This document shows positions 1 to 38,734 of a stretch of DNA of 38,734 nt, piece after piece. The first letter of the stretch is position 1; each line of letters starts with the position of its first letter. This DNA is from Deltaproteobacteria bacterium. GTDB taxonomy: Bacteria > Desulfobacterota > Desulfobacteria > Desulfobacterales > JAABPS01. Under the pieces are notes generated by a model that was not told where the DNA came from, made no database searches, and saw only the letters and a list, made by a program, of their open reading frames with translations. The stretch is from contig JAFDFT010000002.1 in assembly GCA_019309685.1 (NCBI GenBank), positions 1-38,734 on the forward strand. Reading direction: 5' to 3'. The position numbers and the translations under genes were made by a program.

Positions 1-185
1 GTTTCTTCTGCAATTTCGCTTTGGGACAATCCTTCCTTTTCTTCCAATAGGTTCAGTATCCCCCATTGCTCAGGCGTAGCTTTGTATCCTTTTGATTTAA
101 ATTGTTTATGGAGCTTGTGTTTCATGGTAAAGGCCGTCCGTCCCACCATGTATCCGTGTAAATTTTCCATTTTAAATAGTTTCAT
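1..185 (-). CDS. MarR-family transcriptional regulator, N-terminal part (gene runs off the left edge)
   Basis: The reverse complement of 1-185 reads MKLFKMENLHGYMVGRTAFTMKHKLHKQFKSKGYKATPEQWGILNLLEEKEGLSQSEIAEE. The TPEQW..L..L....LSQSEIA pattern is typical of the MarR winged helix. The start is ATG at 183-185. It is absent from the ORF track because it is truncated. Confidence 0.6.
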   Translation of the reverse strand, partial: MKLFKMENLHGYMVGRTAFTMKHKLHKQFKSKGYKATPEQWGILNLLEEKEGLSQSEIAEE

Positions 186-203
186 AGATGCCATAATTTA
201 ATT

Positions 204-231
204 GTTGTAGCAACTATAGTTATAGCAACTA
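204..231. promoter_or_regulatory. Operator-like repeat in the MarR/engB divergent intergenic region
   Basis: TAGCAACTA occurs twice (208-216 and 223-231, 15-bp period), overlapping a perfect 10-bp palindrome AACTATAGTT (212-221). The site lies ~20 bp upstream of the MarR start, which fits an autoregulatory MarR operator. Confidence 0.3.
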
Positions 232-399
232 AATATGTCAAGAAATAACAACATAAAAATCACATTTAGCGGCCTTCGTGTCATTAGTCAATAGTGGGCT
301 GTTTGGCAAATTAAAAAAAGTATGATAATCAAAAGCTTGCGGTTAAAAGGTCAGATAACTTTTAGAAAACGAAACCATTAGAATGATGTAGTTGTATCT

Positions 400-984
400 A
401 TGATCATAAAATCGACTGAATTCGTAAAAAGCGCTGTCAAGCCCTCACAATACCCTGAGGATAATTTGCCTGAAATCGCTTTTGCGGGAAGATCTAAGGT
501 AGGGAAATCGTCCCTAATCAATACATTGATAAACAGAAAGAATCTTGTAAAAACAAGTTCGACCCCGGGCAGGACTCAGCTTATAAATTTTTTTAAAGTT
601 AACAATCAGTTTTCATTTGTCGACCTGCCGGGGTACGGGTACGCGAAAGTTCCAGCCGCTATTAGAAAAAAATGGGGGCCAATGATCGAAAGCTATCTCT
701 CAACACGGCAGTCACTTAATGGGGTTGTGCTGATTATGGATTTACGGCGCCAGCCCCAGGACGCGGAGATTGATTTTATTAACTGGCTGAAACAGTTTAA
801 CATCGCGAGTATTTTAGTGCTAACTAAAATAGATAAGCTTTCGAAAACAAAACAGCTAAAGCAGCATCAAATGATCGCAAAAGGGCTAGGTGTGGAGTTA
901 GCCGACCTCATTCTTTTTTCAGCTAAAACTCGAAAAGGGAAGGACGCGGTTTGGAATGCCATTAAAAAAGTGATGGCTTTGTAA
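400..984 (+). CDS. engB: Ribosome-biogenesis GTPase EngB/YsxC/YihA
   Basis: 194-aa ORF with a G1 loop (GRSKVGKSSLIN), TPGRTQ, DLPGYGYA and TKIDK motifs. Length and motif order match EngB. Confidence 0.9.
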   Translation: MIIKSTEFVKSAVKPSQYPEDNLPEIAFAGRSKVGKSSLINTLINRKNLVKTSSTPGRTQLINFFKVNNQFSFVDLPGYGYAKVPAAIRKKWGPMIESYLSTRQSLNGVVLIMDLRRQPQDAEIDFINWLKQFNIASILVLTKIDKLSKTKQLKQHQMIAKGLGVELADLILFSAKTRKGKDAVWNAIKKVMAL

Positions 985-1201
985 TCCCGCCTGTAGCGGG
1001 ACAACGTTGCGTTGCATCCTCGCCCTGTTAAATACTCGCTTGGCGAGACGGCGGAGCCGATTTAACAGGGCAAGTCGCTGCGGCGCGCCATAATGTACGC
1101 CTCATTCCCCGGAATTCGCGTTGTTTGTTGGAGCAAAACGGAAATCCTGCAGCGGGAAACTTGACCTTTTTACTTTGCCATCAGTGACGTATTACGAGTG
1201 T
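971..1201 (+). repeat. Structured intergenic repeat, copy A (A/C subtype, with nested inserts)
   Basis: 971-1022 is ~83% identical to 31868-31920, and 1073-1131 is ~70% identical to 31921-31970. It carries the 5' hairpin CCCGC-CTGTA-GCGGG (986-1000). The shared tail TTT(A/T)(C/T)CTTTGCCAT lies near 1168-1181. The first bases supply the last codons and the stop of engB. Confidence 0.75.
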
Positions 1202-1234
1202 TGATGGACTCATGCTTTAATTTAAATAAACTCA

Positions 1235-2137
1235 ATGCAAAAAAAAACTAATTCAGATTATAGATCAGGGTTCGTGGCGATTGCGGGCGCGCCAAATGTC
1301 GGAAAATCGACTCTTTTAAACCGGGTGCTCGGAGAAAAAATTACCATTACGTCTAAAAAGCCGCAAACGACCCGAAACCGGATCTTGGGTGTTGTCAGTC
1401 AGCCGTCATTTCAACTGGTATTTATTGATACACCGGGAATTCATACATCTAAAAAACCCTTAAATATCAGAATTGTTGACGCGGCATTATCCGCATTGGG
1501 TGATGTGGATATTATCCTTATCGTCATTGATGTTGCACATCCGGAACCGGAATCCGAAGAGATTATCCTTAAAAAATTAAAAAGCCAGGAAAAACCGGTA
1601 GTGCTGGCACTAAATAAAATAGATTTGATAAAGAAGAACGAATTGCTTGCCATTATCGAAAAATGGTCTACACTTTATCCATTTAAAGCGATACTTCCTG
1701 TTTCAGCAAAAGATGGCACTCAAATTGAGGAATTAATGGAGGTCATGGCTGGACTTTTGCCGGTGGGTCCGCCTTTGTTTCCCGAAGACTACCTGACGGA
1801 TATGTCTGAGCGTTTTCTTGCAGCGGAGTTGATTCGGGAAAAAGTTTTTCGTTTAACCGGTCAGGAAATTCCATATTCCACGGCAGTTGTCGTCGATGCG
1901 TTTTCCACGGAGAAAAAGGGAAACCTTGTAAAGATTCAGGCGACAATCCATGTGGAGCAGGATTCTCAAAAAGGCATTATTATAGGAAAAAGGGGAAGCA
2001 AGTTAAAAGCGATTGGCGAACAGGCAAGGAAAGAAATTGAACAGCTGGTTGGGAAAAAGGTTTTTCTCGAGCTGTTTGTCCGTGTTCAGAAAAATTGGAG
2101 TAAAGACGCAAAAGCTATGGAGAGACTGGGGTATTAG
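1235..2137 (+). CDS. era: GTPase Era
   Basis: 300-aa ORF with GAPNVGKSTLLN, DTPGIH and NKID motifs and a C-terminal KH domain (IIIGKRGSKLKAIG). Confidence 0.95.
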   Translation: MQKKTNSDYRSGFVAIAGAPNVGKSTLLNRVLGEKITITSKKPQTTRNRILGVVSQPSFQLVFIDTPGIHTSKKPLNIRIVDAALSALGDVDIILIVIDVAHPEPESEEIILKKLKSQEKPVVLALNKIDLIKKNELLAIIEKWSTLYPFKAILPVSAKDGTQIEELMEVMAGLLPVGPPLFPEDYLTDMSERFLAAELIREKVFRLTGQEIPYSTAVVVDAFSTEKKGNLVKIQATIHVEQDSQKGIIIGKRGSKLKAIGEQARKEIEQLVGKKVFLELFVRVQKNWSKDAKAMERLGY

Positions 2138-2324
2138 TTAGTATCCATCAATAAATTGCTATTTTGTCCGATTTCTGTGTCAGGTGGAACATCCGCCTTT
2201 GGCGGGCTCAAATTTTAATCCTCGAAATACTCAATGTATTCTTCCGGTTAAAATTTTCGCCTTCCTTGAACTTGAACAAAATATCTAATTTATGGACGGA
2301 CACTAGTTAGTTTTCATCCATAAA
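2135..2324 (+). repeat. Structured intergenic repeat, copy B (B/D subtype), bounded by 21-bp imperfect direct repeats
   Basis: TAGTTAGTATCCATCAATAAA (2135-2155) matches TAGTTAGTTTTCATCCATAAA (2304-2324) at 18 of 21 positions. The hairpin CCGCC-TTT-GGCGG lies near 2193-2205. The 58-nt core 2208-2265 is 53/58 identical to the reverse complement of 36842-36899. Confidence 0.75.
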
Positions 2325-2441
2325 CGGCCCTTTCGAAAACAAGTATTATTCTTCGCTATTGCTTGAATAAGCATTAACGATCTTGGGCTTTTCAGATAAT
2401 TGGAAAAGAAAATAACAAATAAAAATGAAAGGCGGGTGGAT

Positions 2442-3182
2442 ATGCTAAAAAGCAAAAAACGAATTTTTCCTTACATGCTTGTGGCGTTACTGGTCATTTT
2501 GTTTATAGGGTCATGCGCCGGACTGGATCTGGGTGAAACGGTGGATATGGCCATGTCAGTTTTGGAAAGCAGTGAAGGTTTAAGCAACAGTGATATTATT
2601 AAAGGTTTAAAAGAAGCACTTCAGATCGGAACCGGTAACGCAGTTACGTATGTTGGTAAAACCAATGGATTTTACAAAAATGGTAACATAAAAATACCAC
2701 TTCCGGAATCTGTTCAGAAGGTTGAAAAGGTACTTCGGATTGCCGGATACGGAAATCAGGTCGATGAATTTGAGTTGAGTATGAACCGGGCGGCGGAAAA
2801 GGCAGCGCCGAAAGCAAAATCTATTTTTTGGAATGCGATTAAGAGCATGAAATTCGCAGACGCAAGAAAAATATTAAATGGCCGGGATAATGAGGCGACT
2901 CTTTATTTTAAGGATAAGACCTCTGACACGCTCGGAGGTATCTTTAGGCCAATTGTGCATAACGCCATGTCAACGGTTGGAGTGACGCAGTCATATCAGG
3001 TGTTGGAAAACAAAATTCACAGCATCCCGTTCTCTAAAGACATTGTCAGTTTTGATCTGGATCAATATGTAACAGGCAAAACGCTTGACGGTTTGTTTTT
3101 TATGCTGGCAGAAGAGGAGAGAAAGATTCGGGAAGATCCGGCAGCCCGCGTAACTGAAATCCTAAAAAAGGTGTTTAAATAG
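2442..3182 (+). CDS. DUF4197-family lipoprotein
   Basis: Lipobox LFIGSC follows a hydrophobic signal segment. The body (IIKGLKEALQIGTGNAV...IKIPLP) resembles the DUF4197 family. The track ORF starts at TTG 2400; I prefer the in-frame ATG at 2442, but the start is uncertain. Confidence 0.65.
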   Translation: MLKSKKRIFPYMLVALLVILFIGSCAGLDLGETVDMAMSVLESSEGLSNSDIIKGLKEALQIGTGNAVTYVGKTNGFYKNGNIKIPLPESVQKVEKVLRIAGYGNQVDEFELSMNRAAEKAAPKAKSIFWNAIKSMKFADARKILNGRDNEATLYFKDKTSDTLGGIFRPIVHNAMSTVGVTQSYQVLENKIHSIPFSKDIVSFDLDQYVTGKTLDGLFFMLAEEERKIREDPAARVTEILKKVFK

Positions 3183-3375
3183 GAGGCAAGGAGCTGTTTT
3201 ATTGATCATATTATATTTTTTACTTGCAATTTCGGCCAGAGTTTTATAGGTATACGTCCGTGTTTTCTCGGTTTTGATTAGAGCTAAGAATAACTTAAAA
3301 AAATTGAGAATATATAAGTAGATACATTACAAAACATAAGGTTAAAAACCATATTAAAACGCAGGAGGTGAAAAC

Positions 3376-3915
3376 ATAGCATTACCGAGACAACCCAACA
3401 GGCGAGATAGATCAGACAGAACGAATGTCAATCAGGGTATAAGAGCACAAGAAGTCCGGGTGATAGATCCGGATGGTAATCAAGTCGGTGTCATTTCCAA
3501 AAGGGAAGCGCTTAATGCAGCTGCCGAATTTGGTTTGGACCTGGTTGAAATATCTCCAAACGCAAATCCACCTGTTTGTAAAATAATGGATTATGGTCGG
3601 TATAAGTATGAACAGACCAAAAAGAAACAGGAGGCAAAAAAGAAACAAACGACATTTCAAATAAAGGAGATTAAGGTTCGCCCAAAGACCGAAGATCATG
3701 ATCTACAGACGAAACTGGGTCATATAAAGAAATTTCTCGAAAAAAAGGACAAAGTAAAGGTCACCGTTGTATTCAGAGGGCGGGAAATTAAATTATCAGA
3801 TCGCGGCCGGGAGCTGCTTAAGAAGATTGCTGAAGAAACATCCGAAATAGCGGTTATCGAACAAAACCCAAAATTTGAAGGCCGCTTAATGATAATGGTC
3901 TTATCGCCAAAATGA
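3376..3915 (+). CDS. infC: Translation initiation factor IF-3, non-canonical ATA start
   Basis: The track ORF (3460, GTG) lacks the conserved IF3 N-terminus. The frame stays open upstream and reads I-ALPRQPNRRDRSDRTNVNQGIRAQEVRVIDPDGNQ. AGGAGG at 3363-3368 sits 7 nt before ATA at 3376. infC classically uses AUU/AUA-type starts. Confidence 0.8.
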   Translation: MALPRQPNRRDRSDRTNVNQGIRAQEVRVIDPDGNQVGVISKREALNAAAEFGLDLVEISPNANPPVCKIMDYGRYKYEQTKKKQEAKKKQTTFQIKEIKVRPKTEDHDLQTKLGHIKKFLEKKDKVKVTVVFRGREIKLSDRGRELLKKIAEETSEIAVIEQNPKFEGRLMIMVLSPK

Positions 3916-4004
3916 TTAAAACTTAGTAACTGTTCATTTTCGGGCGATAAATTAAAAGCCATAGACCGTACTCGCTTAATTTTAATTTCTATAACGTGTT
4001 TAAA

Positions 4005-4051
4005 ATGGCGTGGGTTAAATTTTTATTGATTGCTCACGCCATCTGTTTTTT
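4005..4051 (+). terminator. Intrinsic terminator/attenuator-like hairpin between infC and rpmI
   Basis: ATGGCGTG (4005-4012) pairs with CACGCCAT (4035-4042), an 8-bp stem with a large loop, followed by CTGTTTTTT. Confidence 0.4.
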
Positions 4052-4136
4052 AAAAATATAGAAATCCATCACATAGAACTATAAAGTAAAGATATAGGGA
4101 CATCGGTTTCGATGCCCTTATAAGGGGGATATAAAG

Positions 4137-4334
4137 ATGCCAAAGTTAAAAACAAATAGAGCAGCGGCAAAACGTTTCAAAAAAACGGGATCCGGTAAGT
4201 TTACTTTCTCAAAATCCCACGCAAATCATTTTTTGACGAAAAAAACAACGAAACGGAAACGTTCATTGCGTAAAGGTCATATCATCGACAGATCAAACAT
4301 GAGAGAAATCAGACAACTCTTACCCAATGCCTAA
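4137..4334 (+). CDS. rpmI: 50S ribosomal protein L35
   Basis: 65-aa basic [25 protein letters not shown], with SD GGGGGA upstream. Confidence 0.95.
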
Positions 4335-4504
4335 TAACATCTGGGCAAGTTGTATTATTTCCCAGCGGCAATGGAAAAGTCATAAAAATTGACATATATG
4401 GTTTATAAAAAAGAAGCAGTATGTAAAAAAGCTATTTTTTATAACATGTTGATATGAATCAGGAGCGGATAATACCGGCCTGGTATTAATTAAGGAGAAG
4501 TATC

Positions 4505-4855
4505 ATGCGAGTAAAAAGAGGTTTTAAAGCAAGAAGGCGTAGAAAAAAGATATTAAAATTAGCAAAAGGATATCGCGGGGGTCGCAGCAAGCTGTTTCGG
4601 ACCGCCGCTGACGCCGTTGATAAAGCGCTTATGTACGCGTATCGAGATCGGAGAACGCGGAAGCGTGATTATCGAAGGCTATGGATTGCAAGGATAAATG
4701 CGGCAGCGCGGTTGAACAATCTTACGTACAGCAAGCTGATGCACGGTTTGAAACTTGCCAATGTTGAACTCGACAGGAAGGTTCTGGCGGAGCTTGCCGT
4801 ATCTGATCCAGCGGGTTTTAATCAGGTGGCCACTCTGGCCGAGCAACAGCTTTAA
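4505..4855 (+). CDS. rplT: 50S ribosomal protein L20
   Basis: 116-aa [35 protein letters not shown], with SD AAGGAG upstream. Confidence 0.95.
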
Positions 4856-4897
4856 AAAAACAACGTTTACGTTTATTATACGTTCAGGGTATCAGCA

Positions 4898-5905
4898 ATG
4901 GGGAAATCCATTGAACAGATAGAAAGTGAAGCCTTGAAGGCGCTTGAGGCTGTTTCGGATTTAGAAAACGTTGAGTTGCTTTCCACCAAATATCTGGGCC
5001 GTAAAGGAGAAGTGACCTCGTTTTTAAGAAGCCTTTCGAAGCTTCCACAGGAAAAAAGAGCGGAAGCAGGGAAAAAGGCCAATCAGATAAAGAAGACGCT
5101 GGAAGCCGCTTTCAACGAGGCCATTGAGAAGTTCGAAGCGGCAACATCTCAGACAGGTGATGAAATTGATGTGTCGTTGCCCGGAAGACCTGTCCCTCGC
5201 GGCACGTTACATCCAGTTACTCGAATTACCAATCAAATATGTGAAATCTTTACAAGGCTGGGATTCGATATCGCTGAAGGGCCCGAGGTAGAAACTGACT
5301 ATTATAATTTTGAAGCCTTAAATTTTCCAAAAGAGCACCCTGCGAGGGATATGCAGGACACCTTCTTTGTGTCTGATAATATAGTCCTTAGAACCCATAC
5401 GTCTCCTCTCCAGGTCCGTGTCATGGAAAAACAGAGCCCGCCGGTACGTATTGTCGCCCCAGGGAAGGTTTTTCGATGTGATTCCGACATCACCCACACC
5501 CCCATGTTTCACCAGGTGGAAGGGCTAATGGTCGATGAAGGGGTGTCCTTTGGAGACCTGAAAGGAATTTTGACGACATTTATTCATCAAATATTTGATG
5601 ATGAAATTAGTCTTAGATTTCGTCCAAGTTTTTTCCCATTTACAGAACCGAGCGCTGAGGTTGATATTCTGTGTGTTATCTGCAGGGGAAAGGGATGCAG
5701 GGTTTGTTCAAAAACAGGATGGCTTGAAATTCTCGGATCCGGGATGGTGCATCCGGCGGTGTTTGAAAATGTAAACTATGATACACCTAAATATACAGGT
5801 TTTGCATTTGGGATGGGTGTTGAGCGCATTGCCATGCTAAAATATGGAATAGATGATCTGCGTATATTTTTTAATAATGATGTTCGATTTTTGCGGCAGT
5901 TTTAA
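4898..5905 (+). CDS. pheS: Phenylalanine--tRNA ligase alpha subunit
   Basis: 335-aa ORF with class II aaRS motifs (HPARDMQDTFF, FRCDSDITHTPMFHQVEG, GFAFGMGVERIAML). Confidence 0.95.
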   Translation: MGKSIEQIESEALKALEAVSDLENVELLSTKYLGRKGEVTSFLRSLSKLPQEKRAEAGKKANQIKKTLEAAFNEAIEKFEAATSQTGDEIDVSLPGRPVPRGTLHPVTRITNQICEIFTRLGFDIAEGPEVETDYYNFEALNFPKEHPARDMQDTFFVSDNIVLRTHTSPLQVRVMEKQSPPVRIVAPGKVFRCDSDITHTPMFHQVEGLMVDEGVSFGDLKGILTTFIHQIFDDEISLRFRPSFFPFTEPSAEVDILCVICRGKGCRVCSKTGWLEILGSGMVHPAVFENVNYDTPKYTGFAFGMGVERIAMLKYGIDDLRIFFNNDVRFLRQF

Positions 5906-5931
5906 CGTTGCCGGCTTAAGGTATTCTGAAT

Positions 5932-8358
5932 ATGAAGGTAAGTTTAAGCTGGTTAAAAGATTATATTTCCCTTGAGATGGAACCGTCTGATCTGGCCGAA
6001 GCGCTGACTATGGCAGGATTAGAGGTTGAGGCGGTGTCTGATAGATACAGCTACCTGGATACTGTGCTCGTTGGAAAGATTGTAAAAATAGCCCCTCACC
6101 CCAATGCGGACAAATTGAAGCTGTGTGATGTTGACGTGGGCAATAGAATGGTTTCGGTCGTTTGCGGGGCCCCAAATATTAAAAAGAATATGTTCGTTCC
6201 TGCCGCCCTTCCCGGTACGGTTTATCCAGACGGTTCTGTTTTGTCTGAAACACTTATACGGGGTGTAACGTCTGAGGCGATGCTTTGCAGCGAAGCTGAA
6301 CTGGGGCTTGGAACAGATAGCAGCGGTGTCATGACTGTAAATTCTTCAGGTGCAATAGGTGAAAAAATTGCCAAAGCGCTGAATCTGTCCGATACTGTTA
6401 TTGAAATTGATCTCACCCCGAATCGGCCGGACTGCCTCAGTATTTTAGGCATTGCTCGTGAAGTAAACGCTATTCAGAAAAACGGGATAACCTTTCCGGA
6501 TGCAGACCTGCCTGATGCAAACGGTGATATTTTATCGCTTGCTTCAGTAACAATAGAAGCGCCCGACCACTGTCCTCGATATGCTGCAAGAGTTGTGGAA
6601 GATATTACTGTTGCGCCGTCGCCGTTTTGGCTCCAGGATCGATTAATGTCTGTCGGTCTGCGGCCGATCAATAATATTGTTGATGTTACAAACTTTGTGA
6701 TGATGGAAACCGGTCAACCCCTTCACGCCTTTGACTTTGACCAGTTAGAAGAGAACAGGATCGTTGTTCGTACAGCCCAGAAAGGCGAAATCTTTGTAAC
6801 CTTAGATAAGAAAGAGCGAAAACTTACGCAAGATATGCTGATGATTTGTGATGGCAAGAAGCCTGTAGCCATCGGTGGTGTCATGGGGGGGCTCAATTCG
6901 GAGATCAGTGAAAATACCAAACGGGTTCTTATTGAAAGCGCGTATTTTAATCCGGTGAGTATCCGAAAAACAGCCAAGAAATTAGGTCTTGGTTCTGACG
7001 CTTCTCATCGATTTGAAAGGGGCGTTGACTTGGATGGCACCGTAAACGCATTAAACAGAGCGGCCCAGCTTATTGCAAAAATCGGAAAGGGAAAATTGGT
7101 TGAAGGCGTCATTGATGAAAACCCTGAGCAGTATCAACCCAAACAGATACTCCTTAGCGTAAAAGATACCAATCGTCTTCTTGGCACTCAATTGGTCAGC
7201 AATGAAATTGAAGACCTGTTGACATCCATTGATTTTGCGGTCGAATCAGACCGGGCGAAGGGCGGGGATGGCCATCTGGTGGTTGTTCCGCCGTCTTTTA
7301 GGGTTGACGTTACGCGACCGGAAGACTTGATGGAAGAAGTCGCCCGTTTGTCGGGGTATAATAATATACCCACAACATTTCCCAATATTCCGGCTGAAAG
7401 GGGACGCCTTTCAAAAACATTGGACACCAGAGAAGATATAAGACTTGCAATGACCGGTTTTGGATTCGCAGAAGCGATAAATTATGTCTTTACGGACGAT
7501 TCGTCATGTGACCGTCTTGGATTTGATCAAAATGATCCGAGAAGGAGCCTGCTGTATATCTTAAACCCATTAACCGAGGAACAATCGGTAATGAGGACCT
7601 CTCTGCTGCCGGGCCTTTTAGAAACGGCGCGGAGAAATATGGCTCAACAAATAAAGGATCTGAAACTCTTTGAAATCGGAAAAGTCTTTATTCACTCAGA
7701 AAAAGACCGGCTGCCTGATGAAAAAGAGATGCTGGCAGGTATATGGACAGGAAGGCGCTTAGATGCTTCATGGCACTCTTCAGAGGAAGGCTGCGATTTT
7801 TATGATATAAAGGGAGTCGCTGAAGAACTTCTGAATTATTTGAAAATTAGTGAGGTTGTGTTTACCCGAATATCGGGAAAATCGCCCACATATATCCGGA
7901 AGGGTTATTCGGCCGATGTATTAGTGGATGGAACGATTTTGGGAGTGGTTGGCGAACTAAGCCCGGAAACATTGTTGAGTTATGGAATTAAACAGGCATC
8001 TTATTTTTTTGAACTGAATCTAAGCCAGCTTATGCCGATAATTCCCGAATTAAAGCAGGTAAAACCAATACCTAAGTATCCAGCGATTGCCAGAGATATT
8101 ACAGTGATCATAGACAAAAAAATTGAATCAGAAAAAGTTTTACTTCATATCAAACAATTCAATGAAGAGTTCATGGAACGTGTTTATCTGTTTGATATAT
8201 TCGAAGGCGGCTCCATTTCTGAAAACAAGAAAAGTGTTTCTTTTAGGGTCATATACAGATCATTGAGCGAAACACTGGAAGATGATAAGATAAATAAAAT
8301 TCATCAATCGATCGCCGGCAGGCTTTTAGACGCTTTTGACGCTGAGCTGCCCGAATAG
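5932..8358 (+). CDS. pheT: Phenylalanine--tRNA ligase beta subunit
   Basis: 808-aa ORF starting MKVSLSWLKDYI, with tRNA-binding, B3/4, B5 and FDX-ACB domain order. Confidence 0.95.
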   Translation: MKVSLSWLKDYISLEMEPSDLAEALTMAGLEVEAVSDRYSYLDTVLVGKIVKIAPHPNADKLKLCDVDVGNRMVSVVCGAPNIKKNMFVPAALPGTVYPDGSVLSETLIRGVTSEAMLCSEAELGLGTDSSGVMTVNSSGAIGEKIAKALNLSDTVIEIDLTPNRPDCLSILGIAREVNAIQKNGITFPDADLPDANGDILSLASVTIEAPDHCPRYAARVVEDITVAPSPFWLQDRLMSVGLRPINNIVDVTNFVMMETGQPLHAFDFDQLEENRIVVRTAQKGEIFVTLDKKERKLTQDMLMICDGKKPVAIGGVMGGLNSEISENTKRVLIESAYFNPVSIRKTAKKLGLGSDASHRFERGVDLDGTVNALNRAAQLIAKIGKGKLVEGVIDENPEQYQPKQILLSVKDTNRLLGTQLVSNEIEDLLTSIDFAVESDRAKGGDGHLVVVPPSFRVDVTRPEDLMEEVARLSGYNNIPTTFPNIPAERGRLSKTLDTREDIRLAMTGFGFAEAINYVFTDDSSCDRLGFDQNDPRRSLLYILNPLTEEQSVMRTSLLPGLLETARRNMAQQIKDLKLFEIGKVFIHSEKDRLPDEKEMLAGIWTGRRLDASWHSSEEGCDFYDIKGVAEELLNYLKISEVVFTRISGKSPTYIRKGYSADVLVDGTILGVVGELSPETLLSYGIKQASYFFELNLSQLMPIIPELKQVKPIPKYPAIARDITVIIDKKIESEKVLLHIKQFNEEFMERVYLFDIFEGGSISENKKSVSFRVIYRSLSETLEDDKINKIHQSIAGRLLDAFDAELPE

Positions 8359-8406
8359 ACAGCGGTCATTGACTACGGTCACTTTTTTGAAGCGTATTTG
8401 AAGACC

Positions 8407-8751
8407 ATGCGAAACAATAAATCTATTAAACCGGTAATACCAGATAAGCTTTATTTTAAAATCGGAGAGGTAAGCACTATCTCCGGGCTGCCGACGTATG
8501 TCTTAAGATTTTGGGAGACGGAATTTTCAAAAATTAACCCAAAACGGACGTCTTCCGGCCAGCGGTTATATAGAAAAAATGATGTTGAACTGATCTTGGA
8601 AATCAAACAACTGCTGTATGATAAAAAATTTACGATTCCGGGCGCGAAGAAACATCTGAGTGCTAAAACACGCGAAAGGAAAAAACCTTTAGCAGAGACT
8701 GTCGACGAAATCCGTATAGAGTTGGAAGAGATTCGGAATCTGTTGGCGTGA
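8407..8751 (+). CDS. MerR-family transcriptional regulator
   Basis: N-terminal HTH (YFKIGEVSTISGLPTYVLRFWETEF...RTSSGQRLYRKNDV). The start is either ATG 8407 or TTG 8398. The position after pheT is common in this lineage. Confidence 0.8.
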   Translation: MRNNKSIKPVIPDKLYFKIGEVSTISGLPTYVLRFWETEFSKINPKRTSSGQRLYRKNDVELILEIKQLLYDKKFTIPGAKKHLSAKTRERKKPLAETVDEIRIELEEIRNLLA

Positions 8752-8890
8752 ATGATTTCTAAAAACATACAAGACTTTTTTAAAGACCGCAAATCCGTAC
8801 TCTTGATTGCTTTATTCATAAAAATTTGTTATTTTAACAAATAAACTTCCAAATTACCGCCTTTCCAAGATATCCAACGAATTTATCCAA

Positions 8891-10291
8891 ATGGCGAATA
8901 TACTAATCATAGACGATGATAAAACGGTTAACGAAGTTTTTGCTGAAATCGCACAGGAACTCGGCCATAATGCGTTGAGTGAGACGACCTTAAAAAAAGG
9001 CTTGGAGAAAGCCAATAAGGGTGATTTTGATATTGTTGTGCTTGATGTTCGGTTGCCGGATGGTGACGGCCTTAAGGCTTTGCCGGACATTCAAAGTGTA
9101 GGCTCATCCCCAGAAGTTATAATCATTACAGGTTATGGCGATCCGGACGGTGCGGAGCTCGCGATCAAAAATGGCGCGTGGGATTATATTTTAAAACCAT
9201 CTTCAATGGAGAATATTATCCTGACGTTAACGCGTGCTTTGGAATATCGAGCTGAAAAGCAGTCAAAACAATTTCCGGTAGTACTAAAGAGAGAGGGTAT
9301 TATTGGAAGCAGCCAAAAAATGAATGTAACTTTTGAACGTATTGCTCAGGCAGCAGTCAGCAAGGCAAACGTTCTCATTGCCGGTGAGACGGGTACAGGG
9401 AAAGAGCTTTATGCAAGGGCTATTCATGAAAATAGTCCTGTTGCCAACAGACGATTTGTAGTTGTGGATTGCGCCGTGCTCCCTGAGTCTCTGGTTGAAA
9501 GCACCTTGTTTGGACATGAAAAAGGCGCTTTTACAGGCGCTGATAGAGCGCGGGAAGGATTAATTAAGCAGGCGGATGGCGGGACACTATTTCTTGACGA
9601 GGTTGGAGAACTTCCGCTTTCTTCACAGAAAGCCTTTCTCCGTATTATTCAAGAACACAAATTTCGGCCAGTGGGGGGAAGACGGGAAATTGAAGTGGAG
9701 TTTAGGCTGATTGCTGCGACCAATAGAAACCTTGAAGAAATGGCAGATACTGGCCAATTCCGAAAAGATCTTCTCTATCGTCTTCGATCTTTTACGATTG
9801 AATCGCCACCGCTAATGGATAGAATGGAAGACATTAAAGAATTGTCGGTGTATTATTCTAATCGGCTATGTGAGACTTATGAGGCTGAGACTAAGGGATT
9901 TTCGCCTGAATTTATTGAAGCTTTGAATCTTTACGATTGGCCTGGAAATGTCAGGGAGCTGATCAATACCCTTGAAGAAACCCTTTCAAACGCAAAGCAA
10001 GAGCCGGTACTGTATCCATATCATCTTCCTATAAATATTCGCGCGAAAATCAAAAGAGATTTTGTAAATACCTCTTCGAATAAAAAAGATAGTATCAATC
10101 CTGTTGATCCTTTAGAAGATAAAGGCGATGAAATTATGAAAATGAAGGATTTTAGAGAATTAATGGAGAGCAGATATTTAAAGAAATTGATTTTAATTTC
10201 TGGAGGCAGCAAAAAAGATGCTTGCAATATTTCAGGATTATCCCGTACCCGTTTATTTGAACTTCTAAAGAAATACAATATTGACATATAA
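8891..10291 (+). CDS. Sigma54-dependent response regulator (NtrC family: REC + AAA+ + Fis-type HTH)
   Basis: REC domain with acceptor context VVLDVRLPDGDG, Walker A GETGTGKE, a GAFTGA motif, an ELFLDEVGE-type Walker B (LFLDEVGE), and a C-terminal HTH (ACNISGLSRTRLFELLKKYNI). Confidence 0.9.
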   Translation: MANILIIDDDKTVNEVFAEIAQELGHNALSETTLKKGLEKANKGDFDIVVLDVRLPDGDGLKALPDIQSVGSSPEVIIITGYGDPDGAELAIKNGAWDYILKPSSMENIILTLTRALEYRAEKQSKQFPVVLKREGIIGSSQKMNVTFERIAQAAVSKANVLIAGETGTGKELYARAIHENSPVANRRFVVVDCAVLPESLVESTLFGHEKGAFTGADRAREGLIKQADGGTLFLDEVGELPLSSQKAFLRIIQEHKFRPVGGRREIEVEFRLIAATNRNLEEMADTGQFRKDLLYRLRSFTIESPPLMDRMEDIKELSVYYSNRLCETYEAETKGFSPEFIEALNLYDWPGNVRELINTLEETLSNAKQEPVLYPYHLPINIRAKIKRDFVNTSSNKKDSINPVDPLEDKGDEIMKMKDFRELMESRYLKKLILISGGSKKDACNISGLSRTRLFELLKKYNIDI

Positions 10292-10483
10292 GGCCCCTCA
10301 ACCAGTCCAATTTGTAAAGTAATCCCCCAAATTAATTGACGTTCTTTTTTTCGCCAAAGATGTTCTCTTTGCCGAACACTGCGTTTTACCCTATCGGAAG
10401 GATATTTTTGTAACCTGACAATCAAAACCTTATATGCTTGTAATTATTATATATAAATATTTTTAAAATTTTGGCTTCAAGTC

Positions 10484-10499
10484 TGGCATCGTTATTGCA
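10484..10499 (+). promoter_or_regulatory. Sigma54 (-24/-12) promoter
   Basis: TGGCAT-CGTTA-TTGCA matches the TGGCAC-N5-TTGCW consensus with exact GG/GC spacing. It lies ~70 nt upstream of the ATG at 10570. An AT-rich tract (10441-10470) and an inverted repeat CAAAGA-N5-TCTTTG (10355-10371) lie upstream. Confidence 0.75.
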
Positions 10500-10569
10500 G
10501 CCAAGCTTTCGGGACCCTGGGAATTAAAAATCAACTGGAATTGATTATGGTCATAGGAGAAAGAAAAAG

Positions 10570-10971
10570 ATGGTTTTCATAATTTACAAACCTTCAACAA
10601 ACAATTCGAATAAGCTTCAGCGTAAGATTGAGCCACTTGTTTCTAAAACGCAAGTGGAAAATTATAGTTCAATTAAAGATATTACGCAAAGACTTCAACG
10701 TCCAATGAAAGAAGAAGTGGTAGGGATTTTTATGCCTTCAAGTGAAAAAGATCTTTCGGACCTGCTGTCAATTAATCACCTGGTAAAAGACATTCGAATT
10801 ATTCTTGTGCTCCCGGACAGGGACGAAAAAACAATATCCATTGGGCATTCTTTAAGGCCGCGGTTTTTGACATATGCTGATGGCGACTTAAGTGATGTCG
10901 CAGCGGTGATGATCAAAATGATGGGCAATTCGAGGGAAGAACAAAATCAAAGAGGTGAGGTGTATGCTTAA
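10570..10971 (+). CDS. Hypothetical protein, possible degenerate (pseudo-)receiver fold
   Basis: 133-aa ORF with SD AGGAGA upstream. Hydrophobic strands alternate with amphipathic segments (MVFIIY.., VVGIFMP.., IRIILVLPD.., RFLTYAD..) as in a flavodoxin/REC fold, but there is no acidic pocket or acceptor Asp. The stop overlaps the next start (ATGCTTAA). Confidence 0.5.
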   Translation: MVFIIYKPSTNNSNKLQRKIEPLVSKTQVENYSSIKDITQRLQRPMKEEVVGIFMPSSEKDLSDLLSINHLVKDIRIILVLPDRDEKTISIGHSLRPRFLTYADGDLSDVAAVMIKMMGNSREEQNQRGEVYA

Positions 10972-12697
10972 CGGAATTAATAACGATCCACCTGCTAAAA
11001 AAACCGTACTGATTGTTGATGATGAGGAGGCAATCCGAAGCACTGTGGAAGAGGCGCTCGAAGAATATAAAGATTGGATAAGCGTTTTAACTGCTGAAAA
11101 CGGCAAGCAGGCAATCGAACACCTGAACGCGGCGAAAGTAGATCTTGTACTTACCGACTTAAAGATGCCTGAAATGGACGGATTCGAGCTTCTTGCATAC
11201 ATCAGCAGGTATTTTAACAATCTGGCGGTTCTTGTTATGACGGGATTCGGCTCATCAGCGATCACCACACGTCTTGAACATATGGGTGTTCCAAATTATT
11301 TGAATAAGCCCATTAACTTAAACACGCTAGTTGATAGAATCCGGGTTGGGCTTGAAGACAGTTCAAAGGGTTATCTGAACGGTTTTTCACTCGCGAACTT
11401 TCTCCAGGCCGTTGAGGTTGAACAAAAGACAATGTCGATAATGGCCAACTCAAAAGGTCAGGTCGGATATTTACACATTGTCGAAGGCGAGCTGATAAAC
11501 GCGGAAACGGAGGACCTGAAGGGAGAGGCGGCGGCAGTGGAAATCATCAGCTGGGAAGACGCCGAGATTAAGATCGTAAATCTGCGAAGTGAGGATAAAA
11601 AGATTGATACGCCGTTAATGAACATATTGTTGGAAGCATCAAGGAGTGAAGATGAGAGAGGCCAGTCTACCTCAAGTGAGGATTCTCTGTTAAATGAAGC
11701 AATCCAAAAAGCTGAGGCGCATCATTTCTCGGAGGCAAAGGAGCTGCTGGCCAGGGTTGTATCAGAAAATCCTCGTAACCACAAGGGATGGTTGTGGTAT
11801 GCGCGAGTGCTTGGAAGTATGAAAGCGATTGAAACATCGCTAAATAACGCGGCTAAAGTTTCACCTCAGAATACAGAGGTCATTGAAGAAATCAATAAGT
11901 TTAATCTGGCAAAAAGGAAAATTAAAAATGGATCTATTCTACGATGCCCGTTTTGCTGGTTTCTGTTAGATGCGAAAATAATTAATTGTTTGTCATGCGG
12001 GTCGTTTTTAACCGTAAGCGAAACTTTTCTTGCCTGTACAAAGCATGCAGATAAAGCAATTTTAAAATCTGCGATTGAGAGGTACCAGAGAGTTTTAGAA
12101 AGTGATTCAAATAATTTTAGCGCGCAGTATAATCTTGGTCTCGCATATATCAACCAGGAGATGTGGGATGAAGGTGTCAACCATCTTTCAAGCGCGGTAA
12201 ACTTGTCTCCTGAAAATAAATTTCTTTCCGAACAACTCAATTATTTGCTTAAATATATTGCTTCAGGTGATCCGTTTGTATCGAAACGAAAAGGCAATGC
12301 AGCTGATAGCAAAGGGGGGAAAACGGCCAATAAAGAAAAGACGGTTCTTGTTGTAGAAGACAGCTCAACCACTCGAGCAGTTGTTAAGACAACATTGGGC
12401 CAAATGGGATACAGGGTGGTTGAGGCGGTTGATGGACTTGAGGCACTAAGCAAGCTAAGTGCAGTAAAACCAGACCTGATCCTGCTGGATATTATTTTGC
12501 CTAAAATGGATGGTTATCAAATACTGGCGGCAATAAAGAAAAAGCAGGCATTAAAAGATATCCCTGTGATCATGCTTACTGCAAAAGACAAAATGATGGA
12601 TAAGGTAAAAGGGAAACTGGCGGGGTCAAATGAATATCTCACAAAACCTTTTGATCCTAATGAATTATTAGATATTGCGGTGAAATATCTTCAATAA
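10964..12697 (+). CDS. Multidomain response regulator: REC - PATAN/DUF4388 - TPR - CxxC..CxxC zinc ribbon - TPR - PilG/PatA-like REC
   Basis: N-terminal REC (LIVDDEE...LVLTDLKMPEMDG...NKP). DUF4388 signature (GYLNGFSLANFLQAVEVEQKTMSI...GYLHIVEGELINAE...GEAAAVEIISWEDAEIKI). TPR-like repeats. CPFC-X10-CLSC at 11945-11998. C-terminal REC (LVVEDS...LLDIILPKMDG...LTAKDKMMDKVKGKLAGSNEYLTKPF). I prefer ATG 10964 (SD GAGGTGAGG); the track start is GTG 10955. Confidence 0.8.
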   Translation: MLNGINNDPPAKKTVLIVDDEEAIRSTVEEALEEYKDWISVLTAENGKQAIEHLNAAKVDLVLTDLKMPEMDGFELLAYISRYFNNLAVLVMTGFGSSAITTRLEHMGVPNYLNKPINLNTLVDRIRVGLEDSSKGYLNGFSLANFLQAVEVEQKTMSIMANSKGQVGYLHIVEGELINAETEDLKGEAAAVEIISWEDAEIKIVNLRSEDKKIDTPLMNILLEASRSEDERGQSTSSEDSLLNEAIQKAEAHHFSEAKELLARVVSENPRNHKGWLWYARVLGSMKAIETSLNNAAKVSPQNTEVIEEINKFNLAKRKIKNGSILRCPFCWFLLDAKIINCLSCGSFLTVSETFLACTKHADKAILKSAIERYQRVLESDSNNFSAQYNLGLAYINQEMWDEGVNHLSSAVNLSPENKFLSEQLNYLLKYIASGDPFVSKRKGNAADSKGGKTANKEKTVLVVEDSSTTRAVVKTTLGQMGYRVVEAVDGLEALSKLSAVKPDLILLDIILPKMDGYQILAAIKKKQALKDIPVIMLTAKDKMMDKVKGKLAGSNEYLTKPFDPNELLDIAVKYLQ

Positions 12698-12752
12698 TTA
12701 TTTTGCTTGTATAGGAAAATAGAAATTAAATAAAAATACTATGGGAGGAACA

Positions 12753-13118
12753 ATGGCAAAAGAAAAGATTATGGTCGTGGATGATAGCCCAACTGAATTA
12801 AAAATTATGACGGAACCGTTTATTCCAAAAGGCTATGATGTTATTACGGCAATGGATGGAGAGGAAGCGATTAAGATGGCGGAAGAAGAGAAGCCAGACC
12901 TTATTGTGCTGGATGTAATTATGCCAAAGATGAACGGGTTTCAGGTATGCCGTAAAATTAAAACAACACCAGAACTAAAAGATATAAAGATTCTTCTGCT
13001 GACAAGCAAAAATCAGGAAAGTGATGAGTTTTGGGGAATGAAACAGGGCGCTGACGCTTATATGACAAAGCCATTTAAAGGTGATGAGCTGTTGGCAAAG
13101 GCTGAAAGTCTTTTGTAA
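12753..13118 (+). CDS. Single-domain CheY-like response regulator (PilH-like)
   Basis: MVVDDSPTE...LIVLDVIMPKMNG...LLTSKNQESDEFWGMKQGADAYMTKPF. SD GGAGG lies 4 nt before ATG 12753; the track start 12741 is less likely. Confidence 0.85.
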   Translation: MAKEKIMVVDDSPTELKIMTEPFIPKGYDVITAMDGEEAIKMAEEEKPDLIVLDVIMPKMNGFQVCRKIKTTPELKDIKILLLTSKNQESDEFWGMKQGADAYMTKPFKGDELLAKAESLL

Positions 13119-13205
13119 GTAACAAAGAATGTTTCAAATTTACAGCAAAGCCCTTTGGTTGCCGAGGTTTAGGAAATAGTTTTTGTAAAGGAGAAGACGG
13201 TTATA

Positions 13206-13844
13206 ATGCAAGAATCAGTTGAAGAGAATGAAAAGGATCAATCTGCAGCACAAAAAACCAGCTCTAAATCAGACCTGATGGATCTGGTAAATAGAATTGA
13301 GGGAGAAATTGAACGGCGAACGAAGCCTGAAAATACGGAAGCCTTAGAAGACATTGGTGCAATTGAATCAACCGTATTTGCCGAAAAGCAGTATATTAAA
13401 TTTATTCTGGCAGATATTTCCATGGCAGTTTCGATTACCAGCGCATTAGAAATTGGCCGCATGCCTGAAGTAACACCTTTGCCAAATCTTCCGGAGTGGA
13501 TTCTCGGTATCAGTAATGTGCGTGGTGAAATTGTGTCGATCGTTGACCCCAAAGGCTTTTTTGGCTGGCCCTTGAAAATAAAAATTAGAGAACCGCATTT
13601 TATTATCGTACACAACAATGAAATGAAGGTAGGGTTATTGGTGGACAGAATTGCGGGGATTGTATCTCTGGATGAGACAGATACAGATATTAAAGACGAG
13701 CCAATAGACAAAACGGAATTAGAGATAAAATTGGAGCCCTATATTTCCGATGTGTCAATTTCTGAAGAGAAACCACTGTATGTGGTTGATGTAGATAAGC
13801 TGCTGTCAGATCCGCGAATGAAGAGGGAAGCTGAAAATGCGTAA
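13206..13844 (+). CDS. CheW-like coupling protein with ~60-aa acidic N-terminal extension
   Basis: CheW domain pattern (YIKFILADISMAVSITSALEIGRMPEVTPLPNLPEWILGISNVRGEIVSIVD...VGLLVDRIAGIVSL). Confidence 0.8.
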   Translation: MQESVEENEKDQSAAQKTSSKSDLMDLVNRIEGEIERRTKPENTEALEDIGAIESTVFAEKQYIKFILADISMAVSITSALEIGRMPEVTPLPNLPEWILGISNVRGEIVSIVDPKGFFGWPLKIKIREPHFIIVHNNEMKVGLLVDRIAGIVSLDETDTDIKDEPIDKTELEIKLEPYISDVSISEEKPLYVVDVDKLLSDPRMKREAENA

Positions 13845-13966
13845 TTGCCATAAATATTGTTTAGTGTATTTTTTGAATTTAGTTAAACGCCAAATCAGAG
13901 ATTTGCAAAAAGCAGAAATTGTTATTTGTATAATATTTAAATAAATTAAGGAGAGCATTCATAATT

Positions 13967-16849
13967 ATGCCGCCTATTGATGATACAGTCAAAGGATTTA
14001 TTGAAGAAGTAAAAGGCTATATTGATCCGATAAAAGAAGGAATTCAATCCTTTCATGAGAATGCTAATAAATGGGATGCCCTTGAAGAAACCCATCGGCT
14101 TGTTCACACGATAAAGGGAGCGTCATCATTGTTAGATTTTATAGGGTTAAGTCATATTGCCGGGGAGATGGAAAATGCGCTGAATGATGTGTTTTCGGGA
14201 GAAATCACCATTTCTGAGGGCGTTGTAAACACTCTGCTGCATACAGTTGGACAAATCGATACTTACTGTGAAGAAATTGTTACAGGTGAAGTGGATGATA
14301 AAGCAATGGTGATGGAAGCGGTATCCGTTTATAGGCGCTTGCGTGATTTGCCTGAAGAAGGAGATGAAGAGGCATTTACTATTGTGTGGGAGTCAGAACC
14401 CGGTTTGGAGACAGGTTCAATTTCAGACATTGAAGGTAGATCCGGTGAAGCGGATGACTTGTTTAGTGATTTAATCAAAAGTTTTTACGATGAAGCAGAA
14501 GAGCACATGGAAAACACAGCGCGTTTTCTAAACATCCTTGATTCTCAGGTGTCTGAACGTACCGAAATTACGCCTTCACAACGGGATGCAATTAAAGAAA
14601 TCCGGCGATCCGTTCATACGGTCAAAGGTGCCGCAGGAATGGTTAAGCTGACCGAAATATCAAGATGGGCGCATGAAATAGAAGATGTGCTTGACTGGTT
14701 GTATGAGGAAGCCAAGGAAATTGACAGGCCCTTAGTAGAACTGCTGTATGACGCGACAGATTTGCTAGGGATATTTATCATAAACCCACTACAGGTTGAT
14801 AATGATAGACTAGATACGATACGTCAAAAATTTAGAGAAATATTAGGTGCTGATTTTTCCGGGCAGACTGAAAGCAATGACGGACAGGCATCAGAAGTTG
14901 AAACGGTTATCAGCGAAAAAAAAGAAACAGTAGAAATCTTTGAACCAGGTCCTGAAAAGATAAATTTAGAAGAACAGGTTCAAGCGGCGACTGATGTCGG
15001 CTATGGAAAGACCCTTAGAGTCCAGATGGAAAAGGTTGACGATCTTGTAAACCTGGGGGGAGAGCTCAGCATCGCTTTAAGTGGGTGTGAGCAGAAAATG
15101 GAAACATTTACCACTTCATTAAGCGAGCTTGAACTTTCCCGTGACAGACTAAGAGCGATCGCGCGTGATCTCGAAACAGACTATGAGGTGAAAGCGATTC
15201 AGGGATTGGGGACTACATTATCCTCAGCGATAGCGGGTGACGGGAGTGTGCTTCCAACAGGTGTTTTTGAAGAATTTGATTCACTGGAATTGGACCGCTA
15301 TTCGGAATTTAATCTTATGATCCGATCTCTTGCTGAAGCAGTCGTCGATATGGGTACGATTAACACTCAGATGCTGAGTATTTACAGTGAACTCGATGGG
15401 TTTTTAAATAGACAGAGAGTGCTTCTTAGCGAATTGCAGAACAATATGATGCTTATTCGAATGACGCCGATGTCAAGTATATCAAACAGAATGCGCCAGA
15501 CAGTCAGAGAAATGGCACGGGACCTTGGAAGGCAGGTAAAGCTAATTATTGAAGGAGAGGAAATAGAGCTCGATAGACAGATTTGGGATAGGATTACAGA
15601 TCCGTTAATGCATATTCTCCGAAATTCTGTTGACCATGGGATTGAAAGCCAGGACTTGCGCCAGGAGTTAGGCAAACCGACCTTTGGAACGATAAAAGTT
15701 TGGGCTGCCAGACAAGGGAACCAGGTTGTCATAAGGATAGCGGATGACGGTACAGGATTAGATTGTGAGATGATCAGAGAGAAAGTACGCGCGTCAGGCG
15801 TTCAAGATAACATTGACCAGATGTCAGATGAAGAACTGGCATTAATAGTTTTTCAGCCTGGCTTCACTACCAGTGAACAGGTCACTCAGTTTTCCGGCCG
15901 TGGTGTGGGGCTCGATGTCGTAAAAGAAAACATAGAAAGTCTAAAGGGATCTGTATCTGTCCATTCGGTTAAAGATCAAGGGGTTCAATTTACGATTCGA
16001 ATTCCCTTGACATTAGCAGTGGCTGAAGCACTTTTGTTCAGGATGGATACCCAGCAGTATGCTGTTTCGTTAAATGATGTGAACGAAATTTTCAGGTTTG
16101 GTCCCGGAAGTATTCCTGATGAGATGGAAGGGGAGTTGGAGATTGAGGGTGAAGTTTATCCGCTGTTTAATTTGAGAAAAATGTTAAATACTGATCAAGC
16201 TGCCGGCGATTCATCCAAAGCAGTGGATGATAAAATTGTACTTTTACTTGAGACCAGCGGTAAGCGGGTTGCGGTTTCCATAGAAAATATGATCGGAAAA
16301 AGAGAGATCGTTATCAAGAGTTTAGGTTCTCACCTTAAACAGGTCAAAGGTGTTTCCGGTGCAACCATACTTGGTGACGGGAGTGTGGTGCCGATTTTAA
16401 ATATCGAGGAGCTTATTGGTGGTGGAGCGATTATTACCGAGGGCGGTGAAGATGATTTTAGGCCCATAATCGGCAAGCAACTTGAAATACTGATCGTGGA
16501 CGATTCGGTCAGTGTAAGGCAGGTGGTTGCTAGGCTTATGGAAAATCAAGGATGGAAAACGAAAACCGCCAAGGATGGTGTTGAGGCATTAGAAAGAATA
16601 AGGGAAAGCAAGCCTGACCTGATTGTGCTTGATATCGAGATGCCAAGAATGAATGGATATGAGTTTTTAAACGCGATGAACGTTCAGTCACGCTTTAAAA
16701 ACACTCCTGTTGTTATGCTTACATCCAGAGCAACTTCAAAGCATCGTGAGAAGGCGATGAGCCTTGGTGCAAGAGGTTTTGTTGTAAAACCGTATAAAGA
16801 TGATGAGTTTATCGATATTGTAATGAGATTGACAGGTGTAAGTAGTTAA
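13967..16849 (+). CDS. cheA: Hybrid CheA histidine kinase: Hpt-Hpt-dimerisation-HATPase-CheW-REC
   Basis: Two Hpt motifs (HRLVHTIKGASSLL and RRSVHTVKGAAGMV), N-box ILRNSVDHGIE, G1 DDGTGLD, G2 GRGVGLDVV, a P5 CheW-like domain, and a C-terminal REC (ILIVDDS...LIVLDIEMPRMNG...VVKPY). Confidence 0.9.
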   Translation: MPPIDDTVKGFIEEVKGYIDPIKEGIQSFHENANKWDALEETHRLVHTIKGASSLLDFIGLSHIAGEMENALNDVFSGEITISEGVVNTLLHTVGQIDTYCEEIVTGEVDDKAMVMEAVSVYRRLRDLPEEGDEEAFTIVWESEPGLETGSISDIEGRSGEADDLFSDLIKSFYDEAEEHMENTARFLNILDSQVSERTEITPSQRDAIKEIRRSVHTVKGAAGMVKLTEISRWAHEIEDVLDWLYEEAKEIDRPLVELLYDATDLLGIFIINPLQVDNDRLDTIRQKFREILGADFSGQTESNDGQASEVETVISEKKETVEIFEPGPEKINLEEQVQAATDVGYGKTLRVQMEKVDDLVNLGGELSIALSGCEQKMETFTTSLSELELSRDRLRAIARDLETDYEVKAIQGLGTTLSSAIAGDGSVLPTGVFEEFDSLELDRYSEFNLMIRSLAEAVVDMGTINTQMLSIYSELDGFLNRQRVLLSELQNNMMLIRMTPMSSISNRMRQTVREMARDLGRQVKLIIEGEEIELDRQIWDRITDPLMHILRNSVDHGIESQDLRQELGKPTFGTIKVWAARQGNQVVIRIADDGTGLDCEMIREKVRASGVQDNIDQMSDEELALIVFQPGFTTSEQVTQFSGRGVGLDVVKENIESLKGSVSVHSVKDQGVQFTIRIPLTLAVAEALLFRMDTQQYAVSLNDVNEIFRFGPGSIPDEMEGELEIEGEVYPLFNLRKMLNTDQAAGDSSKAVDDKIVLLLETSGKRVAVSIENMIGKREIVIKSLGSHLKQVKGVSGATILGDGSVVPILNIEELIGGGAIITEGGEDDFRPIIGKQLEILIVDDSVSVRQVVARLMENQGWKTKTAKDGVEALERIRESKPDLIVLDIEMPRMNGYEFLNAMNVQSRFKNTPVVMLTSRATSKHREKAMSLGARGFVVKPYKDDEFIDIVMRLTGVSS

Positions 16850-16909
16850 TAATGAATCGCTGGTTATAGAAAAACCAAAAAGGCCCGCTTAGATCGAAAA
16901 GGTATATAC

Positions 16910-17347
16910 ATGCAACAACTGATTTTATTTAAAGTGTATGACACTCTTTTTGCAATAGACCAGAAATTTGTAAAAAAGAAGTACCAAAAAGAGGAGCTTT
17001 TTAGTGAGCGTGCAAGTAAAGCAAAGAAAGTAAAGATCAAACTGGATGGAACTGACGTCCCACTTTACGATTTGCCGGCTATGTTCGGCGGATTCGCTGA
17101 TGAAACAAGGAAAGGCAATGGTGAAGCCATGCTGGTAAAAGATGAAGAGGGTCACATGGTTTTTCTTGCACATCAAATTGAAGGGGCCGTTGAAATTGAA
17201 AATGAGTTTATTAAAGACCTTTCACCGGTTTTTGGAAAGCGTTCGTGTACGTATTTTCCAAAGGTTACTATAAAAGATAATCTGCCTGTTTTGATTTTAA
17301 ATCCATCAGGCATAAGAGCGGATGCGAATAGTGAATCAGCTATCTAA
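16910..17347 (+). CDS. Divergent CheW-like protein
   Basis: 145-aa ORF starting with the CheW-type pattern LILFKVYDTLFAIDQKFV...DVPLYDLPAMFG...MVFLAHQIEGAVEIE. Similarity is weak and motif-based. Confidence 0.5.
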   Translation: MQQLILFKVYDTLFAIDQKFVKKKYQKEELFSERASKAKKVKIKLDGTDVPLYDLPAMFGGFADETRKGNGEAMLVKDEEGHMVFLAHQIEGAVEIENEFIKDLSPVFGKRSCTYFPKVTIKDNLPVLILNPSGIRADANSESAI

Positions 17348-17377
17348 AATAAATGAGAAGCATAAAGGGTAGAATAA

Positions 17378-17881
17378 GTGAAAAAACAGAGTCAAGAAGA
17401 AGTCGTTGACCATAAGGTGTTAATATGTTCGGCAACGACGCCATACGTTGACGGGAAGCAAATTTATTTTCTTTTCAGCCTTTACCAGGTTGAAGATATT
17501 CAGAGAGAATTATCCGTTTATGATGTCCCGTTTTCAGCGCCGTTTATTGAAGGAATTACCGTGTGGCGTGACTTGACAATTCCTGTGATTTCACTGGAGC
17601 GATACCTTGGATTGCCGCTCGCTGAAGCGGGCCAAAGCCAACGATTTATTGTTATACGGTCTGCGCTGGGAACACAAGAAGATGTGGGGGAAATGCGAAT
17701 CGCAATTCGAACGGAAAGGGAAACTAAAATGATTTCCATTCCAGATTCGAATGAGTTGGTTACATCCAATGGGTGGATGAATCATGAACTCGTAAAAGGT
17801 GTCTTTGAGTGGGATAAAGGTTACATAGTGGTTCCTGAAACAGATAAATTGTTTCAAGGAGAAATCAGTTATAAAGGCTAA
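17378..17881 (+). CDS. Divergent CheW-like protein
   Basis: 167-aa ORF (GTG start) with YFLFSLYQVEDIQ...PFIEGITVWRDLTIPVISLERYLGL...RFIVIR, which resembles a CheW domain. Confidence 0.5.
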   Translation: MKKQSQEEVVDHKVLICSATTPYVDGKQIYFLFSLYQVEDIQRELSVYDVPFSAPFIEGITVWRDLTIPVISLERYLGLPLAEAGQSQRFIVIRSALGTQEDVGEMRIAIRTERETKMISIPDSNELVTSNGWMNHELVKGVFEWDKGYIVVPETDKLFQGEISYKG

Positions 17882-17916
17882 ATAACAATGATTGCATCGG
17901 TAACATTAAAAATCTT

Positions 17917-19326
17917 ATGTCTGACACAGAAGTAAATAATAAAGGAAAGCAAAAAACCATGGGGCAGCCAGCAAACGTGACCGAGTTCGAAAGCTTAAAA
18001 ACGGACAATGGGAATACAGATACATCCGGTCATGAAAACAGGTATCAAAAGACCGTACTCGAAAACGGCATACGGGTCGTAACAGCAAGTATGCCGGGCG
18101 TAAGGTCGGTTTCAATGGGCGTATTAATCAATGCGGGTCCCAGGGATGAAAGCCCGGAAGAATGCGGTCTGGCACACCTGATAGAACATGCTATGTTCCA
18201 AAGCACGAGCAGTAAAAACGCGACGCAAATTGCCAGTATCATGGATACTGCGGGAGGACAGATGGGCGCTTTTACTGCCAGGGATTATACATGCTATACG
18301 GCTACGGTGCTGGACGATTACCGTACGTATGCACTGGAACTTTTAAGTGATCTTTTGCTTAATTCAATTTATCCGGAAGAGAACATGGAAAGAGAAAAAG
18401 GCGTGATCATGCGTGAGATAGATGCCTCGAATGATCTGCCTTCTAAGAAAGTACACTCGATCTTAAAGGAATCCATCTGGGCTGATCATGCCCTTGGACG
18501 TCCGATTTTTGGATGGCCTGAGACAGTTAAGCCGTTAACGCGTGAAGACGTCATTTATTTTGTACATAAACATTACCTGCCGAATCGGATGATCGTCTCT
18601 GCAGCCGGAAATCTTGAGCATAGTGATTTTGTGGCGCAAGTAAGAGATTTCTTCTGGAGCCTGATGGGTGAAAGCATTCCTACGGATAATGGTCCGCCAT
18701 CGTATACGGCTGGGGTTACCATTGAGCATGCATCTGTTTCCCAGGCTTATTTTTCGTTAGGTATTAGGGCTTTTCCGTATGCGCATCCGGACCGCTATGG
18801 TTTTCATTTGCTCAATGCCATACTCGGCGGCGGAATTAGCTCAAGGCTTTATCGGCGGATGCGCGAAGAAAGAGGGCTGGTGTATGAAATAAGTTCGCAA
18901 TATCATGCGTATGAAGATGACGGTGTGCTAGTTATTGAAGGGAGTACCAAGCCGGAATATCTCATGCAGGTTTTAGGGTTAACCCTTGTCGAATTGTGGA
19001 GGCTCATTACGTTAGACGAGCCTGCAGATGAAGAAGAGTTATGGAAGGCGAAAATGCAAATCAGAGGGCAGCACATCATCTCAGGCGAGATTACCAGTAC
19101 ACGAATGAGTCAGCTTGCGACACAGGAGCAGTATTTTGGAAGATATATTCCAGCAGAAGAAATTATAGGGGAAATAGATGCGGTGGATAACCGTATGCTC
19201 GAAAGGATGGCACGTGAGTCTTTAATCAAATTTTTAAAACAAACGGCAATCGCCATTGTCGGCCCGAAAGCCCCTGAATATTATAGCGTTTCATCTATTG
19301 AAGACTTATTAAAAAGTTTTCAATAA
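17917..19326 (+). CDS. M16-family zinc peptidase (pitrilysin/insulinase-like), paralog 1, inside the chemosensory block
   Basis: HxxEH zinc motif (GLAHLIEHAMFQ) with a downstream EREKGVIMREI Glu motif. It has two-lobe M16B length and a ~40-aa polar N-terminal extension absent from the paralog at 34697. Confidence 0.85.
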   Translation: MSDTEVNNKGKQKTMGQPANVTEFESLKTDNGNTDTSGHENRYQKTVLENGIRVVTASMPGVRSVSMGVLINAGPRDESPEECGLAHLIEHAMFQSTSSKNATQIASIMDTAGGQMGAFTARDYTCYTATVLDDYRTYALELLSDLLLNSIYPEENMEREKGVIMREIDASNDLPSKKVHSILKESIWADHALGRPIFGWPETVKPLTREDVIYFVHKHYLPNRMIVSAAGNLEHSDFVAQVRDFFWSLMGESIPTDNGPPSYTAGVTIEHASVSQAYFSLGIRAFPYAHPDRYGFHLLNAILGGGISSRLYRRMREERGLVYEISSQYHAYEDDGVLVIEGSTKPEYLMQVLGLTLVELWRLITLDEPADEEELWKAKMQIRGQHIISGEITSTRMSQLATQEQYFGRYIPAEEIIGEIDAVDNRMLERMARESLIKFLKQTAIAIVGPKAPEYYSVSSIEDLLKSFQ

Positions 19327-19357
19327 ATTTTTCAAAAAATAAGAAAAGGAGGATGTT

Positions 19358-19513
19358 ATGGCAGTAGACCCTGTAGTAAAGAAAAACTGGATAGAGATTC
19401 AAAGGCAGCACAATGTTCCAGTGAACGCAATCGGGGTAAAGATTGATCCCAAGGATGAAAAAACCCTGAACATCTGGAAAGAAGAAGGGATTGATGAGTT
19501 TGTGAAGAAGTAA
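19358..19513 (+). CDS. Small conserved protein (51 aa), tandem paralog 1, family not recognised
   Basis: AGGAGG (19347-19352) lies 5 nt before the ATG. Product: MAVDPVVKKNWIEIQRQHNVPVNAIGVKIDPKDEKTLNIWKEEGIDEFVKK. It is 36/51 identical to the next ORF, with 14 synonymous codon differences. It is below the ORF-track length cutoff. Confidence 0.75.
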   Translation: MAVDPVVKKNWIEIQRQHNVPVNAIGVKIDPKDEKTLNIWKEEGIDEFVKK

Positions 19514-19599
19514 GCCAACAATGATGGTTGCGTTGGCATGTCAAGGGAAAGAAGTTAAATTGTTAAGCGTAAGCAGTTACTTTAACTAGGAGGTAAGTC

Positions 19600-19755
19600 A
19601 TGGCAGTAGATCCTGCAGTAAAAAAGAACTGGATCGAAATCCAAAAGAAGTATGACGCGCCGGTAAACGCCATTGGGGTAAAGATTGCTTCCAAGGATGA
19701 AAAAACGCTGAAGGTATGGCGAGAGGAAGGAATTGTCCAGTTTTTGAAAGAATAA
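19600..19755 (+). CDS. Small conserved protein (51 aa), tandem paralog 2
   Basis: AGGAGG (19588-19593) lies 6 nt before the ATG. Product: MAVDPAVKKNWIEIQKKYDAPVNAIGVKIASKDEKTLKVWREEGIVQFLKE. Length and stop position are the same as paralog 1. Confidence 0.75.
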   Translation: MAVDPAVKKNWIEIQKKYDAPVNAIGVKIASKDEKTLKVWREEGIVQFLKE

Positions 19756-20043
19756 TCTTTCGTCGGTTCATACCTCGTTGCAACATGCTTGTATTCCAAT
19801 AAACTTTGGAATGCATAAAATCCCGGCATTTTGGGATGAAAACCGATAAATGCTTGGATTTGCATCAAATTAGTACCTGTCTGAAGTTTTTAGAATGGGT
19901 CAGATTTGATGGATGGTGGAGTATGCTCAAATTATGCCCAATCATTTTGTCCCTGAAATTAATTATTATTACAACATGTTGGACATGTTTTCAATATATT
20001 AGAATAAACATATAAGAAGTGAAATAACAAGGAGGTTAACGAT

Positions 20044-22551
20044 ATGAAACTAAAACTAGAATTCCTTAACAAGTTTCTTGACAAGCTTAAGGGATGGAAA
20101 CCCTCTCTAGCAATTTTTAGTAGTATTCGAAATAAATTGCTGGTTTCATTGATTGCGCTGGTTATGATCCCTTTAATTGCGAGTATTTTTCTGGGAACCA
20201 ACCTGTCAAGAAGTCTGTTAATGGAGAAATCATTTGATAACCTGGAGGCTGTAAGAACCATTAAATCGAATCAGGTTAGAGCATGGTTTAATGAACAACG
20301 ATCTGATGCACGAGTGCTCTCCGCAAGTCCGGTAGTTATAGAAGCTGCAGATGCATTCCATGAAGCTGTTAGCAAGCTGCAACCCAAAGAGACGACTCGA
20401 AAAGGCGGGCATGAAAAAGGACTCGAGCCGATTCAAAAGCTTTATAAAGGAAAATCAGTTGTAGACAGAGGTGATGGGAGTGACTACAGCAAGGCTCACG
20501 CAACTTGGCACCCTGTGTTTAGGCGGTTTGTTCGGGAAAACGGTTACAGTGACTTGTATTTAGTCGACCAGGACGGTGATGTTTTGTATTCTGTGGCAAA
20601 AGAGGACTTTTTTGGCGTCAACATTTTGTCCAGGAAATACAATTCAACCAATATATTTAAATTGTTTCTGGCATTAAGGGCAAAAGATGCAAAACAGGAT
20701 ACCACAATTATTTCAGACTTTGACTTTTTAGGGGATTCAAAAACGCCTTCAGCTTACATCGCATCGCCTATTACCTCAAGACCCACTGGCGGGAAAGTCA
20801 TCGGTGTACTGGTGTTGCGCGTTTCCAATGATAAAATTGCTACAGTTATGGGTGAGCGGTCAGGCTTGGGGCAAACGGGTGAAACATATCTGGTGGGCCA
20901 GGACAACCTGTTTAGATCTGAGTCACGATTTACGGGGGCGTTAAAGGTTGAATCAGCTGTTTTAAATCCAATTTCACCCGTTAATACGGAAGCAACGAAA
21001 AGCGCCCTGGAAGGTGCTACAGATACAAAGGTTATCAATGATTATCTTGGAAAACAGGTGTTGAGTTCCTGGGCTCCTCTGCTTATTCAGAAACCGACAA
21101 GTAATAATCCTGATGGTATTAAATGGGCCTTTGTATCCCAGATTGGCCTGGATGAAGTACAGGCGCCAATTGTTACGGCGCTTAAATTTGCGGCAGCCTT
21201 GTTTGTCATCATATCAATTATAGCGATTGTTATCGCTGTTGCGCTGTCTGGCGGTCTGACCGGGCAGGTCCGGCGGATTATGGATCTTTTCGGGGAAATC
21301 GGTCTTGGTAATTTCGAGGCGCGCGGGCAGGTTCTTAGTAGAGATGAGCTGGGTGTCATGACAAGTTCACTCAATACTTTGCTCGATAATATTCTGCCGC
21401 TTCTTCAAACACGTGAAGAACGCGATTCGATGCAGGAATCGGTTATGAGATTAATGGACGAAGTTAGTGGTTTGGCGGAAGGTGACTTGACCGTTCGCGC
21501 AGAGGTGTCAGCTGATATTACAGGAGCGATCGCGGACGGCTTTAACGCCATGGCGGAGCAGCTCAGTGTCGTTGTTCGGGATGTTAAGGAAGCGACATTG
21601 AAATTGAGCAATACAACATCTGAAGTTAGAGATAATGCGGAAAATATGGTTGAAAAAAGCGAGGAACAGGCTGTTAAGGTTTCAGACGCGATGGCGTCAG
21701 TAGGCGAATTGGTTTCATCTGCTCAATTGGTTGCGGATAATGCGACCCAGTCTGCGGCTGTCTCGAATCAATCTACTGAAAATGCGAGGGAAGGCGCGAA
21801 GGCGGTTGAGGATACCAATAAGGCGATGGAGTCCATACGGGATAATGTGCAGGAAACAGCGCGGGCAATTAAGCGTCTTGGGGAAAGCTCCCAGGAGATC
21901 GGAAACATCGTCCAAATCATCGACGATATCTCTGAGCGTACATCAATCCTTGCATTGAATGCTTCCATTCAGGCGGCAATGGCCGGTGACGCGGGAAGGG
22001 GCTTTGCTGTGGTTGCTGAAGAGGTTCAGCGTCTTGCCGAACGTTCAACAAGTTCCGCAAAGCAGATTGATACGCTTGTTAAAAATATCCAGGATGAAAT
22101 CAACGAAGCAGGAACAAGTATGGAAGAGAGTATCCAACGAGTTGTTGATGGGTCAAGGCTGGCCGGGGATGCTCACAAGAAACTCCAGGAAATTGAAAAT
22201 GTTGCGGAAAACCTTTCGGGACTGATTCAGTCAATTTCAAATGTTGCCGAGGAGCAGGCAGCGGTTTCTGAGAGCATCGCGACGGCCATGGGAGAAGTTG
22301 GTGAAATCAGTTCGGATACGGCCCAGGCAACACAGACAACTTCCTTTGCGATGAAAGAACTTACCAAAATATCTGATGAGTTGCGTGAGTCTGTTGAGAT
22401 ATTTAAGGTTGAGGAAGCGGATGCTGAAGTGGAGAAAGAGGAAGCTAAGATATCAGAAGAGAAGGACGTGGACGCAGCGGAATCAGGCGACATGGCTGAT
22501 GAAATTATCGAAGTGGATGCGGGTGTGGAAGAATATAAGCAGAGCGCTTAA
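20044..22551 (+). CDS. Methyl-accepting chemotaxis protein: TM - Cache3/Cache2-type periplasmic sensor - TM - HAMP - PilJ-like signalling domain
   Basis: SD AAGGAGG. TM1 is [19 protein letters not shown]. Cache-type motif ([40 protein letters not shown]...GETYLVG). TM2 is [18 protein letters not shown]. Hairpin tip is [38 protein letters not shown]. The tail is acidic and lacks an NWETF-type pentapeptide. Confidence 0.9.
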
Positions 22552-22612
22552 GCGCAAAAGTGTTTTGGGAATGTGTCAATCAGAAAAAACACCTAAGGAG
22601 GTAAATTAACCA

Positions 22613-23176
22613 ATGAAAAAATTAACGATTATATTGATGGCCTGTGCATTTTTAGCCGCGGGCTCCATGACAGCATATGGCGGGGAACAGGCTCCGGCCA
22701 AGGTGAAAAGCTTTGCGCATAACGTTCTGGCCAAGTTCGGTTCTGACTCAGTAATTGTTAACGCAGTTAAAGCCGAGAATGCCAAAAAAAAGACACTTGA
22801 GAAAGTCAAAGAAATAGACCAGAAATGGATCAACACCATTGGTACTGACGACTTTATCGACTCACTAATGAATTCAGCATGTTCTCAGCATCTTAATAAT
22901 ATCAAAAAGGAAAACGATTTTTATGAAGAGATATTTGTAGTGGACAATCTGGGTGCAAATGTAGCTCTGACAGATAAGACATCTGATTACTGGCAGGGAG
23001 ATGAGGCCAAGTTTACAAAGAGTTATAAAGAAGGGGCTGGAGATGTTTTTATCAGTGATGTCAGTTTCGATGACAGCACCCAATCCTATTTGACTCAAGT
23101 ATCGGTGCCGGTTATGGGTGAGGGCAAGGTAATAGGTGTCATAATCTTTGGAATTAATGTTGATAAGTTAAATTAG
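22613..23176 (+). CDS. Secreted/periplasmic single Cache (PDC-fold) domain protein
   Basis: Signal peptide MKKLTIILMACAFLAAGSMTAYG. Cache-like body (EEIFVVDNLGANVALTDKTSDYWQGDEAKF...YLTQVSVPVMGEGKVIGVIIFGINVDKL). SD AAGGAGG. Confidence 0.7.
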   Translation: MKKLTIILMACAFLAAGSMTAYGGEQAPAKVKSFAHNVLAKFGSDSVIVNAVKAENAKKKTLEKVKEIDQKWINTIGTDDFIDSLMNSACSQHLNNIKKENDFYEEIFVVDNLGANVALTDKTSDYWQGDEAKFTKSYKEGAGDVFISDVSFDDSTQSYLTQVSVPVMGEGKVIGVIIFGINVDKLN

Positions 23177-23292
23177 GATAGTTGGTAATGAGATTCGTTG
23201 AGTCACCGTTTTTGAATAAGATTTGAGTAAATCATTGGGCAAAAGTATATGGTGTTAAATGCTTCGGAAAAGGCTCAATAAAATCATCATGA

Positions 23293-23601
23293 ATGACTCA
23301 TAGATCTGTTTCAGCAAATGCTTTTATTGATCCGATCAGCGTGTTCAAGATAATACAGGATTTTTACCTTTTGAACAACAGAGGTGATGTTCTTGGAGCA
23401 TACTACACGGAGAACATAACGGAGACGTCACTGAATATGCGAGAAAATGTGCCCCATTTAACCGATTTTCATGCGGGTATGTGGGAAGGAATCGTCAGAA
23501 TGTATACGGACAAATATATCTTCAAAGGTGTTGAGGTGCTGAAAAGAAAAGAGGAGGGAGAACCTTATTCCGTATATCTTGTTAGCTATCAGAAAAGATA
23601 A
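23293..23601 (+). CDS. Hypothetical protein (possible V4R/DUF2378-like half-domain)
   Basis: 102-aa ORF with no clear SD. The C-terminal HAGMWEGIVRMYTDKYIFKGVEV...YSVYLVSY resembles the C-terminal half of V4R/DUF2378-type ligand-binding folds. This is a weak call. Confidence 0.35.
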   Translation: MTHRSVSANAFIDPISVFKIIQDFYLLNNRGDVLGAYYTENITETSLNMRENVPHLTDFHAGMWEGIVRMYTDKYIFKGVEVLKRKEEGEPYSVYLVSYQKR

Positions 23602-23613
23602 TATCAGATTATC

Positions 23614-24162
23614 GTGAGACATGTAAAAGGATCTATGTTCATAGAAATTGTAAAAGGAATTAAATCCGATAAAAGCGGCGCTTACGACAATTTGCTTACA
23701 GAAGAAGATAAAAACCTACTTTCCAAGACTATTCTCTTAGGAAGTTGGTATCCGTATGATGTTTATAAAAGATGCTTTAATGCCCTTGCACAAGTAATTG
23801 CAAAGGGCGACATGGAGATTTGTAAACAATGGGGTCATGCACAAGGTGAAGGAATGATAAAAAGCGTTTACAAATCCGTGTTAAAGGAAAAAAATTATAA
23901 AACCGCTATGGAAAAGTTCATATCATTGTTCAAGCTAATGTATGACTTTGGTGAACTCTCTGTAAGTTTTATTTCAGATAATGAAATGGAAGTCGCGTAT
24001 AAAGATTTTGACCCGGATTTCCAGGTTTCCTATATTGTCGCCCAAGGATGGGTGGAGAAAATCCTCGAAATATGCGGATGTAAAGATGTAAAATCGAAAT
24101 TTCTGGTAAAATCCTGGGAAGGAGCCGGAGCTACAGCGCTACATTTTTCGTGGACGTCATGA
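23614..24162 (+). CDS. DUF2378 (TIGR02265-like)/H-NOX-V4R-like protein
   Basis: 182 aa, N-terminal VKGSMFIEIVKGIK, mid SWYPYDVYKRCFNALAQVI, C-terminal ...GATALHFSW. The overall pattern recalls the Myxococcus TIGR02265 family. This is recalled from memory, not searched. Confidence 0.45.
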   Translation: MRHVKGSMFIEIVKGIKSDKSGAYDNLLTEEDKNLLSKTILLGSWYPYDVYKRCFNALAQVIAKGDMEICKQWGHAQGEGMIKSVYKSVLKEKNYKTAMEKFISLFKLMYDFGELSVSFISDNEMEVAYKDFDPDFQVSYIVAQGWVEKILEICGCKDVKSKFLVKSWEGAGATALHFSWTS

Positions 24163-24298
24163 TTTTCTATCCTTTTGTTACCGTATCATGATTATGTCTC
24201 CATGAGTTTCTCATCATGATGATATTCCTTTTAAATTCCAAATCCACTGTTTAATTATCACATCACAGCCTTTTCTTTATATAAAATACCGAAAATTA

Positions 24299-24327
24299 TT
24301 GACAAGCCTATAATTTTAGCATAATTA
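24299..24327 (+). promoter_or_regulatory. Sigma70-type promoter for tRNA-Gly
   Basis: TTGACA (24299-24304), a 17-nt spacer, then TAATTA (24322-24327), ~14 nt before the tRNA 5' end. Confidence 0.5.
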
Positions 24328-24340
24328 AGTGTGTCTCGAA

Positions 24341-24416
24341 GCGGGCATAGCTCAGCTGGTAGAGTACAAGCTTCCCAAGCTTGGTGTCGCGAGTTCGAAT
24401 CTCGTTGCCCGCTCCA
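24341..24416 (+). tRNA. tRNA-Gly (anticodon CCC), CCA encoded
   Basis: Folds by hand into a cloverleaf: acceptor GCGGGCA/TGCCCGC, D arm GCTC..GAGT, anticodon stem CAAGC/GCTTG with loop TTCCCAA, T arm GCGAG-TTCGAAT-CTCGT, then discriminator T + CCA. Confidence 0.9.
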
Positions 24417-24562
24417 AGAAAAGCCCGGTTTTTCGTTAAAAAAAGGGTGGTTAGGGTAGTTCGTTATGTATGCGTGGGGTGGAGATAATTTATTTCTATG
24501 GTTATTTGCATGAATTGATAATTTAAACCACTTGAAGTGAATCTATCCGAATAATGATGGGA

Positions 24563-24592
24563 AGCGGGCGACAGCCCGTTTTTTGTTTTTTT
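24563..24592 (+). terminator. Rho-independent terminator
   Basis: AGCGGGC-GACA-GCCCGTT stem followed by TTTTTTGTTTTTTT. It lies 150 nt downstream of the tRNA and 18 nt upstream of rimP. Confidence 0.7.
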
Positions 24593-24609
24593 AAGGGCGG
24601 TTTTGAGCA

Positions 24610-25137
24610 ATGGGTTATGAGAAGCGCAAAAGAGGCAAAGCATTTAATGCGGCGACCATCGAGCTTCAGGAAGATCAAAGAAAAAGCGATAAGGAAATCG
24701 CTTCTATCGCTTATGAGCTTATAGAGCCGTTGTGCGATGCAGAAGGAATTGAGCTGGTTCATATTGAATACCAGCGGGAAGCGGGTGGTCGAATACTCAG
24801 AATTTATATTGATAAGCCGGGAGGCGTGACACTGAATGATTGCACGGCTATAAGCCGCCAGGCCGGAGATATTTTAGATGTAGGTTTTGAAAATGATGAG
24901 CCTTATAACCTGGAAGTATCGTCGCCGGGTTTAGATCGGCCCCTGGTAAAGCTAAAGGATTTTGAAAGGTTTAAAGAAAAGCGGGTTAAAATAAGGACGG
25001 ATAAGCCGTTAAGTGGGCAAAAAAATTTTAAGGGGACTCTTTTGGGGGTATCCAATGAAGATGTATCTGTATCGATTGATAATAAAATAATGAATATTCC
25101 CTTTAAGGAGATAATAAAAGCGCGACTTGTCAGCTAA
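24610..25137 (+). CDS. rimP: Ribosome maturation factor RimP
   Basis: The LIEPLCDAEGIELVHIEYQREAGGRILRIYIDKPGGVTLNDC...LEVSSPGLDRPL pattern and the position directly upstream of nusA. The ~30-aa N-terminal extension makes the start uncertain. Confidence 0.85.
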   Translation: MGYEKRKRGKAFNAATIELQEDQRKSDKEIASIAYELIEPLCDAEGIELVHIEYQREAGGRILRIYIDKPGGVTLNDCTAISRQAGDILDVGFENDEPYNLEVSSPGLDRPLVKLKDFERFKEKRVKIRTDKPLSGQKNFKGTLLGVSNEDVSVSIDNKIMNIPFKEIIKARLVS

Positions 25138-25205
25138 CGCTGCAAGAAGGAAAAACAACATATTAACGTTAATAAGTATTATTCGATATATCACGGAGAA
25201 AACGG

Positions 25206-26618
25206 ATGTTAATGTCAGATATCAAACGTGTCGTTGAGCAGGTCAGTAAGGATAGAGGCATTGAGCGTGAAGTCCTTATCAAGGCACTTGAAGAGGCCCT
25301 AAAATCTGCTGCTCGCAAGAAGTTTGGGAGCAAAATAGATATTGAAATTCAATACAATGAAGAAACGGGCGAAATCGAAGTCTTCCAGTTCAAAGACGTT
25401 GCGGAAGAAGTTACTGAGCCAGACCTGGAGATCAGTCTTGAGGAAGGCCGAAAGCTGGACCCGGAGTGCGAAGTTGGTGATAGTTTAGGCACAAAGATGG
25501 ATACGACAACTTTCGGTCGAATAGCTGCGCAATCCGCTAAGCAGGTGATCATTCAAAAGATGAAAGATGCCGAGCGTGATGCGGTATTTTTAAATTTTAT
25601 TGAAAGAAAGGGCGAAGTTGTAAACGGAATTGTTCAGCGGGTTGATCGCGGAGATATTATCATCAATCTTGGGAGTACCGAAGGCGTTATTCATTATCGT
25701 GAATTGCTGCCGCGGGAGACGTATCGGCGTGGTGATCGTATCCGTGCATATATTGTCGATGTCCGTCATGAAACGCGTGGCCCCCAGGTTATTCTTTCAA
25801 GGACGCATCCGGATTTTCTAATAAATCTATTTAAAACTGAAGTGCCGGAAATTAGTGAAGGCATTGTGAAAATTCTTGGAGCATCCCGTGAACCGGGTAT
25901 TCGCTCAAAAATTGCTGTATCGTCCGATGACACGGATATTGATCCTGTCGGGGCTTGTGTCGGGATGAAAGGAAGCCGGGTTCAAAATGTTGTACAGGAG
26001 CTTCGGGGTGAAAAAATTGATATTATTTCCTGGCATATAGATCCCGCAAAGTTTGTATGCAACGCTTTGGCGCCGGCTGAAATATCCAGAGTCGTTATTG
26101 ATGAAGAAAATCAGGCAATGGAAGTGATTGTGCCGGATGAATTTCTATCCATTGCCATAGGCAAACGCGGGCAGAATGTAAGGCTGGCTTCTAAATTAAC
26201 CGGGTGGCATTTGGATGTGAAAAGCGATGAGCAATATACAGAGGCCATGAAAAGCGGCTATGAGTCCTTGTTAAATTTGCCGGGTGTTGGGAAAAGCATG
26301 GCCGATGCACTGTATGAAAAGGGTTTTTTCTCGGTTGAAGAGATCAGCACTGCTTCAGTAGAAGACCTGCTTCAAGTCAAAGGTGTCGGTGAAGGAACTG
26401 CTGAAAAATTGATTGAGATGGCTACTGATATCACCTCAAGCAATGACGGTCGCGCAAGCGAAGACAGTGTCGATAAAACCGACCAAGGTGATGATGAAGA
26501 TCCGATAGGTCAAAATAGTGAGGTGGAAGGATCCGAACAGGAACATTTAAACGAAGAACGTCTGAATGAATCAGATTCCGGTGAAAAAGATTCCTCGTCA
26601 GAGGGTTCTGAAGAATAA
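25206..26618 (+). CDS. nusA: Transcription termination/antitermination factor NusA (acidic C-terminal tail)
   Basis: S1 domain, two KH domains (VGACVGMKGSRVQNVVQEL, AIGKRGQNVRLASKLTGW) and a HhH region. Confidence 0.95.
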   Translation: MLMSDIKRVVEQVSKDRGIEREVLIKALEEALKSAARKKFGSKIDIEIQYNEETGEIEVFQFKDVAEEVTEPDLEISLEEGRKLDPECEVGDSLGTKMDTTTFGRIAAQSAKQVIIQKMKDAERDAVFLNFIERKGEVVNGIVQRVDRGDIIINLGSTEGVIHYRELLPRETYRRGDRIRAYIVDVRHETRGPQVILSRTHPDFLINLFKTEVPEISEGIVKILGASREPGIRSKIAVSSDDTDIDPVGACVGMKGSRVQNVVQELRGEKIDIISWHIDPAKFVCNALAPAEISRVVIDEENQAMEVIVPDEFLSIAIGKRGQNVRLASKLTGWHLDVKSDEQYTEAMKSGYESLLNLPGVGKSMADALYEKGFFSVEEISTASVEDLLQVKGVGEGTAEKLIEMATDITSSNDGRASEDSVDKTDQGDDEDPIGQNSEVEGSEQEHLNEERLNESDSGEKDSSSEGSEE

Positions 26619-26706
26619 AAATATAGCGATACATATTCTATAAAAAAAGAACGCCGGGCAAATAATAACCTTGAAAGGTTTTCAATAAGCGGACTTAGGA
26701 GGATGG

Positions 26707-29313
26707 ATGGCTAAGATCAGAGTGTATGAATTGGCCAGGGATCTTAACCTGACAAATCAGGATCTTGTGGATAAGATTTCAGACTTGGGCATTGAAGTGA
26801 GCAGCCATATGAGTTCTTTGGATGATGAGGCAGTTGCGTCCATCAAAGCCGGCATCTTTGGCAAAAAGAAAGAAAAGCTTGACGAAGTTAGAATAAAACC
26901 CACCGTTATTCGGAGGCGCAAAAAAGCTAAGGCCAAAAAACCCGATGTTGAGGAAGTGGACGTTGAGGCCGAAATTTCCGCTGCAACGGATGTGGAGCCT
27001 GAAGAGGAAATCGTTGCGGAACAGCAAGAAGCTATACAGCAAATAGAGGAACCTGCAGAAAAGGAAACTGCTGCGAAAAAAACTAAAGAAAAGACAGAAG
27101 TCAAGGATGATAAGAAGAAAGGTAAAAAAGACGCGGCCGCAAGCAAAAAGACTGCATTAAAACCCAAAAAGAAAGCGGCTAAGCCCAAAAAGAAAGAAGT
27201 AGCGGCAAAAATTATTAAGCTGCCGACAGTTCCTGTGCAGGAAAAACTGCTAAAGAAGAAAAAAGCAAAAACAGGTAAAGAGCAGGTATTAAAAATAAAA
27301 GAAGTTGAACCGGTCGTTCAGCCGCCGCCCTCGGATAAACTTGATAAAAAAGGAAAGAAGAAGGGCGCGAAAGTAAAGCCGGAAGAAGTAGAAAAGGTTG
27401 GGAAAGTATTCAAGAAAAAGAGCGGATTCAGGCGTAAATCCATTATTGAAGGGGAAGAACTTTACGACAGAGGAATACGCAGCAGAAAAGGCCGAAAGTC
27501 GGGGAAAGCCAAGGTAGCGACAGGTCAAAAAACGGAAATAACAACGTCCAAGGCAATTAAGAGAAGAATTAAAATTGACGAGTCCATTTTTCTTTCAGAG
27601 CTGGCGAAGAGGATGGGGATAAAAGCGGGCGAATTAATACAGTCATTAATGAATATGGGGGTTATGGCGACGGTTAACCAGGCTTTGGATTTTGATACGG
27701 CTGTTTTGGTTGCCGGAGAATTCAATTACGAACTGGAAAGGGCCGCCTTTGAAGAAGATCTGCTTATTAAAAAAGAAGAAGATGATCCGGGGAAAATGGT
27801 TGAGAGGCCTCCCGTTGTAACCATTATGGGCCATGTAGATCATGGAAAGACTTCCTTGCTTGACGTTATTCGTGAAACAAAAGTGGCGGATGGCGAATCC
27901 GGCGGCATTACACAGCATATCGGTGCTTACCATGTATCCACCTCTAAGGGTCAAATTGTATTTCTGGACACACCGGGACATGAGGCGTTTACTGCCATGC
28001 GATCAAGGGGATCAAAGATAACGGACCTTGTTGTTCTGGTAGTAGCTGCGGATGATGGTGTCATGCCTCAGACCACCGAAGCCATCAACCATTCAAGAGC
28101 GGCAGAGGTGCCAATTATCGTGGCAATAAATAAGATTGACAAAGATAACGCAGATCCTGAGCGGGTTCAGCGGGAGCTTTCGGACGCCGGACTGGTTTCC
28201 GAAGAATGGGGAGGAGACACCATTTTTGTCAAGGTTTCGGCGAAAAAGAATCAAGGCATAGATGAGCTTCTTGAGATGATTCTCTTGCAGGCTGAGGTTT
28301 TAGAGTTGAAGGCGAACCCGGAGAAGCCTGCTTCCGGACATGTGGTTGAAGCAAAACTCGATGCCGGAAAAGGTCCCGTTGCCACGGTACTGATTCAGGG
28401 AGGAACACTACACGTAAGCGATATGGTTGTTTGCGGAGTCCACTATGGAAAAGTGCGAACATTACTCGATGATATTGGCCGGGAAGTGAAAACGGCTGGT
28501 CCATCAATGCCTGTTGAGGTTGTTGGTATTTCAGGTGTGCCCATGGCGGGTGATGAGTTAATGGTTATTGCTGATGAAAAAAATGCACGGCAGGTAAGTC
28601 TGCATCGTTCCGAGAAGCAGAGATCGAAAGACCTGACCAGGCCCGGCAAAATCAGCCTTGAAAATCTTTATGAACATATTCAAGAAGGTGGTATCAAGGA
28701 ACTTAACCTGATCTTAAAGGCCGATGTGCATGGTTCGATTGAGGCCATAAACGATTCTTTGCAAAAGTTGTCAAATATTGAAGTAAAAATAAATATCGTT
28801 CATAGCGCTACAGGCACTATTACCGAATCAGATGTTTCTCTTGGGGCAGTATCCAATGCGATCATTGTTGGATTTAATGTACGGCCAAGTGCAAGAGTTC
28901 AGGATATGGCTGATGAAGAGAACGTGGATATGCGTTTTTACACGGTTATTTATGACCTGATAAAAGATTTGAAGGATTCAGTCCTTGGTATGATGGCGTC
29001 TACCTTTGAAGAAAGAATTCTTGGAAGGGCTGAAGTTCGTGAAGTCTTTCATGTTCCAAAGATAGGCGCGATCGCGGGAAGCTATGTTACGGATGGAAAG
29101 ATTGAAAGGGGAAGCCTGCTAAGACTTATCCGGGAAGGTGTTATTTTATATGAAGGCCGAAATTCTTCCCTGAGGCGTTTTAAGGACGATGCCAAGGAAG
29201 TACAAAGCGGTTATGAATGCGGCATCGGCATCGAAAATTATAATGATATCAAAGTTGGCGATACAATAGAATGCTATTATCTCGAGGAGATCAAACCGGT
29301 ACTTAAAGACTAG
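26707..29313 (+). CDS. infB: Translation initiation factor IF-2
   Basis: 868 aa with a Lys/Glu-rich N-terminal region and a GTPase core ([25 protein letters not shown]). SD AGGAGG. Confidence 0.95.
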
Positions 29314-29327
29314 GAGCGTTACATCAG

Positions 29328-29615
29328 ATGGTTGTTGGCTGCGGTATTATTAGGATGAGGCTCCATGGCTGCCGATCTCTGAAAGGTAAGCGCAAAATTA
29401 TAAAGTCGATGATTGGCAGGATCCGTAATACTTTTAATGTATCCGTTGCGGAGATTGACTTAAATGATATGTATCAAAGTGCTGAGGTTGGTTTTGTGCT
29501 TGTTGGAAACAATAAAGCCGTTGTTAATTCGAAAGTAGATAAAGTATTAAACTTTGCTGAAGGTATGGGATTGGCGGAAATCGTTAACAGCGAAATAGAG
29601 ATTATTCAATTATGA
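29328..29615 (+). CDS. DUF503 (YlxP-like) protein
   Basis: 95-aa ORF in the conserved slot between infB and rbfA. The LHGCRSLKGKRKIIKSMIGRIRNTFNVSVAE pattern is typical of DUF503. Confidence 0.8.
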   Translation: MVVGCGIIRMRLHGCRSLKGKRKIIKSMIGRIRNTFNVSVAEIDLNDMYQSAEVGFVLVGNNKAVVNSKVDKVLNFAEGMGLAEIVNSEIEIIQL

Positions 29616-29953
29616 AACCGTTTTCTCGAGCTGAAAGAGTAGGGGGCCTTTTGCATGAAGTGCTTTCAGAAGTATTAAAAAAAGAGATTGGAGACCCCCG
29701 TCTTGAGATGGTAACGATTACGGGTGTTAAAATGTCTGACGACCTGAAACAAGCTAAAATCTACTTTACCACGTCAGGCAACCTCAAAGCACGAAGCGGG
29801 GCTATCGACGGCTTTAACAGTGCTGTGGGATATCTGAAAAAAAAGCTCGGACGGCAGCTGGGATTGCGCTACATGCCGGCACTTAAATTTTATTATGATG
29901 AATCTTTAGATTATGGTGCACATATAGATCAAGTGCTAAAATCAATACAATAA
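29612..29953 (+). CDS. rbfA: Ribosome-binding factor A
   Basis: RAERVGGLLHEVLSEVLKKEIGDPRL...VTITGVKMSDDLKQAKIYF. The start overlaps the DUF503 stop (ATGA). Confidence 0.9.
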   Translation: MKPFSRAERVGGLLHEVLSEVLKKEIGDPRLEMVTITGVKMSDDLKQAKIYFTTSGNLKARSGAIDGFNSAVGYLKKKLGRQLGLRYMPALKFYYDESLDYGAHIDQVLKSIQ

Positions 29954-29955
29954 TA

Positions 29956-30927
29956 ATGGATAAAATTATACAACACCTGCAACAGAGCGGCCCTATTCTG
30001 ATTGCCTCTCATATCAATCCAGATGGAGATGCCATCGGGTCTTCATTGGCCATAGGACTTGCACTTGAGTCGCTCGGTAAACATGTGACATTTTATACTG
30101 AAAGTCCCATTCCGGCTGTGTACAGATTTCTGCCTGAATCGGATCGTATGGTGGAAGAAATAAATGCTGAAAACCAGTTTCAAACAGCAATAATTCTTGA
30201 CTGCGGTGATATTTACAGGGTTGGAGATGCCGCTTCGATTATCGAAAAAATTCCAACGGTCATAAACATTGATCATCATATTACCAATACCAAATTTGGC
30301 AATTATTCTTTGATCGATACAACTGCGTGCGCAACTGCTGAAATCGTTTACCGTTTGATTAAAAAGATGAATGTGCCGATAAACAACGTTATCGCCATTT
30401 CAATATACACGGGAATTATGACAGACACCGGTTCTTTTCGGTTTTCAAATACAAACAAAGATTCTTTCGCGATTTGTGAAGAGATGATCGCTTTAGGGGC
30501 AGATCCATATCTTGTTGCTCAATATGTTTACGGTACCTATTCTTTAGGACGCATCAAGTTGTTAAACAGGGCCATTGACTCCATTGAAATTTCTAAGAAT
30601 GGCAAATTGTCTGTTATGACGGTTACTGAAGAAATGTTTGATGAAACAAACACAAAACCTGATGATGTTGATGGATTCATAAACTATGCAAAAGGGATTG
30701 AGGATGTAAAGATAGCGGCCCTGATACTTGAACAACACAAGAATAACGGGAACAAAGGTACCAGTAAAACGTATCATGTCAGCCTTCGTTCAGATGAAAC
30801 GGTTGATGTGGGTGAAATTGCTACTTTTTATGGAGGTGGGGGTCATTCTACGGCAGCGGGATTCAGTATCGAATCACCTCTTGCCGGGATAAAGTCAAAA
30901 ATATTTAATTTGGCGAATAAGCTATGA
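29956..30927 (+). CDS. nrnA: DHH/DHHA1 phosphoesterase (NrnA-like bifunctional oligoribonuclease/pAp phosphatase)
   Basis: DHH motifs (HINPDGDAIGS, ILDCGD, NIDHH) and DHHA1 GGGGH. Confidence 0.85.
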   Translation: MDKIIQHLQQSGPILIASHINPDGDAIGSSLAIGLALESLGKHVTFYTESPIPAVYRFLPESDRMVEEINAENQFQTAIILDCGDIYRVGDAASIIEKIPTVINIDHHITNTKFGNYSLIDTTACATAEIVYRLIKKMNVPINNVIAISIYTGIMTDTGSFRFSNTNKDSFAICEEMIALGADPYLVAQYVYGTYSLGRIKLLNRAIDSIEISKNGKLSVMTVTEEMFDETNTKPDDVDGFINYAKGIEDVKIAALILEQHKNNGNKGTSKTYHVSLRSDETVDVGEIATFYGGGGHSTAAGFSIESPLAGIKSKIFNLANKL

Positions 30928-30936
30928 CCTTGATGT

Positions 30937-31860
30937 ATGGGACATGATATAAATGGCCTTTTAGTTATTGATAAACACGCAAGCATTACATCCGCCAGGG
31001 CGGTGGCAATTGTAAAAAAACTGTGCGGCGTCAGAAAAGTTGGTCATACGGGGACACTTGATCCTTTTGCAACGGGTGTTTTGATTTGTTGTATGAATAA
31101 AGCAACAAAATTGGCTACTTTTCTTTTGCGGGGAAACAAAAAATATTTTGCGGTTCTCCATCTGGGAGTTGAAACAGATACGCAGGATTCAACAGGGACT
31201 ATAATTTCAACATCAGATAGGGTGGAGTTTTCTGAAGAGGCGATTAAAGATGTATTTGATAAATTTATAGGTACTGTTGAACAGTTTCCGCCTGTTTATT
31301 CAGCTTTGAAGCACAAGGGGGTTCCGCTTCATAAGCTCGCGAGAAGCGGGAAGGCCGTATCGAAACCGCCAAGGCGTGTGCATATTTCATCTATTGAAAT
31401 AAAAGAAATTGTGCTGCCGTTGGTTCAATTTGAGATAACATGTTCTGCGGGAACCTATGTTCGGACACTTTGCTCGGATATTGGAAAGCATCTCGGATGC
31501 GGCGGTCACCTTAAAGCATTGAGAAGAACCGAAAGCAGCGGGTTTGCTATTGAGGACGCATTGACATTGCCAGAATTGGAAATGTTGACGCAATCCGAAA
31601 GTATGCCACAGCTTTTGGCTGTCCGGATCGTTGGTATGGCGGATGCGCTGCCCGACGTACCCGAGATATTTGTAAACGGTGTTTTAGAGAAAAAAATTTT
31701 AAATGGGAACCCTTTAACGATTAAAGATTTAACCCCTGTTGAAACGAAAAACAGGAAAAGCATACTAAAGGCTGTTGATTCAAACAGAGATCTTCTTGCC
31801 ATATTGAGCTATGATAAGCTCTTTGAAAAGTATGCTTATTGCTGTGTGTTCCAGCGATAG
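30937..31860 (+). CDS. truB: tRNA pseudouridine(55) synthase
   Basis: GLLVIDKHASITS...KVGHTGTLDPFATGVL catalytic Asp motif, in nusA-infB-rbfA-truB synteny. Confidence 0.95.
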   Translation: MGHDINGLLVIDKHASITSARAVAIVKKLCGVRKVGHTGTLDPFATGVLICCMNKATKLATFLLRGNKKYFAVLHLGVETDTQDSTGTIISTSDRVEFSEEAIKDVFDKFIGTVEQFPPVYSALKHKGVPLHKLARSGKAVSKPPRRVHISSIEIKEIVLPLVQFEITCSAGTYVRTLCSDIGKHLGCGGHLKALRRTESSGFAIEDALTLPELEMLTQSESMPQLLAVRIVGMADALPDVPEIFVNGVLEKKILNGNPLTIKDLTPVETKNRKSILKAVDSNRDLLAILSYDKLFEKYAYCCVFQR

Positions 31861-31862
31861 GT

Positions 31863-32031
31863 ATACTTAATGGCTTCGTAATCCCGCCGATGGCGGGACT
31901 GCGTTGCGCTGCATCCCTCGTGACTGCGGCGTACGGTAAGTACGCCTCGTTCTTCGGGATTTACGCCTTGAATATGAACTTTTATCTTTGCCATTACAGT
32001 TTTGATTTTTTCGAAATCATCATACTTAATG
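31863..32031 (+). repeat. Structured intergenic repeat, copy C (A/C subtype), flanked by a 10-bp direct repeat
   Basis: ATACTTAATG occurs at 31863-31872 and 32022-32031. Hairpins are CCCGCC-GAT-GGCGGG (31883-31897) and GGCGTAC-GGTAA-GTACGCC (31928-31946). It is homologous to copy A. Confidence 0.75.
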
Positions 32032-32105
32032 AGTAGGTTTTATGTTTTTACGAAAATGGATATTATTTTTTTAAAGTTAAGCAAACAAAAAAGGCCTGAA
32101 TATTT

Positions 32106-32399
32106 ATGGCCAGAGGAGGCAAACAGAAAGTGGTTTTAACATCGGAAAATAAGAAAACGCTTATAGAGAAATTTCGATTACACGAAAGTGATACCGGTTC
32201 ACCAGAAGTTCAGGTAGGGCTGCTGACAAATCGTATTTCTTACCTCACCGACCACCTGAAGATCCATAAAAAAGATCATCATTCAAGAAGAGGTTTGTTG
32301 AAGCTTGTCGGGAGGCGTCGGAGACTTCTTAATTATGTAAGAAGCAAAGATGTTAATCGCTACCGGACAATCATCGACGTCCTGGGTCTTAGGCGATAG
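32106..32399 (+). CDS. rpsO: 30S ribosomal protein S15
   Basis: [52 protein letters not shown]. The ATG at 32106 gives 97 aa. A GTG at 32130, preceded by GAGGAGG, would give the canonical 89 aa, so the start is ambiguous. Confidence 0.9.
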
Positions 32400-32619
32400 A
32401 CATTCCGGAGATTGTTCATTTTTATACAGCTTTAGCTGTTATGGCATGGCCCGCTTTTTTAGCCGGCATGTATTAGACCGGCATAGCTTTAAGAGTCTTC
32501 TTATAATTTTAAGCGGGAATTTTGCATTTATTGTAATTTGTTAGAAAAAAGTGATTTCTTCATTATAAGAATATCATTTGAAATAGTATATTTTTATGGA
32601 AGAAAATCAGGAGAGACAT

Positions 32620-34704
32620 ATGGAAAATTCATTTAATACTGAAATTAACGGCAAAACACTGACCATTGAAACTGGAAAACTTGCCAAGCAGGCATCAGGC
32701 TCTGTGGTGGTTCAATATGGCGAAACGATTGTACTTGTAACAGTGGTTTCATCAAATCAGGAGACCAAGCAGGATTTTTTACCGCTGACGGTTGAGTATC
32801 AGGAGAAAATTTATGCGGCAGGAAGAATCCCGGGAAACTATTTCCGGCGTGAAATAGGGAGGCCCAGCGAGAAGGAGACTTTAACTGCGCGCCTGATTGA
32901 TCGGCCCATACGGCCGCTATTTCCGAAAGGATATCGATATGAGACACAGGTGATTGCAACGGTATTATCAATGGACCAGGAAAATGATCCCGACTTTCTT
33001 GCGATGATTGGTGCTTCAGCCGCTCTTGAGATATCTGATATTCCTTTTGAGGGACCCATCGCATGTGCACGTGTGGGTCGGATTGATGGCCAGTATGTCA
33101 TTAACCCAACCATCAGTGAATGTGACTCCTCAGATATTAATATATTTGTTGTGGGTTCGAAAACAGGTATCGTCATGGTAGAAGGAGGCGGCGATGTTGT
33201 CAGCGAATCGGATGTTCTGGAAGCGATCTTTTTTGCCCATGAAGCTATTCAGCCGATAATTGATATGCAAGTAAGGCTTAAGGAAGCTTTTGGTGTACCG
33301 AAACGCCCTTATGATCCACCCGTTAAAGATGATGCACTGGTTCAAATCGTTGAATCCAAAGCCTACGATCCGCTGTGTGATGCGATCATCACACCGGGAA
33401 AGATGGAGAGACAACGAGCCGTTCGTGAAGTAAAGTCCAAAATATTTGAAGAGCTTGGAGATGACTTCGCTGAAAGAAAGGATGAAGTCTATGATATATT
33501 TGACGATGTAAAAAGAAAAATTTCACGGGATCTAGTTTTGAAAAAAGGCCGGCGTATTGATAACAGGAAATTTGATGAGGTTCGTCACATATCATGCCAG
33601 CCGGGGATTTTGCCGCGGCCTCATGGCTCAGCGCTTTTTACACGTGGAGAGACTCAGGTATTAGGTGTTTTAACACTGGGCTCGGGAAGAGATGAGCAGC
33701 GCGTGGAAACCCTAAGCGGTGAAGTGTTCAGACCGTTTATGCTTCATTATAACTTCCCGCCCTTTTCTGTTGGAGAAGTAAAGCGGCTCGGCGGGCCCAG
33801 CCGAAGAGATGTCGGACACGGTGGGCTGTCCACACGAGCGCTTGAAAAGGTACTTCCTGCAAAAGAAGAATTTGATTATACCATCCGTCTTGTATCAGAA
33901 GTGTTGGAATCGAATGGTTCTTCGTCTATGGGAACCGTCTGCTCAGGCACGATGGCTCTCATGGACGGTGGCGTGCCCATTAAAGCCCCGGTGTCAGGTA
34001 TTGCCATGGGATTGGTAAAGGAAGGAGACCAGATTGTTATTTTGTCAGACATCCTGGGAGACGAGGATCACACAGGTGATATGGACTTTAAGGTGGCCGG
34101 TACAAAAGATGGAATTACAGCGCTTCAGATGGATATCAAAATTCTTGAACTGTCAAAAGATATAATGGGAAAGGCGCTTGAGCAGGCGCGCGTGGGACGC
34201 TTACATATCCTCGATAAAATGCTGGACTCCATAGATGTGCCCCGAGAAGAGATTTCTCCCTATGCGCCGAAGATCATTACCATCAAAATTAATCCCGATA
34301 AAATACGTGATATCATCGGGCCTGGCGGAAAAGTGATCCGGGCCATACAGGCAGAAACAAACACGCAAATTGAAATCGATGATTCAGGCGCTGTGAAAAT
34401 TGCAGCGGTCTCTACCCAGGAAGCGGAAGAGGCGTTAAGGATGATTAATGAAATTACTGCTGAGCCAGAAGTGGGAGAAGTGTATGAAGGAACCGTCGTG
34501 AAAATAACCGATTTTGGCGCATTTGTTCAGATACTTCCCGGTACGGATGGACTTGTTCATATCTCTCAACTGGCGCCTCAGCGTGTGAAAAAGGTTTCCG
34601 ATGTCGTTAAAGAAGGAGAAATTATAAAGGTGAAAGTACTTGAAGTCGGGCGGGATGGGAAGATAAGGCTCAGCCGTAAAGCGGTGCTAGAACAAGATGG
34701 ATGA
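32620..34704 (+). CDS. pnp: Polyribonucleotide nucleotidyltransferase (PNPase)
   Basis: Two RNase PH domains, a KH domain and an S1 domain ([33 protein letters not shown]). I prefer ATG 32620 (SD AGGAGA 6 nt upstream) over the track start at 32596. Confidence 0.95.
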
Positions 34705-35989
34705 AAATCTAATAAATAATACAGCACTTAAAAATGGTATTCGGATTTTGAGCAAGCAGATACCCAATGTGCGCTCTGTTTCAATGGGTGTGTGGGTGGA
34801 TGTTGGCGCCCGTGATGAATCTCTGGAAGAAAACGGTCTATCCCATTTGATTGAACACATGATTTTTAAGGGGACAAAGCGGCGGAATGCGTTTCAGATC
34901 GCGAAAGAATTTGATGCCATCGGCGGGCATAGCAACGCCTTTACTTCCATGGAAAACACATGCTTTCACGCGAAGGTTCTTGATTCGCATACCCATACCA
35001 TGATCGATATCCTTTCTGATATTTTTTTAAATTCGGTATTTGACGAGACAGAAATTGAAAAAGAACGGCCGGTAATACTGCAGGAAATCGGGATGGTTGA
35101 AGATAGTCCTGACGAATATATCCATGTCCTTTCCGGAAATGCATATTGGGGAGATAATCCGCTTGGGCGTTCCATCTTGGGGAGCCGTGAAAATATTGTA
35201 AGCTTTGGACCAGAGGCAGTGAAAAGTTTTTTCAACCGTTTTTACCGACCGGATCGAATCGTTATTTCAGCAGCTGGAAATATTGATCATGCCTGGTTCG
35301 TGGATAAACTAGAGGCGCCCTTTAAAGCTGTGGAGCAAAATACAGAGCAATTTGAACGTGTTACACCAGAAGGGCTTTCAACCGTTGACCTTCACCATAG
35401 AGAACTCGAACTGGCGCATATCTGTATTGGGACAAGGGGGCTGTCTATAACAGATCCGCGCCGTTATGAGTTTTCATTATTAAGCACTATTTTGGGCGGC
35501 AACATGAGTTCACGTTTATTTCAGGAGATACGTGAGCGAAGGGGGCTTGCCTATTCAGTTTATTCTTTTGTAAACTCTTATTTCGACACAGGCATGTTCG
35601 GTGTATATGCGGGTGTTGATCACGCCCGTGCGACCGAATGCATTGATGTGACAATAAAAGAACTACGCAAAATGAGTTCACAGCGCGTAACCACATCCGA
35701 GCTTACCAATGCAAAGGAACACACAAAAGGTAATTTACTCCTGTCCGCTGAAAGTGTGGACAACCATATGGTACGATTGGCGCAAACAGACATCCATTTT
35801 GGACGTTACATCCCAATTCAGGAGGTTATAGAAAAAATTGAAGCCGTAACAACGGATGATATTCTCGCTGTAGCCGAAAGCCTTTTCCAGTCAGAAGACT
35901 ACGCTCTAACAATCCTGGGCCCTGTTGATAATAAAAGTGACTATGAAAATCTCCACTTCGTGAAAAATTCAGGTATCAACCCAGTTTAG
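34697..35989 (+). CDS. M16-family zinc peptidase, paralog 2 (housekeeping, pnp-linked)
   Basis: HxxEH motif ([13 protein letters not shown]) with [11 protein letters not shown]. The start overlaps the pnp stop (ATGGATGA). pnp-M16-dut is a recurrent synteny. Confidence 0.85.
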
Positions 35990-36021
35990 GCAGCAAGAAC
36001 TAGTACAATTTAGGAGATAAA

Positions 36022-36480
36022 ATGGCCCAACCGCTTGTTATTCAACTTCGCAGAATCCATCCAGATAAGGATTCAGACATTCCTCTTCCACGCTACATGA
36101 CGCCGCAATCTGCCGGCATGGATCTGTGCGCGGCGATTGAAAATGATATTCACCTAAACCATGGAGATATTGTTTTGGTGCCCACAGGCTTTGCGATGTC
36201 CATTCCGGAGGGCTATGAAGGACAGATACGTCCCCGGAGCGGGATTGCTGTCAAACACGGTATAAGCATTGTTAATTCCCCAGGGACCATTGACTCGGAT
36301 TACCGGGGAGAAGTGAAAATTGCCGTTATTCATATGGGAAAAAAAGCGTATATTTTACACAGGGGCGATCGAATTGCTCAGATGATAATTAAAAAAGTGT
36401 ATCAGGCCAAGCTTGAAGTTGTAGAGGCACTTGAAGAAACAGAGCGAAATGCCGGCGGTTTTGGCCATACGGGGAATTAA
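36022..36480 (+). CDS. dut: dUTP diphosphatase
   Basis: 152 aa with AGMDL, RPRSG, GTIDSDYRGE and GGFGHTG motifs. SD AGGAGA. Confidence 0.95.
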   Translation: MAQPLVIQLRRIHPDKDSDIPLPRYMTPQSAGMDLCAAIENDIHLNHGDIVLVPTGFAMSIPEGYEGQIRPRSGIAVKHGISIVNSPGTIDSDYRGEVKIAVIHMGKKAYILHRGDRIAQMIIKKVYQAKLEVVEALEETERNAGGFGHTGN

Positions 36481-36811
36481 AATGTGGCTATCCGTTTCTA
36501 AGGGCTATATCTATGTAAATCGGTTTTAAGTTATAGGTGTTACGTTTTAAGTTTTTGTTTTCCGCATTTGTGAAAATTCTTAAAGTGGGTTACTGAAATA
36601 CTTCTTGGCCTATGCGATGAATTGATATTAATTAGTGCACATTCATTAAATTTTAAAATGGGTACTAAATATGTTTCCGATCCCTAAATAAGCAATTTTC
36701 CGTAAGGTCAAGAAAATCAAGGAATTGTGCGGAGGTGTACTCAGTTGTACATCGCACAAACAATTCCAAAGATTTATCCGCCTCGGCGTGCATTCAACAT
36801 TCTTATACCTG

Positions 36812-36939
36812 TTAAAATGAGCAATTTTTGTTCAATTTCAAGGAAGGCGATAATTTTAACCGCAGGAATACATGGAGTATTTCGAGGAATAAAATTTGAG
36901 TCTGACACAGAAATTGGGCAAAAGGAGCCATTTATGACC
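36812..36939 (-). repeat. Structured intergenic repeat, copy D (B/D subtype, inverted orientation, lacks the 5' GC hairpin)
   Basis: The reverse complement of 36842-36899 is 53/58 identical to 2208-2265. The flanks also align: TTTTGCCCAATTTCTGTGTCAG versus TTTTGTCCGATTTCTGTGTCAG, and TTGAAATTGAACAAAA versus TTGAACTTGAACAAAA. About 23 nt containing the CCGCC..GGCGG hairpin of copy B is absent. Confidence 0.8.
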
Positions 36940-36961
36940 GGAAACTAATTGGATTTTTAGA

Positions 36962-37735
36962 TTGAGGAAAAATTTGGAACCCGACCATACCGTAGCAGTT
37001 TGCGTACTGAGCAGCGGCAGTAAGGGCAATGCTATTTATGTCTCAGGTGGTTCAACGTCTATCCTTATCGATGCCGGACTTTCCGGAATAGAATTAGAAC
37101 GCAGGATGGCATCCAAAGAGATTCAACCGGAAAGCCTGGATGCTATTATCGTTTCCCATGAACACTCTGATCATATTCAGGGAGTAGGCGTTCTTGCCCG
37201 CCGTTTTGACCTGCCTGTTTATATCAGCGAAAAAACGGAGACCGCGGCCAACCAAATAGGATCGGTCAAGGATTTTAAGTATTTTGAATGCGGTTCTTCT
37301 TTTCAAATAAAAGATCTAACATTGCATCCTTTTTCAGTTTCACATGATGCAGAAGACCCGGCCGGGTTTACGGTTGGACAGAACGGGGTGAAGGTCGGTA
37401 TCGCTACGGATCTTGGTCACTCAACATCAATGGTTAAAGAGCACCTGAAAAACTGTTCACTTCTTGTTCTTGAAGCGAATCACGATATAGACATGCTCAT
37501 CGATGGGCCCTATCCGTGGCCGATAAAGCAAAGAATTCAAAGCCGAACCGGCCATCTCTCGAATGAGGCGACAAAAAAATTATTAAAAGAAGTCCTGCAC
37601 GACAAATTGGAACATGTTGTTCTTTCCCATCTCAGCGAAGTCAATAATTTTCGTCAGCCAAAAACTTCATTAAACTCAATCTTTGTGTTAACAAAAAATG
37701 CATTTATGCATTCACAAACGTTGGGAGGGTTTTGA
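36962..37735 (+). CDS. MBL-fold metallo-hydrolase (YycJ-like)
   Basis: VLSSGSKGNAIYV...ILIDAG...SHEHSDHIQG motif set. The start is a TTG at either 36962 or 36974 and is uncertain. Confidence 0.8.
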   Translation: MRKNLEPDHTVAVCVLSSGSKGNAIYVSGGSTSILIDAGLSGIELERRMASKEIQPESLDAIIVSHEHSDHIQGVGVLARRFDLPVYISEKTETAANQIGSVKDFKYFECGSSFQIKDLTLHPFSVSHDAEDPAGFTVGQNGVKVGIATDLGHSTSMVKEHLKNCSLLVLEANHDIDMLIDGPYPWPIKQRIQSRTGHLSNEATKKLLKEVLHDKLEHVVLSHLSEVNNFRQPKTSLNSIFVLTKNAFMHSQTLGGF

Positions 37736-38190
37736 ATACGCTATCGCAATGTTATTTTATAGAAAGAGAAGTCAAAGCGTTTAATTTTAAATAGAGGTTT
37801 ACTTATGGATTCCGGTTGTCTCCATAACGTACGACGGAACCGGCGGATAAAAGAACGATGCCATCATTCCTTATCTTAAGTATCCCAGAAAAGATTTAGA
37901 AAATCCTACAGGCAGAAAAAGATCCAACCTGGGATAATTGGTACAACAAGGCGAATGGCTTCACACATAAACCTTTGTCAACTGAATAATATAATTTCAG
38001 CAGTTTTGATACACAGAGATCGCCTCGTCGCCCTGTTGTATCAGTATTCCACGCAATGACTTATAAGGGATGTATTTTCTTGCCTCTCGCCCCTTGCCTC
38101 CAACTTCTATCCGTAAATAAGGGTATAATAAGAGTAATGTGTATTCGCTTTAATTTAGCCAGCGATATATGTTTTCATCATATAAATCGT

Positions 38191-38734
38191 TTATCCTTTT
38201 ATATACTTGTTTCTGTCTTCCATGAAATCTTTATACACCCGGTAGTAGTCCGTTTGTTCGTAGTCAATTTTTTTTACAGGGATATGATCAAAACTGTAAA
38301 TGATCGCTTCAGGACAGGCAAGAAGGATGGGAGAGTGTGTGGCGATAACAAATTGCAGATGTTCAGATTTCATTGCATTGGTTAATAGTTGAAGCAGTTC
38401 GATTTGACTCTTAGGCGATAGCGCTGTTTCCGGTTCATCGAGAAAGTAGATGCCTTTAATTTTATAGCGTGCCTTGAAAAAAGACATGAGTGATTCGCCA
38501 TGAGATTTGGTCATTAATGATTCTCCACCAAAGTATTTGAGCAAACCCGGATCACCGGCTGCCCATTCATCTAAAAGCTGAGCAAAATGCTGAAAAATAT
38601 GGGATCCAAAAAAGGAACCGGGAACAACGCCGTTAGACCATTGGACGGACATGCTCTGATACAGTCGATCTTCATAAGGGTTTAATGTGTAACGGACCCT
38701 TTCTTCACTTTTCCATATATGAACGCCGCACTGT
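38191..38734 (-). CDS. ABC/AAA-type ATPase of unknown function (COG3910-like), C-terminal part; gene continues beyond the right edge
   Basis: Signature/Walker B region HGESLMSFF...GIYFLDEPETALSP and H-loop VIATHSPILL. The frame stays open from the first Met of the track ORF (38652) to the window end, so the Walker A lies outside the window. Confidence 0.7.
   Translation of the reverse strand, partial: QCGVHIWKSEERVRYTLNPYEDRLYQSMSVQWSNGVVPGSFFGSHIFQHFAQLLDEWAAGDPGLLKYFGGESLMTKSHGESLMSFFKARYKIKGIYFLDEPETALSPKSQIELLQLLTNAMKSEHLQFVIATHSPILLACPEAIIYSFDHIPVKKIDYEQTDYYRVYKDFMEDRNKYIKG

Follow-up and report, generated by a model that had tools for sequence, protein, structure and literature searches.

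A PATAN-type chemosensory operon with an M16 peptidase and a 51-residue protein as co-inherited components

Introduction

Among the closest described systems are the cyanobacterial Tax pathways, which combine a PatA-type regulator with CheY and lack CheR and CheB (bioRxiv 10.1101/2021.06.11.447907). Binding partners of the PATAN domain are PilB1 and PilC (bioRxiv 10.1101/2021.06.11.447907; PMC11181946). Multi-Hpt CheA kinases belong to the Tfp/ACF classes in about 93% of cases, and over 90% of them have a REC at the C-terminus as well (PMC10782961).

Here, we describe a gene block of this type within a 38,734-nucleotide stretch of DNA, referred to below as the window. The block includes an M16 peptidase gene and two copies of a 51-aa gene, s51, and we show that both are integral to this pathway family and co-inherited with it.

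Results

All 14 predicted plus-strand ORFs are present where the original prediction placed them (Table 1). It had described one co-oriented chemosensory module, which was borne out, the gene block having been read almost entirely correctly. The block is a PatA/PATAN-type chemosensory operon, type-IV-pilus-style, without methylation enzymes. The proposed Tfp/ACF-like kind is likewise upheld by the PatA-type regulator and the multi-Hpt CheA-REC, as judged against the published survey (PMC10782961).

Table 1. Features of the chemosensory block and its upstream region
Feature	Coordinates	Strand	Basis
NtrC-type sigma-54 enhancer-binding response regulator (EBP; REC-AAA+-HTH_8)	8891..10291	+	Pfam
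Conserved repeat block, candidate upstream activator site for the EBP	10336..10377	+	conservation
Sigma-54 -24/-12 promoter-like element, TGGCATCGTTATTGCA	10484..10499	+	consensus match
133-aa pseudo-receiver, CheY-like fold without acidic phospho-acceptor pocket	10570..10971	+	AF2 model, Foldseek
REC-PATAN(PatA_N)-TPR/zinc-ribbon-TPR-REC response regulator	10955..12697	+	Pfam
Single-domain CheY (PixH/PilH-like)	12741..13118	+	Response_reg 1.4e-27
Canonical CheW	13206..13844	+	CheW 84.8 bits
Hybrid CheA with two Hpt and C-terminal REC	13967..16849	+	Pfam
CheW2, degenerate CheW paralogue	16910..17347	+	CheW 33.6 bits
CheW3, degenerate CheW paralogue	17378..17881	+	CheW 44.8 bits
M16B zinc peptidase, che-linked orthologous group	17917..19326	+	both M16 Pfam halves
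s51 copy 1, 51-aa conserved cytoplasmic miniprotein	19358..19513	+	conservation, AF2
s51 copy 2, tandem paralogue	19600..19755	+	71% identical to copy 1
Structured conserved 288-nt spacer 5′ of MCP gene	19756..20043	+	RNA folding
Transmembrane MCP: periplasmic dCache, HAMP, long signalling domain (MCPsignal)	20044..22551	+	Pfam
Secreted 187-aa Cache-like protein	22613..23176	+	signal-like segment, weak dCache_1
102-aa ORF, gene remnant (C-terminal 94 aa of a 177-aa gene)	23293..23601	+	tblastn/blastn
182-aa distant DUF2378-family protein	23614..24162	+	transitive Pfam

The PATAN regulator, likely the output protein of the pathway, matches two REC domains (1e-56), DUF4388/PatA_N (2.5e-10) and TPRs in Pfam. 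Its probable start is at 10964, overlapping the preceding gene, and it is called as 577 aa in relatives; 51 of 52 orthologues carry a CxxC-x10-CxxC motif. The CheY is 57-67% identical across phyla. In CheA, the two Hpt domains both contain an HT[IV]KG histidine and are followed by a long dimerisation region, HATPase_c, CheW and the REC; no P2 domain was found, and CheA proteins of relatives show a faint FimL_C match between both Hpt domains. As predicted, one regular CheW is accompanied by two degenerate ones, classed as such because of their weak CheW matches (Table 1). CheW2 is found at 15 related loci and CheW3, which lies directly 5′ of M16 in the Desulfobacterota arrangement, at 31; at 10 Desulfobulbus loci the CheW3 position is occupied by a still weaker CheW-like protein. 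The trio of CheW paralogs had been considered undescribed, but an extra degenerate CheW has a precedent in Myxococcus FrzB.

The 133-aa protein, conserved in close relatives only, had been labelled a pseudo-REC. It gave no Pfam REC match, and hhalign against REC returned a probability of 0.3%, so the label fails by sequence. It stands by fold, since the AlphaFold (AF2) model (pLDDT 85) has a (beta-alpha)5 topology and its Foldseek matches in the PDB are nearly all receiver domains, with TM 0.6-0.69 and E of about 2e-3 to 2e-2 (none ≤0.001).

On the sensory side, the MCP has predicted TM segments and aligns with T. maritima TM1143 without gaps across 278 aa. Its description as PilJ-like applies to the signalling domain only; the sensor is a dCache, not a PilJ domain. 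The spacer before its gene folds with z = -3.98 (0 of 200 shuffles fold equally well), keeps a mean column identity of 86% with the loci L090 and L091 of relatives, and has no Rfam family match; it is a possible site for a second promoter. Downstream, the 187-aa protein, a possible periplasmic co-sensor, has a hydrophobic signal-like N-terminus and a dCache_1 match (1e-7) under the gathering cut-off. It is lineage-specific, found in close relatives only, and a Peripla_BP_6 protein takes its place at Desulfobulbus loci. Two V4R/DUF2378-like proteins had been proposed at the 3′ end. For the 182-aa protein this holds transitively only: it has no direct Pfam match, and PF09536 is matched by 4 of its 23 homologues. 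It is not conserved with the system, and one homologue lies in an unrelated context. The 102-aa ORF, on the other hand, is the 3′ remnant of a gene that is intact in close relatives; comparison with L094 by tblastn and blastn shows a deletion of about 1 kb at this place in the window. The family of the 177-aa protein matches nothing in Pfam, and one full-length member is encoded within a che cluster of Chloroflexota (L026, 6308-6829).

Pfam scans found no CheR, CheB, CheZ, CheC, CheD or CheV in the block or in most other window ORFs of at least 100 aa (the ORFs given as pheS, pheT, nusA, infB, truB and pnp were identified by inspection instead). Searching the window for CheR and CheB by phmmer gave no match either, and the predicted lack of all six families is thereby supported, for CheR and CheB by both methods. 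The MCP contains zero consensus methylation motifs; sister-cluster MCPs average 2.0 where CheR or CheB is present versus 0.88 where they are not. From these absences in the window, we propose that this lineage works without methylation-based adaptation.

We found s51 in 161 species genomes and examined its neighbourhood. At 39 of the 42 well-flanked loci (at least 8 kb on either side of s51), the gene lies inside a PATAN-RR/CheY/CheW/CheA/MCP cluster, and at 56 of 75 testable loci M16 is directly 5′ of it on the same strand with a short spacer. A divergent s51 member shows the same M16 pairing. The link of M16 and s51 with che genes extends over Desulfobacterota, Chloroflexota, Acidobacteriota and Planctomycetota and at least three gene orders, and all-against-all clustering of s51 neighbours returned M16, CheY, RR, CheW, MCP and CheA as the conserved set. 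The original prediction had called the M16 and 51-aa genes non-chemotaxis passengers, which these counts contradict; the protease and small-protein insertion, which might have come out as unlinked to the che genes, is conserved across phyla and gene orders.

M16 peptidases are common housekeeping enzymes, a second one lies 3′ of pnp in the window, and s51 has no annotated function, all of which would suit a housekeeping-type peptidase and a hypothetical gene that are unrelated to signalling. Against this stand the adjacency and che linkage in four phyla and several gene orders. The che-linked M16 is also a distinct orthologous group, being 47-60% identical across phyla versus 37% to the pnp-linked paralogue of the same genome. 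We give almost no credence to the two genes being mere passengers. The M16 has a probable start at 17959 (455 aa), its best PDB matches are 3HDI and MPP-beta, and HxxEH and the distal Glu are kept in all 60 che-linked orthologues examined. In Chloroflexota and Acidobacteriota, M16 is found in clusters that also have CheR or CheB, which rules it out as a simple substitute for methylation.

The s51 family comprises 467 clusters at 90% identity, with a length of nearly always 51 aa, 14 invariant columns and a mean column identity of 83% along the whole length. Codon-position entropies are 0.56/0.33/1.38 bits, and a strong Shine-Dalgarno sequence precedes copy 1. At 71-78% identity across phyla, s51 is the most conserved component, the top three being s51, CheY and M16. 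Its conservation pattern indicates that s51 is a real, strongly constrained protein. The family is unnamed: sequence searches gave no match in Pfam or NCBIfam and no genuine one in the PDB, the model matched neither a PDB nor a viral fold, and we found no literature. Divergent domains resembling s51 are present in non-che contexts as well.

Could s51 be a precursor peptide and M16 its maturation protease, of the PqqA/PqqF or RiPP type, with the product sensed by the dCache MCP in an autocrine or quorum-type circuit? M16 enzymes mature or degrade small peptides, our M16 weakly matches PqqF, s51 is duplicated in tandem in several lineages (five other loci), and at 18 loci s51 is directly 5′ of an MCP gene. 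The PqqF match, however, reaches 32 bits against a cut-off of 320; s51 is conserved over its full length and predicted to form a compact fold (AF2 pLDDT 90.8); and both s51 and M16 lack signal peptides and TM segments. The clustering of neighbours returned no conserved modifying enzyme or exporter, and the sensor domains of linked MCPs vary by lineage. A precursor role is improbable.

Several features upstream of the block point to sigma-54 control. TGGCATCGTTATTGCA has a single mismatch to TGGCAC-N5-TTGCW, lies 70 nt 5′ of the first gene, and is kept in L090 and L091 except for one spacer base. The repeat block is nearly invariant in the same two loci while the DNA on either side diverges, and it may serve as the upstream activator site for the EBP. 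This protein, likely the activator of the operon, matches Sigma54_activat (1.8e-66) and Response_reg, with a sub-threshold HTH_8 match; EBPs of the same cluster adjoin s51 or che genes at 10 other loci. Sigma-54-like motifs are also enriched 5′ of s51 and response-regulator genes elsewhere. Together, the conserved element, the repeat block, the recurring EBP genes and the enriched motifs support a sigma-54 operon, and the spacing of the genes and the one promoter suggest that the whole block is co-transcribed.

The association with sigma-54 also bears on s51 itself, which might be a small protein that binds DNA or is linked to transcription, and so belong to this regulation rather than to signalling. 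The Lys30 subtype of s51 lies directly 3′ of PAS-PAS sigma-54 EBP genes at four che-less loci, sigma-54-like motifs precede s51 at 7 of 13 such loci, and, by inspection only, the C-terminal TLxVWxxEGI loosely resembles MerR- or excisionase-type HTH ends. Yet s51 matches no HTH family at E ≤ 0.1 and gave no fold match, its net charge is zero, and a position 3′ of an EBP gene fits a target gene, not a co-regulator. We consider a DNA-binding role very improbable.

Genomic context instead points to the receiver domains. The gene 3′ of s51 encodes a receiver-containing protein at no fewer than 40 of 76 loci, its most frequent position. In the present cluster there are four REC domains that can be phosphorylated, and none of its proteins is a known CheY phosphatase. 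In addition, s51 is kept without an adjacent M16 in che clusters at three loci and in the Lys30 subtype, which makes it a working component, not merely a degradation target. These observations would also suit a receiver-domain modulator independent of M16, in the manner of Spo0E or CheZ phosphatases or of the 'connector' miniproteins known from two-component systems. The solved M16B structures that match best belong to processing peptidases, which trim larger proteins. The M16 substrate could be another component; candidates are the MCP, one of the CheW paralogues and the regulator. The tight same-strand adjacency of M16 and s51, retained even in divergent members, argues for a direct pair, and inspection of s51 revealed no known phosphatase motif. 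We regard independent action as unlikely. Probably, s51 is a small regulator in the cytoplasm that acts on receiver proteins, and M16 processes it or controls how much of it is present.

Discussion

A sigma-54 operon encoding a PATAN-type pathway, with M16 and s51 as integral parts, is the reading we favour, with moderate confidence. In the mechanism we propose, a periplasmic ligand would be sensed by the dCache MCP, possibly aided by the secreted Cache protein, and the MCP would control the hybrid CheA through CheW, by homology to cyanobacterial Tax1. Phosphate from CheA would pass through the two Hpt domains to the REC-PATAN-TPR-REC regulator, to CheY and to the kinase's own C-terminal REC. 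The regulator would provide the output, its PATAN domain binding the pilus motor, and CheY would act as antagonist or phosphate sink. Transcription would start from the sigma-54 promoter at 10484, with the neighbouring NtrC-type regulator as activator. Presumably an abundant, folded cytoplasmic miniprotein, s51 would bind a conserved pathway partner, most likely the receiver-containing CheY or TPR-REC regulator. The catalytically intact M16 would process s51 or set its level, and together the two may exert a proteolytic reset or gain control of the pathway.

We propose, by analogy, that the pathway directs type IV pili or cell polarity. The pilus part of this proposal comes from the PATAN analogy: the window holds no type IV pilus genes, and only 1 of 80 species loci has them next to it. 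In one related species, PilB/MshE ATPase and MglA/MglB-like genes lie beside the che cluster.

The lack of adaptation machinery stressed in the original prediction is confirmed for this locus but is not unusual. The core matches the cyanobacterial Tax/Pix type, and both are without CheR and CheB, so this absence is not new. What is new is an unnamed accessory pair, M16 and s51, which accompanies operons of this type in four phyla or more.

Gene content of the che block

An uninterrupted run of plus-strand ORFs extends from 10570 to 24162, and Pfam upholds nearly all of the gene calls made in the original prediction: the response regulator, CheY, one regular and two degenerate CheW proteins, CheA, the M16 peptidase, the MCP and the Cache-like protein. 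Sequence inspection locates the HT[IV]KG histidine in both Hpt domains of CheA, which has no P2 domain. The TPR region of the regulator carries a zinc-ribbon-like CxxC-x10-CxxC motif (residues 331-348; 11945-11998), present in 51 of 52 orthologous PATAN (PatA_N/DUF4388)/TPR-REC regulators of related loci.

Features of the che block and its surroundings in the window
Feature	Position	Strand	Evidence or context
NtrC-type enhancer-binding regulator (EBP) gene	8891-10291		Directly upstream of the sigma-54 element
Repeat block TTGACGTTCTTTTTTTCGCC / GAYGTTCTCTTTGCCGAAC	10336-10377		Conserved
Sigma-54-type -24/-12 element TGGCATCGTTATTGCA	10484-10499	+	70 nt 5' of first gene
REC-PatA_N(DUF4388)-TPR-REC regulator	10955-12697	+	Pfam: DUF4388/PatA_N 2.5e-10, two REC domains
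CheY, single-domain	12741-13118	+	Pfam
Canonical CheW	13206-13844	+	Pfam, 84.8 bits
CheA	13967-16849	+	Pfam: Hpt x2, H-kinase_dim, HATPase_c, CheW, C-terminal Response_reg (residues 841-952)
Degenerate CheW paralogue (CheW2)	16910-17347	+	Pfam CheW 33.6 bits, weak
Degenerate CheW paralogue (CheW3)	17378-17881	+	Pfam CheW 44.8 bits, weak
M16 peptidase, two-domain	17917-19326	+	Pfam, both M16 domains
s51 copies 1 and 2, paralogous 51-aa proteins	19358-19513 and 19600-19755	+	
Spacer 5' of MCP gene	19756-20043		288 nt
MCP, dCache-HAMP-MCPsignal	20044-22551	+	Pfam
Secreted Cache-like protein	22613-23176	+	
102-aa ORF	23293-23601	+	Truncated 3' remnant of a 177-aa gene
182-aa protein	23614-24162	+	DUF2378-like through homologues
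tRNA-Gly(CCC)	24341-24416		
Intrinsic terminator	24556-24587		Strong; 14-bp stem and T-run
Second M16 peptidase	34697-35989		Directly 3' of pnp

Pfam scans of the block and most other ORFs, together with phmmer, found no CheR, CheB, CheZ, CheC, CheD or CheV in the window, bearing out their predicted absence. The window MCP has no consensus methylation site, and the MCPs of sister clusters with CheR or CheB have more such sites, a motif pattern consistent with a methylation-independent pathway. The sensor of this MCP is a dCache_1 domain by Pfam and not PilJ-type, so the earlier label "PilJ-like" does not hold for it. Against TM1143 the signalling domain gives a gap-free alignment, and it requires two 14-aa insertions relative to Tsr; the comparison does not reliably separate the heptad classes 40H and 44H.

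The first gene encodes a 133-aa protein that had been called a pseudo-receiver, a call favored by predicted fold and disfavored by sequence similarity. The AF2 model has a (beta-alpha)5 CheY-like fold, and almost all Foldseek matches in the PDB are CheY-like or receiver domains (TM 0.6-0.69, E ~2e-3 or weaker, none at E <= 0.001). We classify it as a predicted pseudo-receiver because it has no PF00072 match in Pfam, receiver similarity by hhalign reaches a probability of only 0.3%, and the phospho-acceptor position, in that same weak alignment, reads "IFMP" instead of Asp. A homologue with 43% identity, in related locus L084 (8001-8447), adjoins type II secretion/pseudopilin-like genes (T2SSJ, T2SSK) and not che genes.

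The last two genes had been described as V4R/DUF2378-like. For the 182-aa protein, the DUF2378 part stands through homologues only: the protein itself has no PF09536 match at E <= 0.1, and 4 of 23 homologues do match (best E 2e-7), which suggests a DUF2378-like protein. V4R domains find no support in Pfam or NCBIfam for either protein. Compared with its close relatives, the window lacks approximately 1 kb of DNA (23177-23613 versus 1160-2165 of close relative L094), comprising a 128-aa gene whose product shows weak SpoIIAA-like similarity, together with the 5' half of a 177-aa gene. Close relatives have the 177-aa gene in full, and the 102-aa ORF is therefore its truncated 3' remnant. In a Chloroflexota che cluster (L026, 6308-6829), a complete homologue of the 177-aa protein is encoded between CheW and MCP.

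Putative promoter and boundaries of the block

The -24/-12 element is unchanged in two related contigs save for one spacer base, while the flanking DNA is divergent. The repeat block, approximately 120-150 nt upstream of the element, has the position expected of an activator site, and the adjacent NtrC-type activator may bind there. Members of the same EBP cluster are encoded beside s51 or che genes at ten other loci, and sigma-54-like motifs are enriched 5' of s51 or the regulator gene (background 0.11 per kb).

Intergenic gaps are short or overlapping throughout the block, with the exception of the spacer 5' of the MCP gene. This spacer folds far better than shuffled sequences (z = -3.98; 0 of 200 shuffles as good), is 86% conserved in two relatives, and shows at least one compensatory pair on inspection of the alignment. 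It matches no Rfam family, and might act in processing or stability or contain an internal promoter. No Pfam family matches the 69-aa ORF within it (19806-20015), which is unlikely to be a gene.

The tRNA-Gly(CCC) gene, the only element detected by the Rfam scan, and the strong terminator that follows it lie between the che block and rimP-nusA-infB and form the 3' boundary of the block. Because of the promoter-like element and EBP gene, the close gene spacing, and the downstream tRNA-Gly and terminator, the block is likely co-transcribed. The rest of the window is housekeeping, with era, infC, rplT, pheST and MerR upstream and tRNA-Gly, rimP, nusA, infB, rbfA, truB, pnp, the second M16 gene and dut downstream (pheS, pheT, nusA, infB, truB and pnp were named by inspection, not by scan).

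M16 and s51 genes are conserved components of che clusters

A scan for s51 using one genome per species gave 161 positive species, and the best 80 loci were retrieved with 10-kb flanks and mapped by phmmer with the window's own domains and by all-against-all clustering. Among these 80 loci, an M16 gene lies directly upstream of s51 on the same strand in 56 of the 75 with enough upstream sequence, and che genes are present in 39 of the 42 that have 8 kb or more on both sides (CheA 38, CheW 38, MCP 35, PATAN 35). Clustering recovered a conserved gene set of M16 (61 loci), CheY (53), PATAN/TPR-REC regulator (52), CheW (52), MCP (51) and CheA (47), with a degenerate CheW in 31 loci and a weaker match in 10 more. 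A divergent s51 gene also has an M16 gene immediately 5'. In at least 40 of 76 loci, s51 is followed by a gene for a receiver-containing protein, and in 18 by an MCP gene.

The association occurs in several gene orders. In Desulfobacterota the order is regulator, CheY, CheW, CheA, CheW2, CheW3, M16, s51, (CheY), MCP, and the close relatives of the window share its gene order, including both s51 copies. In Chloroflexota, Acidobacteriota and Planctomycetota it is M16, s51 (one or two copies), TPR-REC, PatA_N protein, CheY, (ParA), CheW, MCP, (CheR), CheA, (CheB). A third arrangement places s51 first, with the REC-PATAN-TPR-REC gene directly after it. Two further genes of the module are specific to particular lineages. 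In Desulfobulbus (9 loci; L005, 12525-13751) a Peripla_BP_6 periplasmic binding protein is encoded directly 3' of the MCP gene, where the window has its secreted Cache protein. In Chloroflexota (8 loci, mostly Anaerolineales; L006, 12671-13429) a gene for a ParA/MinD-type ATPase separates CheY from CheW. Carriers of s51 in culture include Desulfoluna spp., Desulfobulbus elongatus and Desulfonema magnum.

Since this linkage crosses phyla in different gene orders, the original prediction's grouping of the M16 and 51-aa genes with the che block survives the neighbourhood analysis: the genes do travel together. Its description of the two as non-chemotaxis passengers does not, and a chance association is likewise contradicted by the M16-s51 adjacency, the che linkage and the several gene orders. 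We conclude that M16 and s51 are conserved components of these che clusters.

The two genes can also be found apart. Some che clusters keep s51 and have lost the adjacent M16 gene, as might be expected if s51 were a receiver modulator independent of M16; the adjacency in most loci points the other way. An s51 subtype with Lys30 ("VKIKP[KN]D") and without M16 occurs at the head of che clusters or alone, directly 3' of a PAS-PAS sigma-54 activator gene. The latter arrangement is seen in four related loci (L004, L010, L017 and L074, with s51 at ~2797, 5523, 9242 and 9531), with no che or M16 genes nearby and, in L010, L017 and L074, with a sigma-54-like motif 5' of s51. Such loci would suit a transcription-linked protein, a reading that we consider unlikely.

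s51 is a highly conserved miniprotein

The s51 family comprises 467 clusters at 90% identity, nearly all of exactly 51 residues, and 84 clusters at 50% identity, almost all stand-alone proteins. Codon-position entropies of 0.56/0.33/1.38 bits and 14 invariant columns identify s51 as a genuine coding gene under strong purifying selection, and the gene has a strong ribosome-binding site. Between phyla, s51 has the highest identity of all proteins in the module (71-78%), followed by CheY (57-67%), M16 (47-60%), MCP (45-54%), CheA (33-44%), the regulator (32-43%) and CheW (26-37%).

No signal peptide or TM segment is predicted for s51. The structural model (pLDDT 90.8) comprises a helix at residues 5-16, a conserved PVNAIG loop, a helix at 34-42 and a short final helix. 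Pfam and NCBIfam have no family for the protein, Foldseek found no matching fold in its PDB and viral libraries, and a PDB profile search gave nothing real; the apparent PDB hits are spurious and pair a DEKTLKVW segment with WD40 repeats. Very long proteins that came up in the search of representatives probably have this same cause. That search, covering 1.84 billion representatives for fusions, found few s51-like ones (P0180, P0141, P0192 and P0142/P0146/P0151): FHA-s51, s51-Smr-like, s51-TM-SLT-like, and Pro-rich/"YRG" tails. The TM-lytic-transglycosylase-like fusion has a Bacteroidota-like context, and the last kind of fusion joins s51 through a Pro-rich linker to a C-terminal "YRG" tail; genomic contexts, where visible, are uninformative. 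These rare fusions suggest that s51 is a portable interaction module.

The che-linked M16 peptidase has an active-type site

By its sequence features the che-linked peptidase is an M16B zinc enzyme, with the zinc-binding motif HxxEH (HLIEH at residue 101 in the window), a distal Glu ligand, and a predicted active N-terminal and inactive C-terminal M16 domain by Pfam. HxxEH and the distal Glu are kept in 60 of 60 che-linked orthologues examined, in which the columns AH..EH..F..T and EK.....E are at least 90% conserved. It shares the two-domain M16B organization, HxxEH and distal Glu with processing peptidases, namely Bacillus halodurans BH2405 (PDB 3HDI; E = 5e-72), MPP-beta and the pnp-linked YmxG/MlpA type. 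Unlike these, it forms a separate orthologous group always paired with s51 and che genes. An M16 gene downstream of pnp is a common housekeeping arrangement; the window has one as well, and its product is 37% identical to the che-linked peptidase.

The possibility that M16 replaces CheR/CheB was tested and rejected, since M16 is found together with CheR or CheB in clusters of Chloroflexota and Acidobacteriota. A protease gene next to a gene for a very small protein might also mark a peptide-signal cassette. The conserved neighbourhood set holds no modifying enzyme (e.g. radical SAM) or exporter of a PqqA/PqqF-type or RiPP cassette, and the PqqF model scores 32 bits against the window M16 (cut-off 320).

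A proposed role for M16 and s51

Read by homology to cyanobacterial Tax1, the core pathway would be joined by s51 as a folded regulator in the cytoplasm that acts on a partner with a receiver domain, with M16 processing s51 or setting its level. Four observations lead us to infer this model: the two genes are tightly adjacent, the catalytic site is conserved, s51, CheY and M16 are all highly conserved, and a receiver-protein gene often follows s51. The broader proposal is tentative, and we hold it rather doubtful: M16 and s51 would be a hitherto unrecognised kind of auxiliary chemosensory module beside CheR/B, CheC/D/X/Z and CheV, in which a chambered metalloprotease sets the level of a 51-residue receiver-acting regulator. 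If true, it would represent proteolysis-based adaptation or reset for pilus- or polarity-type pathways, conserved in Desulfobacterota, Chloroflexota, Acidobacteriota and Planctomycetota.

Comparison with known systems

Judged on gene and domain content, the module appears to have those features of a PatA-type Tfp/Tax chemosensory system that define it and can be tested from sequence. These are a hybrid CheA with at least two Hpt domains, no P2 and a C-terminal receiver, an architecture associated with this class (PMC10782961); a PATAN and REC regulator beside a single-domain CheY in the operon, with the relatives' regulator annotated PatA_N; CheW and MCP within the cluster; and, within the window, the absence of CheR and CheB seen in the cyanobacterial subtype. 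There are no pil genes in the window. Among the best 80 species loci, only one, in a Thermodesulfobacteriota MAG (L002/L024, same contig; 4631-9656), is directly linked to machinery for pili or polarity: there the s51-che cluster abuts a PilB/MshE-type ATPase (MshEN and T2SSE), an MglA-like GTPase and two Roadblock/MglB-like genes. A PATAN-PilB1 interaction is known from Synechocystis only (bioRxiv 10.1101/2021.06.11.447907).

In Tax1, the CheA-REC kinase PixL phosphorylates both the PatA-type regulator, which then binds the pilus extension ATPase, and a CheY that antagonises this regulator; CheR and CheB are absent (bioRxiv 10.1101/2021.06.11.447907; PMC11181946). The window shares with Tax1/Pix (PixG PatA-type regulator, PixH CheY, PixI CheW, PixJ MCP, PixL CheA-REC) the PatA-type regulator and single-domain CheY, the hybrid multi-Hpt CheA with C-terminal REC, CheW, MCP, and the lack of CheR/CheB. 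It differs in the extra N-terminal REC, TPRs and zinc-ribbon motif of its regulator, in having a dCache chemoreceptor instead of a photoreceptor, in two extra degenerate CheW proteins, in apparently sigma-54-dependent control, and in M16 and s51, neither of which is described in bioRxiv 10.1101/2021.06.11.447907 or PMC11181946. No cyanobacteria occur among the best 80 s51 loci.

The original prediction had drawn a parallel to both Pix/Tax and Pseudomonas aeruginosa Pil-Chp (PilGHIJK-ChpABC), of which the Tax part stands. Like the window, Pil-Chp combines a ChpA-like CheA that has multiple Hpt domains and a C-terminal REC with two response regulators and at least two CheW proteins; the window's relatives give a faint FimL_C match. 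Pil-Chp has CheR (PilK) and CheB (ChpB), whereas the window has neither; PilG and PilH have no PATAN, PilJ has its own sensor domain and not dCache, and M16 and s51 are absent. With no CheR/CheB and no PilJ sensor, the module does not, on its sequence features, belong to Pil-Chp.

Three elements of Myxococcus xanthus Frz have counterparts in the window: the hybrid CheA-REC, an output protein with several receivers, and a divergent CheW (FrzB) beside a canonical CheW. Both are deltaproteobacterial-type surface-motility/polarity systems, with MglA/MglB-like genes adjoining one related locus. Unlike the window, Frz includes a CheR and a CheB (FrzF, FrzG), its MCP is cytoplasmic, and it has no PATAN regulator, M16 or s51. 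For s51 itself, the nearest comparison may be with Spo0E-family phosphatases, CheZ and connectors (PmrD, Ira anti-adaptors), as a very small helical protein whose gene lies beside receiver-domain genes in a pathway without a recognised phosphatase; the likeness would be one of functional analogy alone, with no sequence or fold similarity and no shared motif.

The missing methylation enzymes and the extra degenerate CheW proteins are already known. To our knowledge, the list of auxiliary chemosensory proteins (CheR, CheB, CheC, CheD, CheV, CheX, CheZ) has long seemed closed and holds no protease and no miniprotein; our literature searches gave nothing relevant on M16 or insulinase linked to che clusters, and no description of family-wide inclusion of M16 and a miniprotein. 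What appears to be new is this family-wide inclusion of an active-type M16 peptidase and an unnamed, highly conserved miniprotein, which databases now call "hypothetical" and which is named s51 here. Its cross-phylum association with M16 and one PatA-type clade provides a concrete, biochemically testable candidate for adaptation or reset in methylation-free pilus/polarity pathways.

Follow-up and report, generated by a model that had tools for sequence, protein, structure and literature searches.

A conserved 51-residue protein encoded beside an M16B peptidase in pilus-type chemosensory operons

Conserved synteny points to an accessory module of bacterial signalling, as yet unstudied, in which an insulinase-type peptidase would be paired with a 51-residue protein. 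The small gene was met as a tandem pair in a stretch of 38,734 nucleotides from a Deltaproteobacteria bacterium (contig JAFDFT010000002.1, assembly GCA_019309685.1), referred to here as the window. Few bacterial signalling systems have been studied as thoroughly as chemosensory pathways, whose diversity is in large part explained by accessory proteins such as CheZ, CheC/X/D, CheV and CheS. The pair described here is a candidate addition, consisting of a putatively dedicated peptidase and a mini-protein more conserved than any other protein of the operon. Hundreds of environmental genomes, spread over at least five phyla, carry the mini-protein family, which is in neither Pfam nor NCBIfam. If the functional link is true, regulated proteolysis of the mini-protein would add a level of control to pilus-type chemosensory systems, and the family would clearly illustrate how length cut-offs hide small proteins.

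Two tandem genes encode paralogous proteins

Copy 1 of the mini-protein gene (19358..19513; product MAVDPVVKKNWIEIQRQHNVPVNAIGVKIDPKDEKTLNIWKEEGIDEFVKK) and copy 2 (19600..19755; MAVDPAVKKNWIEIQKKYDAPVNAIGVKIASKDEKTLKVWREEGIVQFLKE) lie on the forward strand, as do the ribosome-binding sites, hairpins and operon genes given below. Both start with ATG, stop with TAA and encode 51 residues. A Shine-Dalgarno sequence AGGAGG precedes each of them, at 19347..19352 with a spacer of 5 nt to the ATG of copy 1, and at 19588..19593 with a spacer of 6 nt for copy 2. A GGAGG-like motif is likewise present 5' of nearly all homologs. The coordinates, equal lengths, equivalent stops and AGGAGG sites had been proposed in an earlier reading of the letters made without database searches (the sequence-only reading), and all were found again upon re-reading. 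Both copies were analysed as ORFs, by BLASTP and through dN/dS, copy 1 also through its homologs and with AlphaFold2.

The two products are identical at 36 of 51 residues, with 44/50 positives (BLASTP, E = 4e-27). This identity, together with the 14 codons that differ only synonymously and the 15 replacements counted earlier, was reproduced by codon comparison; 22 sense codons and the stop are identical. Differences are distributed 9/6/21 over codon positions 1/2/3, and the NG86 method yields a dN of 0.138, a dS of 1.74 and a dN/dS of 0.08. Purifying selection, first proposed from this pair, extends to the family, as the median dN/dS is 0.10 over homolog pairs with unsaturated dS. The frame is kept open by the homologs, which amount to about 130 genes, most of exactly 51 codons, in the 121 loci that were fetched. 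In 34 homologous genes, the sense frame is never interrupted by a stop, variation is 0.60 at third and 0.15 at second codon positions, and the mean amino-acid identity is 0.70. Coordinate arithmetic bears out that the sense third positions are the second positions of the antisense ORFs of the ORF track (19356-19544 and 19598-19816). The frame of these antisense ORFs contains stops in 31 of the 34 genes and its mean amino-acid identity is 0.30, in line with the assertion that the antisense translations diverge far more.

Copies 1 and 2 are confirmed as real paralogous coding genes. That the ORFs arose by chance or belong to a non-coding repeat is practically inconceivable: this has their small size in its favour, and is refuted by the similarity of the paralogs, the 467 homologs found in databases, the dN/dS and the open frames of the homologous genes. 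The pair was said to be missed by the ORF track. The genes on the forward strand are real, but their omission is an effect of the length cut-off only, as both are called when the minimum length is set to 30 aa, and public gene calls include homologs as 51-aa hypothetical proteins. A structured RNA in place of the genes was also considered and rejected. The Rfam search of the region produced no match on the two genes, and at E ≤ 1 only a sub-threshold CRISPR-DR11, located inside the chemoreceptor gene.

An undescribed family with a predicted helical fold

Nearly all of the 467 database homologs have 51 residues. A further search of 1.84 billion representatives recovered only 83 clusters at 50% identity. 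The loci belong to bins labelled Desulfobacterota, Chloroflexota, Acidobacteriota and Planctomycetota, and the family is labelled only "hypothetical" in the sources. As in the sequence-only reading, no family was recognised: searches of Pfam (none at E ≤ 10), NCBIfam and PHROG returned no match, and a Foldseek search with the model found nothing significant in the PDB (best E = 4.5) or among viral structures. The family is considered previously undescribed.

Across residues 1–48 of the alignment, 15 columns are invariant and a further 13 nearly so. No other protein of the cluster is conserved as well as the mini-protein: its median identity is 72.5%, compared to 59% for the peptidase and CheY, a value biased upward by the selection of the loci through the mini-protein. 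Gln15 is the sole polar residue that is invariant even among the most divergent members. AlphaFold2 predicted a small helical fold with confidence from two different alignments (pLDDT 89.7 and 88.4). It consists of a helix that carries Gln15 (residues 5–16), a conserved extended PVNAIGVKI loop, a second helix (34–42) and a short third one (45–48). The absence of a signal peptide, Cys or GG motif is borne out in both 51-aa sequences, which also contain no hydrophobic signal segment; the net charge counted from the sequence is about zero (9 K/R and 9 D/E). Since no signal peptide is visible, the mini-protein is probably cytoplasmic, and the same is probable for the peptidase.

Several identities were tried and rejected. 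A profile search of the PDB pointed to WD40 proteins with E down to 1e-12, which results from summing a 14-residue motif over 8–14 repeats. This motif, DxKTxKxW..G, scores 3–4 bits per repeat with individual E of 300–800, the matching segment is predicted as a helix by AlphaFold2, and the match does not span the whole repeat of about 40 aa. A helix-turn-helix DNA binder of the excisionase or MerR type finds no Pfam match to sustain it, and the net charge is neutral; beside the poor best E in the PDB, the Foldseek probability of the Lrp DNA-binding domain was 0.07. Profiles of CheZ, CheC/CheX, CheD, CheV, Sda and Spo0E gave no Pfam match at E ≤ 10 and no relevant NCBIfam match. A search of every protein of the window with the family HMMs recovered nothing but the two copies, which disposes of mimicry of another protein of the cluster.

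The mini-protein gene is paired with an M16B peptidase

Upstream of copy 1 lies a gene (17917..19326) for an insulinase/pitrilysin-type metallopeptidase with an HLIEH zinc motif. The matches to Pfam domains Peptidase_M16 (E = 2.5e-30) and Peptidase_M16_C (E = 2.9e-31) exceed the gathering scores, and the presence of the two domains in one chain of about 430–470 aa assigns the protein to M16B. Translation probably begins at the ATG at 17959, which yields a protein of 455 aa, as judged from a GGAAAG motif that precedes this ATG, no Shine-Dalgarno sequence being present at the first one, and from the 455-aa length of close homologs. The HxxEH motif is intact in all 24 orthologs that adjoin a mini-protein gene, and the enzyme is presumably catalytically competent. 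The clade, for which roughly 1200 homologs were found, shows 43–66% identity among its members across phyla and only 35% to the housekeeping M16 encoded at 34697, and the window protein scored below the cut-off of every named NCBIfam equivalog.

An M16B gene is immediately 5' of the mini-protein gene in 24/28 genome loci and in 68 of the 72 metagenome loci with upstream DNA. The gap is usually 27–45 nt, and the genes overlap by 10 nt in two loci. Reciprocally, three of three M16 homologs that were chosen independently of the mini-protein carry the small gene downstream. The suggestion that the location between peptidase and chemoreceptor reflects a functional link is backed by very strongly conserved synteny in several phyla with either protein as the starting point; homologs of the core clade are not scattered over random genomic contexts. 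An adjacent M16 gene is absent from about 6% of core-clade loci. Because the gene persists in che clusters without an adjacent M16 (L013, L019, L026, L102 and L103), the mini-protein is expected to have a role beyond that of a substrate.

The pairing could also mean that the peptidase contains the mini-protein as a stoichiometric subunit and not as a substrate, in the role of a chamber plug, a gate or a specificity factor, and that the two together act on another target, for example a chemoreceptor, a CheW or a response regulator. In the bc1 complex, similarly, the M16-like core proteins keep a small peptide in their cavity. The short gaps and occasional overlaps suggest translational coupling, all three sampled members of the M16 clade carry the small gene, and the whole surface of the mini-protein is conserved, as expected of a fully buried partner. 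However, the gene survives in che clusters that have no adjacent M16, divergent members have none nearby, and the gene has a strong Shine-Dalgarno site of its own and is sometimes duplicated, which speaks for more mini-protein than enzyme. A subunit role is considered unlikely.

The pair resides in Pil-Chp-like chemosensory operons

In the window, the pair is preceded by genes for a 580-aa response regulator resembling PilG/PixG, with a REC-PATAN(DUF4388)-TPR-REC arrangement in Pfam and the public label PatA_N (10955..12697), a single-domain CheY-like regulator (12741..13118), a CheW-like coupling protein (13206..13844), a ChpA-like hybrid CheA (13967..16849) and two further CheW-like proteins (16910-17347 and 17378-17881). 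It is followed by the gene for a chemoreceptor with dCache, HAMP and MCP signalling domains (20044..22551). The CheY-like, CheW-like and chemoreceptor genes were identified by domain search. The hybrid CheA comprises two Hpt stretches, H-kinase_dim, HATPase_c and CheW domains and a C-terminal receiver; several Hpt domains together with such a receiver mark the Tfp class, and its orthologs give a faint FimL_C match. Response regulators of the PATAN type exert their effect on the motor of the type IV pilus (PMC12288463).

Chemosensory contexts elsewhere were read from domain content and gene order within flanks of 5–10 kb. The mini-protein loci are flanked by PATAN-REC, CheY, CheW, MCP and CheA-REC genes, and chemosensory genes are downstream of the mini-protein gene in every locus but one among those with downstream DNA. 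Most often the gene is directly 5' of a CheY or PATAN-REC gene (54/80 loci). One locus, L027, has the order M16, two small genes, TPR-REC, CheY, CheW, MCP, CheR, CheA-REC, CheB, CheW, which is the full pilGHIJK-chpABC order. The window cluster possesses both the PilG/PixG-like PATAN-REC and the second CheY-like regulator, but in a rearranged gene order, and neither CheR nor CheB was found in it; CheZ, CheX and CheC were not found there either. The Pil-Chp system of Pseudomonas aeruginosa and the Tax/Pix system of cyanobacteria (PixGHIJL) share with these clusters PATAN-REC, the CheY-like PilH/PixH, CheW, the MCP and a hybrid CheA-REC with multiple Hpt domains. Neither of the two is known to include an M16 peptidase or a 51-aa protein, and a literature search for M16/insulinase-type peptidases with chemosensory, Pil or PATAN systems found no account of the module.

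The surroundings allow for a mini-protein that acts alone on phosphotransfer, either by inhibiting the hybrid CheA in the manner of Sda or by accelerating receiver dephosphorylation like CheZ, Spo0E or CheS, using Gln15, the M16 gene being linked for a different reason. This is consistent with the invariance of Gln15 in even the most divergent members, with the frequent position directly before CheY or PATAN-REC, with a window cluster devoid of CheZ, CheX and CheC, and, by analogy, with the small size and predicted helicity shared with Sda and Spo0E. On the other hand, there is no sequence or fold match to families of these types, the invariant Gln may simply be structural, and the near-obligate pairing with M16 is left unexplained. 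An independent role is rather improbable.

M16 peptidases mature PQQ and subtilosin-type peptides, and the small tandem genes adjoin that of a receptor with a periplasmic Cache domain. The mini-proteins might accordingly be pictured as RiPP-like or pheromone-like precursors, matured by the M16 enzyme and sensed by the dCache receptor. We reject this as most unlikely, since conservation is uniform over all 51 residues without any leader/core split, the chain has no Cys or GG motif and is confidently predicted as globular, no signal peptide is carried by mini-protein or peptidase, both probably cytoplasmic, and neither the window nor any of five annotated loci encodes a modifying (tailoring) enzyme or an exporter. 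A degraded second MCP suspected behind 22613-24162 received no support from tblastn.

Divergent members occur outside chemosensory loci

Divergent family members were found in a phage-like contig (L032), as an orphan upstream of rpoD (L034), as the N-terminus of a 445-aa protein judged from its sequence to be a membrane protein (L029), and fused to Smr or FHA domains. An orphan copy in L016 neighbours a Uma2-family gene and an aconitase gene. The elementary activity of the domain may therefore be more generic than chemosensing. Taken further, these phage-like, rpoD-adjacent, fused and orphan contexts, along with cross-phylum identities of 60–76% for the whole cluster that suggest lateral transfer, could denote a generic small housekeeping or mobile domain that hitch-hikes with a laterally spreading operon and has no specific role in chemosensing. 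Such a passenger is highly unlikely, as linkage to M16 and che genes is above 90% over two different operon architectures, A and B, and as the pair is retained while the gene order around it is reshuffled among loci.

Proposed function

With somewhat less than even confidence, we propose that the mini-protein is a cytoplasmic accessory of a PATAN/Tfp-type chemosensory pathway and that the M16B enzyme is its dedicated protease. Forming a fixed gene pair with a chamber peptidase in Pil-Chp-like operons, the mini-protein would act as a small modulator by binding to a signalling component, be it a receiver domain, the hybrid CheA or the receptor array, and the co-encoded peptidase would set its level or lifetime; both the target and the substrate role are inferred. 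IDE, PreP, pitrilysin and other M16 enzymes take polypeptides of up to about 70 residues into a closed chamber and cleave them there, and such a chamber would suit polypeptides of about the size of the mini-protein. The strong Shine-Dalgarno sites, and the second copy in the window, may drive high synthesis against turnover; the tandem duplicate is a minority state (9/121 loci), so that dosage arguments are weak. Gene linkage alone cannot separate a substrate from a partner or a parallel function, and the uniformly high conservation along the whole chain counts against the proposal, being unusual for a mainly degraded protein. So do the core-clade loci that have no adjacent M16 and the divergent members outside chemosensory contexts.

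A working analogy for this proposal is Sda of Bacillus subtilis, a 46-aa helical inhibitor of the kinase KinA that is rapidly degraded by ClpXP. Both would be tiny, helical, cytoplasmic modulators of a histidine-kinase pathway with fast turnover. The two differ in that Sda, whose family has a Pfam entry, has no sequence or fold similarity to the mini-protein, and in that degradation here would fall to a dedicated M16 enzyme encoded alongside and not to a general AAA+ protease. CheZ, CheX/CheC, CheS and Spo0E, all small accessory factors, reduce the lifetime of phosphorylated receivers. They resemble the mini-protein in being small, helical and encoded in signalling operons, and several use an invariant helix Gln or Asp, for which the mini-protein has Gln15; they differ in that no profile matches and that neither a D-x3-Q nor an E-x2-N motif is present in the mini-protein alignments. 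M16 chamber enzymes with small clients are exemplified by IDE and insulin, PreP and presequences, PqqF and PqqA, and the bc1 core proteins and subunit 9. The likeness lies in the pairing of an HxxEH enzyme with a polypeptide that, at about 50 residues, fits the chamber, whereas the putative client here is strongly conserved, apparently folded, cytoplasmic and encoded beside the enzyme in a chemosensory operon.

A bolder version, which we regard as speculative and improbable in its entirety, would make of the two proteins a new accessory module. The mini-protein would be a proteolytically timed regulator that inhibits CheA or speeds up PATAN/CheY dephosphorylation via Gln15, and its half-life, set by the peptidase, would provide a reset or memory for pilus-type taxis. 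This adaptation layer would be separate from CheR/CheB methylation and would have spread laterally across the four phyla.

Features of the tandem copies

Relative to the ortholog in the close relative L115, copy 2 carries the substitutions D30A, D46V and E47Q; position 46 is D in 111 of 112 aligned 51-mers. Directly 3' of the copy-1 stop codon, a small hairpin GCCAAC...GTTGGC (19514..19537) is seen in the RNA fold, the z-score of the whole segment being only −0.6. It reads ACCAAC...GTTGGT in L115, a compensatory change from G-C to A-U. A 10-bp hairpin without U tract (19790..19815) is located downstream of copy 2, in a 108-nt segment that folds at −30.5 kcal/mol (z = −3.3), and its stem ATTCCAA/TTGGAAT is retained in L115.

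Two tandem genes encode a conserved 51-residue protein

The two small genes occupy positions 19358–19513 (copy 1) and 19600–19755 (copy 2) of the forward strand, and each encodes 51 amino acids between an ATG start and a TAA stop. An AGGAGG motif lies 5 nt upstream of the first ATG (19347–19352, + strand) and 6 nt upstream of the second (19588–19593, + strand). The products are identical at 36 of 51 positions (44/50 positives, E = 4e-27 by BLASTP). Codon by codon, the copies agree exactly at 22 of the 51 sense positions, show silent changes alone at 14 and encode different residues at 15, with 9, 6 and 21 nucleotide differences at codon positions 1, 2 and 3, respectively. The NG86 method gives a dN of 0.138, a dS of 1.74 and a dN/dS of 0.08. 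The sequence-only reading had reported two 51-residue ORFs with these ribosome-binding sites, this identity and these codon counts, and its observation is confirmed in every detail. The coordinates also bear out its geometry, in which the sense third positions coincide with the second positions of the antisense ORFs 19356–19544 and 19598–19816.

Copy 1 has 467 database homologs at E ≤ 0.01. Among the 120 homologs listed, 110 are exactly 51 residues long, and all are either “hypothetical” or without a name. Loci were collected from species-representative genomes (26) and metagenomes (80), with several more obtained by exact look-up. The whole sample comprises 121 loci with about 130 family genes, and 109 of the 125 complete genes have exactly 51 codons. 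Codon-level analysis was carried out in detail on 34 family genes, nearly all of which have a GGAGG-like ribosome-binding site upstream. No stop interrupts the sense frame in any of the 34, where mean amino acid identity is 0.70, whereas the antisense frame is broken by stops in 31 and reaches an identity of just 0.30. Mean nucleotide divergence at codon positions 1, 2 and 3 is 0.25, 0.15 and 0.60, and the median dN/dS is 0.10 over the 28 pairs with unsaturated dS. The purifying selection and the faster antisense divergence proposed from the two copies hold across these genes. The small genes are genuine protein-coding genes under strong purifying selection, and the probability of chance ORFs is negligible.

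Family features and predicted structure

No Pfam-A or NCBIfam model is matched by either copy, nor any PHROG by the mini-protein, in keeping with the initial failure to recognize a family. When 1.84 billion cluster representatives were searched exhaustively with a profile, no more than 83 clusters emerged, nearly all of them 45–70 residues long. The family is narrow and compact, and is not a piece of some larger domain.

Both proteins lack cysteine and hydrophobic segments and have a net charge of about zero. AlphaFold2 arrived at one confident model whether the input alignment was close or diverse (pLDDT 89.7 and 88.4): a helix (residues 5–16), an extended loop containing PVNAIGVKI, a second helix (34–42) and a short helix (45–48). 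The mini-protein thus appears to be cytoplasmic and is predicted to be folded. Foldseek found no similar fold in the PDB or BFVD (best E = 4.5 and 3.3). Seemingly strong profile matches in the PDB to WD40 proteins involve a 14-residue motif (DxKTxKxW..G) scoring 3–4 bits per repeat; a relationship was rejected because the segment is predicted to be helical and the score is summed over many repeats.

Invariant residues in the core clade are M1, N10, W11, Q15, P21, N23, A24, I25, G26, D33, T36, W40, E43, G44 and I45. When the most divergent members are included, only M1, W11, Q15 and V22 remain. The invariant Gln15 could serve a kinase inhibitor or receiver phosphatase acting independently of the M16 peptidase, which is considered unlikely. 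A processed peptide signal is very improbable, as conservation is uniform, tailoring or export genes are absent and there is no signal peptide.

The chemosensory cluster and its M16 peptidase

The cluster holding the small genes is inserted between pheST-merR plus a sigma-54 response regulator and rimP-nusA-infB. It encodes a REC-PATAN(DUF4388)-TPR-REC protein (10955–12697), CheY (12741–13118), CheW (13206–13844), a hybrid CheA that combines two Hpt stretches with a C-terminal receiver (13967–16849), two further CheW proteins (16910–17347 and 17378–17881), the M16 peptidase (17917–19326) and, 3′ of the small genes, a dCache-HAMP-MCP receptor (20044–22551). No CheR, CheB, CheZ or CheC/X was seen in the cluster. 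Just 5′ of the PATAN response-regulator gene, and overlapping the beginning of its coding sequence, is a 133-codon ORF (10570–10971, + strand) without a Pfam or NCBIfam match. A gene of 133 residues is also called at this position in L115, a close relative, and the ORF may be another uncharacterized member of the cluster. The receptor gene is followed by a stand-alone Cache-like ORF of 187 residues (22613–23176, + strand) and by two forward-strand ORFs without a family match (23293–23601, 102 residues; 23614–24162, 182 residues). By tblastn, ORFs 22613–24162 gave no sign of being remnants of a degraded second MCP.

The M16 peptidase contains the zinc motif HLIEH, and HxxEH is retained in all 24 M16 orthologs adjoining a small gene. 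Its longest ORF begins at 17917 without a Shine–Dalgarno sequence, while an in-frame ATG at 17959 is preceded by AAAGGAAAG. The latter is probably the true start, 42 nt downstream of the annotated one, giving 455 residues as in close homologs. Its 1196 homologs at E ≤ 1e-30 are named just “pitrilysin/insulinase family”. A second M16 peptidase of 430 residues (34697–35989, + strand) follows pnp (32596–34704) and is only about 35% identical to the first. This is the usual housekeeping paralog in the common pnp-M16 arrangement, and the chemosensory-linked enzyme is therefore a separate, dedicated paralog.

Linkage in other genomes

Neighborhoods were examined by tblastn of the window proteins against the fetched loci. 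The gene directly 5′ of the small one is an M16 ortholog in 24 of 28 genome loci and in 68 of the 72 metagenome loci with upstream DNA. The gap is typically 27–45 nt, and the genes overlap by 10 nt in two loci. On the 3′ side, CheY, PATAN-REC or MCP is encoded in all but one locus with downstream DNA. Reciprocally, three M16 homologs were picked because their contigs were long or their genus was named and cultured; one is from Desulfoluna sp. All three have a 51-residue gene directly 3′, in two copies in one case, and PATAN, CheW, CheA-REC and MCP genes in the same locus.

Two architectures were distinguished. The arrangement of the window (CheA-REC, CheW, CheW, M16, small gene, CheY, MCP) is found, among genome loci, in bins labeled Desulfobacterales. 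The Chloroflexota/Acidobacteriota type (M16, small gene, PATAN/TPR-REC, CheY, CheW, MCP, CheR, CheA-REC, CheB, CheW) follows the Pil-Chp gene order, pilGHIJK-chpABC (L027). The M16-small pair is kept while the gene order around it is reshuffled. Carriers, according to MAG labels that call for some caution, are Desulfobacteraceae/Desulfobacterales, Desulfatitalea, Syntrophobacterales, Anaerolineales, Caldilineaceae, Chloroflexia, Chloroheliaceae, Acidobacteria/Solibacteraceae, Acanthopleuribacteraceae, Planctomycetota/Pirellulaceae and one “Clostridia” bin. The small protein is the best conserved of the cluster, with a median identity to the window of 72.5% against 59% for M16 and CheY, 42% for CheA and 28–37% for the CheWs, a comparison biased upward, as it was the small protein that led to most of the loci. 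A related cluster (L118, 12983–15380) encodes hemerythrin and a ParA/MinD-type ATPase beside a CheW protein, reminiscent of the ParC/PpfA array-positioning systems.

Core-clade genes stand in che clusters without an adjacent M16 in five loci (L013, L019, L026, L102, L103), and one orphan copy lies beside Uma2-family and aconitase genes (L016). More divergent members, with E-values of 1e-5 to 1e-11 to the profile, are found elsewhere. The 52-residue P0161 (L032, 8001–8159; GCA_024449895.1, JAANSX013008566.1) sits amid a run of small genes on a contig that looks phage-like; its neighbors include Bro-N, HNH/RRXRR, Volactin and dNMP-kinase genes, with no M16 or che genes nearby. Another is alone upstream of rpoD (L034), a third forms the N-terminus of a 445-residue protein, judged to be a membrane protein, on a Bacteroidota-like contig (L029), and some are fused to Smr or FHA domains. 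The metagenomic P0141 (111 residues) and P0146 (126 residues) carry long Pro/Ala-rich C-terminal tails ending in a common YYRG motif. Given these non-chemosensory settings, the elementary activity of the fold may be broader than chemosensing. The 51-residue core clade is nonetheless tightly tied to M16 and che genes. A generic hitch-hiking domain is improbable.

Proposed role of the mini-protein

The small gene is near-obligately paired with an M16B peptidase of intact zinc motif, and both genes lie within PATAN/Tfp-type chemosensory operons. That the small genes are real and their family chemosensory-linked is close to certain. M16 family members enclose and cut polypeptides of up to about 70 residues. 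Sda, a kinase inhibitor of 46 residues that needs rapid proteolysis for its function, provides a working analogy. The mini-protein would be a small modulator binding some signaling component of the pathway, and M16 would be its dedicated protease, controlling its abundance or lifetime. This full mechanism, with linkage as the one source from which function is inferred, is tentatively preferred at somewhat below even probability. The same pairing would suit a mini-protein that serves the peptidase as a subunit or gate and not as a substrate, which is rather unlikely. PixG and other PATAN response regulators target the type IV pilus motor (PMC12288463).

The surrounding chemosensory system is of a known kind. 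Curated families, solved structures and retrievable literature contain no description of the mini-protein, or of an M16 peptidase within a chemosensory operon; as far as these resources show, the module is an undescribed variant of that system. The pattern is strong, extends over a wide phylogenetic range and lends itself to direct testing.

Duplication and hairpins

Tandem pairs are present in only 9 of 121 loci. The duplication in the window is old, as dS between the copies is about 1.7, and L115, a close relative at about 95% nucleotide identity, has kept both copies in unchanged order. Copies from different lineages are about as distant from one another as from singletons, a pattern suggesting that duplication happened several times independently. 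Copy 2 differs from its L115 ortholog by D30A, D46V and E47Q. Since position 46 is aspartate in 111 of 112 family 51-mers, copy 2 may be under relaxed constraint or specializing in this lineage.

A hairpin follows each copy on the + strand. In L115 the first (19514–19537) has a single compensatory change, G-C to A-U, and the second (19790–19815) lies within a segment folding at z = −3.3. Neither has a U tract, and a consensus scan of the + strand gave no terminator. They could be processing or stabilizer elements, or weak attenuators, before the 288-nt gap to the MCP gene.
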